This document shows positions 1-50,757 of a DNA stretch of 50,757 nucleotides, piece after piece; the stretch's first letter is position 1, and each line of letters starts with the position of its first letter. Position numbers and translations under genes: made by a program. The stretch is from an uncultured bacterium. Lineage in GTDB: Bacteria > Patescibacteriota > Minisyncoccia > Moranbacterales > UBA2206. Where the stretch lies: NCBI GenBank assembly GCA_903831805.1, contig CAIKZD010000006.1:1-50757 (forward strand), read 5' to 3'. The notes beneath the pieces were generated by a model. The model was given only the letters and a program-made list of their open reading frames with translations, did no database searches and was not told where the DNA came from.

Positions 1-483
1 ATCATTGGTGATGGTAAGTTGAGGGGGCATGCCCAGATTAGCTTCAACATCAACACCCGAATCATTGATATTATAGATTGGTTGTGTGGAATGAATGTCC
101 TGCGTATCGAGCGGTGGATAGTTATTGTAAAAATAGCCCCATGACCAATAACTGCCCGTTCCAGAGTCCTCATAACAGGTGTTGGTGCCCCAACTCGTGT
201 AGCGATAAAAGGCGTTTCCCGCATGTCCAAGCTGTCCGTACGGATTGACCTTCAAAACATGCGGGTGCAGTCCTGAATCATAGTTATAGAAAAGAGTGAT
301 GTGATTATTTGGATCAACACCGACTTGCCAGGAAACCACGTCGGAATATGTCGTCCCTCCTATGGAGCGAGGGGTTGATAAGTCGTTCAATATGGATTGA
401 CATGGGTCGCTGGCAAAGGCAGATGTTGTAAAGCTAAAAAGTATGAAAAACAGAAATACAAAAATAAACCCTTTTATTTTCAT
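1..483 (-). CDS. Secreted hypothetical protein, truncated by the window edge
   Basis: Manual translation from ATG at 483 (preceded by AAGGAG) gives MKIKGFIFVFLFFILFSFTTSAFA-SDPCP..., a signal peptide ending in AFA. The frame stays open to position 1. Not in the ORF track. Confidence 0.75.
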   Translation of the reverse strand, partial: MKIKGFIFVFLFFILFSFTTSAFASDPCQSILNDLSTPRSIGGTTYSDVVSWQVGVDPNNHITLFYNYDSGLHPHVLKVNPYGQLGHAGNAFYRYTSWGTNTCYEDSGTGSYWSWGYFYNNYPPLDTQDIHSTQPIYNINDSGVDVEANLGMPPQLTITND

Positions 484-823
484 CGCAAGACTCCTTTTCT
501 GAATTGACGTTCAAATCAATAGATTATCTACATTTTCAATCTAGTTTCCCACAAGCAAACGCCTCACCTCCTTTTTTATGTTGAGTTTTATTGTTTAAGA
601 ACTGCTGGGAGTATGCTAGGGGGGGCGGAAGTTGTCAAGGAGAAGAAGATTTGTTAAAAAAGTTATAACGAAAAAAGTTTATTTTTCAAGTCGAGTTTCG
701 CGACCAGTATAATGATTTTTCCTTATGCAAATATACTAAATATCGTCCCAAAACCCTACTCTTTACAAAACCGAAATTTTCCTGTAAAATCGTTAATCAG
801 TATAACACTTCTTCAAAAATCCA

Positions 824-3679
824 ATGCCAAAATCCAAATCAACTACCACGAAGCTGCCTAAAGCGACCGTGGGGCAAGCCTCAGTCAAAGTTAAGCGGGA
901 CAAAATCAAAATTTTTGGGGCGCGGGTGAATAATTTGAAAAACATCAGTTTGGAAATTCCGCGGGATAAATTGGTGGTGGTGACAGGACTTTCCGGTTCG
1001 GGAAAATCCTCTTTGGCCTTTGACGTGGTGCACGCGGAAGGCAACCGGCGCTATTTGGAAAGCATGTCCAGTTATGTACGGCATTTTCTGGAAATTTCCG
1101 GCAAGCCGGACGTGGACAAAATTGAGAACCTTAGTCCGACCATTTCCATTGACCAAAAAAGCATTAGCAAGAGCCCGCGTTCGACGGTCGGGACGATTAC
1201 GGAAATCTATGATTATTTACGGGTGATGTTCGCTAAGATCGGCACGCCCTATTGTCCGCATTGCCGCTTGCCGATGACGCAAAAAAGCAACTCTGAAATT
1301 CTAGAAGAAATTTTTGAGTTGCCGGATAATACTCAACTTGGCATTCTGGCGCGCCTGCGCGAAGAAGGCAAAGACACGCAACAAATTTTGAAAAACATCA
1401 GTCAATTGGGTTATGCCCGGGCGCGGATCAATGGCAAGATCATGTTGATTGCGGACGCGCTGGTTTCCTCGGAAGATTTTTTGGCGGAAAGTATCGAAAT
1501 CGTGGTAGACCGCATCACTTTGAAAACGAAAGCCCCCGACCGGGAAAGAATTCTGGATTCCATTGAAACTGCTTTCCGTTTGGGCAAAGGTTTTATGGCG
1601 ATCAGCATCGATAATGTCGAGAGTCACATTTACAACCAAGATTTTGTGTGCAGCAATTGCTATTTCAAGATTCCGGAAATCACTCCGAAGCATTTTTCTT
1701 TCAATAGTCCGGAAGGGGCGTGCGAACATTGCTCGGGCCTGGGCGTGGTGCGGGAGGTGGACGCGGAGCTGATCATTCCGAACCGTAATTTGTCTTTGGC
1801 GGAAGGCGCTATTTTGCCACTATCCAAATCAGGCGGACGGACCGGCGGGACGAGCAACTATCTGTATAAATTGGAAGAAATCGGTAAGAAAAAAGGCTTT
1901 TCCATTCATGACCCGATCAAGCGCTTAAGTGAAAAAAATTTAGAGATTGTTCTTTATGGCCTCAAAAACGAACATCAGGAAGCCTCCTTTGCCGGCGTAG
2001 TGGATATCATCAAAAAGAAATATAATGAATCCACTTCCGTCACTTTCAGGAAAGAAATTGAAAAGTATATGTTGGAAAAAATTTGCGCTGAATGTGAAGG
2101 GAAAAGAATCAAAAAGGAATACGCGGCGGTTTTGATTTTGGGCCGGTCCATTGCAGATATTGTCAGGCTGGACGTGGAAGCCTTCTTGGCATTTTTGAAA
2201 GACTTTGAAAATTGGCCGCTGGCGAATGTTAAAGTCGAAACGGTCCGGCCCTTGATCAAAGAGATGGTGCAAAAAGCGGCCGCACTTAAAAATGTCGGTT
2301 TGGAATATTTGGAAATTTTTCGCGGAGCTGAATCATTGTCCGGCGGGGAAGGGCAACGCATCCGCTTGGCCACCCAGATCGGTTCGGAATTGTCCGGCAT
2401 CATTTATGTCTTGGACGAACCGTCAGTGGGCTTGCATAGCCGCGACACTAAAAAATTGATTGAGACCATGAAATTCTTGCGGGACAACGGCAACTCTTTG
2501 GTGGTGGTGGAACATGATCGCGATATTATTGAAAACGCCGATTGGATCATTGATATGGGACCGGGGGCGGGGATGGCCGGCGGGGAAGTCATTTTTGAAG
2601 GCGATATCCAAAAATTGAAAAAATCCAAAACTTCGACCGCCAGATTTTTGTCCGGGCAAGAAAAAATCTCGGCGCGAAAAAAACCGCGACCGGGCGCGAA
2701 GAAATATATCGAAATTTTGGGCGCAGAAGAACATAATTTGAAAAACATCGATGTGGCAATTCCACTGGAAAGATTCGTGTCCATTACCGGCGTTTCCGGC
2801 TCGGGCAAATCAACTCTAGTCTCGGATATTCTGGCCGTCGCTTTGTCGCGCCATTTTTTCCGTGCCAAAGCCGAAGCGGGAAAGCATAAAAAAATCAGCG
2901 GCCTCAACTTGATTGACAAAGTGATTAACGTGGATCAGTCGCCGATTGGGCGTACGCCTAGATCAAACGCGGCCACTTATACTGGCGTTTTTTCCCATAT
3001 CCGGGAACTTTTTGCAGTGACCGAGGAAGCCAAGAATCGCGGTTATGACGCCAGCCGTTTCAGTTTCAACATGAAGGGCGGGCGCTGCGAAAGTTGTCAG
3101 GGCGATGGCACGAAAAAAATTGAAATGTATCTTTTGCCGGATATGTATGTCAAATGCGAAGCGTGTAATGGGATGCGCTACAATCAAAAAACGTTGGATA
3201 TTGAATATCAAGGCGTGAATATTTCCGCGGTGTTGGATATGAGCGTATCCTATGCGCTCCGGTTTTTCCATAAGACGCCGCTCGTGGTGGAAAAATTGCG
3301 CACTTTGGAAGAAGTGGGCTTGGGCTATCTGAAGCTCGGACAAAGTGCGACCAATCTGTCCGGCGGGGAAGCTCAACGCATCAAGTTGGCCGCCGAACTG
3401 GCGCGCAAATCTACCGGCCGGACTTTGTATATTTTGGACGAACCGACTATTGGATTGCATTTCGAAGATGTGCGCAAGCTCTTAATGATTCTGGATGCGT
3501 TGGTGGAGAAAGGCAATTCGGTTGTGGTGGTGGAACATAACACGGACGTGATCGGTTACAGCGATTGGGTGATTGATCTGGGCCCGGAAGGCGGTCAAGG
3601 CGGAGGCGAAGTCGTCTATGCCGGCGTGCCGGCGGGCTTGAAAAAATGTAAACGAAGTTGGACAGGGAAATATTTATAA
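824..3679 (+). CDS. uvrA: Excinuclease ABC subunit A
   Basis: Two ABC modules ([36 protein letters not shown]), CxxC zinc fingers, [12 protein letters not shown]; 951 aa. Confidence 0.95.
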
Positions 3680-3684
3680 AAATT

Positions 3685-4626
3685 ATGCCAGGCAATTTGC
3701 ATAAAAATATCCTATCTACCCTCGTCTACTACGACATTCTGGATTATCCATTGACGGCTTTTGAAGTTTGGAAATATCTGGGCGCAGCGCCTGGCCATGG
3801 AGAAAAAGAAAATAGAGTTAGACTGAGGGAGATCATGCAAGAACTGGCGAGCGAAGAATTGAAGAAAAAAGTGGAGCACTATCGCGGCTTCTATTTTTTG
3901 CGCGGACGAAAAGAACTGGTTGAAAAAAGGTTGAAAAACAACAAATTGTCCGAACAAAAATTTAAGATTATAAAAAGAGTGGTTTTTTGGTTGCGGTTTT
4001 TGCCGTATGTGCGGATGGTGGCCATCACCGGCACGGTAGCCATGAAAAACGCCGGCCGGAAGAGCGATCTGGATCTTTTGATCGTGCTCAAGCATGGTCG
4101 GATCTTCCTCGGAAGAACATTGGTGACAGGATTGGTGCATCTTATGGGCAAAAGACGACATGGAAGGCATATTGCTGATCGGATATGCTTAAATTGTTTT
4201 TTGACTGACGAATCGCTGGAAAGCCGTTTGCAAGATCTTTTTTCCGCTTCGGAATATTTTTTCACCGTGCCCCTGACCGGGCGCAGCACTTTCTCAAAAT
4301 TTCAGAATAAGAACGAGTGGATAGGAAAATTTAAGATCAATTTTTCCCCAGAGAATATCCTTAATTTGAAAGCCTTTCCGGACAAAGGATGGGCAATCCG
4401 GATAAGGAACAGTTTGGAAAAATTTTTTGATTTGAACAGCTTCAACTTGTTGGAGAAAAAATTGGGCGAGTGGCAAATTGGACGGATTGCCAAGGACCCG
4501 CGTACCAAAGAAAAGGGCAGTATTATTATGGCTGACGGCGAAGCTTTGATATTTTTCCATCACGCCCACAGCTTGGCAATGGAAAGAATGCTGCAAAAAA
4601 AGTTAAATGAAGGCATTTTTGATTGA
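3685..4626 (+). CDS. Conserved hypothetical protein with a nucleotidyltransferase-like motif
   Basis: TGTVAMKNAGRKSDLDLLIV resembles the Pol-beta GS...DxD motif; ATG at 3685 follows the uvrA stop. Confidence 0.6.
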   Translation: MPGNLHKNILSTLVYYDILDYPLTAFEVWKYLGAAPGHGEKENRVRLREIMQELASEELKKKVEHYRGFYFLRGRKELVEKRLKNNKLSEQKFKIIKRVVFWLRFLPYVRMVAITGTVAMKNAGRKSDLDLLIVLKHGRIFLGRTLVTGLVHLMGKRRHGRHIADRICLNCFLTDESLESRLQDLFSASEYFFTVPLTGRSTFSKFQNKNEWIGKFKINFSPENILNLKAFPDKGWAIRIRNSLEKFFDLNSFNLLEKKLGEWQIGRIAKDPRTKEKGSIIMADGEALIFFHHAHSLAMERMLQKKLNEGIFD

Positions 4627-4684
4627 GGAATGAGCCGTTTCTCCGCGCGAAGATAATCTCAGGCCGAAAAAGAAAAATAAAATT

Positions 4685-4713
4685 GTAGAGACGCCCCGAC
4701 GGGGCATCTCTAC
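4685..4713. repeat. GTAG-type REP-like palindrome, probably also a terminator
   Basis: gtagagacgccccgacggggcatctctac followed by a T run. Confidence 0.6.
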
Positions 4714-4772
4714 TTTTTTATATTTATTTTTGTGGTATAATAAAAATAAGATAAAAAACAAAAATTCACAAA

Positions 4773-5714
4773 ATGATAATCATCAATGATTTCAATTTAA
4801 GGAAGCAAGCGGATGAGTTGGGCATCAAGGTCTGGCAAACTCCCGGGTTCCTTTTTATTGTTATGGGGTTTGTGTCGGTGGTCATTATGACGGCGACCTA
4901 CTTCATCTCGGCGTATTATGATAACCCGCAGGTCTTGGTCATTTCGGAATGTTTAGTGGTGGTCGTGGTGCTGATTGTGGGAACTTCCATCAGTCGCTTT
5001 GTCGGGCAGATGGCTAATTTGAACCGGATGAAAAGTGAATTTGTCGCTGTGGCTTCCCATCAGTTACGCACCCCGCTATCGGCCATTCGCTGGGAAACAG
5101 AACTTCTGCTCACTAAGTTGAAAAAAGGCATGAACAAAAAACAAGTCGAGAAGATGAAAAACATTTCCCAGCTTAGCCTAAAAATGACCCGGCTAGTGAA
5201 TGATCTTTTGGACGTAGCCAGGATTGATCAGGATAAATTAATCCTCAGGAAGCAGGATTTTGATTTAGCCAAATTGACGCAGGATATGTTGGATGAAAGT
5301 GTAGTGGCTTATGAATCACGGCACATTACTGTCAGTTCTAATATCGAAAAAGATCTGCCGGAAGTTTGCGGTGACGTAGAAAAGATAAAATTAGTCTTGG
5401 ACAACCTGATCGGGAATGCCTTCAAATATACGACTAGCGGCGGTCGGATCCATGTCGGTCTTGCTCGGAGGAACAAAGATATGATATTCGAAGTGGATGA
5501 TAATGGCGTGGGGATTCCGGAAGAGCAGGTGGGTCGGGTGTTTGAAAAATTTTTCCGCAGTGACAACGCTAGCAAATATCAGACCGAAGGCACGGGTCTC
5601 GGGCTGTATATTTCCAAAAATGTTGTGGAACAATTGGGTGGACGGATTTGGTTTCAATCTATTGAAAACGTGGGTTCCAAATTCAGTTTCTCTCTGCCGA
5701 TTGCAAAAAAATAA
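4773..5714 (+). CDS. Sensor histidine kinase (2 TM, HisKA + HATPase_c)
   Basis: ASHQLRTPL H-box, NLIGNAFKY, DNGVGIP, GTGLGL. Confidence 0.93.
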   Translation: MIIINDFNLRKQADELGIKVWQTPGFLFIVMGFVSVVIMTATYFISAYYDNPQVLVISECLVVVVVLIVGTSISRFVGQMANLNRMKSEFVAVASHQLRTPLSAIRWETELLLTKLKKGMNKKQVEKMKNISQLSLKMTRLVNDLLDVARIDQDKLILRKQDFDLAKLTQDMLDESVVAYESRHITVSSNIEKDLPEVCGDVEKIKLVLDNLIGNAFKYTTSGGRIHVGLARRNKDMIFEVDDNGVGIPEEQVGRVFEKFFRSDNASKYQTEGTGLGLYISKNVVEQLGGRIWFQSIENVGSKFSFSLPIAKK

Positions 5715-5744
5715 AGTTGTTTAAAACAGTTTAATTTAAAAAAT

Positions 5745-6116
5745 ATGACAAAAAAAATCCTTCTCATTGAAGATGAAGAAGCATTGCAACAAACGATGGC
5801 TGAATATCTGACGGATGAAAAGTTCGAAGTGCTTGGCGCCATGGACGGACAAATCGGGCTCACGCTAGCCCAGACTAAGTCGCCGGATCTTATTCTTCTG
5901 GATATCGTCTTGCCTAAAATGGATGGCTTTGCCGTCTTGGAAGAGATAAAAAAAGACGAAAAGACTAAAAACATTCCAGTGATTCTCCTAACCAATCTGG
6001 AGAGTATGGAAAATATCCAAAGGGCTTTTGAAAAAGGCGCCGTGGCCTATTTGATCAAGGCAGATTTCAAACTGGAAGATGTGGTTAAAAAAATAAAAGA
6101 AATCTTGAAGATGTAA
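5745..6116 (+). CDS. Single-domain response regulator (CheY-like)
   Basis: ILLIEDE, LILLDIVLPKMDG, conserved K; 123 aa. Confidence 0.92.
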   Translation: MTKKILLIEDEEALQQTMAEYLTDEKFEVLGAMDGQIGLTLAQTKSPDLILLDIVLPKMDGFAVLEEIKKDEKTKNIPVILLTNLESMENIQRAFEKGAVAYLIKADFKLEDVVKKIKEILKM

Positions 6117-6123
6117 CCGGATT

Positions 6124-7872
6124 ATGCGCGTTGAAAATAAACAACTGAAAGAATTTATTTTAGATTCCAAAAAGGTAGACCCGGATAAGCTCGCAGTAGC
6201 CTTCGAAGCGGCGGAAGAAAGTGGAAAAAAATTGGGCGATATCCTTTTGGAAGAAAAATTGATCGAAGCGGAAGAGCTGCGAAAGCTTTATGCGTATATT
6301 TTAGGCATCCCTTTTGTGGATATCTCCAAGGATGCGGTGCCAGCGGAAATTCTCCAGATTGTGCCTGAACCAATCGCGAAAAAATATAAAGTCGTGGCTT
6401 TTGAAAAGATCGGTCAGGAACTGAAAGTGGCGATGCTCAATCCGGAAGATATCCAGACAGTCGACTTTATTCGTAAAAAAACCGGACTGAAGATCATCCC
6501 TTGTCTCACGACCGAAGAGGGTATCGAAGTGGTGCTTAAGCTATATAGCAAAAGTTTGAAGGCGGAATTCGGTGATATGATTGAAAAAAATTCCGCCGCC
6601 GTGTCGGAAGAAAAATCCGCCGATAGTTTGGAGGAAATCGCGCAGGGCTTGCCAATCATCAGGATTGTCGACACTTTGATAAAGCATGCTATCTTGCAAG
6701 GAGCGAGCGATATCCACATCGAGCCGGACGAGAAGGAAGTGCGGGTGAGATATCGCATTGATGGCATTTTGCACGAAGCGATGACCCTGCCGAAACAAGT
6801 GAGTGATGGCATCATTGCGCGGATAAAAGTGCTGTCGAATCTGAAGCTGGACGAACATCGCATTCCGCAGGACGGCCGCTTTAAGATTGAGAAAGAGGAT
6901 ATAAAAATTTCTTTTCGTGTTAGTATCTTGCCGATCTTTGACGGAGAAAAAATAGTTATGCGTCTGTTGAATGAAAACTCCAAAGGTTTGACGCTGGAGA
7001 AGATGGGGCTGGTGGGAGAAGGTTTAGAAATCATCCATCGCGAAATCAAACGGCCCAATGGCATGATCCTAGTGACCGGTCCGACCGGCAGCGGAAAAAC
7101 CACCACACTCTATACTGTGATGGATATTTTGAACACGCCTGATGTGAACATCAGTACCGTAGAAGATCCGGTAGAATATCGGATGAGCCGCATCAATCAG
7201 ACACAAGTCCATCCCAAGGTGGGGCTGACTTTTGCGGCGGGCTTGCGCTCCCTTTTGCGCCAAGACCCGGATATCATTATGGTGGGAGAAATCCGTGATA
7301 ACGAAACGATGGAAATGGCTGTGCAAGCCGCCATGACGGGTCATCTGGTTTTGTCCACTCTCCACACCAATAGCGCCGCCGGCACGCTGCCTCGGCTCAT
7401 TGATATGGGCGCTGAACCTTTTCTGGTGGCTTCGACGGTGAATGTGATTATCGCGCAACGGCTGGTGCGTAAGCTTTGCGCCGATTGCCGCAAAGAACAT
7501 AAGCTGGAAGAGGAAGAATATAAGACGTTGCAAGACAATTACAATATGGAAGAGATTTTGGAAGTGCTCAAGAAAAATGCCGGTATGAAAGAGTGGTTAA
7601 AAGCGGCTGATACCTGGCAGGATATAACTTTCTACAAGGCCGCCGGGTGCGAACATTGTAACCAGGAAGGCTATCATGGCAGGAACGGAATTTTCGAAAT
7701 TTTGGAAGTGACTGAAATCATCAAGAAGATGATTTCCCAGAAAGCGGATGCGACCGAAATTGAAAAAAAAGCCAAGGAAGATGGCATGCTGACGATGATT
7801 GAAGATGGTTTTTCAAAAGCCATCACGGGCATCACATCCATTGAAGAAATATTAAGAGTAACTAAGGAATAA
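6124..7872 (+). CDS. pilB: Type IV pilus assembly ATPase PilB/GspE
   Basis: ASDIHIEP, GPTGSGKTT, LRQDPDIIMVGEIRD, STLHTN, tetracysteine motif. Confidence 0.9.
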   Translation: MRVENKQLKEFILDSKKVDPDKLAVAFEAAEESGKKLGDILLEEKLIEAEELRKLYAYILGIPFVDISKDAVPAEILQIVPEPIAKKYKVVAFEKIGQELKVAMLNPEDIQTVDFIRKKTGLKIIPCLTTEEGIEVVLKLYSKSLKAEFGDMIEKNSAAVSEEKSADSLEEIAQGLPIIRIVDTLIKHAILQGASDIHIEPDEKEVRVRYRIDGILHEAMTLPKQVSDGIIARIKVLSNLKLDEHRIPQDGRFKIEKEDIKISFRVSILPIFDGEKIVMRLLNENSKGLTLEKMGLVGEGLEIIHREIKRPNGMILVTGPTGSGKTTTLYTVMDILNTPDVNISTVEDPVEYRMSRINQTQVHPKVGLTFAAGLRSLLRQDPDIIMVGEIRDNETMEMAVQAAMTGHLVLSTLHTNSAAGTLPRLIDMGAEPFLVASTVNVIIAQRLVRKLCADCRKEHKLEEEEYKTLQDNYNMEEILEVLKKNAGMKEWLKAADTWQDITFYKAAGCEHCNQEGYHGRNGIFEILEVTEIIKKMISQKADATEIEKKAKEDGMLTMIEDGFSKAITGITSIEEILRVTKE

Positions 7873-7875
7873 TTT

Positions 7876-9096
7876 ATGCGCATATTTTATACCGCGAAAA
7901 ATTTTGAGGGCAAAGTTAAATCAGAAGAAGTGGATGTGCGGAATGAGCGTGAATTGGCGGCGCAGTTGCGGGCTGAAGGCTATGTCATGACTTCGGTGGA
8001 AGAATTGAAAAGTGAAGCGGATGGCGGCAAGGATATCAAATTTATGAACCGCTTTATCAGAATCTCTTTGACTGACAAATTGATGTTCACGCGCAATTTG
8101 AGTGTCATGATTTCTTCCGGCTTGCCGCTGTCCAAGGCCGTTCGAAATATTGCGGCTCAGACGCAAAAGAAAAAATTTGCCGCTATTTTGAATCAGATCT
8201 GCGAAGGCATCCAAGCCGGCGGCGCCTTTGCCGATGGCTTGGCCAAATATCCGGGGATTTTTGATGAGCTTTTTGTTAATATGATACGCGTAGGAGAGAC
8301 TAGTGGGGGATTGGAAGAAGTGCTGGATATTTTGGCCATACAGCTGGAGAAAGAACATGAGCTGATGAGTAAAGTGAAAGGAGCGATGACATATCCGGCA
8401 GTCATCGTGGTGGCTATGATGGGCATTGCCGTTTTGATGTTGACATATATCTTGCCAAAAATGATGAGCGTTTTCACGGACATGCATGTTGAACTGCCGG
8501 CTTCTACTAGGTTTATCATTTTTTTGAGCGATTCTTTGCGCCAACATGGCATCCTAGTGACGGCGGGCGGAGTCACTCTGATTGTGGCTATAAAATTATT
8601 TATAATGACTGCCTCTGGGAAAAAGACGCTCAGTTTTATGACGGTCAATCTGCCGGTGGTCAAGAAAATTGTGATTAAAGTGAATTGTTCCCGGTTCTCC
8701 AGAATATATAGCTCATTACTCAAGAGCGGCGTGTCCTCTGTTGAATCTCTTAATATTATTTCTCGTACGCTCACCAACTACTATTACCGTCGCGCTATTG
8801 AAGACGGGGTGGAGCAGATCCAAAAAGGCATCCCACTGAGTGAGATCATCGCCAAGTATCCTAAAATTTTTCCTATCTTAACTGTCCAGATGATCCAAGT
8901 GGGTGAAGAAACCGGCAAGACGGAAATGGTGCTTTTGAAATTGGCGGAATTCTATGAAGGCGAAGTCGATCAACTGTCCAAAAACATGTCTTCCATCATT
9001 GAGCCGGTGCTGATGATTTTCATCGGTTCAGCCGTCGGCTTCTTCGCTGTCTCAATGCTGCAACCAATGTATTCCATTATGGATTCGATAAAATAG
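7876..9096 (+). CDS. pilC: Type IV pilus platform protein PilC/GspF
   Basis: Duplicated T2SSF domain (GETSG, AMTYP, VGEETG, IIEP). Confidence 0.9.
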   Translation: MRIFYTAKNFEGKVKSEEVDVRNERELAAQLRAEGYVMTSVEELKSEADGGKDIKFMNRFIRISLTDKLMFTRNLSVMISSGLPLSKAVRNIAAQTQKKKFAAILNQICEGIQAGGAFADGLAKYPGIFDELFVNMIRVGETSGGLEEVLDILAIQLEKEHELMSKVKGAMTYPAVIVVAMMGIAVLMLTYILPKMMSVFTDMHVELPASTRFIIFLSDSLRQHGILVTAGGVTLIVAIKLFIMTASGKKTLSFMTVNLPVVKKIVIKVNCSRFSRIYSSLLKSGVSSVESLNIISRTLTNYYYRRAIEDGVEQIQKGIPLSEIIAKYPKIFPILTVQMIQVGEETGKTEMVLLKLAEFYEGEVDQLSKNMSSIIEPVLMIFIGSAVGFFAVSMLQPMYSIMDSIK

Positions 9097-9125
9097 GGGA
9101 GTGGCGTGAAATTTTAATACTAAAA

Positions 9126-10499
9126 ATGGAAATTGGAAAAATAAAAAACCAAAATAAAAAAGGTTTCACGCTTATTGAGGCGTTGACTTTGTTGTTCATT
9201 TTTTCCATCATCACGCTCACCTTCTATAACGTCATTGTGATTGGTTCGCGCTTCATTATTTCTGCCAAGAATCGCTTGGGCGCGGTTTCAGTGGCCAACG
9301 AAAAAATGGAAATTATTCGGAATCTGAGATACGAAGATGTCGGGACTGATCATGGTGCTATCACGGGTAAGATTTTAGGCGATGAATATATCGCGGAAAA
9401 CGCCAGTCATTTCCATGTCAAAACGACGGTAGAATACGTTGATGATTCTTTTGATGGAGTTGAGCCGACAGATACGGCGCCAGAGGATTATAAAAAAGTG
9501 ACTATTGTAATTTCTTGGAACAACAATACTGAGTCGACCAACTTGGTTTCTCGCTTTGTGCCGACCGGCATGGAAGTGGCGAAACCGGGCGACGGCTTTT
9601 TGCGCATCAATGTTTTTAGCGATCAGCCGGGCGGCACCGGCATTCCAAATTCGAGTGTGCATGTGGTGAATGGTGACACCGGACTGGATACCACAGTCCA
9701 GACCGACAGTTCCGGTAGTGTGATTCTAATGGGCGATAAGATTAAAAATTCCATTAAAAAATACAGAATCACGCTGGCTAAACCCGGCTTTGAAAATGTG
9801 ACCACGATGCCACCCTATCCGGCCACAGCCTATAACCCGGTAGATGGGGACGCTTCGGTAGTGGTCGGTTCGATGAATGTCGCCAACATTGTCCAGGATG
9901 AATTGGCCAATTTGAAAGTGGATTCGGTGGACTATCTGGGCAACCCCATTCCTAATATAAGTTTCCATATGGTGGGCGGGAGAATAATTGGCAATACAAT
10001 CGTGACTGCTTCCAATCCAATTGCTTTGCCGGTGTATAATTTAGATTCAGACGCGACGACTAATGCCAGTGGAGAGCATGATTTCGGTTCGGTCAGTCCG
10101 GGACAATATACCTTTACTTTAGGTGCTTCAGTTTCCAATTATGTCCTAATTGACACTGATCCGGTTTCCCCGCTTTCACTTTTTTCCAATCAGAATTTAG
10201 TGCTAAAAGCCAAGTTGGCCGCCAAAAATGTCACCTCACTCATGGTAAAAGTCGTGGCTAGTGACGCCGTCACCCCGATTGCTGGCGCGCAAGTGGAACT
10301 GAAAAACGGCGCGGGCTATGATGTCACGGCTACTGCTTCCAGCACCGGCATTGTCTTTTTACCGATAGACGCCACGCCACTTTTGCCCGGCACTTATGAT
10401 TTGAAAATTACAGCCAGCGGTTTTTCCGATAGCAACAGTCAAGTCATAATCAACCAAAACCAATTGGAAACGGCCACGGTAAAACTTAATGCTTCCTAA
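9126..10499 (+). CDS. Large minor pilin (prepilin) with carboxypeptidase-regulatory/Ig-like C-terminal repeats
   Basis: KKGFTLIE class III signal peptide followed by a beta-rich extension. Confidence 0.8.
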   Translation: MEIGKIKNQNKKGFTLIEALTLLFIFSIITLTFYNVIVIGSRFIISAKNRLGAVSVANEKMEIIRNLRYEDVGTDHGAITGKILGDEYIAENASHFHVKTTVEYVDDSFDGVEPTDTAPEDYKKVTIVISWNNNTESTNLVSRFVPTGMEVAKPGDGFLRINVFSDQPGGTGIPNSSVHVVNGDTGLDTTVQTDSSGSVILMGDKIKNSIKKYRITLAKPGFENVTTMPPYPATAYNPVDGDASVVVGSMNVANIVQDELANLKVDSVDYLGNPIPNISFHMVGGRIIGNTIVTASNPIALPVYNLDSDATTNASGEHDFGSVSPGQYTFTLGASVSNYVLIDTDPVSPLSLFSNQNLVLKAKLAAKNVTSLMVKVVASDAVTPIAGAQVELKNGAGYDVTATASSTGIVFLPIDATPLLPGTYDLKITASGFSDSNSQVIINQNQLETATVKLNAS

Positions 10500-11139
10500 G
10501 ATGAAAACTAGAAACCGAAAAATTTATGCCGGAATGACCCTCATTGAAATGCTGGTTTCGATTTCGATTTTTACCTTGGGTATCGGCGGTTTTGCTATGC
10601 TCTTTTCCAAAGTTTGGCAGAACAATAGCTATACCTTGGAAATGGGACAGTCTTCCATGGCGGTTTCGCAAGGAGTTAATACGATTGCCAACTATATCCG
10701 CGAATGCCAGCAAGGAGACAATGGCGCTTATCCAATCGTCTCAGCCAGTGGCAACGATCTGGTTCTATATTCGGATTATGATAAAGATGGCGCAACGGAA
10801 CGGTTGCATTTCTACAAAAGTGGCCAGAGTGTTCTGATGGGCGTGACCAGTCCGGCCAATACCATGCCCAAAACCTATCCAGTGGGTGATCAAACTGTAG
10901 TAACCATTGCCAGCCACATTGTGAACAACGGCAGTACGCCGATATTCTATTATTACAACAAAGATTACCCGCTCGATACGACTAATAATCCTCTAGTTGC
11001 CCCGGTCGATTTTTCTGTCATCAGGCTGGTCAAGATGTATCTGCAGATCAATATCAACCCGGCCCATGCGCCGGACAACATCGAGATGCAGACATTTGCC
11101 GAACTGCGAAATTTGAACGATTATGATCATTTAAAATAA
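10489..11139 (+). CDS. Minor pilin (PilW-like prepilin)
   Basis: AGMTLIEML prepilin motif; alternative start at 10501. Confidence 0.8.
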   Translation: MLPKMKTRNRKIYAGMTLIEMLVSISIFTLGIGGFAMLFSKVWQNNSYTLEMGQSSMAVSQGVNTIANYIRECQQGDNGAYPIVSASGNDLVLYSDYDKDGATERLHFYKSGQSVLMGVTSPANTMPKTYPVGDQTVVTIASHIVNNGSTPIFYYYNKDYPLDTTNNPLVAPVDFSVIRLVKMYLQININPAHAPDNIEMQTFAELRNLNDYDHLK

Positions 11140-11153
11140 TTTTCAGTTAAAAT

Positions 11154-12605
11154 ATGCCATATAAAAAAACAAAAAACAAAAAAGGTTCGGCCTTGGCCTA
11201 CGCCCTAGTAATCATGTTTGCCATGTCGATAATTTTGACTTCCATGCTGAGCTATATCGTTTCTCAGATGAAGTTCAGTTTTAATCGGGCCAACAGGGAA
11301 GAGGCGCTGCAAATTGCCGAATCAGGCATGGATTGGTACCGTTGGTATCTGGCCCATCAAACATCCGGTAAGACCGCCCAACAGATCCAGAATTTTTGGC
11401 AGAATGGCCATCCGTTAGGCGTGGATAGTGAATATGTCGTTGATTATCAAGGTCTGGGTGACTATAGGATAAAGGTTGTGCAAGTGCCGGCCGCTGGCTC
11501 GACGGTGGTTAAAGTCAAAGTTACCGGCGCGACACACAATGCACCGGGTACGACCCGGACCATCCAAGTTCGATTTCGCCGGCCGTCTTGGAGCGAATAT
11601 ATGTTTTTGTCCAATAGTTTTATGAATTTTGGCGATCAAGCCGAAGTCTGGGGCAAGGTTTTTTCCAATGATGGCATTCGTTTTGATGGCACAGCACACA
11701 ACACTGTCAGTTCTCTCTTGCCGTCTTTCAATGACCCGACCTATGGCGGGAATAAGTTGCAATTTGGTGTGCACACCACGACCAATCCGGCCGATCCGGA
11801 TGCGCCCAGTTATCCGTGGCCGAGCGGCACAGTCCCGAATCGCCCGGATGTTTTTATGGGCGGACGCGAATTTCCCGTGCCGCAAGTCAGCTTCACTGGC
11901 GTCACAGCTGATTTGGCCAATATGAAAACTCAGGCGCAAAGTGGTCAGGGCTTGTATTTTGACAATAGCGGACTAGGGCGTAAGATCCTCCTAAAAAGCA
12001 ATGGGACTTTCGATGCGTGTGTGGTGGATAGTGCCAATGCTAATAGTCACGCTATTAGTAAATATAAGCAAAAAGTGGGGAATGGGACATGCAATAGTTG
12101 CAGTGGATCATGTTTGAGCAATTACACTATTCCAAATAATGGCATTATCTTCGTAGAGGATAATGCATGGGTGGACGGCGCGATTAATAATGAGGCACTG
12201 ACAATCGTGGCTGCCAACTTATCCGGCGGCGGTTCGCAGGCGGATATTTACATTGGCACGGAAAACTCTAATTTGCGTTACGCCGCATACAACTGTCTTA
12301 ATAAGTTAGGCTTGGTTGCGCAACGTGACGTGCGTGTGCTAGGCAGTTGTCCAGATGATTATATCGTCGACGCCGCGTTGATGGCTCAGACCGGGACAGT
12401 TGGCATGAATGATAACGGGTTTAGTGGTCACAATTCATTGACCTTCAATGGCGCCATTGCTTCCTATTTGCAGCCGTATTTCCAACATGGCAATAGTGGC
12501 TTTGCCGTTCGCTTTTATGATTTCGACAACGATCTTTTGTATTGTCCGCCACCCTACTTTCCCACGGGCACGGATTATTCCATCGATTTGTGGCAAGAAC
12601 TATAA
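11154..12605 (+). CDS. PilX-like minor pilin with large C-terminal domain
   Basis: KKGSALAYAL (no E5), ALQIAESG motif, ends WQEL. Confidence 0.75.
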   Translation: MPYKKTKNKKGSALAYALVIMFAMSIILTSMLSYIVSQMKFSFNRANREEALQIAESGMDWYRWYLAHQTSGKTAQQIQNFWQNGHPLGVDSEYVVDYQGLGDYRIKVVQVPAAGSTVVKVKVTGATHNAPGTTRTIQVRFRRPSWSEYMFLSNSFMNFGDQAEVWGKVFSNDGIRFDGTAHNTVSSLLPSFNDPTYGGNKLQFGVHTTTNPADPDAPSYPWPSGTVPNRPDVFMGGREFPVPQVSFTGVTADLANMKTQAQSGQGLYFDNSGLGRKILLKSNGTFDACVVDSANANSHAISKYKQKVGNGTCNSCSGSCLSNYTIPNNGIIFVEDNAWVDGAINNEALTIVAANLSGGGSQADIYIGTENSNLRYAAYNCLNKLGLVAQRDVRVLGSCPDDYIVDAALMAQTGTVGMNDNGFSGHNSLTFNGAIASYLQPYFQHGNSGFAVRFYDFDNDLLYCPPPYFPTGTDYSIDLWQEL

Positions 12606-12657
12606 AGCATGCTAGTAAATAATTTATCAATATCATCTTAGTATGCTAAAATGAATT

Positions 12658-13746
12658 ATGAAATTTTGGAATAAAAAAGTAATCAGTTTCGAAGATAAAT
12701 ATTTTGGGCTGGACCTGGGCGAGTCCTCCATTAAAGTTTTTCAATTGGAAAAAGATGGCAACCTGGATCGGATCAGGAGTTTCAACTCAGCGGAAATCAC
12801 TGCCGGCATTATCGAGAACGGCCAGATTATCGAGCCGGAAAAACTTAGTCAGATTATCCGTGAAGTTATTAACTCCGCCGGGCCGAAAAAAATAAACACA
12901 AAGAAAGTCATCTGCTCCATCCCCGAGTCGAAAGTTTTTTTGCGCACCATCAGCATTCCACTCATCAAAGAAAAAGAAGCGATTGAAGCGGTCAAATGGG
13001 AGATTGAAGCCGGCATCCCCCTAAAAATAGATGAGGTCTATTTTGATTGGCAATTTATGGATCAGTCAGATGGCAAGCAGAACGTGCTGACGGTGGCAGT
13101 TTCCAAAGAGGTAGTGGATAACTTAGTGAAGGTTCTTGAAGCTTGCGGGTTGTCTGTTTGCGGCATGGAAATGGAGTCAATCCCCACCACCCGCAGTCTG
13201 GTCCCTCATAATTCAGGAGAAAAAGATGTCTACCTGATCGTGGATGTCGGGACGCTGAAAACCAGTTTCATAATCATTCGGAGCGGTGTGCCCTGTTTCA
13301 CGTCTAGTATCCCTTTTTCTTCGCGCGGCATCACTGATCTGATTGCCAGTCAGATGGGAATTAATCGTGAGGAGGCGGAAAAGATCAAAATATCTCAAGG
13401 GATTGAGCATTCTTCTGAAGGGCAGAACAATCCAATTCTCGCCCTGGTGCGGCCGCTTTTAGAAAACTTGTCCACGGAAATCGAGCGCACGATTGACTTC
13501 TATCATACCTTTCCTGATTCTGATGCGGAGATAAAAAAAGTGATCATTTCCGGCGGGAGCTCTAATCTCAAGGGACTGGTCCCATATCCGGCCACCAATC
13601 TGACTTATGAGATTGGCCTAGGCAACCCGTGGATAAATTTAAATTTGGGTAAAAATTTGCCAATAATAAGCCGAGACGATTCTATCCGCTACGCGACAGC
13701 CATTGGACTGGCGATGCGAGAAATTAGTTATGGAAATAAAACTTAA
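12658..13746 (+). CDS. pilM: Type IV pilus assembly protein PilM
   Basis: GLDLG actin-like motif, VDVG, SGGSS, C-terminal YATAIGLAMR. Confidence 0.88.
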   Translation: MKFWNKKVISFEDKYFGLDLGESSIKVFQLEKDGNLDRIRSFNSAEITAGIIENGQIIEPEKLSQIIREVINSAGPKKINTKKVICSIPESKVFLRTISIPLIKEKEAIEAVKWEIEAGIPLKIDEVYFDWQFMDQSDGKQNVLTVAVSKEVVDNLVKVLEACGLSVCGMEMESIPTTRSLVPHNSGEKDVYLIVDVGTLKTSFIIIRSGVPCFTSSIPFSSRGITDLIASQMGINREEAEKIKISQGIEHSSEGQNNPILALVRPLLENLSTEIERTIDFYHTFPDSDAEIKKVIISGGSSNLKGLVPYPATNLTYEIGLGNPWINLNLGKNLPIISRDDSIRYATAIGLAMREISYGNKT

Positions 13747-14281
13747 TCTGATCCCGCCGAATAAGCAGGAGGAGATTGGAAAAAACAAACGTTTGAAAAT
13801 GGCCATCAAAGCCGAAATAGCCTTGACCATTATATTGGTCGGGTTCTTTATCGTGCTTTTGAGTTTTAAATATAGTTTGAACATGGGGCTCTCAGGAGAG
13901 ATGTTGCTCAATGCTCAAGTGGAAAAAGCCGATCAATTCAGTAAGATTAAGAGTTATGACAATCAGTTCAACCAAGCTAATGAACGGATAAAACAGATCG
14001 CTTCAATCGATAAGGCACAGTTGTATTGGTCAAGAGTTTTTGAAAAAATCAGCCAGCTGATCCCCGTCGGCATCGGGCTAAAAACATTGTCCACCGACCA
14101 ATACGCTATCACTCTTTCCGGCGTCGCCGATACCCGGGAGAATCTGATTGCGTTCAAAGATAAGCTGGAAAAAGAAACGTGTTTCTCGAACATTGTCCTG
14201 CCGCTCTCGAATTTGGTCGACAAAGCTGACGTGGAATTCCAGATTACTCTCGATGTCGATGAAAAATGTTTAAAAAAATAA
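13730..14281 (+). CDS. pilN: PilN-like protein
   Basis: N-terminal LNLIP (INLLP-like), one TM, coiled coil; follows pilM. Confidence 0.75.
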   Translation: MEIKLNLIPPNKQEEIGKNKRLKMAIKAEIALTIILVGFFIVLLSFKYSLNMGLSGEMLLNAQVEKADQFSKIKSYDNQFNQANERIKQIASIDKAQLYWSRVFEKISQLIPVGIGLKTLSTDQYAITLSGVADTRENLIAFKDKLEKETCFSNIVLPLSNLVDKADVEFQITLDVDEKCLKK

Positions 14282-14306
14282 TCAGCCTCGGTTAATTTTC
14301 AAAAAG

Positions 14307-14957
14307 GTGAAAAATATTTGGTTTAAATTCAAATTAGCAATCATTGTTTCCGGCTACGCCCTCGCCGCCGCGGTTTTGGTATATTTTTTAATCAAGCCAC
14401 TGGTGAATGATATCAAAACTTTGGCTTATCAGATCCAGGCCAAATCCATTGATCGCGAAATTGAAAAATCTCAAATTGAAAAACTGCCGGAGATCAAAAA
14501 AGAATGGTCTGATTATGAAAGTCGCGAAAGCCTGCTGAATGTTGTCTTGGGCCAGCAGGACCAAGTGAGCTTCATTGAAAATATTGAAGCGATCGCCCAA
14601 ACCACCGGAAACAAGATAGATCTTAAAATCGAAGATGGCGCTAAAAATACCACTTTTAGTGTGAAAAACAAGGATATGCTGAAAGCCCTCGCTTACCCCG
14701 ACTATTTCCCCATTCAGATCAGCCTGGAGGGTGACTATGCCGGTTTGGTCAATTTTGTTAAGCTCCTGGAAAACAGTCAATTCTATGTGAACATTCTTTC
14801 CATTTCGGCTACGAAAAATAGTGTTAAGGATGACGGAAATCGGAATACTAACATCTTCGGTATCGGCGGCACAATTTCTGATAAGCCGAACGCTGAAAGT
14901 GTTGATGATTCCATTAAGACGGAAATAGGGGCAATAGTTTATACTCAAAAACAATGA
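14307..14957 (+). CDS. PilO-like protein
   Basis: One TM, coiled coil, LEGDYAGLVNFVKLLEN; operon position. Confidence 0.65.
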   Translation: MKNIWFKFKLAIIVSGYALAAAVLVYFLIKPLVNDIKTLAYQIQAKSIDREIEKSQIEKLPEIKKEWSDYESRESLLNVVLGQQDQVSFIENIEAIAQTTGNKIDLKIEDGAKNTTFSVKNKDMLKALAYPDYFPIQISLEGDYAGLVNFVKLLENSQFYVNILSISATKNSVKDDGNRNTNIFGIGGTISDKPNAESVDDSIKTEIGAIVYTQKQ

Positions 14958-15400
14958 ATTTTCTAAAAAACATAAAAAATATAAAAAAATTTCTCAAGCC
15001 CAGCTATTTGCTGGAAGTGCTTTCTCATTTTTTCGGCCGCTATGCCAGAGCTTTTGTTTTTTTGATTGCGATTGCTTTGGTCGGTTTTTGTATCAATCTC
15101 TGGCGCACCACCTTGTATCAAGCACAATGGAATGCCGGTCAAAAGGCAGAATATATCAAAAACAAAGGCCAAGGAACCACTTTCAACGAGAAAGGTTTTG
15201 AATATGACACGGCGGCCGCTAAAGCGAGAGACGATGAGAGCAAAAAAGACATCGGAAATCTAACGGACATTTTCCGCTTGGAGAAAGCGGCGCCGACGCC
15301 GACGCCAGTCGATAAGGCAGCTACTGCCAAACCAGCGACTGTTTCCATGATACAAGTGGTCCCTTCGATTGGTGCAACTGCTGCCGCTCCGGTTCATTAG
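14954..15400 (+). CDS. Hypothetical membrane protein at the end of the pilus operon
   Basis: Overlapping ATGA coupling, one TM, Ala/Pro/Thr-rich tail. Confidence 0.6.
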   Translation: MNFLKNIKNIKKFLKPSYLLEVLSHFFGRYARAFVFLIAIALVGFCINLWRTTLYQAQWNAGQKAEYIKNKGQGTTFNEKGFEYDTAAAKARDDESKKDIGNLTDIFRLEKAAPTPTPVDKAATAKPATVSMIQVVPSIGATAAAPVH

Positions 15401-15500
15401 CGACGAAAAATAAAAAATCAGGCCGTGGCTTGTTCAAGGGGAGTGCTCAGGATTTAAATAATATGTTAGTATTAGGTGGTAGAATAACCGCAAAAGTTTT

Positions 15501-16007
15501 ATGGACAAAAAAACAAAAATATTTTTTGTGATTTTCGCCTGCTTGATCGTTGGGTCAGTGGCTTTTACTTTTTATAAAATTGAAATTAAAAAAGACTACA
15601 TCATGGAAGGTCAGATTGATTGTGACCCGACGGCAGAAAAATGTTTTATTTGGAAATGTGACCCTGCGTCTAATGTGGAAGGAGAAAAGTGCACAGGGGA
15701 CAAGGAAAAGGATGTCTGGTATTATCAAATCGCCAAGAGAAATGCAAGCCATATCCCGCTTTGCGATCCGGATAAGGATGAGACTTGCGATCCATGGACA
15801 TGCGGCGAGGGTGAAAAGGACTGTTCGAACACTTTTTGTGATGATCAAAATAAAGTCGAGCAAGAGGTGGAGTGTAGCGATCCGGTGCAATATAACATAG
15901 ACAATCCGCCAGCGGAGGAGGCAGTGATGTGTGAGGAAGGTGATGAAACTTGCGCTAACCGAATAAATGATAAAAGCGTAGAGGGGATTAAAAACACAGG
16001 AGAGTAG
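15501..16007 (+). CDS. Membrane-anchored Cys-rich acidic protein
   Basis: N-terminal TM, 13 Cys, four CDP motifs, D/E-rich. Confidence 0.7.
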   Translation: MDKKTKIFFVIFACLIVGSVAFTFYKIEIKKDYIMEGQIDCDPTAEKCFIWKCDPASNVEGEKCTGDKEKDVWYYQIAKRNASHIPLCDPDKDETCDPWTCGEGEKDCSNTFCDDQNKVEQEVECSDPVQYNIDNPPAEEAVMCEEGDETCANRINDKSVEGIKNTGE

Positions 16008-16043
16008 TTTGGAAAAAATATAAGTTAGAATATATTGTAAAAA

Positions 16044-16982
16044 ATGAATCATATTTTAAACAACTGGTTGTTTGTTGCTTTTCTAGCTCCATTTTTTTGG
16101 TCATTGGTTAATATTATTGATCTTTATTTTGTTGAAGAAATATACGATAATGAATATGACGGAACAGTTATGACGGGGTTGGCGCAGATTATTCCTTGGT
16201 TCACTTTGCCATTTATTGGTCTAGTGGTACCAGATTTAAGAAGTGTTATCATGGCAACACTGGGAGGGTTTTTTTTAGTTACGGCCTACTTTTTTTATTT
16301 TAAGGCTCTTTTTTCAACAGGTGATGCAGCCCTGATTCAGATAATTTGGAATACTGTCGGGATTTTTGTTCCAATTTTGGCTTTTTTGTTTTTGCAGGAA
16401 AAATTGTCCGTCGTGCAATATCTTGGAATCGGAGTTACTTTTATTGGGGCAATGTATATTTCATTTAATAATAAGTTTCAAGGCGGAAACACAAGAAAGA
16501 TTATTCCAATTATGGCTGGAGCGATTATTTTTTTGTCTTTAAGCATGATATTCACGCGGGATGTTTATTCCAGAACATCATTTCATAGTGGGATTATGTT
16601 TTTTTCGTTAGGATCTATATTAGCCGGAATATTTTTCTATTTTTTACGAATAAGAAAACATGGGACTGGAAATTTGATAAATATCGGAAAAAAATATTAT
16701 ATATGGTTTTTATTAGTGGAGAGTTTGACTATGTTGGGCATTATTGCTTCACAAAGAGCTATTAATATAAGTCCTGCAGTGTCTTTTGTAGCCGCAATAG
16801 AAAGTATCCAACCAGCTTTTATAATAATTGTCAGTGCCGTATTTTTTTCATTTCTTTCTCTGTGTTCATATAAAAAGAAGGATATTATCAAAAGAATATA
16901 TAATGATCAGCTTGTTGGAATTTATGCAAAGATTTTCGCCATTATAATAATGGCAGTAGGTATATATATGATAAATTTATGA
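16044..16982 (+). CDS. EamA/DMT family transporter
   Basis: About 10 TM helices in two repeats; FLFLQEKLS motif. Confidence 0.8.
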   Translation: MNHILNNWLFVAFLAPFFWSLVNIIDLYFVEEIYDNEYDGTVMTGLAQIIPWFTLPFIGLVVPDLRSVIMATLGGFFLVTAYFFYFKALFSTGDAALIQIIWNTVGIFVPILAFLFLQEKLSVVQYLGIGVTFIGAMYISFNNKFQGGNTRKIIPIMAGAIIFLSLSMIFTRDVYSRTSFHSGIMFFSLGSILAGIFFYFLRIRKHGTGNLINIGKKYYIWFLLVESLTMLGIIASQRAINISPAVSFVAAIESIQPAFIIIVSAVFFSFLSLCSYKKKDIIKRIYNDQLVGIYAKIFAIIIMAVGIYMINL

Positions 16983-17105
16983 TTTTTACAAACACAAGAT
17001 GATGTGATAATTTTTTGTAATGAATTGTTTCTGTTGTGAGAGCGTAATTAAGTATTGAATTTACTGAAATATTTAGAGGTATAATTTATTAATTTTCATA
17101 AAAAA

Positions 17106-17501
17106 ATGGAATCTTGTAATTTTGGGGAACATTTAATGCTGGATGGTTATGGGGGAGATCCTGTAAAATTGAATGATAGAGATTTGGTTATGTGTGCACT
17201 GGTTGATATGCCCCATAAGCTAGGCATGAAAAGGCTGTCTGATCCTATAATAAAGGAAGCTCCAGACAATAACATCAAAGATCCTGGGGGATGGAGCGGA
17301 GTTGTAATTATTGCAGAAAGTCATATCAGTGTACACACTTTTCCAAAAAGAAAGTTTGTGAGTGTGGATGTTTATACTTGCCGGAACGGATTAGATAGAA
17401 AATTTATAAAAAATTATTTTAAGAAAATATTTAAATTGGATGACATTGAGGAAAACTTTGTGAAACGAGGAACGAGATATCCTGATAAAAATTTATGCTA
17501 A
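17106..17501 (+). CDS. speD: S-adenosylmethionine decarboxylase proenzyme family (pyruvoyl-dependent)
   Basis: [26 protein letters not shown] cleavage site, DVYTC; substrate not verified. Confidence 0.85.
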
Positions 17502-18808
17502 ATAACAAAAAAAAATTAAAAGTGCTCTTTGTGTCTGGAGAATTGATTGCGGGAGACGTGGCATATCGACTGAAGCAGGAGGGTTGTGTTGTTAAGCTCT
17601 ATATTAAAGATGAAAGTAGAAAAGATTGTTTTGATGGAATGGTTGAAAAAACTGATGACTGGAAAAAGGAATTAGACTGGGTGGGTAAAGATGGATTAAT
17701 TGTGTTTGATGATGTGATTTTCGATAATGATGCTGATGAATTAAGCAAGAAAGGGTTTAACGTTTTTGGTGGTAACAAGAGAGGTAATGAGCTAGAATTG
17801 AATCGAGAGTTCGCTCAAAAAATTTTTAAAAAGTATGGCTTAAAAACTTTAGAATCAAGGGATTTTCAAAAGGCTACCTTGGCCATAAAGTACATCGAAA
17901 AAAATAAAGGCAAGTGGGTCGTGAAACAAAACGGACATGATGGCTCTTTGACATATATTGGTAGTTTGGACGATGGTAGCGATGCTATAAGTATATTGAA
18001 AAACTTTGCTAAATATAATAGTAGTAAATCTCTACAAACTATATCTTTACAAAAAAGAGTTGATGGGGTTGAGGTGGCAGTTGCAAGGTATTTTAATGGG
18101 CAAGATTGGACCAGCCCAATCTTCATTAGCTTTGAACACAAACCCCTGTTGGATGGTGACCGTGGGCCATTAACAGCCGAGATGGGAACATTAGCTTGGT
18201 ATGATAAAAACGAAAAAAATAAGCTTTTTTTAGCAACCCTAGAAAAGATTAAGCCATATTTAATGGATACCGGTTATAAGGGTTATGTTGATATAAACAG
18301 TATTGTTTCAGAGGATAAATTATTTCCATTGGAGGCTACGATGAGATTTGGATCTCCAACTAATCAGTTGCAAAGCGAAATGCATCTATCTCCTTGGAAA
18401 AATTTACTCTGGAACACAGCTACGGGCAAGAAGTTTGAATTAAAATATAAAATAGGTTATTCTATAGTTGTTTCAGTTGCAATCCCACCTTTTCCTTATA
18501 AATCAATATCATCTGATTATTATTTAAAAGATGTCCAAGTTTTGTTTAAGGGAAAATTGACCAGTAGCGAAAAATCTCAGCTTCACTTCGAAGAAGTTTC
18601 AATGCGAGACGGGAACATTTATATAGCTGGAAGTAATGGATATATTTTATTCTCAACAGGGAATGGCGTGGATGTGGAAATTGCAAGAAAGAAAGCCTAT
18701 AGTCTTGTAGATAAATTAGTAATTCCTAGGATGCTTTATCGTACAGATATTGGAGCAAAATATGTAAAAAAAGATTCATTACTTCTAAAAAAATGGGGAT
18801 GGATTTAG
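17495..18808 (+). CDS. PurD-like ATP-grasp ligase (divergent)
   Basis: [50 protein letters not shown]; lacks the N-terminal GSGGREH of canonical PurD. Confidence 0.75.
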
Positions 18809-18852
18809 ATTTTATTGATTGAGGATAAGTTATTAAGCGCAAAACAAAAAAT

Positions 18853-20598
18853 ATGGATTATAATCTTGTCACAAATTTGAAGACTTGTTATGTAGATATC
18901 TCACCCCTTCTATATTATTCTCATATACCTACGGCGATAGTGGCCCTTATCATTGGTTTTTTTGTTTTTTGGAAAGATAGTCGTTCTTTGATTAGTAATA
19001 TTTTATTATTTATTGCTGTCGGTTTCGCTTTGTGGTCAGCTTCTGATTTGGTTATCTGGATCAATCCCGATAGTAGTAAAATAATGTTTTTGTGGTCATG
19101 GATAAATTTGTTGGAGATGTTAATTTCTGTGGCGACTTTGTATTTTTCTTATGTTTTTCTCGAAGAGAAGGACGTTTCATTTAAATTTAAATTATTCTTT
19201 GGAATCTTATTGGCGACTTTTATAATGTTTATTCCTACCAGACTTAATCTGGTAGCCTTTAATTACGATAACTGCGAATCTGTTCAGGGGTTGCTAATCA
19301 ACTACTATCATATTTTGGAGGCATTTTTTTCAGTGTGGCTTCTTGTGTATTTGATAAGGAAAATGTGGACTGTCAAAAAGATAGATGAAAGAAAAAAAGC
19401 AGTTTATTTATCCTTGGGAGTTACTTCGTTTTTATTTTCATTTTCAGGTACTAATATCATTAGTAGTATAACTACGAGATGGGAACTTCTGCAGTATGGC
19501 TTGTTCGGCATGGTTGTTTTCATGGGCTTTTTAGCTTATCTGATTGTTAAATTTAAGGCTTTTCACATTAAAATGTTGGGGGCGCAGGCGCTGGTGGTGG
19601 CTATCGTCTCCCTAGTTGGCGCACAGTATTTTTTTACACCGTTTACCGATGTTACTAATATAATTCTGATCAGCGTTACGGTTTTTGCAGCAGCGGTACT
19701 GGGTATTTGGTTAGTGAAGTCGGTTAAGATGGAAGTGGAGCGCAAAGAACAGCTCCAGCGTATGTCTGATTCTCTGGCCTTTGCCAATGATAAACTTAGG
19801 GTGAACAACACCAAGCTGGAGAAAATCGATGCGACCAAGACTGATTTCATCAACATCGCTTCGCATCAATTGCACAAGGTGCCGACGCCGATTAAGGGAT
19901 ATTTGTCGCTGCTTCTGGAAGGATCATATGGGAAGATTTCGGCGGAGCAGCGCCGAGTGCTGGAAAATATTAATTTTGCCAATAACCGCCAGATCAGCCT
20001 GGTGGATGATCTCTTGAATGTATCGCGCATGGAATCCGGCAAAATCAAGCTGGATTTCGAAAAAGAACATCTGGAAACCATTTGCCAGGAAGCGTATGAG
20101 GCCCTTGCGCCGGCTGCCAAAGAAAAAGGGCTTAAATTCAGCTGGGTCCATCCTAAGAAGGCTTTGCCTAAACTCATTATGGATAAAGGCAAGATCTTTG
20201 AAGCTATTTTCAATTTTGTCGATAACGCGATAAAATATACACCGAAGGGAAAAGTGGATCTGCAGGTCGAGCTGGATGCGGCGTCTCACTATGAAAAGCA
20301 GATAGGAGATGATGATCAGAAAGAAGCTTTGACCGGACCGGTAGTGCGCTTGACAATAGTTGACACCGGGGCGGGAATCGCCAAGGAAAATATTCCCTAT
20401 CTCTTCGTCAAGTTTTCCAGAAGAGATACAGCCAAGCTGAATATCGAAGGCACCGGCTTGGGACTGTATGTGGTGAAGCTGATGATCGAGGCGCATGGTG
20501 GTCGCACATGGGCGGAATCGGAGGGTGAAGGGAAGGGGTCGAAATTCATCATCGAGATTCCTGTTGAGCAGCCCGAACATGTCAGTGTGAAAAAATAA
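18853..20598 (+). CDS. Histidine kinase with N-terminal multi-TM (HisKA_7TM-like) sensor
   Basis: About 290-aa hydrophobic N-terminus, ASHQL H-box, DNAIKYT, DTGAGI, GTGLGL. Confidence 0.9.
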   Translation: MDYNLVTNLKTCYVDISPLLYYSHIPTAIVALIIGFFVFWKDSRSLISNILLFIAVGFALWSASDLVIWINPDSSKIMFLWSWINLLEMLISVATLYFSYVFLEEKDVSFKFKLFFGILLATFIMFIPTRLNLVAFNYDNCESVQGLLINYYHILEAFFSVWLLVYLIRKMWTVKKIDERKKAVYLSLGVTSFLFSFSGTNIISSITTRWELLQYGLFGMVVFMGFLAYLIVKFKAFHIKMLGAQALVVAIVSLVGAQYFFTPFTDVTNIILISVTVFAAAVLGIWLVKSVKMEVERKEQLQRMSDSLAFANDKLRVNNTKLEKIDATKTDFINIASHQLHKVPTPIKGYLSLLLEGSYGKISAEQRRVLENINFANNRQISLVDDLLNVSRMESGKIKLDFEKEHLETICQEAYEALAPAAKEKGLKFSWVHPKKALPKLIMDKGKIFEAIFNFVDNAIKYTPKGKVDLQVELDAASHYEKQIGDDDQKEALTGPVVRLTIVDTGAGIAKENIPYLFVKFSRRDTAKLNIEGTGLGLYVVKLMIEAHGGRTWAESEGEGKGSKFIIEIPVEQPEHVSVKK

Positions 20599-20647
20599 TT
20601 GTAAGAATAAAATTTAGCCTAATTTAATTTAACTTAATTTAATATTT

Positions 20648-21040
20648 ATGTTAAAAATAGTGATAGTCGAAGATGATCCGATGATTTCTGAAATCTTTCA
20701 GCGAAAATTTTCCGAGTCAGGGTTCGAAGTTTTTTTAGCGGGGGATGGCAAGCAAGCGTTGGAAGTCATAAAGACCCATGGCATTAATATTGTTCTCTCT
20801 GATTTGATCATGCCGGAGATGGGTGGCTTTGAGTTGACCAAGACTTTGCGCAGCGGAGGATACGATCCGAACATCAAAATCATTATCATTAGTAATTTGA
20901 TCGATAGTCTTGAGAACGCCATCGAATTGGGCGCTAATGGTTTTCTGGCCAAGTCCGCCTACACGCCGACGGAAATGGTTGGTAAGGTCAAGGAATTACT
21001 TGGCATGCCAGCTCAAGAACCGCAAGTATCGCAAGAATAA
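20648..21040 (+). CDS. Single-domain response regulator
   Basis: IVEDD, SDLIMPEMGG, FLAK. Confidence 0.9.
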   Translation: MLKIVIVEDDPMISEIFQRKFSESGFEVFLAGDGKQALEVIKTHGINIVLSDLIMPEMGGFELTKTLRSGGYDPNIKIIIISNLIDSLENAIELGANGFLAKSAYTPTEMVGKVKELLGMPAQEPQVSQE

Positions 21041-21063
21041 TTATCCCAATATTCCAGTCACCA

Positions 21064-21091
21064 AAAAAACAAGCTGTGAAGCTTGTTTTTT
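21064..21091. terminator. Bidirectional intrinsic terminator
   Basis: aaaaaacaagc-tgtgaa-gcttgtttttt between the convergent regulator gene and tRNA cluster. Confidence 0.7.
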
Positions 21092-21094
21092 GAA

Positions 21095-21170
21095 TGGTGC
21101 GCCCGGCAGGAGTCGAACCTACAACCCCTTGTTCCGAAGACAAGTGCTCTATCCATTGAGCTACGGGCGC
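21095..21170 (-). tRNA. tRNA-Arg(UCG)
   Basis: Cloverleaf; anticodon arm cttgt-ctTCGga-acaag; CCA encoded. Confidence 0.93.
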
Positions 21171-21195
21171 GTATTATTTGTGAAATCTGCAGAGG

Positions 21196-21268
21196 GGCGG
21201 CTACTGGGAGTCGGACCCAACTTCCCGGTACCACAAACCGGTGTCTTAACCGATAGACGATAGCCGCC
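21196..21268 (-). tRNA. tRNA-His(GUG)
   Basis: Anticodon arm ccggt-ttGTGgt-accgg; G-1 and discriminator C; atypical T-loop TCCGACT. Confidence 0.88.
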
Positions 21269-21305
21269 CCTCTATAGACTTTTCAATCAATGATAAAATG
21301 TCTTG

Positions 21306-21378
21306 TGCGCCCACCGGGACTCGAACCTGGGACCGTTTGCTTAAGAGGCAACTGCTCTACCAACTGAGCTATGGGCGC
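21306..21378 (-). tRNA. tRNA-Lys(CUU)
   Basis: Cloverleaf; anticodon loop ctCTTaa. Confidence 0.92.
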
Positions 21379-21391
21379 GTATTAATTTGTG

Positions 21392-21464
21392 TGCGCCGGG
21401 CAGGAATCGAACCTGCGACCAATAGCTTAGAAGGCTACTGCTCTATCCACTGAGCTACCGGCGC
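21392..21464 (-). tRNA. tRNA-Arg(UCU)
   Basis: Cloverleaf; anticodon loop ctTCTaa. Confidence 0.92.
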
Positions 21465-21523
21465 ATGATTGGTCGCGCGGACACTATGAAATACTAGCGT
21501 ATTCAGTGGTTCTCGTCAATCTT

Positions 21524-22837
21524 TTAGAGGCCATGCGCTTTTTTGTAAATATCCCATTCGTTTTGAGACCATTTTTGCGGTTTTTCGGTGATGAGTGGTG
21601 ATGCAGCGCCAGTTGAATCGGGATGCGGATAGTGGGAAGGGGAATTATAGGCACTGTTAAAAATATCGTTTTGAATCAATTTTCCGTCTTTGTCATAGAC
21701 TTCTTGGGTGAAAGTGGCTTTCATGGAACCGTCCGGATTATGCTCCAATATTTTTGGCCCGATTACATTAGTTTTCCGACCGTCCGAAGTGCCATAAAAA
21801 TCAAAAAATAATTTTGTCCCTTCAATTCTGTTTTCAACGAGAATATACCCCGGCGTATTATTGATGAAGCGCAAATCCGGACGGGGGATGTACACCGTCG
21901 AATCCATGCCTTGCGGATTATAATAGCCGACTGGATAAGCGTGTGGCGTTCGGGCGGTAATTTTCAAGCCGGAGTAGATGGCTGCACGAAAAGCCGTCGT
22001 GGACACTTGGCAGATGCCTCCGCCAAATTGCAATTCGGTCGCATTGCCGACAATCGAAAGTTCCGGCCGGTAGCCATGCTGCGCGTCCACGTCGCCCAGA
22101 TTTTGAATAAAAGAAAACTCTTCCCCAGGCTTGATTAGTACGCCATTAAATTGTTGGAGGGCCCTTTTGATGTTAAAGATCCGGTTCACCGGCGAACCAC
22201 GGAAATCAGAAACGCCTTCTCCGACGAGGGTATTGATGCCGAGGTTTTCGATGGAATCAGTGGACACAATGGGGTCAGTTTTTTTGACCGGTAGCGTGAG
22301 GGTAACGCTGAAATCGCCGCGATTGATATAGTCGGTCAAAATTTGGGCACTTTGGTCCATGTCTAATTGGACGCCCGGACTGCTCAAAGAGAAGGTGGAC
22401 ACTTTGCCATCAGCCATTTGCAACTTAGCATCGACTGCAGCAGTGTCAGTCTTGGCTGCTAAATTTTGCAAAAAAGTTTGCAGATTATTTTCATCAAGCG
22501 CGCGCGTATAGGCTTTTTGTAGGTGACCATAAAGGTCGTAAGGAAAAACCAAGTGGCAAGTCAGAGATTTCTTATACAGGCAAAAGTCCGGATTTTCTAT
22601 CTCGGAACGATATTTTTGGTTGGGAGAAAGCTTGGCGGTTTCATCAATCAAGCTTAGGAGGTCCGAAGGAGAGAAAGGATAGGCCGTGCCATTGACGGAT
22701 AAGGTCAAATCGGTGGGAATTTTGTCCGGCGAAAAGGCTTGCGAAAAATCACCTGCCATACCATTGCCGGTTGCTGCGGCCGTAGGCAAAGCCCAAAATA
22801 GACAAAATAAAACTGGTAAAAATTTGGATATTTTCAT
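21524..22837 (-). CDS. VanW family protein with peptidoglycan-binding region
   Basis: NGVLIKPGEEFSF, GGGICQVSTT, DLRFINNT; signal peptide from MKISKF. Confidence 0.88.
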   Translation of the reverse strand: MKISKFLPVLFCLFWALPTAAATGNGMAGDFSQAFSPDKIPTDLTLSVNGTAYPFSPSDLLSLIDETAKLSPNQKYRSEIENPDFCLYKKSLTCHLVFPYDLYGHLQKAYTRALDENNLQTFLQNLAAKTDTAAVDAKLQMADGKVSTFSLSSPGVQLDMDQSAQILTDYINRGDFSVTLTLPVKKTDPIVSTDSIENLGINTLVGEGVSDFRGSPVNRIFNIKRALQQFNGVLIKPGEEFSFIQNLGDVDAQHGYRPELSIVGNATELQFGGGICQVSTTAFRAAIYSGLKITARTPHAYPVGYYNPQGMDSTVYIPRPDLRFINNTPGYILVENRIEGTKLFFDFYGTSDGRKTNVIGPKILEHNPDGSMKATFTQEVYDKDGKLIQNDIFNSAYNSPSHYPHPDSTGAASPLITEKPQKWSQNEWDIYKKAHGL

Positions 22838-22996
22838 GTATAAAATATAGCATAAAACAGGGGAAAAGGTAATGTATGGAATTTTTTGCAATTTTACGAT
22901 CTATCAATTTTTTGGTATAAGTTATTTTAAGGTAGTGTTACGCGAACGGTCCGCCTGCGCTGGTGCTTAGGCGAACAGTCCGCTGGCTGGGAACAA

Positions 22997-23023
22997 AAAA
23001 CACGAGAAAGGTTCTCGTGTTTT
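22997..23023 (-). terminator. Intrinsic terminator after hsp20
   Basis: aaaacacgagaa-agg-ttctcgtgtttt. Confidence 0.65.
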
Positions 23024-23047
23024 GAAGGTATGAATTTCAAATAAGCA

Positions 23048-23590
23048 CTAGAATCCCCGCACTTGGATCTTTTTCGTGCGGGTGTTGTCGGCTTTGGGCA
23101 TTTTGATGGTCAGGATGCCGTTTTTCATGGAAGCTTCAATCTTGTCGGCCAGGACATCGATTGGCAAAATGATGGAACGGGAGAAGCTGCCCCAATAACA
23201 TTCTTGATAATAGTAGTTTTCTTCGCCCACTTCGTCGTCCTGTTTTCTTTCACCGCGGATGGTGATCATGTCGTTTACGATGCTGACATCCAGATCTTCC
23301 GGTTTCACGCCGGCAATGGTGGATTTGATGACCACATCGTTGTCAGTCTGGTAGACATCAATGGTCAGTTGCCCTTCGCCATCTTCTGAAGGGGCGGAGA
23401 AAGCGGCTTCTTCACGATGCGCGCGGCGCGGGGTGGAATTGAAAAGCACTTCGGTTTGGGTGTCTTCGGAATAGATTTCCGGCGAGGTGAAGTTCCGCTC
23501 TCGCTCAAAGGTGTTTTCCATCTCATCCTCTTCCTCAATTCTTTTGGCCCCAGTCAATTTTTCGAAAAAAGATTTTTTAACTTTCGTCAT
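23048..23590 (-). CDS. Hsp20/alpha-crystallin small heat-shock protein
   Basis: IDVYQTD, GVKPEDLDV, WGSFSRSIILP, ASMKNGILTIKMPK. Confidence 0.92.
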   Translation of the reverse strand: MTKVKKSFFEKLTGAKRIEEEDEMENTFERERNFTSPEIYSEDTQTEVLFNSTPRRAHREEAAFSAPSEDGEGQLTIDVYQTDNDVVIKSTIAGVKPEDLDVSIVNDMITIRGERKQDDEVGEENYYYQECYWGSFSRSIILPIDVLADKIEASMKNGILTIKMPKADNTRTKKIQVRGF

Positions 23591-23638
23591 ATAAATATTT
23601 TGTTTTATCTTATTACTCACTTCTATTTAAAGTATAAT

Positions 23639-24214
23639 TTAATTCTTTTGGCTTGGCAAGGAAGCTTTGGCCGGGGGCATTTTTAGGGCTAAAAAACAGA
23701 GAAAAATGACGAAGAGCGGGAGGCCAAGAATCAGCCAAAAGCTCAAAGAAAAAAGCACTAATAGATTGAAAGCCAGATGGGTAAAAAGGGCCAAGAGGAA
23801 AAAGAAAAAAATGACGGCCCGAAAACCGATTTTCTTGGAAAAGTAATAACCAAAAATGCCGGCGGTGGCCGAGTGGATGAGGAGCAGGCCTAGATATGAC
23901 AGCAAAATTTCTTGCGACAGCCGGGGATTGTCGGCAAAATTGAGCAGGATCTCCGGCAGGGCGAAACCCAGTCCAAAGCAGAGCGCGCGGGTGAAAATAT
24001 TTTTTTTGTCCGAACTGTTCTGCAAAAGTTTTCCAATGAGAAGCAGCGAAAAAAGTTCTTCGATGAAAACTCCTATCGGCATAAACCAGGCGGGGGCGGC
24101 AGGCGCGGCCACCGCACTGAGCGGGGTAACAAAAATCAGGGCCACCGATTCTAAGGCTAGTGCGCCGAGCGCGGCGAGCATCCCCCAAAAAAGCATTTTT
24201 AATTTTTCAGTCAT
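23639..24214 (-). CDS. PrsW-like intramembrane glutamic protease family protein
   Basis: Multi-TM; IEE, GLGFALPE, IH..TAGIFG, HLAFN. Confidence 0.6.
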   Translation of the reverse strand: MTEKLKMLFWGMLAALGALALESVALIFVTPLSAVAAPAAPAWFMPIGVFIEELFSLLLIGKLLQNSSDKKNIFTRALCFGLGFALPEILLNFADNPRLSQEILLSYLGLLLIHSATAGIFGYYFSKKIGFRAVIFFFFLLALFTHLAFNLLVLFSLSFWLILGLPLFVIFLCFLALKMPPAKASLPSQKN

Positions 24215-25314
24215 TGGTTTTTTAATTTTAAATTAGCGTCCGTTTCTAAATTTTTCCAATTATCTTGCCAACTATTTTTATCCTGCGTGGCGTGGTAGCG
24301 AAAATGAGCTGCGGCGCCAATCATGGCGGCGTTGTCGCCGGAATATTTTATATCGGGTAAAACGCAATTCACATTTTCTAGTTCTGCCGCCACTTTGGCC
24401 GCTAAACATTTACGCAATTCCATATTGGCGCTCACCCCGCCCGCCAGCATCACGGTCTTGACGCCGTATTTTTTGGCGGCGGCCATGGTTTTTTTAGTGA
24501 GCACTTCCACCGTGGCCGCTTGGAATTCAGCCGCCAATTCAGTGACTAATAGTTCTTTCTTATCACTCGGCAAATTCTTGCTCAGACTTCTGAATTTATA
24601 TAGCACTGCCGTCTTTAGTCCTGAGAAGGAAAAATTAAAATCCTTGGAATTAATCATAGGACGAGGAAGAGATAATTTCGAATTTTCTAACCCCGATTTT
24701 ATTCTAAATTCTAAATTCGAAATTCTAAATTCTTCGGCGATAGCCGAGATCGCTGGTCCGCCGGGATAGCCTAAGTCTAAAATTCTGGCCACTTTGTCGA
24801 AAGCTTCTCCGGCCGCGTCGTCCAGCGTCTCGCCCACAATTTCATAATCCAAATGCTTTTTCATGAGCACCAGTTGTGTATGTCCGCCGGAAACCACCAG
24901 ACATAAGATCGGAAATGTAATCTCCTCAGTTTTGGTTTGATGAATAAAATTGGCGTAGATGTGTCCTTCGATATGATGGATGCCAATTAGTGGTACCTGC
25001 CAGAGATAGCTTAATGTTTTGGCTGCGCCTACCCCGACGAGCAGGGCCGGGATGAGCCCAGGACCGTTGGTGACGGCGATAAGGGAAATATCGCTTTGGT
25101 TTACGCTGGCTTCTCGGAGCGCTTGTTCTACGACCGGCAGCATATTTTTCAAATGTTCACGCGCCGCCAGATTGGGCACGACGCCGCCCCACTTGGCATG
25201 CAGGGCGACTTGCGAAGAGACTACGTCAGAGAGCAGCGAAAAACCGGCAGCCGTGCTTTCTAGGACGGCGGCGGCGGTTTCATCGCAAGAAGTTTCAAGA
25301 GAGAGGATAAACAT
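24211..25314 (-). CDS. tsaD: tRNA N6-threonylcarbamoyltransferase TsaD
   Basis: LETSCDET, GGVVP, HHIEGH, VSGGHT, DDAAGEAFDK, FSFSGLKT, DNAAMI. Confidence 0.96.
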   Translation of the reverse strand: MFILSLETSCDETAAAVLESTAAGFSLLSDVVSSQVALHAKWGGVVPNLAAREHLKNMLPVVEQALREASVNQSDISLIAVTNGPGLIPALLVGVGAAKTLSYLWQVPLIGIHHIEGHIYANFIHQTKTEEITFPILCLVVSGGHTQLVLMKKHLDYEIVGETLDDAAGEAFDKVARILDLGYPGGPAISAIAEEFRISNLEFRIKSGLENSKLSLPRPMINSKDFNFSFSGLKTAVLYKFRSLSKNLPSDKKELLVTELAAEFQAATVEVLTKKTMAAAKKYGVKTVMLAGGVSANMELRKCLAAKVAAELENVNCVLPDIKYSGDNAAMIGAAAHFRYHATQDKNSWQDNWKNLETDANLKLKNQ

Positions 25315-25410
25315 AAGCAAAGTTATAGGTTAGCCGGCGGTTCGCGGATTTTCTAATAGTATAGTATCATTATTATATTGAAATACAAACTATAATTTTC
25401 AGTATTAACA

Positions 25411-26022
25411 ATGCTTGAAAACAAATCCAAAATTGAATTGACCGACAACGAGCTGGTGCAAATCGTGCGGGATAGGGATGCGGAAAGATACGCCGAACTG
25501 ATCGATAGATATCAGGGTAAGCTTTTTGCCTATCTATACCGTTTGACTGGTGCCCGCGAAGAAACGGAAGATCTATTACAAGATGTTTTCATCAAGGCCT
25601 TTAAAAATCTCCACAGCTATGACACTGAGCGGAAGTTTTCTTCCTGGATCTATCGCATCGCACACAATGAGGCAGTCAATCATATCAAACGGCGCGCCCT
25701 CAAGCGCTTTATCCCGTGGGAAGATATTACGGCGACCAAAGATATACTGGTCATGTCCAGTTCGGCCGAAGGGGCGGACACGGCGCAGATCAGAGAAGAA
25801 ACCCGGACGGAAGTGGATGAGGCCATTAACCGTTTGCCTTTCAAGTATAAGCAAGTGTTGACCCTGCGCTATTATTCGGATAAATCATACGAAGAAATCA
25901 GTGAGATTCTCGGGAAACCGATCAACACTGTCGGGACCCTCATCAATCGGGCTAAGAAAAAAATGGCGGCTGAAATTGAAAAAAATAATCAGAGAAATAA
26001 TAATAAGGGCAAAAAGATATGA
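25411..26022 (+). CDS. ECF sigma-70 factor (SigW-like)
   Basis: EDLLQDVFIKAF, FSSWIYRIAHN, region 4 SYEEISEILGKPINTVGTLINRAK. Confidence 0.92.
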   Translation: MLENKSKIELTDNELVQIVRDRDAERYAELIDRYQGKLFAYLYRLTGAREETEDLLQDVFIKAFKNLHSYDTERKFSSWIYRIAHNEAVNHIKRRALKRFIPWEDITATKDILVMSSSAEGADTAQIREETRTEVDEAINRLPFKYKQVLTLRYYSDKSYEEISEILGKPINTVGTLINRAKKKMAAEIEKNNQRNNNKGKKI

Positions 26023-26705
26023 ACAATGACAACGCAGGCCGGAGGGAGAAGGATATGAAAGCGCAGGTGATGGCGGATATCAAACAGAAAAAGATCAAAA
26101 TGCGGAGGCGCCTTATTTTTGTCATGGAAAAACTCGGCTTAAAAGGAGCTCTTTTGGCCATGCTTCTTCTCGGCGCGGTCTTGGTCAGTCTCATTTTTCA
26201 TTTCATCGCGCATATCCGCCTGGAGAAATTCTTAACTTTGGGTTTCCCCGGCACCCGGATTTTCTTTATGACTTTGCCCTACGACTACTTCCTCTTTTTT
26301 GCTTTGGCGATCGTTCTCGCGATCTATTTCGCCAATCGTCTGGAATTGTTCTGTGGAAAATGCGAGCATACGGAAGCTTTCATCGTTTGGTTTTCCTTGG
26401 GCGCCCTGGTCCTGGGCATTTTTTTCGGAATGTTGGGGGTGGGCGGTTCTTTGGGCGGCTGGTCGCGTAACAAAATTCCGCCCGCCGCCGCTATCCACGG
26501 AAAAATTAAGAGTTTTATGGATAACGAAGTAACAGTGGTAGATGAAGATGGAGAAGTAGTAAAAGTTTTTCTGCCCAGCTCCAGTGTTCCGCCTAAGCGA
26601 GATGATTTTATTGAAGATAAATTCCTGCGGGCCGTGGGCACCCGCGACAAGCATGACCCATTCATTTTCCACGCCGACAGAGTGCGCTGTTGTGATGATG
26701 ATTAG
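26019..26705 (+). CDS. Membrane protein, candidate anti-sigma factor
   Basis: ATGA-coupled to the ECF sigma gene; 3 TM plus C-terminal beta domain. Confidence 0.55.
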   Translation: MNNDNAGRREKDMKAQVMADIKQKKIKMRRRLIFVMEKLGLKGALLAMLLLGAVLVSLIFHFIAHIRLEKFLTLGFPGTRIFFMTLPYDYFLFFALAIVLAIYFANRLELFCGKCEHTEAFIVWFSLGALVLGIFFGMLGVGGSLGGWSRNKIPPAAAIHGKIKSFMDNEVTVVDEDGEVVKVFLPSSSVPPKRDDFIEDKFLRAVGTRDKHDPFIFHADRVRCCDDD

Positions 26706-26803
26706 TACGGGATTGACCAAATATTTTTTTCATGTTAGAATCTTTTTGATGTCTGAAATAAGCGTGCCTGCCTCGGGCACTCTATTTATTCACAAAAAAA
26801 CAT

Positions 26804-26879
26804 GCCGCGTTCGTCTAGTCCGGTCCAGGACGCCAGGTTTTCATCCTGGAAATCATGGGTTCGAATCCCATACGCGGTA
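26804..26879 (+). tRNA. tRNA-Glu(UUC)
   Basis: Anticodon arm ccagg-ttTTCat-cctgg; GGTTCGAATCC T-arm. Confidence 0.92.
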
Positions 26880-26980
26880 CACGCCTAGAAACTTCCTAAT
26901 GGGGGAGTTTTTTGTTTTGCCAAAAGTTTCATCCAGGCGTAAACTGAAAATGTGTATAATAATTTGAACATAAAAACACT

Positions 26981-27214
26981 ATGGAAAATGAAAATGAAAT
27001 ACTAGCCGAGAGTCTTGAGAAATTGTCGGCCAACGTGAACAGGGCAAGCTCTTTCAAGCGCTCTTTTTTGCAAGGCATCTTTTTCGGCTTGGGCAGTGCC
27101 ATCGGAGCGGGCATCATCGCCGCCATTCTCATCGGCACCCTCAATTGGTTCTTCCACTCGGCTAGCAGAGTGCCGGCGTTCCGAAACGCGGAAAACATCT
27201 GGCTACAGAAATAA
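26981..27214 (+). CDS. Small membrane protein
   Basis: FLQGIFFGLGSAIGA TM segment; TATAAT upstream. Confidence 0.7.
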   Translation: MENENEILAESLEKLSANVNRASSFKRSFLQGIFFGLGSAIGAGIIAAILIGTLNWFFHSASRVPAFRNAENIWLQK

Positions 27215-27224
27215 TTGAAAAACT

Positions 27225-27497
27225 ATGGACAGAAAGATCGGAACCAAAAATAAAAGAAGGATATATATTTTGCTCGCTATCATTTTAGGTATGCTCTTAG
27301 CCGTGATTGCGGCCGCCCTCATCGACCAGGCGCGCATCACTAGCAGTTCATTGTCTGAGGAATTGCCAGAAAGTGTGATCGGAATATTCCTCATCGGTGG
27401 GATGATGCTGGGCTATGTCCTCGGCGTACGCTGGTGGCAGATTGTCTATGTCGAGAAAAGGCATTGGAGAAGATGGAAAGGCGAAGGTTGCAAGTAG
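27225..27497 (+). CDS. Small 2-TM hypothetical protein
   Basis: Two hydrophobic segments, ending GVRWWQIVYVEKR. Confidence 0.65.
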   Translation: MDRKIGTKNKRRIYILLAIILGMLLAVIAAALIDQARITSSSLSEELPESVIGIFLIGGMMLGYVLGVRWWQIVYVEKRHWRRWKGEGCK

Positions 27498-27542
27498 TTG
27501 ATTATAATGATACAATATCATTATAATAATTAACTTAGTAAA

Positions 27543-28487
27543 ATGGAGGAAACAAAAAACAAAATAATCATCTATAAGACCGAGGACGGGGAAATGAAAA
27601 TTGAAGTGGCGTTGGAGGATGAGACGGTTTGGCTGTCGCAAAAGCAGATGGCGGAGCTGTTTGACTGCAGCGTCGATAATGTGGCGCTTCACTTGAAAAA
27701 TGTTTATTTGGAGGGAGAGTTGGATGAAGAAACAACTTCCGAGGAAACCTCGGTAGTTCAAAAAGAGGGATCCAGAGTGGTAAATCGGATCATAAAAAGG
27801 TATGATTTGGATGCGATTATTTCGGTTGGATACAGAATAAATTCCTTACGAGGCACACAATTTCGCATTTGGGCGACACAGCAGTTACGGGAATATATAG
27901 TGAAAGGTTTTGTGATGGATGATGTGCGATTGGCCAATGGTGGAGTGAAAAAGTCATATTTCACCGAATGGGAAGAGCGGATCAGGCGGATCAGGACTTC
28001 GGAAGCCAATTTTTATCAGAAAGTACGTGACGTTTTTGCTACTAGCGTCGATTATGATCCAAAGACTGACTATGCCAAACAATTTTTCGCGACAGTGCAG
28101 AACAAATTCCATTTTGCCATCACTGGGCTCACGGCTTCGGAGATAGTCGTTTCCAGAATTGACAGCGACAAGGTGAATTTAGGATTGACGAATTGGAAAG
28201 GAGAAGTTATCACTAGGGAGCAGGCGCAAGTGGCCAAAAACTATTTAGCTGAGCTGGAGCTTAAGAGGCTGAATCTTCTAGTGGAACAATTTTTGTCATT
28301 TGCGGAGTTGCAGAGCGTGGAACAACGGGCGATGTATATGAAAAACTGGCTGGAAAAATTGGATGGTTTTTTGATCTTGAATGACAAAAAGATTTTAGAA
28401 AATTCCGGCCGTGTCTCACATCTGGAAATGGAGAAGATTGTAAGAGATAGGTTGAAGAAGTATAATGAGGGTAATAGGTTGAAATAA
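27543..28487 (+). CDS. RhuM-family (virulence_RhuM) protein
   Basis: ETVWLSQKQMAELF, YDLDAIISVGYRINS, TQFRIWAT, RIRRIRTSE, QNKFHFAITG. Confidence 0.9.
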   Translation: MEETKNKIIIYKTEDGEMKIEVALEDETVWLSQKQMAELFDCSVDNVALHLKNVYLEGELDEETTSEETSVVQKEGSRVVNRIIKRYDLDAIISVGYRINSLRGTQFRIWATQQLREYIVKGFVMDDVRLANGGVKKSYFTEWEERIRRIRTSEANFYQKVRDVFATSVDYDPKTDYAKQFFATVQNKFHFAITGLTASEIVVSRIDSDKVNLGLTNWKGEVITREQAQVAKNYLAELELKRLNLLVEQFLSFAELQSVEQRAMYMKNWLEKLDGFLILNDKKILENSGRVSHLEMEKIVRDRLKKYNEGNRLK

Positions 28488-28541
28488 TTACGTAATTTCC
28501 GCCTGAGGCGGATCAGCCTATGGCTGAAATTACTTACATAC

Positions 28542-29108
28542 ATGAACATCACTCAAGCACAATTCGTGAAAGGTATTTTGGGATCAGATCCAGCACTGGA
28601 CAATGGTTTTCCGCAGGTGGCTTTTGTTGGGCGGTCGAATGCCGGGAAATCGAGTCTGATCAATTCTTTGACGCGGCAAAAAAGTTTGGCGCGCACGAGC
28701 AACACTCCGGGACGCACCCAACAGATCAATCTTTTCCTCATCAATGACAATTGCTATTTTTTGGATTTGCCCGGGTATGGATATGCTAAGGCTTCGAAAA
28801 ATCGACAAGCCGAACTGGGTGGCTTGATCCGCGGGTATTTGTTTGTGGCCGAATACGAAAAGCAAAAAATCGTGCAAGTCATCGACGCCGCGGTCGGACC
28901 GACCGAGTTGGATTTGGAAATTTTGCAGATGCTAGAAAAACACGAAAAAGATATCATCATTGTGGCCAATAAGATTGATAAGGTGAAAAAAACTTTGCAA
29001 AAAAAACAGTTGGCGGACATCCAAGAAACAGTCGGCGGGCATAAAGTGGTGGCCTATTCTTCCAAAGAAAATATCGGACGCGCGGAACTTTTGCACGAAA
29101 TAATGTGA
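28542..29108 (+). CDS. engB: Ribosome biogenesis GTPase EngB/YihA
   Basis: [26 protein letters not shown]. Confidence 0.95.
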
Positions 29109-29196
29109 CTCAGCCTTTTATATTAGAACTCGTGTGTTTCAGATTAGTCTTGTGTATATGAGAATCTGGTCATACATAATTAAATTTTTACACTAG

Positions 29197-29216
29197 ATTC
29201 CCGCCTACGCGGGAAT
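29197..29216. repeat. dRS3-like ATTCCC-N8-GGGAAT palindrome
   Basis: attccc gcctacgc gggaat, directly upstream of the GIY-YIG gene. Confidence 0.6.
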
Positions 29217-29224
29217 GACACAAA

Positions 29225-29497
29225 ATGTATTATCTTTACATTCTGCAATGTGCTGACCAAACTTTATATACTGGCATCACGACGGATTTAGAGCGCCGGG
29301 TGGCGCAGCATAACGGTGAAGCCAAGTTGGGGGCGAAATACACCTCCGCGCGGCGACCGGTCAAAGTGGTCTATTTAAAAAAATTTGAAAACCGCTCCTT
29401 GGCGGCCAAAGAAGAGGCGCGGATCAAAAAATTAGACAGAGCAACTAAGCTAAGGTTGATTGGAAGTTTAAAGAGGGAAAAAAGTAAGGTATCGTAG
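29225..29497 (+). CDS. GIY-YIG nuclease family protein (UPF0213/YhbQ-like)
   Basis: YLYILQCADQTLYTGITTDLERRVAQHN, GAKYT. Confidence 0.9.
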   Translation: MYYLYILQCADQTLYTGITTDLERRVAQHNGEAKLGAKYTSARRPVKVVYLKKFENRSLAAKEEARIKKLDRATKLRLIGSLKREKSKVS

Positions 29498-29521
29498 AGG
29501 TTCAATTCATTGAACCTCTAC
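29494..29521. repeat. GTAG-type REP-like palindrome between convergent genes
   Basis: gtagaggttcaat-tc-attgaacctctac. Confidence 0.6.
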
Positions 29522-29529
29522 AAAATTTT

Positions 29530-30264
29530 TTACGAAGTAGTAATGATATTTTTCCAGGGGCCATCGGGCACATCGGAAGCATTCACGAATTGCCAGTCGA
29601 CATTGTCTTCGCCGTTCAAATTGAGATATGTTTGCACGGCAGGGGACAGATCCAGACCGGCGTTGTCATTGCCTTGGCTAGTCGGCGCAGCCTGGCCAAA
29701 GACATAGTGGCTGTCGTTTTCGCCGAACGGCCCGACATCTTCCCATTGGGCATAAACCGTCGTGCCATTCTTGGTGATCTTTATCCATTGATTTTTCAAC
29801 ATTGATTGAGACGAATCCCAAGAAGAAGCCGCGGCCCAGTAGATAATTTTATTCGCGTCAGGTTTACGGTCGCCATTGCCATTGAAGTCATTATAGGGCA
29901 AGGCGAAATAGAAAGGATTTTCTTTGGGCGTGAAAGCCGCCGGCAGGAATCCATTCCGGCTATTAGGATCATCCGCCCCGCCATAATGTGCTTGCCAATT
30001 ATCATCCCACGCGCTAGCAGCATTGGAAATGAAAGCGTTGCTGCCTGAGGCCCCTTCACCGATCCAAAAAGTGGTGGCAATGATGTTTTTATGCAAAGGA
30101 TATTGGCCGGGAGAAAGTTGCGCCGTGTCTGTTTGATCGATTGGGCGCGCGGTTTCGACTGTCGGCGCATTAGTGGCAGAGTGCCAGTGCCAAAAAATCA
30201 GGATGATGGCTATGCCTAAAATACTGACAGCTCCGGCGATAATAACAGCTAAATTTCTTTTCAT
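29530..30264 (-). CDS. Membrane-anchored protein with putative DPBB/RlpA-like domain (paralog 1)
   Basis: N-terminal TM; ENPFYFALPYND, YAQWEDVGPF, AGLDLSPAV. Confidence 0.7.
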   Translation of the reverse strand: MKRNLAVIIAGAVSILGIAIILIFWHWHSATNAPTVETARPIDQTDTAQLSPGQYPLHKNIIATTFWIGEGASGSNAFISNAASAWDDNWQAHYGGADDPNSRNGFLPAAFTPKENPFYFALPYNDFNGNGDRKPDANKIIYWAAASSWDSSQSMLKNQWIKITKNGTTVYAQWEDVGPFGENDSHYVFGQAAPTSQGNDNAGLDLSPAVQTYLNLNGEDNVDWQFVNASDVPDGPWKNIITTS

Positions 30265-30477
30265 ATTTTATCTCTAATAAGCCAAATTGACCCAATAATG
30301 TTGCCTAAGTTTGACATTCATGCTATTATTCTATAACAATTTTGCCGAATTGAGAAGCCATTCTTGGCAACATTTTTTTCAAGATGAAAAAAATATAACA
30401 AAAAATATTTATCAATCGGCAACAATTGGTAAGGACAATTTAATAATTAAATAATTAATTTTTACGAAAAATTTATT

Positions 30478-31353
30478 ATGATAATAAATAAGAAGAGGTC
30501 TGTTTATTTTTCGATAGTTTTTATCCTGGCATCTTCCAGTCTGGCTTATGTGGCTTTGGCCAAGAATGCTTGGAAAACTAAAAACGCTAAAGCGCAAGAT
30601 ATGACTCAAGCAAAAAATAAAAAAGAAACGGATAAAGTTTCTGCCGCCGTTTCTGCTCCTGACAAGACAACTCCGGAGCCGGCAACTTCGAATCAAGCAG
30701 TGGCTGCGGCGCCTGCAACAATTGCGACGACTGCGACTGCTGCGGCCCCGGCCAAGGGAGATGAGTATCCGGTACACCAAAATATTTCCACCACTTATTT
30801 CTGGGCGGGGGAAGAAGCGGATGCTGATAACAAAAATATTTCCAATCTGCCGAGCGCCTGGGATGAAGATTGGGTCAAACATTTCGGCGGGATAGATGAT
30901 CCGGCCAAGCGAAGCGGATTCCTGCCAGCCGGCTTTACCCCCAAGGAGAATCCTTTCTATTTCGCGCTACCCTATAATGACTTCAACTCTAAAGGAGACC
31001 AAAAGAATGACGCTGTGGCCCTGGCTATGTGGGGGACCGGCACAAAATTCGGGGCTGAAGATTCGATGTGCAAAAACCAGTGGATCAAGATTACTAAAAA
31101 CGGCAAGACGGTTTATGCCCAATGGGAAGATGTTGGGCCGTTCGGCGAAGATGATAAGGCTTATGTCTTTGGTGGCGCCGCGCCGAAGAGCAAAGAAAAT
31201 TCTCACGCCGGATTGGATGTTTCTCCGGCCGTACATGACTATTTGAGTCTGGGCGATGTGGACAAAACCGATTGGCAGTTCATAGATGCTGCGGATGTGC
31301 CGGCGGGTCCTTGGAAAAATACCATCACCAAGTCGCAGACTTTTTGGCGATAA
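30478..31353 (+). CDS. Secreted protein with putative DPBB/RlpA-like domain (paralog 2)
   Basis: Signal/TM, Ala/Thr linker, same motifs as 29530-30264. Confidence 0.7.
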   Translation: MIINKKRSVYFSIVFILASSSLAYVALAKNAWKTKNAKAQDMTQAKNKKETDKVSAAVSAPDKTTPEPATSNQAVAAAPATIATTATAAAPAKGDEYPVHQNISTTYFWAGEEADADNKNISNLPSAWDEDWVKHFGGIDDPAKRSGFLPAGFTPKENPFYFALPYNDFNSKGDQKNDAVALAMWGTGTKFGAEDSMCKNQWIKITKNGKTVYAQWEDVGPFGEDDKAYVFGGAAPKSKENSHAGLDVSPAVHDYLSLGDVDKTDWQFIDAADVPAGPWKNTITKSQTFWR

Positions 31354-31454
31354 TCCGGGAAAAAAGGCTAAAAACGCTCCGAAACGCTCGGGCGTTTTTT
31401 CTTTTGAAAAATAGCGCAAGTTGGATTATTGTAGTATCATAGGAGCAGATAATA

Positions 31455-34400
31455 ATGATTTATCCTTGGATTATGGACAATAACAACAAACAGGTTTTCT
31501 ATTCTGAAAACCCCAGACGCTGGATATATTCCCGGCGGACGATTTTTGCCGTGCTGCTTTTTTTGACGGCGCTTTTAGGCATCACCATTGGCAGTGTCAT
31601 TTTAGGGCCGACTTTGCCGGATGTGAATTTGAGTTCGTTGGACCCAATCTATCGCGGAGCCCCGAAAAATCCTACAACCACCACTTTGCCTGCGACGCTG
31701 GCAGTTTCTCAAAATCTGACTTTCCCAGCAAGCGGCACGGAACCGATTGCTAGACCGAAGGCTTTGGGTTTCTATGTCAATTGGGACGATAATAGTTTTA
31801 GTTCGCTGAAAGACAATATCCAAAATATGGACGAACTTGTGCCGGAGTGGCTCCATCTGGGCGACGCGGCCGCGCCTATTATAATCGACGACCAAGCAGC
31901 GCAGGATAAGGCAGTCAGCTACATCAAACAGGTGCGCCCGACTTTGCCGATTGTGCCGCTCATAAACAATTACAACAACGATACGCAGGATTGGGATGCC
32001 GGCCGGTTGACCGCGGCCTTGGTGACACCCGCGGCGCGCACGACTCTCATTTCCAGCCTTTTGAATTTCGTGAATCAAAATAATTTTTCCGGGGTGAGTA
32101 TCGATTTTGAAAACATCCCGCCTGAGCAGCAGGCCAATCTGACGCTATTCATGCAAGAGCTGTATGCTAAGTTTCATCCGCTGAAGTTGGAAGTTTCGCA
32201 GAGTATTCCCTTGGAGGATGACTCTTTTAGCGCGAAGGAGTTGTCAAAATATTGCGATTTTTTGATTCTTATGGCTTATGATGAGCATGCCATTTATGAC
32301 ACAATGCAAGGGCCGATCGCTTCACAAAACTGGATAACCAGCAGTTTGAATCTGCGCCTCAGCGAAGCGCCGATTAATAAATATGTCATAGCCCTTGGCG
32401 GCTATGGTTATGATTGGATAGATAATGAAACGGCCGGCACTGAATTGACTTTCCAGCAGGCGATGGCCATTGCCAAAAAAGCCGGTACCTCGCCAACGCT
32501 TGATCCGGTTTCTCTCAACCCGACTTTCAACTATACCGATGAGAATAAAAAATTGCACCATGTCTGGTTTTTGGATGCAGTCACAGCTTTCAATGAGATG
32601 GCTATTGGAAGAAAAATGGGCGGACCATACGGCTATGCTCTTTGGCGATTGGGAAGTGAGGATCCATCGATTTGGCAAGCTTTCTCCAATCGAGAAAATC
32701 TGACCGGCAGCGGCGCGGATAGTCTGAAGACACTCGAATACGGTTATGATATCAGTTATATCGGCCAAGGTGAGATTTTGAAAATCACCGGTGTTCCGCA
32801 AGCGGGCGCACGCACGGTGACGTTTGATGCGCCGACGGGGTTCATTAAAGAGGAAAACATTTCCAAATTTCCTTCCCCGTACGTGATTAATCGGTGGGGC
32901 GGTGGCGACGCCAATAAGAAAAAAATCGTTCTGACTTTTGATGATGGGCCGGACGAAAAATATACCCCCCAGATTCTCAGCATTTTGAAAAAATATAATG
33001 TTCCAGCCGTTTTCTTTTTGATCGGAGCTAACGCCAACATCAATCCAAATCTAGTGCGGCAGGAGTTTAGCTCGGGCGCGGAAATTGGCAATCATACCTA
33101 TTCCCATCCGAATATCACCGAGATATCCAATCAACAATTGAACTTTGAATTGGGTTCTACTCAGCGTTTGCTTGAAGGGATCCTCGGTAGGAAAACCGTC
33201 CTTTTCCGCCCGCCGTATGCCGAAGATATTGAACCGGCGACGCCTGACCAAGTCAGTCCGTTGGTCTACACTAATAGTGGCGGCTATTACACAGTGGCGA
33301 TGCATATTGATCCGAATGATTGGAGTTCTCCCGGAGTGGATAACATCGTTAGCCGTGTTGTTGATGGAGCAGTTGCCGGCGATGGCAGCGTGGTTCTTTT
33401 GCATGATGGCGGGGGCAATCGCGATCAGACCGTAGCGGCTCTGCCAAAAATCATTGAAAGTTTGCGCTCGCAGGGTTTTCAGTTTGTCGGAGTATCGGAC
33501 TTGATTGGAACGAGTCGCGACAAGCTGATGCCAACAGTTTCTGCCCGGGAAAGATTCTTGGTCTATTCCGGCGCGGCCACGGTTTTCGTAGTGGATTATT
33601 TCAATCGATTTATGCACTTCATGTTTTTGTTAGGAATAATTTTAGGCACGATGCGTTTTCTTTTCATCGGGACGCTGGCGCTCATCCAGTGGGTGCATGC
33701 TCGTCATGGGTTGTTTCGAAAATATGAAAATGTGTATTGTCCGACGGTTGGCGTCATCATCCCCGCTTACAATGAGGAAAAGGTGATTGCGACAACTGTG
33801 CACGCCATTCTCAAATCCACCTATCCCAATATGGAAATAATTGTTGTTGACGATGGTTCAACTGACGCGACATATCAAGTGTTGCGGGAAAATTTTGCCA
33901 ATAATCATCGAGTTAAACTGTTCACTAAGAAAAATGGCGGGAAATCAGAAGCGCTGAATCTGGGAATCCTAAAAACCACCGCGGAAATCGTAGTTACTTT
34001 GGATGCAGACACGGTGTTCCTCGCTAATACCATCTCTAAATTAGTGCGGAAGTTTGTCGATCGGCGCGTGTGGGCGGTGGCCGGCAATGCCAAAGTGGGC
34101 AATCGCATCAATTTGTTGACACGTTGGCAGGCACTGGAATATATCACCAGTCAGAATTTGGATCGGCGCGCTTTTGAAATTATGAATTGCATTACAGTGG
34201 TGCCGGGGGCGGTGGGGGCTTGGCGGCGCGAAGCTATTGTTGAAGCCGGCGGATTTTCCAGTGATACTTTAGCCGAGGACACCGATCTGACTTTCGCTAT
34301 CATTCGGCGCGGCCATCATGTGGCCTATGAAGACGAAGCTTTGGCGTATACGGAAGCGCCTGACACCACCAGAAACTTCATCAAGCAGCGTTTCCGCTGG

Positions 34401-34859
34401 ATGTATGGCACACTACAGACCGTTTGGAAACATCGGGATGTCTGGGGCAGGAAAAAATACGGGGCGTTGGGATTTTTCTCCGTGCCGAACGTTCTGATTT
34501 TTCAGATAATTTTTCCATTAGTCTCGCCCCTCATGGATCTCACTATGATTTTGTCCATCCTGTGGGCGGCGTGGCAAAACCATTATCATCCGATCGATTT
34601 TTCCTCCTTGCACGCTTTTCGGAAAATTTTCATCTACTATTTCTTCTTCTTAGCCATTGATCTTTTGACGGCGGCCATCCCGTTCCTTTTGGAACACAAA
34701 GAAAAATGGTCGCTCATCATTTGGCTGCCACTGCAAAGATTTTATTATCGCCAGTTGATGTATTACGTGGCCATCAAATCAATACTGACGGTCTTACGCG
34801 GCCGCACAGTAGGCTGGGGGAAATTTGAAAGAAAAGCGACAGTGAAAGAAATGGCGTAG
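31455..34859 (+). CDS. Fusion: GH18-like domain + polysaccharide deacetylase (CE4) + processive GT2 (PgaC/IcaA-like)
   Basis: SGVSIDFE, MAYD (GH18); TFDDGP, NHTYSH, FRPPY, LLHD (NodB); DDGS, DAD, AED, QRFRW (GT2); C-terminal TMs. Confidence 0.9.
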   Translation: MIYPWIMDNNNKQVFYSENPRRWIYSRRTIFAVLLFLTALLGITIGSVILGPTLPDVNLSSLDPIYRGAPKNPTTTTLPATLAVSQNLTFPASGTEPIARPKALGFYVNWDDNSFSSLKDNIQNMDELVPEWLHLGDAAAPIIIDDQAAQDKAVSYIKQVRPTLPIVPLINNYNNDTQDWDAGRLTAALVTPAARTTLISSLLNFVNQNNFSGVSIDFENIPPEQQANLTLFMQELYAKFHPLKLEVSQSIPLEDDSFSAKELSKYCDFLILMAYDEHAIYDTMQGPIASQNWITSSLNLRLSEAPINKYVIALGGYGYDWIDNETAGTELTFQQAMAIAKKAGTSPTLDPVSLNPTFNYTDENKKLHHVWFLDAVTAFNEMAIGRKMGGPYGYALWRLGSEDPSIWQAFSNRENLTGSGADSLKTLEYGYDISYIGQGEILKITGVPQAGARTVTFDAPTGFIKEENISKFPSPYVINRWGGGDANKKKIVLTFDDGPDEKYTPQILSILKKYNVPAVFFLIGANANINPNLVRQEFSSGAEIGNHTYSHPNITEISNQQLNFELGSTQRLLEGILGRKTVLFRPPYAEDIEPATPDQVSPLVYTNSGGYYTVAMHIDPNDWSSPGVDNIVSRVVDGAVAGDGSVVLLHDGGGNRDQTVAALPKIIESLRSQGFQFVGVSDLIGTSRDKLMPTVSARERFLVYSGAATVFVVDYFNRFMHFMFLLGIILGTMRFLFIGTLALIQWVHARHGLFRKYENVYCPTVGVIIPAYNEEKVIATTVHAILKSTYPNMEIIVVDDGSTDATYQVLRENFANNHRVKLFTKKNGGKSEALNLGILKTTAEIVVTLDADTVFLANTISKLVRKFVDRRVWAVAGNAKVGNRINLLTRWQALEYITSQNLDRRAFEIMNCITVVPGAVGAWRREAIVEAGGFSSDTLAEDTDLTFAIIRRGHHVAYEDEALAYTEAPDTTRNFIKQRFRWMYGTLQTVWKHRDVWGRKKYGALGFFSVPNVLIFQIIFPLVSPLMDLTMILSILWAAWQNHYHPIDFSSLHAFRKIFIYYFFFLAIDLLTAAIPFLLEHKEKWSLIIWLPLQRFYYRQLMYYVAIKSILTVLRGRTVGWGKFERKATVKEMA

Positions 34860-34871
34860 ATTGTATCAATC

Positions 34872-34914
34872 GCCAAGGTTCGACCTTTGGCATAGCCAAA
34901 GGTCGAACCTTGGC
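34872..34914. repeat. REP doublet (REPIN-like palindrome)
   Basis: gccaaggttcgacctttggc-ata-gccaaaggtcgaaccttggc, 20-bp arms. Confidence 0.7.
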
Positions 34915-34945
34915 TCCAGGAAGAATGAAAAATTATAACTTATCT

Positions 34946-35554
34946 ATGGAACAGACCGGACAATTTATTTTTGCTTTTTTGAAACATTATGGCTATTTTG
35001 TGATGTTGCCGCTCATGATCATTGAAGGGCCGGTGGTGACCATCATGGCCGCTATGCTGGCCAGTCTGGGTGCTTTCTGGTGGCCATTCGTTTTGCTTTT
35101 TTCCATTTTGGGCGACCTGATCGGGGACATGCTTTTCTATGGCTTGGGCCACCGCTATGGCCTGGGCTTTGTGCGGCGCGTCGGAAAATATATCGGTATC
35201 ACGGAAAAATTAGTGACCCGCATGGAAAAATATTTCACGCGTCATGGCGGCAAAACAATCTTTGCAGTCAAATCAACTACGGGTCTGTGTTGGGCGACCT
35301 TTGTGGCGGCCGGCATCGTCAAGATGGATTTCAAAAAATTTGTCAAATATTCTTTTTATGGCGGCATAGTGTGGAGCGGATTTTTGGTGGCCATGGGTTA
35401 TTTCTATGGCTATCTCTGGCGCGAGATGAAAATTTACATCAGCTGGATCGGTTGGATCATATTCGCCGTAGCCGCTGCCTCTATTATTTTTATAAATTTA
35501 TATAAGAACCGCGAAGCGAAAAATCTTTTGAAAAAAGATGGAGAAGAAGAATAA
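34946..35554 (+). CDS. DedA/VTT family membrane protein
   Basis: IEGP, GDLIGDMLFYGLG, YFTRHGGKTIF; start codon uncertain (34925 or 34946). Confidence 0.85.
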   Translation: MEQTGQFIFAFLKHYGYFVMLPLMIIEGPVVTIMAAMLASLGAFWWPFVLLFSILGDLIGDMLFYGLGHRYGLGFVRRVGKYIGITEKLVTRMEKYFTRHGGKTIFAVKSTTGLCWATFVAAGIVKMDFKKFVKYSFYGGIVWSGFLVAMGYFYGYLWREMKIYISWIGWIIFAVAAASIIFINLYKNREAKNLLKKDGEEE

Positions 35555-35836
35555 TGTTTTTATGGAAAACACTCGCCAAAAATCATTGGCGCTTGAAGCG
35601 GTGAAAAAGGTTGCCATGGCTGATCTCCATGCCTGCTATCGCAATTCAGAAATAACGGCCGCCGCCATTGCGCATTATTTGGATGGTTGAGGCGAAGGCA
35701 TTATCAACTTTATCCCACAGGAATTCTATCTTCCTGCGGGGCTTTTTTTAGCCAAAAAGTCTAAAAGTCCGGCATAGTCGTACTAATAGGGCTGGCTATT
35801 TGATAAAAACAGTTAAAAGAGTAGAATAGACACTAT

Positions 35837-36658
35837 ATGGTTAATCAGTTTTACAAAAAAGCGAAAAGTATCTTGTTCGCCGATCCGGAGGAATTATACA
35901 AAGAAGACCACGCAGTCTTGGGTCAGCCTTTTTATTTCCCCGGCACCAATGGCAAGGCCGTTTTGCTCATCCATGGTTGGACGTCGGTCCCTTATGAGTT
36001 GCGGCGGTTGGGTATGTTTCTTAATGAAAAAGGTTATACGGTGATGGCGCCGGTCCTCAAAGGACATGGGACTCATCCGAAAAATCTTAAGGACGTTAAG
36101 TGGGAAGAGTGGCTGATGGATGTTGAAAAAGCATTTTTTGAACTCAAAGAAAAACATAACGAAGTTTATGTGGCTGGTACATCGATGGGGGCGAGCCTGG
36201 CGGCGGTTCTCGCGGCTCGCGGTGCAGACGTGGCGGGAGTTGTCCTGATGGCGATGCCTCATACCGTCCGGCGCGAGAGAGCGGCCACTTGGCTCGCGCG
36301 TTTTGCCAGTCTTTTCAAGACGTATCAAAAAAAATATTATCCGCCAGGGTTTGGTAACAGTGAGTTCATCACTCGGCGCATTTCTTATCAGATTTATCCG
36401 ATCCAGAGTGTGCTGGAGATTTTTCGTCTGGGGCGGACGGTCCGTCAGGAGCTGTCGCGCGTGACGCAACCATGTCTTGTAATGCAATCGACCAGTGACC
36501 ATATCGTAGCGCCGGGGAATCTGGAAAAGATTTTTTCGGAAATAAATTCCAAAATTAAACGCAAAAAATATATCCATAAGGCCTATCATACTTTTATCTC
36601 GGACATCAAAAATGAGCATGTCTTTTCCGATATCTTTAATTTTTTCGAAGAAAATTAG
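35837..36658 (+). CDS. Alpha/beta hydrolase (carboxylesterase/monoacylglycerol lipase-like)
   Basis: LLIHGW, GHGT, GTSMG nucleophile elbow, D and H catalytic residues. Confidence 0.88.
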   Translation: MVNQFYKKAKSILFADPEELYKEDHAVLGQPFYFPGTNGKAVLLIHGWTSVPYELRRLGMFLNEKGYTVMAPVLKGHGTHPKNLKDVKWEEWLMDVEKAFFELKEKHNEVYVAGTSMGASLAAVLAARGADVAGVVLMAMPHTVRRERAATWLARFASLFKTYQKKYYPPGFGNSEFITRRISYQIYPIQSVLEIFRLGRTVRQELSRVTQPCLVMQSTSDHIVAPGNLEKIFSEINSKIKRKKYIHKAYHTFISDIKNEHVFSDIFNFFEEN

Positions 36659-36664
36659 ACGTTG

Positions 36665-37816
36665 ATGCGCATTGCTATTTTCACCAACAACTATCTGCCC
36701 AACCCTTATGGCGTGGCCACTTCGGTGGAAACTTTTCGGCGCGAATTGGAAAAACTGGGCCACCAGGTGTATATTTTTGCGCCCAATTTTCCCGGCTACA
36801 CTGACACAGATGCTCGGGTTTTTCGCTATCCGGCCATTGACATTGAAGTCAAATTTCGTTTTCCCTTGCCTCTGCCCGGATCCTGGAAGATGCGCCGCAT
36901 CTTGAAAAAATTGGATCTGGATATTATCCACGCTCAGCATCCCAATCTCCTCGGCACCACTGCGGCGCGGTGGGCACGGAGAAAAAAAATCCCTTTGGTG
37001 TTCACTTGGCACACACTCTATGACCACTATGTGCATTTTGCGCGTTTTGTGCCTAAGAAAATGACCGCTAGTGTGATCATCGCTCAGGCGGTGCGTTTCG
37101 CCAACCGAGCCGACGCGGTCGTGGTGCCGACGGATTCCATCATTCCAAAATTGCGGGCTTGGGGCGTGACGCAGCAAAATATTTTCCCGGTGGCTACCGG
37201 CGTGGTGGGGGAAGATTTTATAGATTTGGACAGAAATATTATCCGGAAAAAATATGGCATAGCTGCGGATGAAATAGTTTTGTTATCGACGCATCGGCTA
37301 ACAAGTGAGAAGAACATGGAATTTTTGTTCGGCGCACTCGCGCCGGTTTTGCAGAAAGATCGAGTAAAATTTATAGTAGCGGGGGATGGCAACTTAGTGC
37401 CAAAAATTAAAAAACTCTGCCAAGATAATGGAATGGCGGAAAAAGTCTTTTTTTGCGGCGTAGTGCCGCGAGCGGAAATCAAAAACTATTACGCCGCCGC
37501 GGACATTTTCGTCCACGCGTCGACTTCCGAAACGCAGGGAATGGTGCTCACTGAGGCGATGTATTGCGGCCTCCCAATCGTGGCGGTCAACGCCACCGGT
37601 GCCAGCAGTTTGGTGCTCAACAACGGCAATGGTTTTTTAGTAGAAGAGAACGAAAAAGAATTTGCGGAGGCAGTTTTAAAATTGATTGATGATAAAGATC
37701 TCCGCCAAAAGTTCGGCGAAACTTCGGCGCGGATTGCCAAATTGCAATTCACCTCGGAGATTTGTGCGAGGAAGATGGTGGAGGTGTATGAAAATCTTCT
37801 CAAGGCGAGGCCTTAG
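36665..37816 (+). CDS. GT4 glycosyltransferase (diacylglycerol glucosyltransferase-like)
   Basis: MRIAIFTNNYLP..GV, HTLY, SETQGMVLTEAM. Confidence 0.88.
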   Translation: MRIAIFTNNYLPNPYGVATSVETFRRELEKLGHQVYIFAPNFPGYTDTDARVFRYPAIDIEVKFRFPLPLPGSWKMRRILKKLDLDIIHAQHPNLLGTTAARWARRKKIPLVFTWHTLYDHYVHFARFVPKKMTASVIIAQAVRFANRADAVVVPTDSIIPKLRAWGVTQQNIFPVATGVVGEDFIDLDRNIIRKKYGIAADEIVLLSTHRLTSEKNMEFLFGALAPVLQKDRVKFIVAGDGNLVPKIKKLCQDNGMAEKVFFCGVVPRAEIKNYYAAADIFVHASTSETQGMVLTEAMYCGLPIVAVNATGASSLVLNNGNGFLVEENEKEFAEAVLKLIDDKDLRQKFGETSARIAKLQFTSEICARKMVEVYENLLKARP

Positions 37817-38560
37817 GATTATGGTGTATAATTAATCCATGCAAAGAAAAATACCATTTGTTAATGACGAATATCACCACATTTTCAATCGCGGTACGGA
37901 TAAGCGGCCTATTTTTCTTGACCAAGCTGATTATGAAAGGTATCTAATATCAATGTATTTTTTAAATACGCAAGAAGGAAATTTGATGGCTAAATGGCGA
38001 GATTTTAAGAGGCTTAATCGCGCGGCTAGAATTTCTGATTTTAAAATTATAAAACCGGAAGAAAGGTTGGTTGATATTATTTGTTATTGCCTTAATGAAA
38101 ATCACTATCATAAAATTTTAAAACAACTCAAGGATAAGGGAATAGAAACATTCATGCAAAAACTGGGAACGAGTTATGCAATGTATTTTAATAAGAAATA
38201 TAACCGAGTAGGGGCTCTTTTTCAGGGTCCATTCAAGTCTGTTTTCATAGATTCAAATGAATATTTTTTGTACTTATCAGTTTATGTTAATGCTAATAAT
38301 TTTATCCATGACTACAAAAGATTCCAAGGCGAGGCCTTGGGAATTTCCCAAGGCCTCGCCTTGGAATCTTGGCAGTATTGCAGCTTGCCGAATTATTTTG
38401 GACAAAGAGATGGAGTGTTGTGCAATATGAAGCCTATTCTTGATCAATTTAAGAACATTGAAGAGTATAAAGAATTTGTACAGAATAATGCTTTGTATTT
38501 AAAGGATAAAAAAGAATTGGAAAAACTTATCTTGGAATAGTATCCTAAGGCCTCGCCTTG
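37801..38560. mobile_element. RAYT locus: tyrosine transposase gene between perfect 19-bp inverted REP copies
   Basis: caaggcgaggccttaggat at 37801-37819 and its reverse complement at 38542-38560. Confidence 0.8.
37839..38540 (+). CDS. REP-associated tyrosine transposase (Y1_Tnp, IS200-like HUH)
   Basis: YHHIFNRG, YCLNENHYH (HUH), YFNKKYNRVGALFQGPFK, YVNAN. Confidence 0.88.
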   Translation: MQRKIPFVNDEYHHIFNRGTDKRPIFLDQADYERYLISMYFLNTQEGNLMAKWRDFKRLNRAARISDFKIIKPEERLVDIICYCLNENHYHKILKQLKDKGIETFMQKLGTSYAMYFNKKYNRVGALFQGPFKSVFIDSNEYFLYLSVYVNANNFIHDYKRFQGEALGISQGLALESWQYCSLPNYFGQRDGVLCNMKPILDQFKNIEEYKEFVQNNALYLKDKKELEKLILE

Positions 38561-38607
38561 TTTATTTGTTTAAAATACTTTATTTAAGCCAATAAAATCA
38601 CAATCAC

Positions 38608-38636
38608 TGGACAGAAATCCAATTTGGGTGTATAAT
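38608..38636 (+). promoter_or_regulatory. Sigma70-type promoter for the DGR target gene
   Basis: TGGACA-17 nt-TATAAT; GAGGAG RBS before ATG 38724. Confidence 0.6.
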
Positions 38637-38723
38637 ACTATATTATTTTCAAATGCGAAGATAATCCCTGACCCCAGGGCGAGGGGTGGAAAATTGGGCG
38701 AATGAGCCTGAGAGGAGACAGTC

Positions 38724-39644
38724 ATGGGAGATGTGAAAGAAGTTCTTGAAAAATTAAGGGGCATAGATGCGTCTAAACTGCTTGCCGTGGTTGATTTGTT
38801 CGGAAGCAGGGAAATATTAGAGGCGTGTCTGCGTGGCGAGAAAAGGATGACATTGGAAGATGTTATTCGAAAACTTTTCGATCACACCGGCCGTTGCATC
38901 CCGCAACATCTTGGCATAACGAAAAAAGCATGTGACGAGAATCGTGATTTTCACGTTGAATCTTCTATGCGGTATTATGCGACAACTCACGAGCGACTGG
39001 TAAGTTCTTTTCCAGAAGGAACAGAATTTCTTTCAGCAGAAGAATTTGAAAGAAATGCGGAAACGCTCAAGGCAAAATGCATTAGTCATGAACTGATTGG
39101 AAATTTTTTCCAGCGTGCTTGGCCAATTCTTCTGCCTAAACATGATGCGCGAGAGAACTATGGTGCGTCAATGCAGGATTTTATCTTGCCGGCAGTTAAA
39201 GACGCGTATAGAAGGCAGTTTCCCGAGCGAAAATTCACAAATCATCGCGACGGAGAACTGGCCGAAAAAGTTTCCATCATTTCGGGCACCGGTCATGACG
39301 AAGTGGTATCGCTGATGGCTGAAAAATCAGTCGTGGCGTGGTATTCGCCAAATCCATTTCAAGGATTTTCAATTTTCGCCCAGCGCGAAGCGATGAAAAT
39401 TCTGGTACAATATGGATTTTCGTTGGCTGGCGGGGTGGATACGGGAGTTGCAGCTGTTGCCTATACGGGTGAAATGGCGCGCGACTACAAAACGCCGGCA
39501 TGTACATGCAGTGCCATTTCTTGGCGGTCCGCTGACTATTCGCTCCACTTCAACGCGCATGACGACGAGTTCCGCTTCGGCAGCACTGATAACTTGGCTG
39601 ACGCGAATGACCTCAACTCGGGCGGTCTTGTCCTCTTCAGGTAG
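38724..39644 (+). CDS. DGR target protein (C-terminal VR, presumed C-type-lectin-like fold)
   Basis: Last 42 codons are the VR; no signal peptide or TM seen. Confidence 0.9.
   Translation: MGDVKEVLEKLRGIDASKLLAVVDLFGSREILEACLRGEKRMTLEDVIRKLFDHTGRCIPQHLGITKKACDENRDFHVESSMRYYATTHERLVSSFPEGTEFLSAEEFERNAETLKAKCISHELIGNFFQRAWPILLPKHDARENYGASMQDFILPAVKDAYRRQFPERKFTNHRDGELAEKVSIISGTGHDEVVSLMAEKSVVAWYSPNPFQGFSIFAQREAMKILVQYGFSLAGGVDTGVAAVAYTGEMARDYKTPACTCSAISWRSADYSLHFNAHDDEFRFGSTDNLADANDLNSGGLVLFR
39516..39642 (+). repeat. DGR variable repeat (VR)
   Basis: 127-bp ungapped match to 40028-40154 with 9 mismatches. Confidence 0.95.
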
Positions 39645-39714
39645 CGCCGTATTTTGTACTTTGGAACTTTTTCTCTTGGACTGGAACTTTGGTTTTGGTC
39701 TTTGGGAGAAAATG

Positions 39715-39746
39715 GGAGATGTGAATTATATTCTATTCACATCTCC
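39715..39746. other. Hairpin/cruciform downstream of the VR (candidate DGR homing element or terminator)
   Basis: ggagatgtgaat-tatattct-attcacatctcc, 12-bp stem followed by Ts. Confidence 0.65.
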
Positions 39747-40027
39747 TTTTATTTTTGCAAAAAATTTGATAGACTAATTTTGAGAGTAGGCTAATGCACA
39801 ACAGTTTACGCCTGCCTGCCGGTAGGCAAGGATTGTTGTCGCCGAAATTCTATGATTTTCATAGAGCATCAGAATCTTGAGATTACGATTTGCTATTTTT
39901 TCAGATCGCAAGAGTGCATGCGAAGATTATAGGCGCTACTTATTTCTTTTCAGCGCTCACTAGGGGCGGAATAAAATTCAGTCTCGTATATTTTTTGCGA
40001 GGCGGTGCAATGGACGAAAAGGAATAA

Positions 40028-40154
40028 ATTTCTTGGCAGTCCGCTGACTATTCGCTCAACTTCAACGCGAATGACGACGAGTTCAACTTCGACAACACTG
40101 ATAACTTGGCTGACGCGAATGACAACAACTCGGGCGGTCTTGTCCTCTTCAGGT
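40028..40154 (+). repeat. DGR template repeat (TR)
   Basis: AAC-rich; every VR mismatch lies at a TR adenine. Confidence 0.95.
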
Positions 40155-40165
40155 TGCGCTTAAAA

Positions 40166-40192
40166 AAGAGTCCTGATTTTTTCAGGACTCTT
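40166..40192. terminator. Hairpin between TR and the convergent avd gene
   Basis: aagagtcctga-ttttt-tcaggactctt flanked by A and T runs. Confidence 0.65.
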
Positions 40193-40197
40193 ATCTT

Positions 40198-40548
40198 TTA
40201 GTTGAAAGATTTTTGCCAGCCACCAATCATCCGGCCGATTTCTTGGATTTGTTTTTGCAGGGTTAGATATTTTTTATTGTCTAGCATATTGATTTCATTG
40301 GCTAGGCGGATGAAAATTTTCAAAGTGTCGAATTTGATATTCGCTTTTCGGATGTAAGCAATCTTTTCCGGCTTGGGCGCACTGCCGGCGGCAATTAATA
40401 ATTCCAATACAGACAGAATATATAGTTCGCATTTTTCTCCCAGTGTGTATTTATCTTTTTTGGGAAATAATTTAGAGTAGGCATAGAAACTTTTATACAG
40501 CTCGTAAACTTTTTTAATAACCGGTAAATTATTATTGTAATCACTCAT
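40198..40548 (-). CDS. avd: DGR accessory variability determinant (bAvd-like four-helix bundle)
   Basis: 116 aa, basic; LPVIKKVYELYK, FPKKDKYTLG, EIGRMIGGW. Confidence 0.88.
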   Translation of the reverse strand: MSDYNNNLPVIKKVYELYKSFYAYSKLFPKKDKYTLGEKCELYILSVLELLIAAGSAPKPEKIAYIRKANIKFDTLKIFIRLANEINMLDNKKYLTLQKQIQEIGRMIGGWQKSFN

Positions 40549-40552
40549 AAAT

Positions 40553-41627
40553 ATGTACGATAAATTAGTTAGTTTAGAAAACATTTTTATTAGTTGGAAA
40601 GAGTTTAAAAATGGCAAGCAGAGTAAGCCTGATGTCCAATTGTTTGAAAGATTTTTAGAGGATAATATTTTCGCTCTTCAAAAAGAGCTACAGGATTATA
40701 CTTATTGTCACGGCAAGTATAGAACATTTTTCATCCAAGACCCGAAACCAAGAATGATCAGCAAGGCTATTGTCAAAGACAGACTAGTGCATCACTTGGT
40801 GTTCAGGGAGCTTTATGCTGTTTTCAATTCTTCTTTCATTTTCCATTCATATTCATCTAGAGAAAAGAAAGGGTCTCACGCGGCTGTCAAAAATCTTTCA
40901 AAATGCTTGCGTAAAACAAGCGAGAATTACAATCATCCAGTCTATATTCTGAAATGCGACGTTAGAAAATTCTTTCAAAGCATGAATCACAAAAAACTTC
41001 TAGAGTTGATTGAGTGCAAAATTTTTGATAAAAATTTTTTGTGGTTGATTGAGGAGATAATAGGGAGTTTTTCTTCTGCTCCTCTTTCAACTTTGCAATT
41101 TACAGAAAATCCCTGGGGGGGGGGATTTAAAGGGCGGAAAAAATGAAAAAATAGGTTTGCCGATCGGCAATATTACTTCGCAAATTTTTGCCAACATATA
41201 CCTTAATGAATTGGACTGGTTTATAAAAGGAAAACTAAAAGTAAAAAATTATTTCCGTTATGCCGATGATTTTGTTATTGTCCATCCCAATAAGAGATAT
41301 CTTTTGGATACCTTGGAAGAAATTAAAATCTTTTTAAAAACCGAATTGAGTCTTCAGCTTCATCCGAAAAAAGTTTCTATTGGGAAATTTCATCGAGGTG
41401 TCGATTTCTTGGGCTATGCTTTGTTCCCTCATTATAGCGTATTGCGGACCAAAACTAAAAAAAGAATGTTTAAAAAAATATCGCTAAAACAAAAGATGTG
41501 TCGCGAGGGATTAGTTTTTAAAAAATCGCTCAATCAAAGTGTGCAATCGTATTTGGGGGTATTGAAACATTGCGAAGGATATGGAATAAAAAAAGAATTG
41601 GGTGAACTAATTCGCAGGAAAATTTAG
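40553..41627 (+). pseudogene. DGR reverse transcriptase, split by a frameshift at a G10 tract (41115-41124)
   Basis: ORF 40553-41146 (KDRLVHH, SYSSR..KGSH, KCDVRKFF) and downstream frame (GLPIGNITSQ, YADD, DFLGY). Removing one G fuses them into 357 aa. Confidence 0.9.
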
Positions 41628-41638
41628 TGATATTTAAG

Positions 41639-41691
41639 GCTAAATCAAGGCGAGGCCTTGGGAAATTCCCAAGGCCTCGCCTTGATTTAGC
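41639..41691. repeat. REP doublet (53-nt palindrome) of the RAYT family
   Basis: 26-bp perfect arms containing caaggcgaggccttgggaa. Confidence 0.85.
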
Positions 41692-41702
41692 TGTCCAGTC
41701 GT

Positions 41703-43829
41703 TTATTCCAAATGAATATGCTCGGAAAATTTTTGCAAAGCATCCGCCAGGGGCGGGTGTTTTTTTAGTTGGGGATCAACTTTCAAAATCGCAGACGCTT
41801 CTTCTTGCGCGAATTTGATGAGTTTTACGTTGGTCAGATTTTCCATAGTGATGTCGGGGAGGCCGGACTGGACCACGCCGAAGAATTGCCCTGGGCCGCG
41901 CAGTTTCAAATCGGCTTCGGCGATGACAAAACCGTCATTGGTTTTTTCAAGGGTGCGCAGGCGTTCGGATTTTTTCTGACTGAAGAGGAAGCAGTAGGAT
42001 TGATGCGCTCCGCGGCCGACGCGACCACGGAATTGATGCAATTGCGAAAGGCCGAAACGTTCGGCGTTTTCAATAATCATAATGCTGGCGTTGGGAATGT
42101 CCACGCCGACTTCCACGACAGAAGTGGAAACTAAAATATCAAATTCTCTATTTTTAAATTTTTGCATGACCTCCTCTTTTTCTTTCGGTTTCAATTTGCC
42201 ATGCAAAAGCCCGAGCTTAAATTCCGGAAAAACTTTTTCTGACAGTCTTTGATGCTCGGTCGTGGCCGCTTTTACTTCGGCCATAGTGGCGGAAAGCGAC
42301 TCATCAATCAAAGGAAAAATAATGAAAACCTGACGGCCCTTTTTGATTTCGCTTTTGATGAGGGCATAAATCTTATGATTTTCCTCCGGTGCGACGACAG
42401 TGGTGATGATTGGTTTCCGATTTTTCGGCATCTCGTCCAAGATGGATAAATCTAAACTGCCAAAGAAAGCGATGGATAGAGTTCTGGGAATGGGCGTGGC
42501 AGTCATAGTGAGGAGATGGGGGATAGTTTTTTTTGCGCCGTCATTGATGCTGGCGGTTTCTTGTTGTAAGGCGGCACGTTGGGCCACGCCGAAGCGATGC
42601 TGTTCGTCGATAATGACTAGAGCCATATTTTTAAAAGCCACGTCTTTTTGAATGAGAGCGTGAGTGCCGATGATTAGGTTTATCTCGCCTGATTTTATTT
42701 CGTCTAATAATTCATCTCGCTTAATGGCCAGTGCCAAAAAATCGGAGCTCAACTCCGAATCGGAGTTGAGCTCCGATTTTTTGTTTAAAAGCTTATATGA
42801 ATTGGTTAAAAGCGCGATATTAAAATCATAATCTTTGAATAACTCACAAAAACTCTCAAAATGTTGTTTGGCCAGCACTTCTGTTGGGGCCATGATGGCC
42901 ACTTGATGACCGGCGGAAACAACTTGCAGGGCCGCGACGGCCGCGACGACGGTTTTACCGCTGCCGACGTCGCCGTTCAAGAGGCGATTCATGGGCTGGG
43001 GCTTTTCCAAATCTTTCAAAATTTCGAAAGTGGACTTGCGTTGCGCATCGGTCAAAGTGAAGGGCAATTTTTTCACGAAAGATTGGATTAATTTTTCATC
43101 GAAAACTATGCTTAGTGATTTTTTGCCGGCCCAATCCTTTTTGATTTTTTGCGTCTGCAGTTGTACCAAAAACATTTCTTGAAAAGCCATGCGTTTTTGG
43201 GCGCGCAACAATTTCTCACGCGACTCGGGAAAATGCAACTCCGTAAGGGCGGTGAAAATATCATACAGATGATATTTTTCACGCAGCTCGGCCGACAAAA
43301 CATCCGGCATCTCCCGCGCCGCCTCTAACAATATTTTGATCTGCCAGCGCAGCCATTTAGAAGTCAGGCCCTTGGTCTCGGGATAGATCGGGACGAGACA
43401 GCCAGTGTTGGTGGCATCACGGGCGGATCTTTCCCAGGCCGGGTTACTCATGGAGAAAACATCATCATCCATGGATAATTTTCCAGAGAGCCGGATGGTT
43501 GATCCGACAATCAAGCTATCTAAAATATACGACTGGTTGAACCACACCGCTTTCATTTCAATCTCATTATCGTCCATAATAAAAACTTCTGTGATGGTCA
43601 TCCGTTTTTTCCAGGTGCGGATATTTTTGGCTTTGATTATGCGCCCTTCTATGGTTACGGTTTGTTCGAGGTATTCTTCCAAGAGGGCAACGGTCCGGCG
43701 AAAATCATCATAGCGAGCCGGCAAGTGGAACAGCAGGTCGCGTACGGTCAAAAGCCCCAACTTGGCCAGAGCTTGGGCATATTTCGGCGTCACGCGCGGC
43801 AGATTTTTGAGAGGAGTGTTGAGAGACAT
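41703..43829 (-). CDS. recG: ATP-dependent DNA helicase RecG
   Basis: MNRLLNGDVGSGKT, DEQHRFG, MTATPIPRTL, ERFGLSQLHQFRGRVGRG, DLKLRGPG. Confidence 0.96.
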   Translation of the reverse strand: MSLNTPLKNLPRVTPKYAQALAKLGLLTVRDLLFHLPARYDDFRRTVALLEEYLEQTVTIEGRIIKAKNIRTWKKRMTITEVFIMDDNEIEMKAVWFNQSYILDSLIVGSTIRLSGKLSMDDDVFSMSNPAWERSARDATNTGCLVPIYPETKGLTSKWLRWQIKILLEAAREMPDVLSAELREKYHLYDIFTALTELHFPESREKLLRAQKRMAFQEMFLVQLQTQKIKKDWAGKKSLSIVFDEKLIQSFVKKLPFTLTDAQRKSTFEILKDLEKPQPMNRLLNGDVGSGKTVVAAVAALQVVSAGHQVAIMAPTEVLAKQHFESFCELFKDYDFNIALLTNSYKLLNKKSELNSDSELSSDFLALAIKRDELLDEIKSGEINLIIGTHALIQKDVAFKNMALVIIDEQHRFGVAQRAALQQETASINDGAKKTIPHLLTMTATPIPRTLSIAFFGSLDLSILDEMPKNRKPIITTVVAPEENHKIYALIKSEIKKGRQVFIIFPLIDESLSATMAEVKAATTEHQRLSEKVFPEFKLGLLHGKLKPKEKEEVMQKFKNREFDILVSTSVVEVGVDIPNASIMIIENAERFGLSQLHQFRGRVGRGAHQSYCFLFSQKKSERLRTLEKTNDGFVIAEADLKLRGPGQFFGVVQSGLPDITMENLTNVKLIKFAQEEASAILKVDPQLKKHPPLADALQKFSEHIHLE

Positions 43830-43927
43830 AGTTCAAGTATAGCCGTATCTCGAAAACATCTCAACTTGGATATAATTTTCCAAGTCTTGATATTAACAAA
43901 AATATCTGATATCCTTAGTAAAGTACT

Positions 43928-44014
43928 GGAGAGGTGGCTGAGTGGTCGAAAGCGGCACACTGCTAACGTGTTGACCTCTAACCGGGTCCCAGGGTTCGAA
44001 TCCCTGCCTCTCCG
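43928..44014 (+). tRNA. tRNA-Ser(GCU)
   Basis: Anticodon loop ctGCTaa, long variable arm, GGTTCGAATCC. Confidence 0.9.
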
Positions 44015-44139
44015 CTCTATATTTACAGTAGCGTAAAATAACTAAAATTTTATGTTTGGTGGAATATTTGCAATTTTTGTGTTGGCTATGGCCATCGTTG
44101 GCGTTTTTTATCTAATCAAATACCTCAGATAAAATTTTT

Positions 44140-44200
44140 GCGCTTATAGCTCAGTGGATAGAGCGGTCCGATGTGCATCGGACAGGTCTCGATTATGTTT
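44140..44200 (+). pseudogene. Partial duplicate of tRNA-Arg(GCG)
   Basis: Acceptor 5' strand and D-arm identical to 44214-44239; anticodon arm replaced by a palindrome; T-arm degenerate. Confidence 0.65.
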
Positions 44201-44213
44201 CGATTTAATTTAT

Positions 44214-44286
44214 GCGCTTATAGCTCAGTGGATAGAGCGTCTGGTTGCGGTCCAGAAGGTCGCAGGTTCGATTCCTGCTAAGCGCA
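44214..44286 (+). tRNA. tRNA-Arg(GCG)
   Basis: Anticodon arm tctgg-ttGCGgt-ccaga. Confidence 0.92.
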
Positions 44287-44453
44287 CAATAAAATAATCT
44301 TCAAAATAAAAATCCTTACCCAGAAATTTTAACCCGGAGGAGGATTTTTTTGTAATTTAATATTTCCCGGCTGTGGATAAATAGTTGTCTCACCCTTTAG
44401 TTTTGGCGAAATCGTGGTATAATAAAAAAAGAAAATAAACTCAAAACAAAAAA

Positions 44454-46955
44454 ATGGAAAGAAAAAAAATAATCATGCTTGTAATGTCTATTCTAGCTAT
44501 TGTTTTTTTTGTGCTGGACTATGTTTTTGTGGTGCAAAAAAATAAAGTGAATGAGAGCAATAAGCAAACCACTGCTCAACAGCAAGAAAAAAGCGATCCC
44601 TCCAATGTATCTGCCAATTCAGGCATAATTGATGTTTCAGGTGGCACCCTTATCTCGCAGAATAATAATAGTTTCAAGGTGAAGTTCCATATTAAGAATG
44701 AACAAAGCTATGCCCAAGCCGGCATCAAATATTTTGTGAACTTGAATAATTTTGATAATGCGGTGCCACAAAAAATATTCTTCGAATACCCAATCAACAG
44801 AGAGACATATCAAGACAGCATCTCCATCGGTGCCAATAGCGAATTGGAAAAAGAGATTACCTATGAAGCTCCTTCATATTTGCAAGGGAAGTTCCATCTA
44901 TCTGTTGCATTTTTCCAAGCGGAGTCAGGCTACTATCTGGATAGGATTGATATTGGCGACTTCAATCTTGTTAAAAGTGCTGATTTTGTCGAAATAGATC
45001 CGGGCACTTGCTATTTGAAAGTGGAAAGCGACAAGAAAGATGATAAAGTATTTGGACCTTTGAACGGAGTGGATGTTTCCAAAGAAGAAGCACTGACAGC
45101 ACATTGTAAGATTAATAATTACTTTAATCAGGCTATGACTGTTTCTCCTCAGTTTACCAATTATTATCGAGGAGACTATGTGGGAAAAGTTGTTCCGCAA
45201 GAAGAGAAGTCATTTGAACAAATAGCTCTTAATCCCGGAGAAACGAAGGAAGTCACTTTGGCAGTTCCTCGTGCTCTTCAACCTCAAGCCTATGACGCCT
45301 CGCTTACCCTGATGGATGAAAACGGCAAAAAAGTCTCCAACAGCATCTCTTTCCACTATGTTTTGAGCGGGCAAAGCGCGACCATCCACGATATCCAGCC
45401 GGACAAGCAAGGTTATGGGAAGGGCGACGTGGCTAATGTTTCTGTAGTTTGGGGCGGTGCGGCGGATGGTTTCCAGGATTCCCGCCTCGGAGGAACGCCA
45501 GCAGATGGACTTACACTTGAAATAGCCGTGAAAAACTCGCAAGGAGAAAGTTGCCTGGACAGAAATGGAACAACTGCCCTGGATGTTGCTGGTAATTCTA
45601 ATGCCCAGGTGCCTTTGAAAATCACTAAGGAGTGCGCTCATCCAATATTTTCGGCTACGATCCGCGATAAAAAAGGCGAAGTTTTAGATACTAAAGAATT
45701 TTCTCCTACAGAATCGTTATCAGGAAAGAGTGACAATAGCAAGATATTTATGATCGCCATAGGCATGTTGTTCATTATTGCTCTAATTATCTTAGTGGGC
45801 GTTCTCTTTTGGAAGAAAAAGATAGGGAAAGGAAGTGTGTCCATAATAATTTTTGCTTTGTTTGTCTCGGGGGTTTCCATCATACTGTTTTTTTATCATG
45901 TTGAGAGTGGGAGTGCAGGTAATGGTAATGAGGTTGATCTGGGCTATGGCTGTTTTCAGTATATGGATTGCATGAATATACATTGCTATGGTGGATGTAA
46001 TGGTGCCCCTACAAAAAACGATTATCCATCGAGTGCAGCTGGACCTAACACACCGCTATGCGCTTGGGGATCTCCTTCACCTGCAAGCGTGTCCTTTCCT
46101 GCAGGAAAATATGGAACGGACAGTAACGTCACATGGAATTGCATACCGTATGATATGGGTAGTTACGCTTATCAGCATGGTTGGTACTTCTCCGGTTATA
46201 CGCAAACATGTCAGGCGCAACGATTAGTGCCAACACAGATTATCCCAAGTTGCTCCATTAATTTTTCTCCGTCAACACTTATGGTTGGGAGTACCGGAAG
46301 CATTACAACGGTTGTTACGAATGATGCCGATAATCTGATGCATACCACTTGCACTTTTAATGGTGTACCAACTACCAGTGATTTACCAGCAGGAACTTGG
46401 AACAACCAAGTGTTTGCTGTAGCCGGCACGAAGTCTTGTACGGGTACAGTGATTAGCTCAACTGGCGACTCTGCTACTTGTAGTGGTTCGGTGACTTCTA
46501 TTTCCCCGCCTTCAAAACCGACATTAGTAGGCCCAGCTATTGGGAATGTGAACACCTCGTATAATTTTACGGCCAGTGGATCAATAGATCCCGAGGGAGA
46601 CAATATTCAATATAAATTTGATTGGAATAATGATGATACACCTGATCAATCTACCGGTTTTGTGTTATCCGGTACCTCTCAAACTTTGCCGTACCAGTGG
46701 GCGGCGTCTGGCAGCAAATCTTTGAAGGTGGAAGCGTGTGATACTTCTGGAAGTTGTTCACCTTGGTCTGATGTGCTTACGATCACTATTTCGGATTGTG
46801 TGGCTATAACTCCCCTGTGGAGTGATTGTACGGAAAGCTGTGGGAACGATGGCGCGCAAACCAGAACACTGACTTATGCCGATTGTAGTACAGAACTTCA
46901 GACGCAAGTTTGCAACCGGACAGCTTGTCCCCAATGGAGAGAAGTTATCCCGTAG
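44454..46955 (+). CDS. Large surface membrane protein with Ig/PKD-like domains and a TSP1-like C-terminus
   Basis: N-terminal TM, two internal TMs, DPEGDNIQYKFDW (PKD-like), WSDCTESCG...QTR...CNRTACP, ends WREVIP. Confidence 0.75.
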   Translation: MERKKIIMLVMSILAIVFFVLDYVFVVQKNKVNESNKQTTAQQQEKSDPSNVSANSGIIDVSGGTLISQNNNSFKVKFHIKNEQSYAQAGIKYFVNLNNFDNAVPQKIFFEYPINRETYQDSISIGANSELEKEITYEAPSYLQGKFHLSVAFFQAESGYYLDRIDIGDFNLVKSADFVEIDPGTCYLKVESDKKDDKVFGPLNGVDVSKEEALTAHCKINNYFNQAMTVSPQFTNYYRGDYVGKVVPQEEKSFEQIALNPGETKEVTLAVPRALQPQAYDASLTLMDENGKKVSNSISFHYVLSGQSATIHDIQPDKQGYGKGDVANVSVVWGGAADGFQDSRLGGTPADGLTLEIAVKNSQGESCLDRNGTTALDVAGNSNAQVPLKITKECAHPIFSATIRDKKGEVLDTKEFSPTESLSGKSDNSKIFMIAIGMLFIIALIILVGVLFWKKKIGKGSVSIIIFALFVSGVSIILFFYHVESGSAGNGNEVDLGYGCFQYMDCMNIHCYGGCNGAPTKNDYPSSAAGPNTPLCAWGSPSPASVSFPAGKYGTDSNVTWNCIPYDMGSYAYQHGWYFSGYTQTCQAQRLVPTQIIPSCSINFSPSTLMVGSTGSITTVVTNDADNLMHTTCTFNGVPTTSDLPAGTWNNQVFAVAGTKSCTGTVISSTGDSATCSGSVTSISPPSKPTLVGPAIGNVNTSYNFTASGSIDPEGDNIQYKFDWNNDDTPDQSTGFVLSGTSQTLPYQWAASGSKSLKVEACDTSGSCSPWSDVLTITISDCVAITPLWSDCTESCGNDGAQTRTLTYADCSTELQTQVCNRTACPQWREVIP

Positions 46956-46974
46956 AATAAAAAATAAAAGTTTG

Positions 46975-47016
46975 AACAAAAAACAACTCCTGATGTTGAA
47001 GGAGTTGTTTTTTGTT
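46975..47016. terminator. Bidirectional intrinsic terminator
   Basis: aacaaaaaacaactcc-10 nt-ggagttgttttttgtt. Confidence 0.75.
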
Positions 47017-47105
47017 AGGCGCTATTGTGAAGTTGAGGGCAGTGAAGTATACTTACAGTAGAATAAATTTTACGATAATTAGATTACGCACTGGTTTGTT
47101 TTCTG

Positions 47106-47192
47106 CGGAAGAGGTGAGATTCGAACTCACGGAACCCTTTCAGGTTCGACAGTTTTCAAGACTGTTGCCTTCAACCACTCGGCCACTCTTCC
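47106..47192 (-). tRNA. tRNA-Ser(UGA)
   Basis: Anticodon arm acagt-ctTGAaa-actgt; long variable arm. Confidence 0.92.
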
Positions 47193-47260
47193 ATAAACAC
47201 TTGTCTAATGATAGCAAAACTGGCGAAAATGTAAACAGGTAATAAGTTTATTAAAAATAT

Positions 47261-47881
47261 ATGTACATCGGTCAAAATAAAAAAGATATGCAAGAACAGA
47301 AAAGAAAAGAGCGCGAGCTGGATTCTTTTTATCAAACGAATAAAGTTGAAACCGAATTGTCTTCGCCGGGTAGGCGAGCGCAAGAAGAGGTGGAGCATGC
47401 CGCCAAGCCTCACCATCTGAAAGATGCTTTTCTACATTGGCGCGCGCCGGAATTCGAAGTTTCTTCGCGGGATCGTAAGTGGTATTTCTATGTCACACTA
47501 GTGCTTTTGATTATCGTAGTGTATGCACTTTTCACGAATGCGCTCATTATGGCCATCACTTTCATTTTGATTGGCATGGTTGGCTATATCTATATCCAGA
47601 AAGAACCGCGCATCTTGGATTTTGCCTTGATGGAAGAGGGGATTGTGGCAGGCCGGGAAATTTATGAATTTGCTAATCTGAAATCTTTCTGGATTTTCTA
47701 CGAGGAACATGGGTTGCAAGTCATTAGTTTCCACACCAATAGCTATCTCTTGCCCTATATCCATGTTCCGATTCACGATCAAGATCCGGTCAGGATGCGG
47801 GAAATTCTCCTGGGCTTTCTCAGTGAAGAAAAGCATGAACCAGGCATTTCGGAAGTTTTGGGTCGAGTTTTGCATCTGTAG
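47261..47881 (+). CDS. Conserved 2-TM hypothetical protein
   Basis: WRAPEF..RDRKWY, two TMs, LKSFWIFYE. Confidence 0.75.
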   Translation: MYIGQNKKDMQEQKRKERELDSFYQTNKVETELSSPGRRAQEEVEHAAKPHHLKDAFLHWRAPEFEVSSRDRKWYFYVTLVLLIIVVYALFTNALIMAITFILIGMVGYIYIQKEPRILDFALMEEGIVAGREIYEFANLKSFWIFYEEHGLQVISFHTNSYLLPYIHVPIHDQDPVRMREILLGFLSEEKHEPGISEVLGRVLHL

Positions 47882-48006
47882 GTCGCCTCATCGGCGACTA
47901 AGATTATCCTAGGTGGAAATGGGTTCGCTATTGCGAATCGAAGCCCGCTTTCGCGCGACTTCAGCGGACTGCGTCACGCCGAAGCCGAGCTTCAGCGAGG
48001 CGAAGG

Positions 48007-48080
48007 CGGAGTGTGGTATAGTGGTATTACGCACGATTCGGGTTCGTGTAATCTGGGTTCGATTCCCAGCACTCCGACCA
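48007..48080 (+). tRNA. tRNA-Pro(CGG)
   Basis: Anticodon arm cacga-ttCGGgt-tcgtg; CCA encoded. Confidence 0.9.
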
Positions 48081-48152
48081 AAACAGACCCTCTCTGTCGT
48101 GAGTACACGACATCTCTTCCGAGTACAGGCGAGAGGGAAATCAAACCTACTA

Positions 48153-48223
48153 CGGGCTGTAGTATACCGGTAGTACGCGTCCATGGGGTGGATGTAGACT
48201 GAGTTCGATTCTCAGCAGCCCGA
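48153..48223 (+). tRNA. tRNA-Pro(GGG)
   Basis: Acceptor cgggctg/cagcccg; anticodon arm cgtcc-atGGGgt-ggatg. Confidence 0.88.
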
Positions 48224-48260
48224 CGGAAGTCGCCTCATCGGCGACCCGCCGATGAGGCGG

Positions 48261-48418
48261 GTACGCAAGGCTGGGGGTCTTGTAGTTGGAGTTCCCTGCC
48301 CGCAATGCCTTGCATACTAATATAAAGTTGAGATTTTACAAAGCAATATGAAATTTGTGTAACCTCAATTTAATGTTAGCGGGCATTGCAAGGCAGGCGG
48401 GGATTCTCCACACCCCGA
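48261..48418 (+). pseudogene. Interrupted tRNA-Pro(GGG)-like gene with a 107-nt insertion in the T-loop
   Basis: gtacg-caagg-ctGGGgg-tcttg-tagt-tggag-ttc[48295-48401]gatt-ctcca-caccccga; 5' acceptor strand missing. Confidence 0.7.
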
Positions 48419-48504
48419 CAAAAAGAACCCCTCTGTCACGGGTACGTGACGTCTCCCCTCAGTACGGGGGAGAGGGAGGAAAAAAGACGCGATGAATCGC
48501 GTCT

Positions 48505-49260
48505 CTACGGCATTTCTTGCCGAGCGATGACGGAGGCGAAAACTTTTTTGGCGCCGGCCGCTTTCAGGACTTTGGCGCATTCCAAAAGCGTCGAACCGGT
48601 GGTGGCGATGTCATCTATCAGGAGGATTTTTTTGTTTTTTATGATATTTTCTTCCAGTGAATATTTTTTGCCCAGACTGAAAGAATTTTGCATATTTTTC
48701 TTTCGGGCGGCATAGTTTTTGATGGTCATCTGAGGCGGGGTGAATATGCGTCGGATGACAGTAGCATCCAAGACCGGAATGGTTAAGCCTGGCGAAAGAT
48801 TTTCAGCTAGATAGGCCGCTAGAATGGCGGCTTGATTGAAGCCGCGCCAGCGCAAACGGCGCGGATGGAGCGGTACGCTCACGATGAAATCCGGTAAAGG
48901 TAAATGATTTTCCAAGATCGCTTGGGCGACCAGGCGCGCCAGTGGGACGCCCAAATCTGGTACAAAATTATATTTAAAGACATGGACCAGGCGGGCCAGG
49001 TTGTTCCGGGTATATCTCGTGGCGACGATTAAATTGTTCAAGGCTAGCGGGGAATTTTTTTCGATGGCTCTTGCTTTGCATCTCGGGCAAATCGCGCCGG
49101 CGGGAGTTTCCGCTTTTTCACAGTAGGGACAAACTTGCATAGTCAGGATGCCTATCTGATTGAAGCACTCCGGGCAGAGCCATGCGTCACGCACACCACA
49201 AGACAAACAGGAAATGGGGAAGAGCGTATCCAGGATGAAATTTTTAAAACTTTTTAGCAT
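48505..49260 (-). CDS. comF: Competence protein ComF (phosphoribosyltransferase family)
   Basis: N-terminal CxxC ribbons, VPLHPRRLRWRGFNQA, LIDDIATTGSTL. Confidence 0.92.
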   Translation of the reverse strand: MLKSFKNFILDTLFPISCLSCGVRDAWLCPECFNQIGILTMQVCPYCEKAETPAGAICPRCKARAIEKNSPLALNNLIVATRYTRNNLARLVHVFKYNFVPDLGVPLARLVAQAILENHLPLPDFIVSVPLHPRRLRWRGFNQAAILAAYLAENLSPGLTIPVLDATVIRRIFTPPQMTIKNYAARKKNMQNSFSLGKKYSLEENIIKNKKILLIDDIATTGSTLLECAKVLKAAGAKKVFASVIARQEMP

Positions 49261-49406
49261 CAATCACATTTTATTTTTTAAAAATGAGAATGTCAAACGG
49301 CTAGCACAGTTGTGGATAACTTTTTTTGTTTTTCAAAATGGGAAAGTGTGGTATAATCATTATGGATATTGAATGTAGGAATAAGATTTAATCGCGAAAA
49401 ACAAAA

Positions 49407-50531
49407 ATGTTTGGTTTCAGTTTTGGAAAAAAAACAATTTTAGGAATTGATATCGGTACGGCGTCTTTAAAGGTGGTCGAGTTGGAAATTAGAGATGATA
49501 AACCGCCCCATCTTTCCAACTATGCTTGGATGCCTATCCCGGAAGTCATCAAGGAAGACAACGATAGTGAAAAAAGTTTTTTTGAGACAAATGTCCCGGA
49601 ATTTTTGAAAAAATTGCTGAAGGAAGCTAAATTTAAGACTAAAGATGCCTATGTTTCCATCTCCGCCTTTGGCGGTCTCGTGACCCTTATCGAGTTGCCG
49701 GAAATGCCGGAGAAAGATTTGGAACAAGCGGTGCGTTTTGAAGCACATAAATACATTCCCACTTCTTTGGACAATGTGACCATAAGTTGGGAAGTGGTGG
49801 AAGGCGAGTCTTTGGCGGAACCGGCGTCCTCGCCGGAGAAAGAGGGTGTGATATTAGACGATAAGACCCCGAAAAAGATTCAAGTGCTTTTGGTGGCCGC
49901 CTTTAAAAATAGAATCTCGGCTTATGAAAAAGTAGTGAAAGCGGCCGGTTTAAATCTGCGAGGCATTGAAATTGAGAGTATTTCTATGGTGGAATCGTTG
50001 ATTGGCAATGACCAAGGCAAGTTCGTTATCATCGATATCGGTTTTCGCGTGTGTAATGTGATTTACGTGGAAAAAGGCATTATTCGCGCCAATCGTAATA
50101 TTGACGCCGGCGGGGCCAACATCACTAGCACAATTGCTAAAGGCATGGGCATCAGTGAAGAGCGCGCGGAAGGCTTCAAGATTTCCGGCAAGAATTTTTT
50201 CAGTGCCAGTTCCAGTTTGCGCTTTCCTACTCTGGATGCCATTTCTTCGGAAGTGGCTAGGATTCTGGAAGCGGCCGCGCGAGACAAAAGCAACCATCGC
50301 CTGGATGCTATCATCCTTTCGGGCGGCACGGCCGGCTTGAACGGCCTGGCTGAATATTTCCAGACTAAATTTAACATTAAGACTGTCATTGGAAATCCTT
50401 TCGGACGAATCACTTATGACAAAAAATTAGAACCCCTGGTAGAAAAGATAAAAAATGAATTTTCTGTTTGTATCGGCTTGGCATTAAAGGAATCGGAGAA
50501 TCATACTAAGTGGGGATTGAATAAGAAATAG
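49407..50531 (+). CDS. pilM: Type IV pilus assembly protein PilM (second paralog)
   Basis: GIDIGTASLKVVEL, FEAHKYIP, IDIG, SGGTA, IGLALK. Confidence 0.88.
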   Translation: MFGFSFGKKTILGIDIGTASLKVVELEIRDDKPPHLSNYAWMPIPEVIKEDNDSEKSFFETNVPEFLKKLLKEAKFKTKDAYVSISAFGGLVTLIELPEMPEKDLEQAVRFEAHKYIPTSLDNVTISWEVVEGESLAEPASSPEKEGVILDDKTPKKIQVLLVAAFKNRISAYEKVVKAAGLNLRGIEIESISMVESLIGNDQGKFVIIDIGFRVCNVIYVEKGIIRANRNIDAGGANITSTIAKGMGISEERAEGFKISGKNFFSASSSLRFPTLDAISSEVARILEAAARDKSNHRLDAIILSGGTAGLNGLAEYFQTKFNIKTVIGNPFGRITYDKKLEPLVEKIKNEFSVCIGLALKESENHTKWGLNKK

Positions 50532-50757
50532 AAAAAAGGTTTAATATAAAAATCAGGGCAAAAACAAACAGCAGCAAAGTCTTCTGGGATTTAGGTTTGA
50601 AAACCGGTTTTATCAATGCCCAAAGTAAACATGGTGGAAAAACCAGAAGCCCTAAAACCCCCGCGCCCATCACCGGCTCTAATAAAGTACTTGTAAATTG
50701 AGGGGTAGATGCAGAATATAAACCGTTTTTAATAGAAAAAAGATGAAAAAAGCTTAA

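Follow-up and report, generated by a model that had tools for sequence, protein, structure and literature searches.

A Patescibacteria gene set joining a PurD-derived ATP-grasp ligase to a 7TM-type histidine kinase

Bacteria are known to regulate their polyamine pool by conjugation, acetylation and gamma-glutamylation being examples, and Haloferax is said to have a glutamate-putrescine ligase. Clusters for rhizoferrin, staphylopine and pseudopaline follow a gene logic similar to that of the locus described here, with a decarboxylase, a ligase, a DMT exporter and sometimes a DAP-epimerase-like racemase. In the literature searched, we did not find a module that builds such a compound beside a dedicated membrane sensor. 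How does the present locus compare with these systems? It lies in a window, i.e., the whole stretch of DNA that was analysed, of 50,757 nucleotides, which belongs to a Patescibacteria genome of 1,035,243 bases (1.04 Mb) in 22 contigs with a completeness of 99.7%. The locus carries a six-gene set that is widely shared, with which an amino-acid decarboxylase and an enzyme recruited from purine metabolism probably form a small, positively charged compound for transport across the membrane.

Gene arrangement and recurrence of the set

Between 16044 and 21040, five genes run in the same direction and encode an EamA transporter, a SpeD-type decarboxylase, a PurD-like ATP-grasp protein, a 7TM histidine kinase and a REC-only regulator (Table 1). 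A sequence-only reading had described this arrangement together with an overlap of the decarboxylase and ligase genes, and coordinates, strand and overlap were all confirmed; the ATG of the ligase at 17495 precedes the TAA of the decarboxylase at 17499-17501, so that 7 nt are shared. A sixth co-oriented gene, that of a Cys-rich membrane protein, is also part of the conserved set. The four-tRNA cluster marks the right boundary of the locus and stands outside the cassette.

Table 1. Features of the locus and its right boundary
Feature	Position	Strand	Length	Remarks
Cys-rich single-pass membrane protein	15501..16007	+	168 aa	Predicted accessory subunit of the 7TM kinase
EamA/DMT-family multi-pass membrane transporter	16044..16982	+	312 aa	Presumed product translocator
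SpeD-type pyruvoyl decarboxylase proenzyme	17106..17501	+	131 aa	Class 1b AdoMetDC fold; PF02675
PurD-derived ATP-grasp ligase	17495..18808	+	437 aa	Distinct Patescibacteria clade
Sensor histidine kinase	18853..20598	+	581 aa	N-terminal HisKA_7TM-like membrane domain (~1-290), then HisKA, HATPase_c
Single-domain response regulator	20648..21040	+	130 aa	REC only; PF00072, 79.9 bits
Four-tRNA cluster (Arg-TCG, His, Lys-CTT, Arg-TCT)	21095..21464	-		Right boundary

The same reading had stressed that the cassette follows a pilus operon. PilM and PilN are indeed directly upstream here, but this placement is genus-specific and does not recur as a neighbour in the survey of 80 loci. In one sister genome (G002) the pilus operon abuts the tRNA/VanW block with no cassette between them; others have at the same place EamA, LPG_synthase_C, a short Cys-rich protein and the kinase, or a CxxCxxCC protein with the kinase, or nothing. 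The G+C content of the EamA, SpeD and ligase genes (0.32-0.35, the EamA gene itself 0.319) is markedly lower than that of the kinase, the regulator and the flanks (0.41-0.48).

For the survey, 78-80 loci were picked via the ligase with close kin included, and their counts are not those of independent events. An orthologue of the kinase is present at 59 of 78 loci, contig ends cutting some of the 19 where it is missing, and this bears out the earlier proposal that the genes form a functional unit, for which conserved linkage with the kinase had been named as a decisive point. EamA, whose gene in the window matches PF00892 (E 3.7e-8), is likewise conserved: 54 of 78 loci have an EamA-like gene no more than 6 kb away from the ligase, and all 21 otherwise unlabelled cluster members matched PF00892. 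The Cys-rich protein is found at 34-37 of the 78-80 loci, and REC-only or REC-REC homologues at 17-19. The ligase itself was found in 11 of 250 sampled genomes of the phylum and in none of three of the same genus.

The proposed link between an amine and the ligase also found support. SpeD of the same type is near the ligase in 27-28 of 78 loci (18 of 28 SpeD genes within 200 nt), agmatinase-family genes occur at six ligase loci, PLP Orn/Arg/DAP decarboxylase genes at two (L029, L086), and at L033 a paralogue is placed inside a full polyamine operon (agmatinase-DHS-SpeD-SpeE) that has no kinase. Other enzymes adjoin the kinase: SET in eight cases, GNAT in five, PrmA-like or other methyltransferases in seven, and an NNMT/PNMT-type N-methyltransferase; a DAP-epimerase-like clade is also among the variable enzymes of these loci. 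Among 40 relatives, 3/3 copies of the MprF-like LPG_synthase_C adjoin this kinase. As judged from such gene contents, the hub of the system is the HisKA_7TM kinase with a Cys-rich acidic protein predicted to dock on it, the REC-only regulator and the EamA transporter, and the slot adjacent to the kinase holds interchangeable enzymes that are predicted to act on amino groups. In this genome, the slot is occupied by a low-G+C insert of EamA, the SpeD-type pyruvoyl decarboxylase and the PurD-derived ligase.

A ligase and a decarboxylase apart from their usual pathways

If the ligase were a purine enzyme, its partners should be expected. The absence of a spermidine synthase and of any other pur gene, noted before for the window, extends to the whole genome: purF has no match, the best for purM reaches only 21 bits, below the cut-off, and PurN stays at 84.7 against a cut-off of 150, while neither Spermine_synth nor BpsA_C, the aminopropyltransferase models, has a match. 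Agmatinase, DHS/SpeY and PLP decarboxylases have none in the genome either, and the PurD-like and AdoMet_dc genes are present once each. Since purF, purM and purN are not found over cut-off, the ligase is judged not to be a PurD in function. On TIGR00877 it scores 113.7 bits (cut-off 288), and in Pfam 47.6 bits for GARS_A and 27.8 bits, below the cut-off of 34.8, for GARS_C. Members of its clade reach 93-125 bits on the PurD model against 422-509 bits for the true PurDs of relatives, and in a tree 82 rows of the clade are split from three PurDs with 100% SH-aLRT; one relative (G027) has a true PurD and two clade copies. Thus the shortfall, the missing pathway and the tree agree with the previous view that this is no purine enzyme, although public sources label members of the clade 'phosphoribosylamine--glycine ligase'. 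Eighty alignment columns are invariant among 25 sequences sharing 49-77% identity with the ligase of the window, and comparison of sequences points to a distinct clade under selection, far from true PurDs.

The AF2 model of the ligase (pLDDT 91) has PurD structures as its best folds (TM 0.69-0.78). The motifs LTAEMGT and RFGSP, and the lack of a GGREH-type loop, were seen in the translation as previously reported, and the two motifs align with NTGGMG and RLGDP in the PurD of Aquifex. When residues listed in PMC8880213 are mapped through the alignment with Aquifex PurD, the ATP ligands correspond as K103 to R104, K143 to K144, E185 to Q186, E192 to E193 and K214 to K216 and are regarded as kept, as are E283 (E280) and R287 (R284). 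The glycine ligand E292 is lost (T289), and FHAGT of PurD is replaced by an invariant HFEE in the clade. Because the clade has an invariant Thr where the E-x-N metal motif of ATP-grasp enzymes has its Asn, and the glycine-rich lid is altered too, catalysis may differ from that of a textbook ligase. The enzyme is predicted to be a carboxylate-amine (amide) ligase.

The decarboxylase has an intact ES/H/C processing motif ([10 protein letters not shown]...DVYTC) and scores 81.8 bits on PF02675 and 73.9 bits on TIGR03330, just below the cut-off of 75.65. Its clade differs from the aminopropyltransferase-linked SpeDs of the CPR, in which HTWPE or HTYPE is present. It is the sole homologue of an amine-forming decarboxylase in the genome among the families searched, and with no match for an aminopropyltransferase, agmatinase or PLP decarboxylase it is an 'anomalous' singleton. 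It is predicted to be an amino-acid (Orn/Arg) rather than an AdoMet decarboxylase. Of 20 ligase-bearing genomes, only 9 gave a SpeD.

The membrane kinase and its predicted Cys-rich partner

The N-terminal 300 residues of the kinase resemble HisKA_7TM clusters of the Atlas (feature score 0.93; structure TM 0.69-0.89); PF16927 was not reported by hmmscan at E <= 0.01. The 7TM domain was found in 21 of 40 relatives. The Cys-rich protein has one hydrophobic segment, a TM helix at residues 7-25, followed by an acidic ectodomain with 12 Cys and 34 Asp plus Glu against 13 Lys plus Arg; eight Cys are invariant across 29 homologues. It has no match in Pfam or NCBIfam, and its AF2 model (pLDDT 89) no fold match in the PDB. 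Complex prediction with kinase residues 1-300 gave 0.73 (0.73-0.74 in three runs, which agreed in at least 79% of contacts; pLDDT of the partner at least 73), the best of three controls giving 0.00; these controls were unrelated natural proteins in which a membrane helix was not required, and the contrast holds against such proteins rather than against any single-pass helix. In the calibration of the tool, 116 of 157 solved complexes and 2 of 215 mismatched pairs came up to the mark, counts that are only approximate with our own alignments. The modelling speaks for a complex of the Cys-rich protein with the membrane domain of the kinase.

What does the kinase sense? Kinases of the same family, with 7TM domains 40-54% identical, adjoin unrelated enzymes in genomes without a ligase match, such orthologous domains standing beside unrelated enzymes in 15 of 40 relatives. 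The neighbours there include MprF-like LPG_synthase_C, SET, GNAT, N-methyltransferases and a CxxCxxCC protein, and a tree built from 78 sensor domains shows the types of neighbouring enzymes interspersed. A common cue therefore fits better than product-specific sensing. The regulator has PF00072 alone, with no output or DNA-binding domain in the domain search. The sequence-only reading of a signalling cassette thus stands as to the functional unit, the non-purine ligase and the amine, but is not supported as to sensing of the product by the kinase.

Possible purposes of the cassette

An alternative along the lines of the sequence-only reading would be a self-made signal, an amide conjugate that leaves the cell through EamA and is perceived there by the kinase and its Cys-rich partner in a quorum-sensing-like or symbiont-host loop. 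The linkage of ligase and kinase is tight (no more than 200 nt apart for 22 of 65 kinase genes, besides the 59 loci), an exporter belongs to the set, SET, GNAT, methyltransferases, the DAP-epimerase-like clade and agmatinase would diversify the signal, and a mostly-membrane kinase with an ectodomain partner suits ligand sensing. We nevertheless hold it unlikely, given that the sensor accompanies unrelated enzymes without the ligase and that a REC-only regulator offers no obvious autoinduction loop. Rather improbable is that a diamine is made and conjugated for the needs of the cell, or for polyamine detoxification or export, with the kinase as a bystander or a regulator of its level. The kinase-free polyamine operon at L033, the single decarboxylase homologue and the known control of polyamine pools by conjugation would agree with this, but the sparse distribution of the ligase makes it accessory rather than housekeeping, and its linkage with the kinase is more frequent than chance allows.

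Protein lysines are the best-known substrates of the SET, GNAT and PrmA-like or other methyltransferase families. Their presence in the slot could equally indicate protein modification, in which the ATP-grasp enzyme would modify the kinase, the regulator or another protein for adaptation or tuning, much as in the logic of CheR/CheB, with SpeD and EamA as passengers and an output via protein contacts as the REC-only regulator implies. The family nearest to the ligase is, however, that of PurD, a small-molecule ligase, not the RimK/TTL-type protein ligases, and SpeD, agmatinase, PLP decarboxylase, DHS, the NNMT/PNMT-type enzyme and EamA indicate small amines; we consider this distinctly improbable. 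The gene logic also recalls the metallophore clusters mentioned at the outset: decarboxylase, amide ligase and EamA exporter would build a polyamine-type chelator, recognised by the kinase and an ectodomain enriched in Cys, Asp and Glu, and CxxCxxCC 'zinc- or iron-chelating' proteins do occur in the slot. Yet no importer, reductase or metal-regulator gene is recurrent among the 78 loci, and eight invariant Cys suit extracytoplasmic disulfides as well as metal binding, which leaves it very improbable. Pfam, folds and public naming would suit a genuine purD and speD (AdoMetDC) that are chance neighbours of a transporter and a two-component system; this is contradicted by the missing pathways, the failed cut-off, the co-existing true PurDs and the linkage recurring at most loci, and is hardly credible.

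What we favour, tentatively and at somewhat less than even chances, is a laterally mobile Patescibacteria module, recurring with conserved content at many loci, for the synthesis, translocation and monitoring of a cationic amine conjugate, most likely with remodelling of envelope charge as its purpose. Because no aminopropyltransferase was found in the genome, the SpeD-type enzyme would take ornithine or arginine as its substrate and yield a diamine (putrescine or agmatine). The ligase, which keeps the ATP, Mg and acyl-phosphate machinery of PurD but lacks its phosphoribosylamine loop and one of the glycine-ammonium ligands, may activate a carboxylate and couple it to the diamine, giving an N-acyl- or aminoacyl-diamine, and EamA may bring this conjugate, free or bound to a lipid, to the outer side of the membrane. 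There it might remodel the charge of the envelope or surface, the weakest step of the scheme. The kinase and its Cys-rich partner would report the state of the envelope or of cations, and the regulator would act through protein contacts, not transcription. As SpeD is near the ligase in only about a third of the loci, the amine may come from elsewhere or vary between lineages. A canonical split MprF, together with an OmpR-type two-component system of its own, is already encoded on another contig of the genome, so the need for a second charge-remodelling system is not obvious. The logic of the proposed cassette resembles that of lipid aminoacylation by MprF or of the surface spermidine linked to PmrAB.

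Layout of the cassette and its surroundings

Translation of the window and searches with Pfam and NCBIfam profiles give six genes on one strand, lying between PilM and PilN upstream and, on the opposite strand downstream, four tRNA genes and a VanW gene. The five genes that a sequence-only reading of this DNA had described, the overlap of the decarboxylase and ligase genes and the motifs quoted there are all present in the window. How could such a set of genes come together at this place? The EamA, SpeD and ligase genes have a G+C content of 0.32-0.35; that of the other three cassette genes and of the flanks is 0.41-0.48. Genomes of the genus differ in what lies between the pilus operon and the tRNA cluster: one genome (G003) has there genes for EamA, LPG_synthase_C, a short Cys-rich protein and the kinase, another (G001) those for a CxxCxxCC protein, two unknown proteins, the kinase and a regulator, and in a third (G002) the interval is empty and the kinase set is found elsewhere in the genome. 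Taken with the G+C dip, this variability marks the EamA, SpeD and ligase genes as having been inserted next to a kinase and regulator that were resident there.

Coordinates of the cassette, of other features of the window and of related loci
Feature	Position	Strand	Remark
Six-gene cassette	15501-21040	+
Cys-rich membrane protein, 168 aa		+	first gene; no match in Pfam or NCBIfam
EamA transporter		+	second gene; profile match
AdoMet_dc (SpeD) homologue	stop TAA 17499-17501	+	third gene; profile match
PurD-like ATP-grasp ligase	start ATG 17495	+	fourth gene; profile match; start overlaps decarboxylase stop
Histidine kinase		+	fifth gene; profile match
REC-only regulator		+	sixth gene; profile match
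EamA-decarboxylase spacer	16983-17105		123 nt, A+T-rich
Further G+C dips	38000-42000, 44000-46000		0.38-0.41 against about 0.45
Interval compared within the genus	15400-21100		against L123 (G001), L124 (G003), L125/L126 (G002)
Canonical split MprF, window's genome (G000), locus L292	C17:99000-113000
Cassette with a 272-aa protein, locus L253	G393:C1:132500-147500		ORF 6249-7067
Basal clade ligase, locus L032	G022:C1:415000-432000
Clade ligase and EamA, locus L061	about 7500-10500		6.04-Mb chromosome
Class II aminoacyl-tRNA synthetases, examples	L005:11823-13250, L026:854-2239, L046:11455-12864

A promoter and terminator scan over 15300-21300 found 18 promoter-like and 4 terminator-like sites where shuffled sequences gave 18.3 and 4.2, and with no excess over the shuffles it does not give operon boundaries. 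An Rfam scan over 15000-21600 brought only the four tRNAs above threshold, with no riboswitch ahead of the decarboxylase. The spacer between the EamA and decarboxylase genes has TTGAAT and TATAAT-like hexamers about 19 nt apart, a pair absent from the list of the consensus scan, and it may be an internal promoter. The sequence runs listed as holding this DNA are eight DNA runs, from three freshwater or lake studies, and no RNA run; four of the eight may be the source of the DNA.

The ligase, the decarboxylase and the search for their partner pathways

Many homologues of the window's ligase go by the name 'phosphoribosylamine--glycine ligase' in public sources; how much of PurD is left in them? 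Against the PurD equivalog profile TIGR00877, the window's ligase scores 113.7 bits with a cut-off of 288, its match beginning only at model position 81, and members of its clade score 93-125 bits while the true PurDs of relatives reach 422-509 bits. One genome (G027) has a true PurD and two clade copies together. In a quick maximum-likelihood tree (IQ-TREE, 85 rows), of the kind that the sequence-only reading had proposed, the branch that parts the 82 clade rows from three PurDs measures 4.3 + 5.7 changes per site and has an SH-aLRT support of 100%. The PurD annotation of the clade in public sources is probably wrong.

The fold itself is that of PurD. In an AlphaFold (AF2) model with a pLDDT of 91, the ligase has the three-domain ATP-grasp fold, with GARS_A and GARS_C similarity, and the top 14 Foldseek matches are PurD structures (TM 0.69-0.78, 17-22% identity), followed by biotin carboxylases. 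The conserved ATP ligands are present, with the ATP-binding Lys and Glu, the EHK motif and the Arg of RxGxP retained, but the substrate side differs (see the table of residues): NTGGMG has become LTAEMG, FHAGT is replaced by an HFEE that is invariant in the clade, and the clade has invariant Trp-rich positions and a C-terminal WGWI of its own. Eighty columns are invariant across 25 clade sequences, among them seven Trp, an FDD motif and the C-terminal W-G-W. The G-G-R-E-H loop in the N-domain of PurD has a role in substrate binding; the N-domain of the window's ligase reads SGELIAGD, a GGREH-type loop is absent, and the substrate residues of PurD are not preserved as a set. Judged from these residues, the clade ligase would still form an acyl-phosphate, and the pocket once made for the anionic phosphoribosylamine seems to be now acidic and aromatic, as expected for a cationic amine.

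Residues of Aquifex PurD and their counterparts in the window's ligase (by alignment to Aquifex PurD; ATP and glycine ligands as listed in passages of PMC8880213)
Role	Aquifex PurD	Window ligase	State
ATP ligand	K103	R104	kept
ATP ligand	K143	K144	kept
ATP ligand	E185	Q186	kept
ATP ligand	E192	E193	kept
ATP ligand	K214	K216	kept
E of E-x-N	E283	E280	kept
Asn of E-x-N	N285	T282	changed; Thr invariant in clade
Glycine ligand	R287	R284	kept
Glycine ligand	D212	E214	conservative change
Glycine ligand	E292	T289	lost
Glycine-site neighbour	D290	S287	changed

The clade is accessory. Full-length orthologues are found in 7 of 40 relatives, with fragments in one more, in none of the three genomes of the same genus and in 11 of 250 genomes sampled across the phylum. 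Homologues 49-77% identical to the window's ligase are numerous in metagenomes, and the named ones are mostly from Patescibacteria. A record titled Rhodospirillales bacterium (L061) contains a clade ligase and EamA in a G+C dip (0.40-0.46 against 0.52-0.57), which suggests either a transfer from Patescibacteria or a chimeric assembly. Several contigs with the cassette (L034, L043, L045, L047, L050, L054, L068, L075, L077) bear the record titles Gammaproteobacteria, Bdellovibrionales or 'Fimivivens'; in the tree their ligases fall within the Patescibacteria, and therefore the taxonomic labels of these bins are doubtful. The neighbours of a basal clade ligase at L032 include a 7TM_transglut protein and an ATPgrasp_ST/Zn_protease protein, but a kinase is absent from the vicinity.

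If the ligase were an ordinary PurD and the decarboxylase an ordinary SpeD, their partners should be found in the same genome, and the sequence-only reading had called for such a search for speE and pur genes. The window's genome (1,035,243 bases in 22 contigs, 99.7% complete) contains one PurD-like and one AdoMet_dc gene. No purF matched there, purM gave a match of 21 bits at most and all PurN-like matches stayed below cut-off; Spermine_synth (PF01564), BpsA_C (PF01861), arginase/agmatinase, a deoxyhypusine-synthase/SpeY homologue and a PLP ornithine/arginine/DAP decarboxylase all gave none. In control genomes each of these family searches succeeded, from 5 of 14 for BpsA_C up to 14 of 14 for the purine families. 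The plain annotation as purD and speD is contradicted by the ligase's score against TIGR00877, by the partner pathways not found in this genome and by the true PurDs that coexist with the clade in relatives.

The decarboxylase has the AdoMet_dc fold (PF02675, 81.8 bits) with its self-processing Glu-Ser, His and Cys intact, ESH...H...C being aligned with S63, H68 and C83 of the Thermotoga maritima enzyme, whose roles are described in passages of PMC10407285; against TIGR03330 it scores 73.9 bits with a cut-off of 75.65. According to the same passages (Li et al., J Biol Chem 2023), singleton 'anomalous' SpeDs, found where the genome has no SpeE, decarboxylate ornithine or arginine as pyruvoyl enzymes, and such SpeDC/SpeDA enzymes are common in the candidate phyla radiation and horizontally spread. 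The window's SpeD resembles them in being a singleton with neither SpeE nor a canonical ADC/ODC found in its genome, and in retaining the processing Ser, His and Cys. The diagnostic residues of SpeDC are stated there as Gln, Thr, Phe and Tyr in the central region; at the positions that we guess to correspond, the window's SpeD has Ser, Thr, Phe and Tyr while four other cassette SpeDs have Gln, Thr, Phe and Tyr. The window type (ESHISIHTFPxRxF...DVYTC) has no Gln where these four have one, and the second cassette type, with ESG(V/I)QIHT...F...Y, may bear the signature of the published ODC clade. In a further difference, the clusters described in those passages pair the enzymes with SpeE, HSS, SpeY or CASDH/CASDC, and 'ATP-grasp' has 0 occurrences in the text of PMC10407285.

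In a sample of SpeD loci from the candidate phyla radiation, HTWPE or HTYPE is found in SpeDs that are fused with Spermine_synth or BpsA_C or lie next to them; the window's SpeD has HTFPK at this place, and the window type adjoins EamA, methyltransferase or kinase genes. A SpeD homologue is found in 9 of 20 ligase-bearing genomes, six of these nine without a Spermine_synth match, and in 40 of 250 genomes of the phylum sample. A motif filter had removed 23 of 62 rows from a tree of SpeDs, most of the BpsA-fused ones among them; these were inspected by eye. Among the rows left in the tree, the cassette type forms a group away from three that are SpeE-linked or similar. Best phage matches are cyanophage 'AdoMetDC' (37-43% identity over 66-71% of the window's SpeD), and PDB matches are AdoMetDC proenzymes with 38-56 residues matched. 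Patescibacteria also have fusions of BpsA_C, the branched-chain polyamine synthase, with SpeD (L279, L282, L286, L291, L264; about 435-457 aa, L286 being inferred from its length), in which the processing site is S-N-S-N-L and not E-S-H, and one locus has adjacent ORFs each matching AdoMet_dc and Spermine_synth.

The kinase, its Cys-rich neighbour and the variable slot

The window's kinase has a HisKA and HATPase_c core and a cognate REC protein (hmmscan). PF16927 was not reported for it by hmmscan at E <= 0.01, and its nearest Atlas clusters carry PF16927 (feature score 0.93, 79% of members; structure TM 0.69-0.89). The Cys-rich protein encoded at the head of the cassette consists of a single N-terminal helix followed by an ectodomain that contains 12 Cys and in which 34 Asp+Glu stand against 13 Lys+Arg; eight of the Cys are invariant across 29 homologues. 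Its model has a pLDDT of 89. The best E reached by Foldseek in the PDB was 1.9, VIA-align brought none of 48,161 chains to Z >= 2, and the Atlas had no usable match, from which neither novelty nor absence of the fold follows. When the protein was modelled with residues 1-300 of the kinase, three runs scored 0.73-0.74, while the best of three controls, not necessarily membrane proteins, had 0.00. The partner's pLDDT was at least 73 and at least 79% of contacts were common to the runs, with Cys-rich residues 1-38, 79 and 82 placed against kinase residues 46, 74-86, 107-139 and 144. In the calibration of the method, 116 of 157 solved complexes came up to this mark, as did 2 of 215 mismatched pairs; for runs on our own alignments, such as these, the counts apply only approximately. 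The prediction supports binding of the Cys-rich protein to the membrane domain of the kinase.

What accompanies the ligase elsewhere? A profile-guided scan of one genome per species gave 249 relatives; the 80 best loci were taken further, and 78 remained after two cut inside the ligase were set aside; these loci were chosen via the ligase and include close kin, so that the counts are descriptive and not independent trials. The sequence-only reading had made its circuit depend on a conserved linkage with the kinase, and among these best loci an orthologous 7TM kinase accompanies the ligase in 59 of 78. An EamA-like gene lies within 6 kb of the ligase in 54 loci (21 of 21 otherwise unlabelled cluster members match PF00892; the window's own EamA scores 34.2 bits against a cut-off of 28.2 and has about ten hydrophobic segments), the Cys-rich protein is found in 34-37, a cassette-type SpeD in 27-28, a REC-only or REC-REC regulator in 17-19, and the agmatinase family and a DAP-epimerase-like gene in six each, the latter in one clade and always directly after the ligase. 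Eight SET, five GNAT and seven methyltransferase proteins also lie around the 78 loci. Within 200 nt of the ligase are 18 of 28 SpeD, 23 of 33 EamA and 22 of 65 kinase genes. The recurrent neighbours include housekeeping genes as well, DnaK and DnaJ in 13 loci each and a class II aminoacyl-tRNA synthetase in 15, of Asp/Lys/Asn type and a few genes downstream of the regulator, which may reflect housekeeping synteny held in common or a tie to aminoacyl transfer. A basal paralogue in G027 shares an operon with agmatinase, DHS-like, SpeD and SpeE genes, and one locus combines the ligase with a PLP ornithine/arginine/DAP decarboxylase, EamA and the Cys-rich gene. At L253, the gene order is Cys-rich protein, SpeD, EamA, a 272-aa protein, kinase and regulator, and the 272-aa protein, which has no Pfam match, occupies the usual place of the ligase.

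The kinase was also followed for itself, by its 7TM domain alone with fetched flanks, a HATPase N-box pattern having given mostly unrelated kinases (80 loci, unused). Of 40 relatives, 21 have an orthologue of the domain, as have 9 of 200 genomes in a sample of the class, and 15 of the 40 relatives have the kinase with no match to the ligase. With the kinase as the hub, the place beside it, which we call the slot, holds various enzyme genes as its cargo: SET adjoining in four genomes (G004, G017, G022, G036), a PrmA-like methyltransferase with DHS and EamA (G012), GNAT (G410, G002), an NNMT/PNMT-type N-methyltransferase with SpeD nearby (G463), the CxxCxxCC protein (G001), and EamA, LPG_synthase_C and a short Cys-rich protein (G002, G003, G022). 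These LPG_synthase_C copies beside the kinase are all three that were found in the 40 relatives. In a FastTree of 78 sensor domains, a sample biased to ligase loci, the cargo types are interspersed, and kinases linked to LPG_synthase_C nest among ligase-linked ones.

Proposed working and comparison with known systems

How might these parts work together? With most confidence we propose that the ligase would join a carboxylate and a cationic amine as an amide. With less, the amine here would be the product of the SpeD-type decarboxylase, putrescine or agmatine, and with still less, EamA would take the product, or a lipid-bound form of it, across the membrane. Least confidently, the charge of the envelope or surface would be adjusted in this way, while the kinase and its Cys-rich partner would report the state of the envelope or of cations via a REC-only regulator acting by protein contacts. 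The last step is suggested because an MprF-type domain is swapped into the same slot, because the cargo enzymes are all of an amine-modifying kind, and because MprF, Arn and PmrAB-speD2E2 are precedents. Against it counts that on contig C17 the genome already has a split MprF of the canonical kind, accompanied by an OmpR-type two-component system and an ECF sigma factor. Gene content, family assignments, the conserved linkage, the variable slot and a predicted complex of kinase and partner are shown, as is the failure of the searches made here to find partner pathways; the steps above are inferred.

The sequence-only reading had proposed that an amine is made, ligated, exported and sensed by the adjacent kinase. 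The linkage of enzyme and kinase on which it relied is conserved; its product-specific sensing fits poorly with interspersed cargo types, with kinases in genomes that gave no match to the ligase and with a REC-only output, although all cargoes might decorate one scaffold and the sensor sample is biased to ligase loci, and we hold such a self-made signal to be unlikely. Modification of proteins by the slot enzymes is suggested by the SET, PrmA-like and GNAT neighbours, but the relatives of the ligase act on small molecules, and decarboxylase, agmatinase and transporter genes speak against it as well. Polyamine housekeeping is opposed by the patchy distribution of the clade. A metallophore is weakly suggested, against which stands the absence of import genes from the loci.

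Patescibacteria, known also as CPR, have tiny genomes and are attached to or dependent on other cells, and how they perceive and modify their surface is, to our knowledge, barely understood. Each part of the cassette belongs to a known superfamily. Titles and abstracts of the papers listed in literature searches, with subscription journals and bioRxiv supplements outside the scope, gave no report of the clade, the cassette or the kinase linkage, nor of a link between the clade and amine enzymes, HisKA_7TM coupling, a Cys-rich partner or a cargo-slot organisation. Could this be a hitherto unrecognised sensory-effector system of Patescibacteria, in which a 7TM kinase and a disulfide-rich acidic co-receptor are joined to an amine cargo slot, a neofunctionalised PurD forms a new ATP-grasp class of diamine/polyamine ligases, and an exported aminoacyl- or acyl-diamine serves the cell surface or as a cue between episymbiont and host? 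In this full form the idea is a rather improbable one. If the role of the clade differs from that of PurD, reconstructions that credit Patescibacteria with this purine step need correcting. A product that proves to be a new amine conjugate would bring the ATP-grasp superfamily a new type of reaction and would tie polyamine chemistry to two-component signalling, which could explain how the surface charge is adjusted or how the host is talked to. The gene set is compact and recurrent and lends itself to expression and assay part by part: the decarboxylase is small and the ligase soluble, and besides these there are a transporter and a kinase with its candidate co-receptor.

Among known systems, Agr-type and LuxM/LuxN-type loci encode a signal enzyme, an export step and a multi-pass histidine kinase together; the cassette differs in that the sensor family does not track the type of enzyme, the regulator is without a DNA-binding domain and any signal is putative. 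The PmrAB-linked speD2/speE2 operon of Pseudomonas aeruginosa makes surface spermidine, and the Arn pathway has the EamA-type flippase subunits ArnE and ArnF. Both resemble the cassette in that synthesis of a polyamine or cationic group and a DMT-type translocator stand by an envelope-stress two-component system, but theirs have DNA-binding OmpR-type regulators and a kinase with a periplasmic domain, without an ATP-grasp ligase, a 7TM kinase or a Cys-rich partner. Glutathionylspermidine synthetase and gamma-glutamylpolyamine synthetases are ATP-dependent amide ligases on amines. As in these enzymes and in the E-64 pathway, an amine derived from a decarboxylase would be joined by an ATP-dependent amide bond here, but their families are GspS, GlnA-like, and a fungal ATP-grasp with an amide-bond synthetase, none of them PurD-derived or kinase-linked. 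The E-64 pathway combines an ATP-grasp step with an agmatine- or putrescine-type amine (PMC12568646).

MprF and related aminoacyl-tRNA transferases with LPG_synthase_C (DUF2156) are the subject of PMC11630815, PMC7334510 and PMC8913301. MprF-type enzymes add a moiety bearing an amino group to membrane lipids. A complementary distribution of MprF-like genes and the ligase was considered and rejected; the window's genome carries both. Its canonical MprF, an LPG_synthase_C protein of 564 aa and an LPG_synthase_TM-esterase fusion of 700 aa, is flanked at L292 by the ECF sigma factor, a PMT_2 glycosyltransferase, a PAP2/phosphoesterase protein and the OmpR-type two-component system. The cassette thus differs from MprF in that the genome keeps the latter elsewhere with a different two-component system, and also in that its own ligase is an ATP-grasp enzyme, not tRNA-dependent, with no LPG_synthase_C domain in the cassette and a lipid substrate that is putative. 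The likeness is that in both a translocator accompanies the synthase, and that in three relatives a stand-alone LPG_synthase_C, with EamA and a short Cys-rich protein, takes the same slot beside the kinase.

Follow-up and report, generated by a model that had tools for sequence, protein, structure and literature searches.

DGRs are, to our knowledge, the only means by which bacteria and phages naturally direct hypermutation at particular proteins. The reverse transcriptases (RTs) of DGRs typically carry an [I/L]GxxxSQ motif, and CPR-type DGRs were reportedly treated by Paul et al. in 2017. Simple-sequence contingency loci are known as poly-G/C tracts in Campylobacter, Neisseria, and Haemophilus, and as dinucleotide repeats in Helicobacter. 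The prototype DGR, as introduced in the pertinent passages of Wu et al. 2018 (PMC5758913), is that of Bordetella phage BPP-1 (mtd, avd, TR, and brt); according to the same passages, architecture B3, TR-(avd)-RT, accounts for 90 per cent of the CPR set of that study. The presence of DGRs in CPR bacteria, their B3 layout, and targets with a CLec fold are all established knowledge. The locus described here has, in addition, a repeat tract inside its RT gene, and our best reading overall is that it is probably a CPR-type chromosomal DGR with a tract-length on/off switch in the RT, set to off in the sequence analysed.

We analysed a stretch of 50,757 nt (hereafter, the window) of contig CAIKZD010000006.1 from an uncultured bacterium of the order Moranbacterales. 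It contains one direct repeat pair of 132 nt, VR (39516–39647, plus strand) and TR (40028–40159, plus strand), which aligns without gaps at a spacing of 512 and is 92 per cent identical. Compared base by base, the two repeats differ at 10 positions, 9 of which are A in TR and non-A in VR (TR positions 40038, 40058, 40070, 40085, 40086, 40092, 40095, 40124, and 40125). These adenine differences change seven amino acids of the target protein (Q>R, N>H, N>H, N>R, D>G, N>S, and N>L). By chance, 9 of 9 changes would fall on the 31 A among 127 bases with a probability of approximately 1e-6 (hypergeometric test). The 31 adenines of TR (counted in 40028–40154) are spread over 22 of the 42 in-frame codons, nine of which are AAY codons; 12 of them occupy first and 19 second codon positions, none is at a third position, and no A substitution in TR can produce a stop codon. 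The original prediction, made from the same DNA, had proposed a DGR with adenine-specific TR-to-VR differences on the basis of the gapless alignment at offset 512, the nine mismatches with their seven amino-acid changes, and the composition of TR; our alignment and recount returned the same positions, the same changes, and the same numbers.

The tenth difference, T40155 in TR versus A39643 in VR, creates the TAG stop codon of the target. Specifically, VR comprises the last 42 target codons, this stop, and three further bases, and TR has TTG opposite the stop. Divergence of the 3' ends had earlier been likened to IMH/IMH*. Seven of 12 gapless pairs, among them that of the window, show the TTG/TAG difference, which, as a sequence feature, fits an IMH/IMH*-like boundary without proving one. 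A search of the 1.035-Mb genome with TR for remote trans targets matched TR itself and the window VR and nothing else, and the genome therefore holds no remote target of this TR. In the VR/TR pairs of 10 relatives, 13–25 mismatches are located on TR adenines. Because relatives with out-of-frame RTs are among those whose VRs carry such changes, these elements must once have been active. Likewise, the 9 of 31 adenine positions that differ from TR show past homing into the window VR.

The DGR target is a protein of 306 aa encoded by an ORF at 38724–39644 (plus strand), in which the original prediction had recognized no domain while expecting a CLec fold at the C-terminus. Neither the protein nor any of 33 relatives matched a family in Pfam or NCBIfam. 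Additionally, no CLec-type family (FGE-sulfatase, DUF1566) was found by Pfam in 33 members of the target family at E ≤ 1, no named family was returned by a PDB profile search with the target (E ≥ 0.14), and ESM Atlas contained nothing named for it. We modelled the target with AlphaFold2 (mean pLDDT of 87.6, pTM of 0.80), and a Foldseek comparison of the model to the PDB had no match at E ≤ 0.001. In VIA-align, the model aligned with the C-terminal domain of Bd2740 (8oks_B; Z of 7.1), PvdO (Z of 6.7), an FGE paralogue (Z of 5.4), and two DGR targets, TvpA (Z of 6.3, rmsd of 3.6 over 137 residues, model residues 111–306) and Mtd (Z of 5.2). Each of these Z-scores is moderate (below 8), a range for which the tool warns of a possible common arrangement. 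We base the fold assignment on the uniformity of the list, as nearly all of the best 50 rows (Z of 4.2–7.1) are CLec/FGE-fold proteins. The C-terminal two thirds of the target (residues ~110–306) are thus predicted from the model to adopt a C-type-lectin-like (CLec/FGE) binding fold, in agreement with the earlier expectation at moderate scores. The variable residues sit in the last strands of the predicted fold, and the N-terminal helical part (approximately 110 aa) has no known relative. By simple hydropathy, no segment resembles a membrane span or a signal sequence (19-residue means peak at 1.13), and the target is therefore probably soluble and cytoplasmic. The original prediction had likewise taken the protein to be cytoplasmic, with a probably intracellular ligand, and it is this lack of a hydrophobic segment that bears on the proposal.

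The target belongs to a large family. A word search retrieved 37 clusters, with Moranbacteria and Parcubacteria group as source names, and an exhaustive search retrieved 423 representative clusters at E ≤ 0.001 (297 at E ≤ 1e-10), all of them unnamed. In the family alignment, a conserved body is followed by approximately 40 C-terminal residues that are hypervariable around a fixed SWxSAxxSLxFxAxDxxLxF...SGGLVLFR pattern. At 17 of the 31 genome loci with a target homologue, the flanks examined contain neither RT nor Avd. No recurring partner gene, RT, or Avd was found among the 49 neighbouring ORFs of these 17 loci, and the neighbours are housekeeping genes (ribosomal proteins, tRNA synthetases, SecY, pilus genes, and RecG). 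Since the C-terminal tails encoded at the RT-less loci still look diversified, their sequences suggest that these homologues may be targets of distant DGRs in their own genomes.

The element is chromosomal, in a host genome of 1,035,243 bp (22 contigs, 99.7 per cent complete), and its gene order is target (plus strand), TR (plus strand), avd (minus strand), and RT (plus strand). The same order and strands are found at the remaining 14 of the 31 genome loci that hold a target relative. The avd gene (40198–40548, minus strand) encodes a protein of 116 aa, and its start codon is 4 bp from the RT start codon. The protein matches NF033474 (DivGenRetAVD) with 87.7 bits (cut-off of 80) and PF22296 (bAvd) with an E-value of 1.8e-20 and 73.8 bits (cut-off of 40). 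The RT is encoded in two parts. The N-terminal part, in the first frame (40553–41146, plus strand), covers RVT_1 profile positions 8–100, and the C-terminal part, in the +1 frame (41157–41627, plus strand), covers positions 119–204 with 39 bits, begins with LPIGNITSQ, and contains YADD, so that the two halves jointly span profile positions 8–204. NCBIfam has no DGR-specific RT model; the best match there was to a group II RT, far below the cut-off.

Several candidate signals and repeats accompany these genes. A promoter-like site (38608–38636, plus strand; TGGACA, 17 nt, TATAAT), which is a consensus pattern match only (11 of 12 positions), lies 88 nt 5' of the target start codon. A terminator-like hairpin followed by a T run is located 3' of the target gene (39714–39747, plus strand). 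An 11-pair hairpin between an A run and a T run (40166–40192, no strand assigned) is situated directly 3' of both TR and the avd 3' end and looks like a two-way terminator from its sequence; of the 12 cassettes inspected, 11 have a hairpin at this location. The T/G-rich stretch at 39671–39713 is similar among relatives. A Bordetella-like hairpin 3' of VR was considered and rejected as unsupported, with −1.04 kcal/mol in RNAalifold and a compensatory change in one of seven pairs. A 39-nt perfect palindrome is present to the left of the cassette, within a Y1-transposase-like ORF (38325–38363, no strand assigned), and a second copy is present to the right, between the RT stop and the recG stop (41646–41684, no strand assigned). 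An Rfam search of 38000–42000 in E-value mode had no match at the gathering score, and its sub-threshold, microRNA-like matches were to the palindromes only. The cassette was not found in 40 related genomes searched, which yielded RT fragments only (best, 82 per cent identity over 125 nt; longest, 68 per cent over 420 nt).

Taken together, the adenine-only changes, an Avd above the cut-off, the RT halves, the shared gene order, the VR/TR pairs of relatives, and the CLec/FGE fold make it virtually certain that the element is a DGR. Each component of a DGR is in place: the target, TR, avd (above the NF033474 cut-off), and an RT with LPIGNITSQ. Its description as complete in the original prediction did not stand in the sense of an element ready to work, because a G10 tract puts the RT of this assembly out of frame. 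The split of the RT and the minus-strand position of avd were not mentioned in that prediction.

The G10 tract (41115–41124, plus strand) is the only G/C run of eight or more in the window, and it is at this tract that the RT frame is broken; no uninterrupted RT frame exists in this assembly. The first frame stops 19 nt after the tract, and a tract of G9 or G12 would place both halves in frame. Neither half contains stop codons or further frameshifts. Purifying selection acts on the portion after the break: in six of eight pairs with relatives, dN/dS is 0.09–0.25 (the other two pairs are saturated, and, as dS is high, the values are rough). A split RT made as two polypeptides was considered and rejected, since the second half is not preceded by a consistent start codon and full-length relatives exist.

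The same RT occurs with different tract lengths. The 90 per cent cluster of the window RT comprises three products that are identical elsewhere: a product of 197 aa that ends in PWGGGFKGRKK (2 contigs, the window included; G10), a product of 192 aa that ends in PWGGGI (8 contigs; G11), and a full-length product of 358 aa that reads PWGGGDLKGG...GLPIGN and contains ..PWGGGDLKGGKNEKIGLPIGN.. (3 contigs; G12). For the public products, these tract lengths were deduced from the product ends read against the window DNA. Among the sequencing runs, G10 is found on the contig of run X1 (2016; possibly the source sample of the window). In X4 and X6, both from a 2020 study, the tract is longer by one G and no further position differs over approximately 3.3 kb; the X5 contigs are interrupted at the tract. 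The two lengths read directly from contigs, G10 and G11, both put the RT out of frame, and the record of the in-frame G12 form is a protein called on 3 contigs. Homopolymers of 10–12 nt are error-prone in short-read assemblies, and some of the G10, G11, and G12 calls could be artefacts. In a word search with the RT, the best of the longer proteins was 70 per cent identical; the full-length RT of this strain surfaced only through the cluster look-up.

VR is static in the same material. The exact target protein is encoded on 16 contigs, and the other member of its cluster, on 1 contig, differs by V204E outside VR. At the consensus level, VR variants are absent from these 17 public contigs and from the main contigs of four runs (three studies); because a contig consensus drops minority variants, the results for VR and for the tract are consensus results, and rare variants are possible. 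An X4 contig of 151 nt and depth 2, which falls on 39546–39581 with five differences, could be either a VR variant or a relative. Since VR is the same on all 17 contigs, which probably include those with an in-frame RT, an in-frame RT is not tied to diversification in these data.

The tract recurs in related RTs. Of the 14 genome loci with the same cassette, 12 have a simple repeat at the same site and an RT that is out of frame; the other two lack a tract, and their RT is in frame. The site lies between ..IIxSFS.. and GLPIGNxTSQ and is occupied by poly-G, (GA)n, or poly-C plus (CT)n. We scored 88 RTs, drawn from the genome loci and from 80 further metagenome RT loci (7 loci lack the N-terminal part; L035 is the same record as L030 and was counted once). 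A tract is present at the site in 27 unique RTs, of which 5 are in frame (L039, L045, L064, L085, and L089), 17 are in the +1 state, and 5 are in the +2 state, which leaves 22 of the 27 outside the correct frame. Every one of the 60 tract-less RTs is in frame, and one of these (L049) contains a single stop. Seven of eight full-length relatives (346–361 aa) read (RE)n or GGG through the tract loop.

In a quick maximum likelihood tree of 82 rows (L035, L045, L060, L080, and L112 were left out as duplicate or partial, and L049 because of its stop), the window RT falls within a clade of 18 rows (SH-aLRT support of 100), all of which carry a tract (GA in 10, poly-G in 5, and CT in 3). Tracts are also present in other lineages, and supported branches force at least five changes of the 'no tract' label. 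Tract length varies between close relatives: the RT rows of L030 and L036 are identical, yet their tracts (CT33 and CT43, respectively) leave them in different frames, and L039 is in frame with AG20, whereas the closely related L017 and L037 have AG18 and a shifted frame. We consider it very likely that the RT tract is a real, length-variable, and selected feature.

Long tracts, defined as G/C runs of at least 8 or CT/GA runs of at least 6 units, number 14 in the host genome, and 6 of the 14, the G10 of the window among them, are inside avd or RT genes of DGRs. On contigs C4, C7, C17, and C22, C9/G9 to G11 runs are located within the 5' end of avd, abutting the RT start; as assembled, the frame is kept on C4 and C7 and lost on C17 and C22. 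Another RT, on C7, has a (CT)16 tract at its start and is also out of frame. Four further (CT)n tracts directly follow the ATG of MKNL... ORFs. Given the tracts in both DGR genes and MKNL... ORFs, the organism appears to use repeat tracts widely.

What the tract does is a separate question, and we are inclined to regard it as a DNA-level on/off switch rather than as a site of leaky decoding. Leaky decoding, the main rival, holds that RNA polymerase slippage or ribosomal frameshifting, on the G run here or on the (GA)n or (CT)n runs of relatives, gives a steady small share of full-length RT from out-of-frame DNA, with mutagenesis that is low and always on. It would account for the 22 of 27 tract-bearing RTs that are out of frame, 17 of them in one +1 state, and for purifying selection on a downstream half that is nonetheless out of frame, and long homopolymers are known slippage sites of RNA polymerase. 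The +1 excess (17 of 27) could favour decoding by slippage, although the loci are related and the count is no clean test. A fixed recoding signal, however, predicts something other than three frame states, five in-frame relatives, and an in-frame G12 form of the RT. Furthermore, the type of repeat varies (G, GA, or CT) at one site, no conserved stimulatory element was found, and VR is static on 17 contigs. We therefore judge leaky decoding unlikely, noting that it and a DNA switch are mutually compatible.

Two other explanations are less likely than leaky decoding. If the frame break were a sequencing or assembly error, the true tract would be in frame, the RT intact, and the DGR an ordinary constitutive one. 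Homopolymers of 10–12 G are hard for short reads, the X5 contigs are broken at the tract, and three lengths for one gene could be noise; yet G10 is found in both the window and X1, and G11 was obtained independently in X4, X6, and the product called on 8 contigs. In addition, the (GA)n and (CT)n tracts, which are easy for short reads, are mostly out of frame, and 60 of 60 tract-less RTs are in frame, which makes such an error very doubtful. Decay of the RT into a pseudogene, with VR differences left by past activity of a now dead relic DGR, would agree with the out-of-frame RT, with the lack of VR variants on 17 contigs, and with the inactivated DGR RTs with intact repeats that are on record in the relevant part of an earlier survey (PMC3521204), but it is highly improbable given RT halves free of stops and extra frameshifts at dN/dS of ~0.05–0.25, a break exactly at the repeat site common to 27 relatives, an in-frame 358-aa allele of the same gene, and an intact Avd, TR, and target.

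The reading of the tract as a switch rests on the G10, G11, and G12 forms of one RT that is identical elsewhere, on tract-bearing relatives, on selection behind the break, on the (RE)n or GGG loop of full-length relatives, and on the share of long tracts in this genome that falls in DGR genes. The data are contigs at the consensus level, in which no switching event was observed. Under the proposed mechanism, and by analogy with DGRs in general, the RT together with Avd would copy the TR transcript while miscopying adenines, and the mutated cDNA would replace the last 42 codons of the 306-aa soluble target, whose modelled binding face could take up to approximately 1e18 forms. The slippery G tract lies in a loop just 5' of the LPIGNxTSQ motif, and its length would set the RT frame: G12 (or G9) would give the whole 358-aa RT, and G10 and G11 would give a truncated RT. 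With G10, as in this assembly, the element would be off and VR frozen, and a change of tract length through slipped-strand mispairing would turn hypermutation back on in a minority of cells.

If the switch reading is extended to the other tracts in the genome, hypermutation itself may be phase-varied, with a separate slippery repeat for each DGR, situated within the RT or where avd and RT start head to head, and with a combinatorial set of at least six independently switchable DGRs in this 1-Mb genome, a proposal towards which we lean only slightly. A cell line could then switch diversification on, find a useful variant, and lock that variant by switching diversification off. As assembled, two of the six tract-bearing DGR sites read on and four read off.

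If true, a frame-setting repeat would be a simple answer to the question of how cells keep a DGR from erasing a good variant. It would also explain the loss of such elements from curated DGR sets as apparent pseudogenes. In the survey under PMC3521204, the part that concerns RTs treats frameshifted DGR RTs as inactivated. The 'putatively functional' set of PMC5758913, in the portion that covers Moranbacteria GWA2_39_41, lists another DGR of this bacterium and not L003, our relative of the window locus in the same genome, whose RT is out of frame. Repeat tracts are not mentioned in the pertinent passages of Wu et al. 2018 (PMC5758913), and a full-text literature search found no paper linking repeat tracts to DGR RT genes. 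With the target family, CPR bacteria gain a binding protein of a predicted CLec type that is soluble and probably intracellular.

Among known systems, the CPR-type B3 DGRs, going by the pertinent descriptions of them, resemble the window element in the order target-TR-(avd)-RT, the reverse-strand avd, the C-terminal VR, the hypothetical target, and the tiny CPR genome; the window element differs in that its RT is interrupted at a repeat tract. With the DGR of BPP-1, as far as the relevant accounts describe it, the element shares adenine-specific TR-to-VR changes, an AAY-rich TR without third-position A, a companion Avd, the placement of VR at the 3' end of a gene whose product has a CLec fold (predicted here), and a TR/VR difference at the 3' boundary. 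Unlike the BPP-1 element, it is chromosomal rather than phage-borne, its avd follows TR and is encoded on the other strand, it has no supported GC-rich hairpin after VR, its target is small and soluble and has no tail-fibre context, and its RT has a frame-setting tract. The modelled target aligns over residues ~111–306 with Treponema denticola TvpA (PDB 2y3c) and also with PvdO, FGE-like, and EgtB domains. In contrast to TvpA and other CLec/FGE proteins, it has neither a sequence-family match nor a lipoprotein or signal sequence. Finally, as in simple-sequence contingency loci, an intragenic homopolymer or dinucleotide tract sets the reading frame, tract length varies from one near-identical strain to another, and alleles of both kinds, ON and OFF, occur side by side in nature. 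The differences from those loci are that the gated product is neither a surface antigen nor a methyltransferase but the enzyme behind a second diversity generator, and that the host is a freshwater CPR bacterium, uncultured and either free-living or episymbiotic.

At 17 of the 31 genome loci that carry a homologue of the cassette's 306-aa target protein, neither a reverse transcriptase (RT) nor an Avd gene was found in the fetched flanks (L009, L012-L014, L016, L019-L021, L023-L027, L029 and L031-L033). The C-terminal tails of these 17 homologues nonetheless look diversified, and such proteins may be targets that are acted on in trans. Beyond the window's cassette, the 1.03-Mb genome to which the window belongs contains at least six further avd/RT pairs on other contigs (C4:138-1376, C7:8181-10245, C7:33230-34604, C17:9744-11076, C22:8066-9426 and C20:1672-2852). 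In four of them, a C9/G9-G11 run lies within the 5' end of avd, at its junction with the start of the RT gene; as assembled, the frame is kept at the runs on C4 and C7 and lost at those on C17 and C22. In one further pair, a (CT)16 run lies where the RT gene starts, and this gene is out of frame.

A 39-nt perfect palindrome flanks the entire 3.3-kb cassette of the window, with one copy on each side (38325-38363 and 41646-41684); the genome holds no other full copy of it, even with up to 3 mismatches allowed. Variants or halves of the palindrome occur at window positions 38546-38560 and at C9:1-48, C9:89462 and C13:34066, and contigs from other sequencing runs break at the palindromes that flank the cassette. 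The left copy sits in frame inside a Y1-transposase-like ORF on the forward strand (37839-38540), whose match to PF01797, at 22.5 bits, is slightly below the cut-off of 23. A paralogue of this ORF adjoins another DGR (C7:10299-11000), and a Y1_Tnp gene is close to the target homologue at the related locus L023.

In seven relatives (L003, L007, L011, L015, L017, L018 and L022), the stretch TGTGGATAA (TGTGGAAAA in L017) lies within the 25 nt immediately upstream of the RT tract, which is the simple repeat that sets the frame of the RT gene; TGTGGATAA is the complement of the DnaA-box consensus. The stretch is conserved in nucleotides, even at third codon positions, although the RTs of these relatives are just 50-65 per cent identical; the window and L004 lack it. 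The T/G-rich stretch after the VR (window 39671-39713), with its repeated TTGG, is similar in relatives, and comparison with them supported no consensus structure for it.

Repeat tracts also occur in ORFs outside the DGRs of this genome. In four ORFs beginning MKNL..., the ATG is directly followed by a (CT)n/(GA)n tract of 16-26 nt (C11:15436-15461, C14:40403-40418, C17:138417-138440 and C21:6969-6984). These tracts resemble the classical contingency loci of surface or secreted proteins, in this case in a member of the CPR bacteria.

Follow-up and report, generated by a model that had tools for sequence, protein, structure and literature searches.

The window, by which we mean the whole stretch of 50,757 nucleotides that was analysed, contains a run of ten G residues inside a complete DGR, which has a reverse transcriptase (RT), a TR/VR pair that differs at adenines and an Avd protein. 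The parts of the element are the following:

38724–39644, plus strand: DGR target gene, an open reading frame of 306 aa with the VR at its 3′ end
39516–39647, plus strand: VR, a 132-nt repeat with 92% identity to the TR
40028–40159, plus strand: TR, the repeat partner of the VR
40201–40548, minus strand: avd, divergent from the RT gene (PF22296 bAvd; NF033474 DivGenRetAVD)
40553–41146, plus strand: N-terminal part of the RT in the G10 reading, 197 aa, with its TGA stop at 41144–41146
41115–41124, plus strand: simple-sequence tract of ten G, proposed as the switch; G9 or G12 would be in frame
41064–41627, plus strand: C-terminal part of the RT in the +1-displaced frame, with GLPIGN, YADD and DFLGY and its stop at 41625–41627
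41639–41691, no strand assigned: perfect 26-nt inverted repeat directly after the RT stop, terminator-like

Nine of the ten mismatches between TR and VR fall at TR adenines, the remaining one being a T at the 3′ edge. The Avd product scored 87.7 bits against NF033474 (cut-off 80) and 73.8 bits against PF22296 (cut-off 40), and its gene is placed between the TR and the RT gene, with its ATG on the opposite strand, 4 nt from the RT ATG. The 306-aa target product had no match in Pfam or NCBIfam, and Rfam, whose matches in the window were 10 tRNAs only, gave no family in the DGR region. The inverted repeat that follows the RT gene is one copy of a dispersed palindromic element.

The G10 tract and the reading frame of the RT

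The RVT_1 profile is divided between the two RT frames, positions 8–100 matching the N-terminal open reading frame and positions 109–204 the C-terminal frame. The best PDB relative of the RT is 8ub7_A, a 328-aa 'Reverse transcriptase' (E = 1.7e-38), which we take to be the Bordetella-phage DGR enzyme; the N-terminal part aligns with residues 9–160 of this protein and the C-terminal part with residues 174–285. As assembled, the N-terminal frame ends in ...ENPWGGGFKGRKK, so that the protein made from G10 stops 7 codons past the tract and before the catalytic YADD box is reached. When the gene was translated with TGGG decoded as W at the tract, this one four-letter step gave a single RT of 357 residues with no further stop, carrying both GLPIGNITSQ and YADD; the IGxxxSQ motif is specific to DGR-type RTs. 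Frame arithmetic puts G9 and G12 in frame, with a full RT of 357 and 358 aa, respectively, and G10, G11 and G13 out of frame. The sequence-only reading had proposed that G10 splits the RT into two frames and that G9 or G12 would yield one RT of 357 aa with no other lesion; the former is confirmed by the positions of the tract and of the two open reading frames, the latter by the read-through translation together with the arithmetic. We also considered, and rejected, the possibility that the split RT works as two polypeptides: none of the start codons ATG, GTG and TTG precedes the Leu codon of GLPIGN in the C-terminal frame, some orthologues have CTT, GTA or GTG at this codon, and intact single-chain homologues exist.

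A G10 run was said to be striking in so AT-rich a gene, and the composition agrees: the G+C content of the RT gene is 34%, and such a run is expected about 8e-5 times in the gene and about 0.37 times in the 1.035-Mb genome. The genome holds three runs of at least 10 G/C, all in DGR loci, and five of its nine G/C runs of at least 8 lie in DGR loci (taken as the RT plus 100 nt upstream, 0.70% of the genome; binomial P = 2e-9). Four tracts paralogous to the one in the window are placed at C4:1039, C7:33575, C17:10073 and C22:8398 of this genome. No MutS_V domain was found in this 99.7%-complete genome, and one is present in 11 of 14 control genomes. TR/VR mismatches are biased to adenines in each of the 7 DGR cassettes that the genome carries, and therefore these systems have been active.

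The tract sits in a flexible surface loop of the RT, just before the GLPIGNxTSQ motif. This site falls in a stretch that does not align to 8ub7_A (38 aa here versus 13 aa there), 16 intact homologues have loops of about 4 to about 40 aa, and residues 177–190 in a structure model of the intact orthologue L062 have pLDDT values below 50. This agrees with the expectation that changes in length would be tolerated at this point.

Strong matches to the stretch were found in 8 public runs, and we compared Logan contigs over positions 38700–41700 in 4 public metagenome runs from 3 studies (2016, 2017 and 2020). The contigs of the 4 runs had no substitution at all in 3001 nt, and the sole indel within the DGR was the tract itself, which read G10 (depth 14.5), G11 (8.7) and G12 (7.7) in three runs and at least G12 in the fourth, where the contig ends in the tract; these lengths are contig consensus at depth 7.7–14.5, and long G runs are error-prone in short reads and in library PCR. 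In 3 of the 4 runs the contigs break off at the tract, which suggests mixed tract lengths within one sample. The VR consensus was the same in all 4 runs, including the in-frame G12 run, an observation that counts against a switch, bearing in mind that contigs hide minority variants.

Repeat tracts in related DGR loci

A search for orthologues in 319 genomes of the order gave 6 with a match at E ≤ 1e-60, and the five orthologues besides the window gene come from other genera. All six carry a repeat at the same site of the RT, namely G10, G10, G10, G9, (AG)9 and G7, and all six RT genes are out of frame as assembled, five needing a −1/+2 change and one a +1/−2 change. With synonymous sites near saturation, dN/dS was 0.07–0.20 for the N-terminal half and 0.09–0.26 for the C-terminal half; this purifying selection on both halves indicates that both are still used as coding sequence. 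These gene comparisons show that the tract or an equivalent (AG)n is kept across genera while both halves of the RT stay under purifying selection. The Avd proteins of the orthologues L002, L053 and L055 are 86–89% identical to that of the window.

Among 137 distinct Patescibacteria-type RT loci, a simple repeat is present in 102, lying in the mid-gene loop in 25, to which all five close orthologues belong, and at the 5′ junction of avd and RT in 77, with none having both and 35 having neither (the short metagenome loci L051 and L052, which do not cover the site, were excluded from every count). Repeat density was 0.54 per kb in the mid-gene window and 3.35 per kb in the 5′ window, as against 0.010 per kb in the other parts of the RT and 0.014 per kb in the flanks (288 kb), which corresponds to an enrichment over the flanks of about 40-fold at the mid-gene site and about 240-fold at the 5′ site. 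Repeats are therefore enriched in the pre-GLPIGN loop of homologues, and both comparisons that the sequence-only reading had suggested, this one and that of tract lengths, turned out in its favour. The length of the tract in the metagenome contigs was not G9 throughout, nor was it a fixed G10 without repeats in homologues, the two findings that the sequence-only reading had held to be incompatible with a switch.

In most relatives the tract lies where avd and the RT gene, which diverge, overlap at their 5′ ends. The units found in the tracts are poly-G, (AG)n, (CT)n and (GT)n, and the occurrence of different units at the same two sites implies that the property they share is slippage-prone repetition. 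At the 5′ site, the frame set for avd agrees with that set for the RT in 21 of 22 single-valued loci (20 of 21 when the duplicate L105 is left out). This concordance arises because the complement of each ATG is a CAT that the other gene reads in frame as His; having a geometric origin, it is therefore not independent evidence of selection.

A candidate switch of hypermutation and alternative explanations

We consider it probable that the G10 tract switches the hypermutation enzyme ON and OFF heritably, through slipped-strand mispairing. That the mutator could be phase-variable in this way had been the central proposal made from the sequence, and it is supported by the frame arithmetic, the repeats in orthologues and the site-specific enrichment. 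The tract would be a conserved hypermutable element that sets the frame of the RT. Without MutS, slipped-strand mispairing at replication would shift its length by at least one base at high frequency, and each cell lineage would turn the RT ON and OFF in a heritable and reversible manner, adenine mutagenesis of the VR following suit. OFF cells would retain their VR allele and an ON minority would diversify it.

The window is probably one instance of a lineage-wide design, in which most DGRs of the Patescibacteria type have a poly-G or dinucleotide tract that gates either the mid-gene loop of the RT or the antisense overlap of avd and RT at their 5′ coding ends. In the latter layout a single tract would set the frame of avd and RT together, one poly-G/poly-C run coding for Gly in one gene and for Pro in the other. 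Because most relatives have a similar repeat at either site, cells probably switch their mutation machine at random. We are evenly divided on the broader idea that the DGRs of CPR bacteria are two-tier diversity generators, each cassette having its own stochastic tract switch that is selected for mutability. A cell with seven cassettes might then undergo independent bursts of hypermutation in each of them, after which the result would be frozen.

The main alternative, which we regard as unlikely, is programmed recoding, in which the tract is one base too long and slippage by RNA polymerase, or +1 slippage by the ribosome, steadily yields full-length RT in small amount. In that case the tract would serve as an attenuator rather than a heritable switch, although the same slippage may also add leakiness to an OFF state. 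The tract is about as long as the RNA-DNA hybrid, and the ribosome could slip on GGG-G (CCC-C in avd); homopolymer runs of at least 9 promote transcript slippage, and both CCC-C and GGG-G are +1-slippery. Moreover, five of the six orthologues, three of them with G10, share the −1/+2 offset, and purifying selection acts on both halves even though the poly-G orthologues are all out of frame. The survey points the same way for poly-G, which is skewed to −1/+2. Counting loci in frame, needing −1/+2 and needing +1/−2, in this order, the mid-gene poly-G loci divide 0/6/2 (with the three G10 among the six) and the 5′ poly-G loci 8/30/15, and the dinucleotide tracts, at 6/7/4 mid-gene and 2/3/3 at the 5′ site, are unskewed. 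For the 61 loci with a 5′ tract and an unambiguous Avd start, the phase skew has a chi-square P of 0.0012, calculated on loci that are related and not independent (L105 duplicates L007). The offset of mid-gene poly-G thus looks more fixed than random switching predicts.

However, the offset that a programmed frameshift would conserve is spread over all three phases, 6/13/6 for the 25 mid-gene tracts and 10/33/18 at the 5′ site, with 6 mid-gene and 10 5′ loci in frame. L056 and L064 need +1/−2, as do C22, L013, L019, L022 and 14 others at the 5′ site. In addition, (AG)n, (CT)n and (GT)n, which are poor substrates for single-base slippage, substitute for poly-G, and the length of the tract differs between assemblies at the level of DNA. 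Programmed +1 frameshifting and transcriptional slippage are exemplified by prfB, dnaX and IS elements. The arrangement described here resembles them in its conserved out-of-frame homopolymer with both parts selected, but differs in that the offset varies, dinucleotides replace poly-G and in-frame alleles exist.

It is quite improbable, in our view, that the repeat is a cis-acting element of the DGR, for instance a structure or a binding site for a protein, located in the DNA or in the TR-RT transcript, with an incidental effect on frame. What speaks for such an element is strand and length: read on the RT sense strand, the 74 mononucleotide tracts are without exception runs of G, never of C, 21 of the 29 dinucleotide tracts consist of purines only, and mononucleotide lengths bunch at 9–10 (51 of 74). 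Nevertheless, the RT sense strand also has (CT)n tracts (5) and (GT)n tracts (3), the repeat occupies two alternative places that are never used together, it is absent from 35 of the 137 loci, short, stable, in-frame remnants, (AG)3 and (AG)4, occur at the site in L061 and L062, and the Rfam search of the DGR region produced no family.

We judge it very unlikely that the tract is an artefact of assembly or sequencing and that the true length is G9 or G12 with the RT intact. Homopolymers of at least 10 are indeed hard for short reads, and the contig sets differ in tract length, one of the loose ends after the tract being messy. On the other hand, the orthologues with (AG)9 and G7, tracts that are called reliably from short reads, are likewise out of frame; the frame is broken in 19 of the 25 loci with a mid-gene tract, compared with 3 of the 110 loci without one, the halves being in one frame in the other 107; independent MAGs from many studies share the feature; and a model of errors leaves unexplained why the runs occur only at these sites. 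Finally, an ordinary pseudogene, that is, a dead RT in a decaying DGR, would agree with a gene that is out of frame and a VR consensus that stayed constant across samples from 2016 to 2020, but is scarcely credible given that the RT gene has no further lesion, that dN/dS lies far below 1 both before and after the tract in six genera with saturated synonymous sites, that Avd is 68–89% identical across orthologues and that the TR/VR differences are adenine-specific.

Relation to known systems and significance

The element resembles the Bordetella-phage type of DGR in having an RT with IGNxTSQ and YADD, an Avd protein, an adenine-based TR/VR pair and a VR at the 3′ end of the target gene. It differs in the position of avd, which here lies on the opposite strand, divergent, between TR and RT, and in the interruption of the RT by a frame-setting simple repeat; no such tract is known in the phage element.

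The tract itself is reminiscent of the poly-G/C phase-variable contingency loci of Campylobacter, Neisseria, Haemophilus and Bordetella (PMC8355987, PMC5084427, PMC1891110, PMC2831843), with which it shares a run of 8–13 G inside an open reading frame, lengths around 9–10, an ON state at every third length only and a genome without MutS. What is gated in the known loci is mostly a surface structure, a receptor or a restriction-modification enzyme of a host-adapted bacterium, whereas the gene gated here is an engine of targeted hypermutation in free-living or episymbiotic ultra-small freshwater bacteria. Another parallel is offered by the phasevarions, phase-variable DNA methyltransferases (PMC10123105, PMC4525171), in which a repeat tract switches an enzyme that affects many phenotypes, one level above the trait. 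Their output is epigenetic, unlike the one proposed here, which would be the permanent diversification of the ligand-binding region of one protein.

We found no literature linking the RT or avd of DGRs to repeat tracts, phase variation or frameshifts, and supplements might note fragmented RTs. The available text of Roux et al. 2021 (PMC8144416) describes a Patescibacteria-restricted clade 2 and classes DGRs as active or inactive, and contains no mention of repeats. Gene callers and DGR finders will score RT and avd genes of this kind as fragments or pseudogenes, and 'inactive' DGRs of this lineage in metagenome surveys may be in the OFF phase.

The proposed switch bears on how cells hold a DGR in check and afterwards preserve a variant that proves useful. 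Mutagenesis at adenines mostly worsens alleles, and an RT that was always on would overwrite a good one. A heritable and reversible tract switch on RT or Avd would answer both the restraint and the retention. If true, it would be, as far as the literature searched shows, the first example in which classical phase variation stands above targeted hypermutation, and contingency loci would then be known from ultra-small uncultivated freshwater bacteria as well.

Reading frames and structure of the RT in the window

The reverse transcriptase (RT) of the diversity-generating retroelement (DGR) contains a run of ten G, proposed by the sequence-only reading as a candidate phase-variable ON/OFF switch for hypermutation. 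The claimed frame split, with a stop at 41144–41146, is borne out, and the two ORFs each match one half of the Pfam RVT_1 profile (positions 8–100 for the first ORF and 109–204 for the second frame).

Features of the DGR
39516–39647, variable repeat (VR), forming the 3' end of the 306-aa target gene
40028–40159, template repeat (TR), differing from VR by nine mismatches at TR adenines and one T at the 3' edge
40201–40548, minus strand, accessory gene avd (NF033474, 87.7 bits, cut-off 80)
40553 (ATG) to 41144–41146 (TGA), plus strand, N-terminal RT ORF, 197 aa, crossing the tract
41064–41627, plus strand, second RT frame, displaced by +1, open, bearing GLPIGN, YADD and DFLGY
41115–41124, plus strand, run of ten G (G10)

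The RT sits beside avd, whose ATG lies four bases from its own, and belongs to a complete DGR. In-frame tract lengths are G9 and G12: a read-through translation with a four-letter step at the tract gives, as had been claimed, a single RT of 357 residues with no further stop. A G10 run was also rightly described as striking in this gene, which has 34% G+C and in which such a run is expected about 8e-5 times. The view that the tract lies in a length-tolerant linker just before GLPIGN agrees with structural data. Among solved structures, the 328-aa 'Reverse transcriptase' of 8ub7 aligns with two separate blocks of the read-through RT (residues 2–158 and 197–310), and tract residues 188–190 fall within the 38 unaligned residues between them (13 in the solved chain), a segment of about 4 to about 40 residues among 16 intact homologues. 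In an AlphaFold model of an intact orthologue (L062, mean pLDDT 82), residues 177–190, including the repeat-coded part, have pLDDT below 50.

Just after the RT stop comes a perfect inverted repeat of 26 nt (41639–41691). Related copies at 37804, 38328–38360 and 38543–38563 flank and lie within an ORF (37839–38540) that weakly resembles an IS200-like Y1 transposase (E = 1.3e-4, below cut-off). The 9-nt core of the repeat occurs in 20 copies in the source genome, and contig depth rises to 70–138 at the repeat. The arrangement resembles a REP-type element accompanied by a possible RAYT-like gene.

Simple repeats and their phases across RT loci

RT loci were collected from 61 relatives' genomes, from an order-wide search and by scanning a single genome of each species. 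This last source gave 80 loci, titled mostly as Patescibacteria/CPR (Moranbacteria, Parcubacteria, Magasanikbacteria, Uhrbacteria, Berkelbacteria and others), with few records titled Gammaproteobacteria, Actinomycetota or just 'bacterium'. Dropping three duplicates left 137 distinct loci. Of the loci fetched, 127 have an Avd homologue adjoining the RT. A simple repeat was found in the 170 nt that precede RT residue 1 (the 5' site, at the avd/RT junction) in 77 loci and in the mid-gene window in 25, never at both sites, while 35 loci had none. Units were poly-G (74), (GA/AG)n (21), (CT)n (5) and (GT)n (3); G runs measured 7 to 13, with 9 or 10 in 51 of the 74. The enrichment in the pre-GLPIGN loop that the sequence-only reading had raised is evident in those 25 loci (0.54 versus 0.010–0.014 per kb).

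Density of simple repeats
5' window: 3.35 per kb
Mid-gene window: 0.54 per kb
Remaining RT: 0.010 per kb
Flanks (288 kb): 0.014 per kb

In a more distant RT (L048, G017:C12; open frame of 427 aa), an in-frame (AG)23 lies 384 nt into the gene and would be a third repeat site, at another mid-gene position. A further RT homologue (L003, G016:C1) has one in-frame TGA within its N half.

At loci with a 5' tract, avd is divergent from RT, and the tract sits where the 5' coding ends of the two genes overlap in antisense. Its poly-C encodes Pro codons in avd and, where RT has no start downstream, the same tract also encodes Gly codons in RT. Among 78 rows with a 5' repeat (L105 duplicates L007), we scored the 61 in which an Avd-like frame runs antisense for 90 codons or more and the phase of the upstream ATG is single and unambiguous; 7 others were ambiguous, 2 had no ATG and 8 had no long antisense frame. 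RT and Avd are in frame at the same tract length in 21 of 22 single-valued cases, and in L031 both are in frame, at G9. The frames are coupled because, opposite each ATG, the other gene has a His CAT codon in register; as this follows from geometry, it is a design property and not separate evidence of selection. The layout is that of most related DGRs (contigs C4, C7, C17 and C22 of the source genome and loci within L003–L136), of which the window's DGR and its orthologues are a variant, with abutting starts free of a tract and the tract inside RT.

Without a mid-gene repeat, the RT halves share one frame in 107 of 110 loci. With one (n = 25), they share a frame in 6, and -1/+2 is required by 13 and +1/-2 by 6 (in that order, dinucleotide 6/7/4 and poly-G 0/6/2), and the scored 5' rows divide into 10, 33 and 18 (poly-G 8/30/15, dinucleotide 2/3/3). 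In-frame alleles are under-represented over both sites (16 of 86 scored tracts). At the mid-gene site, L061 and L062 have only short repeats, (AG)3 and (AG)4, both in frame; these remnants look like stabilised ON alleles. Three phases, several units and short fixed remnants are the pattern of a contingency locus across strains, unlike that of a recoding signal, whose offset would be fixed. Transcript or ribosomal slippage is nevertheless a minor possibility, perhaps contributing as a leaky OFF state, and it would suit the surplus of tracts in the 'one too many' phase: poly-G is skewed to -1/+2 at both sites and dinucleotide tracts are even. Less probable still is a nucleic-acid role of the tract, suggested by the strict rule that all 74 mononucleotide tracts are G, and none poly-C, on the RT sense strand.

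Orthologues, metagenomes and the source genome

Searching 319 genomes of the same order at E ≤ 1e-60 matched the window RT in six, representing six genera and two families. All six have a simple repeat at the same RT position (G10 in the window, then G10, G10, G9, (AG)9 and G7) and are out of frame as assembled, five needing -1/+2 and one +1/-2. A technical artefact is quite improbable: (AG)9 and G7 are reliably called by short reads, so that these out-of-frame orthologues exclude a purely technical frameshift, and the site-specific pattern across the 137 loci also speaks against it. Pairwise dN/dS is 0.07–0.20 for N halves and 0.09–0.26 for C halves, with synonymous sites at or near saturation. 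Both halves have thus long been maintained as coding sequence, the repeat linking their two frames. These values on both sides of the tract, together with the pattern across loci, practically rule out an ordinary pseudogene.

Eight public freshwater or lake metagenome runs from three studies (2016, 2017 and 2020), all in contig form and none recorded as RNA, contained 0.94 or more of the words sampled from 38700–41700. Contigs assembled from four of them showed no substitution relative to the window in 3001 bases, VR included, and the sole indel inside the DGR was at the tract.

Tract in metagenome contigs
X1: G10, depth 14.5, contig continues through the tract
X8: G11, depth 8.7, contig ends at 41136
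X3: G12 (in-frame length), depth 7.7, contig ends at 41134
X7: at least G12, depth 8.1, contig ends at 41124, then two more G and a messy tail

In three of the four runs the contigs end at the tract, which fits mixed tract lengths within samples. Coming from low-depth contigs at a hard homopolymer, these length differences are suggestive and no proof.

The source genome (1.035 Mb, 22 contigs, the window being C6) contains nine G or C homopolymers of at least 8, five of them within RT genes plus 100 nt upstream, which make up 0.70% of the genome (binomial P = 2e-9); all three runs of at least 10 belong to these five. The G10 tract is no chance event. Seven DGR cassettes lie on C6, C17, C7 (twice), C4, C22 and C20, and in every one the TR/VR mismatches are biased to TR adenines (14/14, 21/21 and 16/16 in three of them); six have a simple repeat at RT or avd. 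Four of the six other RT loci have G9–G11 at the avd/RT junction, C7:10200 has an (AG)n tract at the RT 5' end, and the sixth, at a contig end, has no repeat.

Junction tracts in the source genome
C4:1039–1047
C7:33575–33583
C17:10073–10082
C22:8398–8408

MutS_V (PF00488) had no match in this genome, which is 99.7% complete, and was present in 11 of 14 control genomes; strand-slippage loops should therefore stay unrepaired.

Other runs were noted in the same genome. G8 at C22:18316–18323 (L137) splits a small ORF, whose parts would be joined by one G less; the downstream part weakly matches a MazG-like family (PF12643, E = 1.5e-4, below cut-off). This may be a further phase-variable gene, and the C22 DGR is about 9 kb away. 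Three copies of a conserved intergenic motif that resembles a promoter (window 619–625, C3:645–653 and C11:1755–1761) have G runs of G7, G9 and G7, the last on the opposite strand; a uvrA-like ORF (824–3679) begins about 200 nt downstream of the copy in the window. C8 at C7:26047–26054 (L139) is in frame in the assembly and belongs to a Pro/Thr-rich repeat close to the 3' end of an ORF of 890 aa with TPR repeats.

A proposed switch for hypermutation

The tract sets the RT frame; its place is conserved, its length, unit and phase vary, and its length also differs among assemblies that are otherwise identical. Selection acts on the gene. Both poly-G phase variation and DGRs are textbook subjects. 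A full-text literature search, with the main CPR DGR paper and supplementary files outside its scope, found no poly-G phase variation gating a DGR, and the passages available from two DGR surveys and one further paper report no repeat-gated DGR.

We propose, as the most likely mechanism, that strand slippage during replication would alter tract length and, with no MutS, go unrepaired, so that the RT would flip between the full-length enzyme and a 197-aa stump without YADD. Adenine mutagenesis of VR would thereby be ON or OFF in a heritable and reversible manner. OFF as the resting state fits the same VR consensus in four samples, in which contigs hide minority variants, and it fits the rarity of in-frame alleles.
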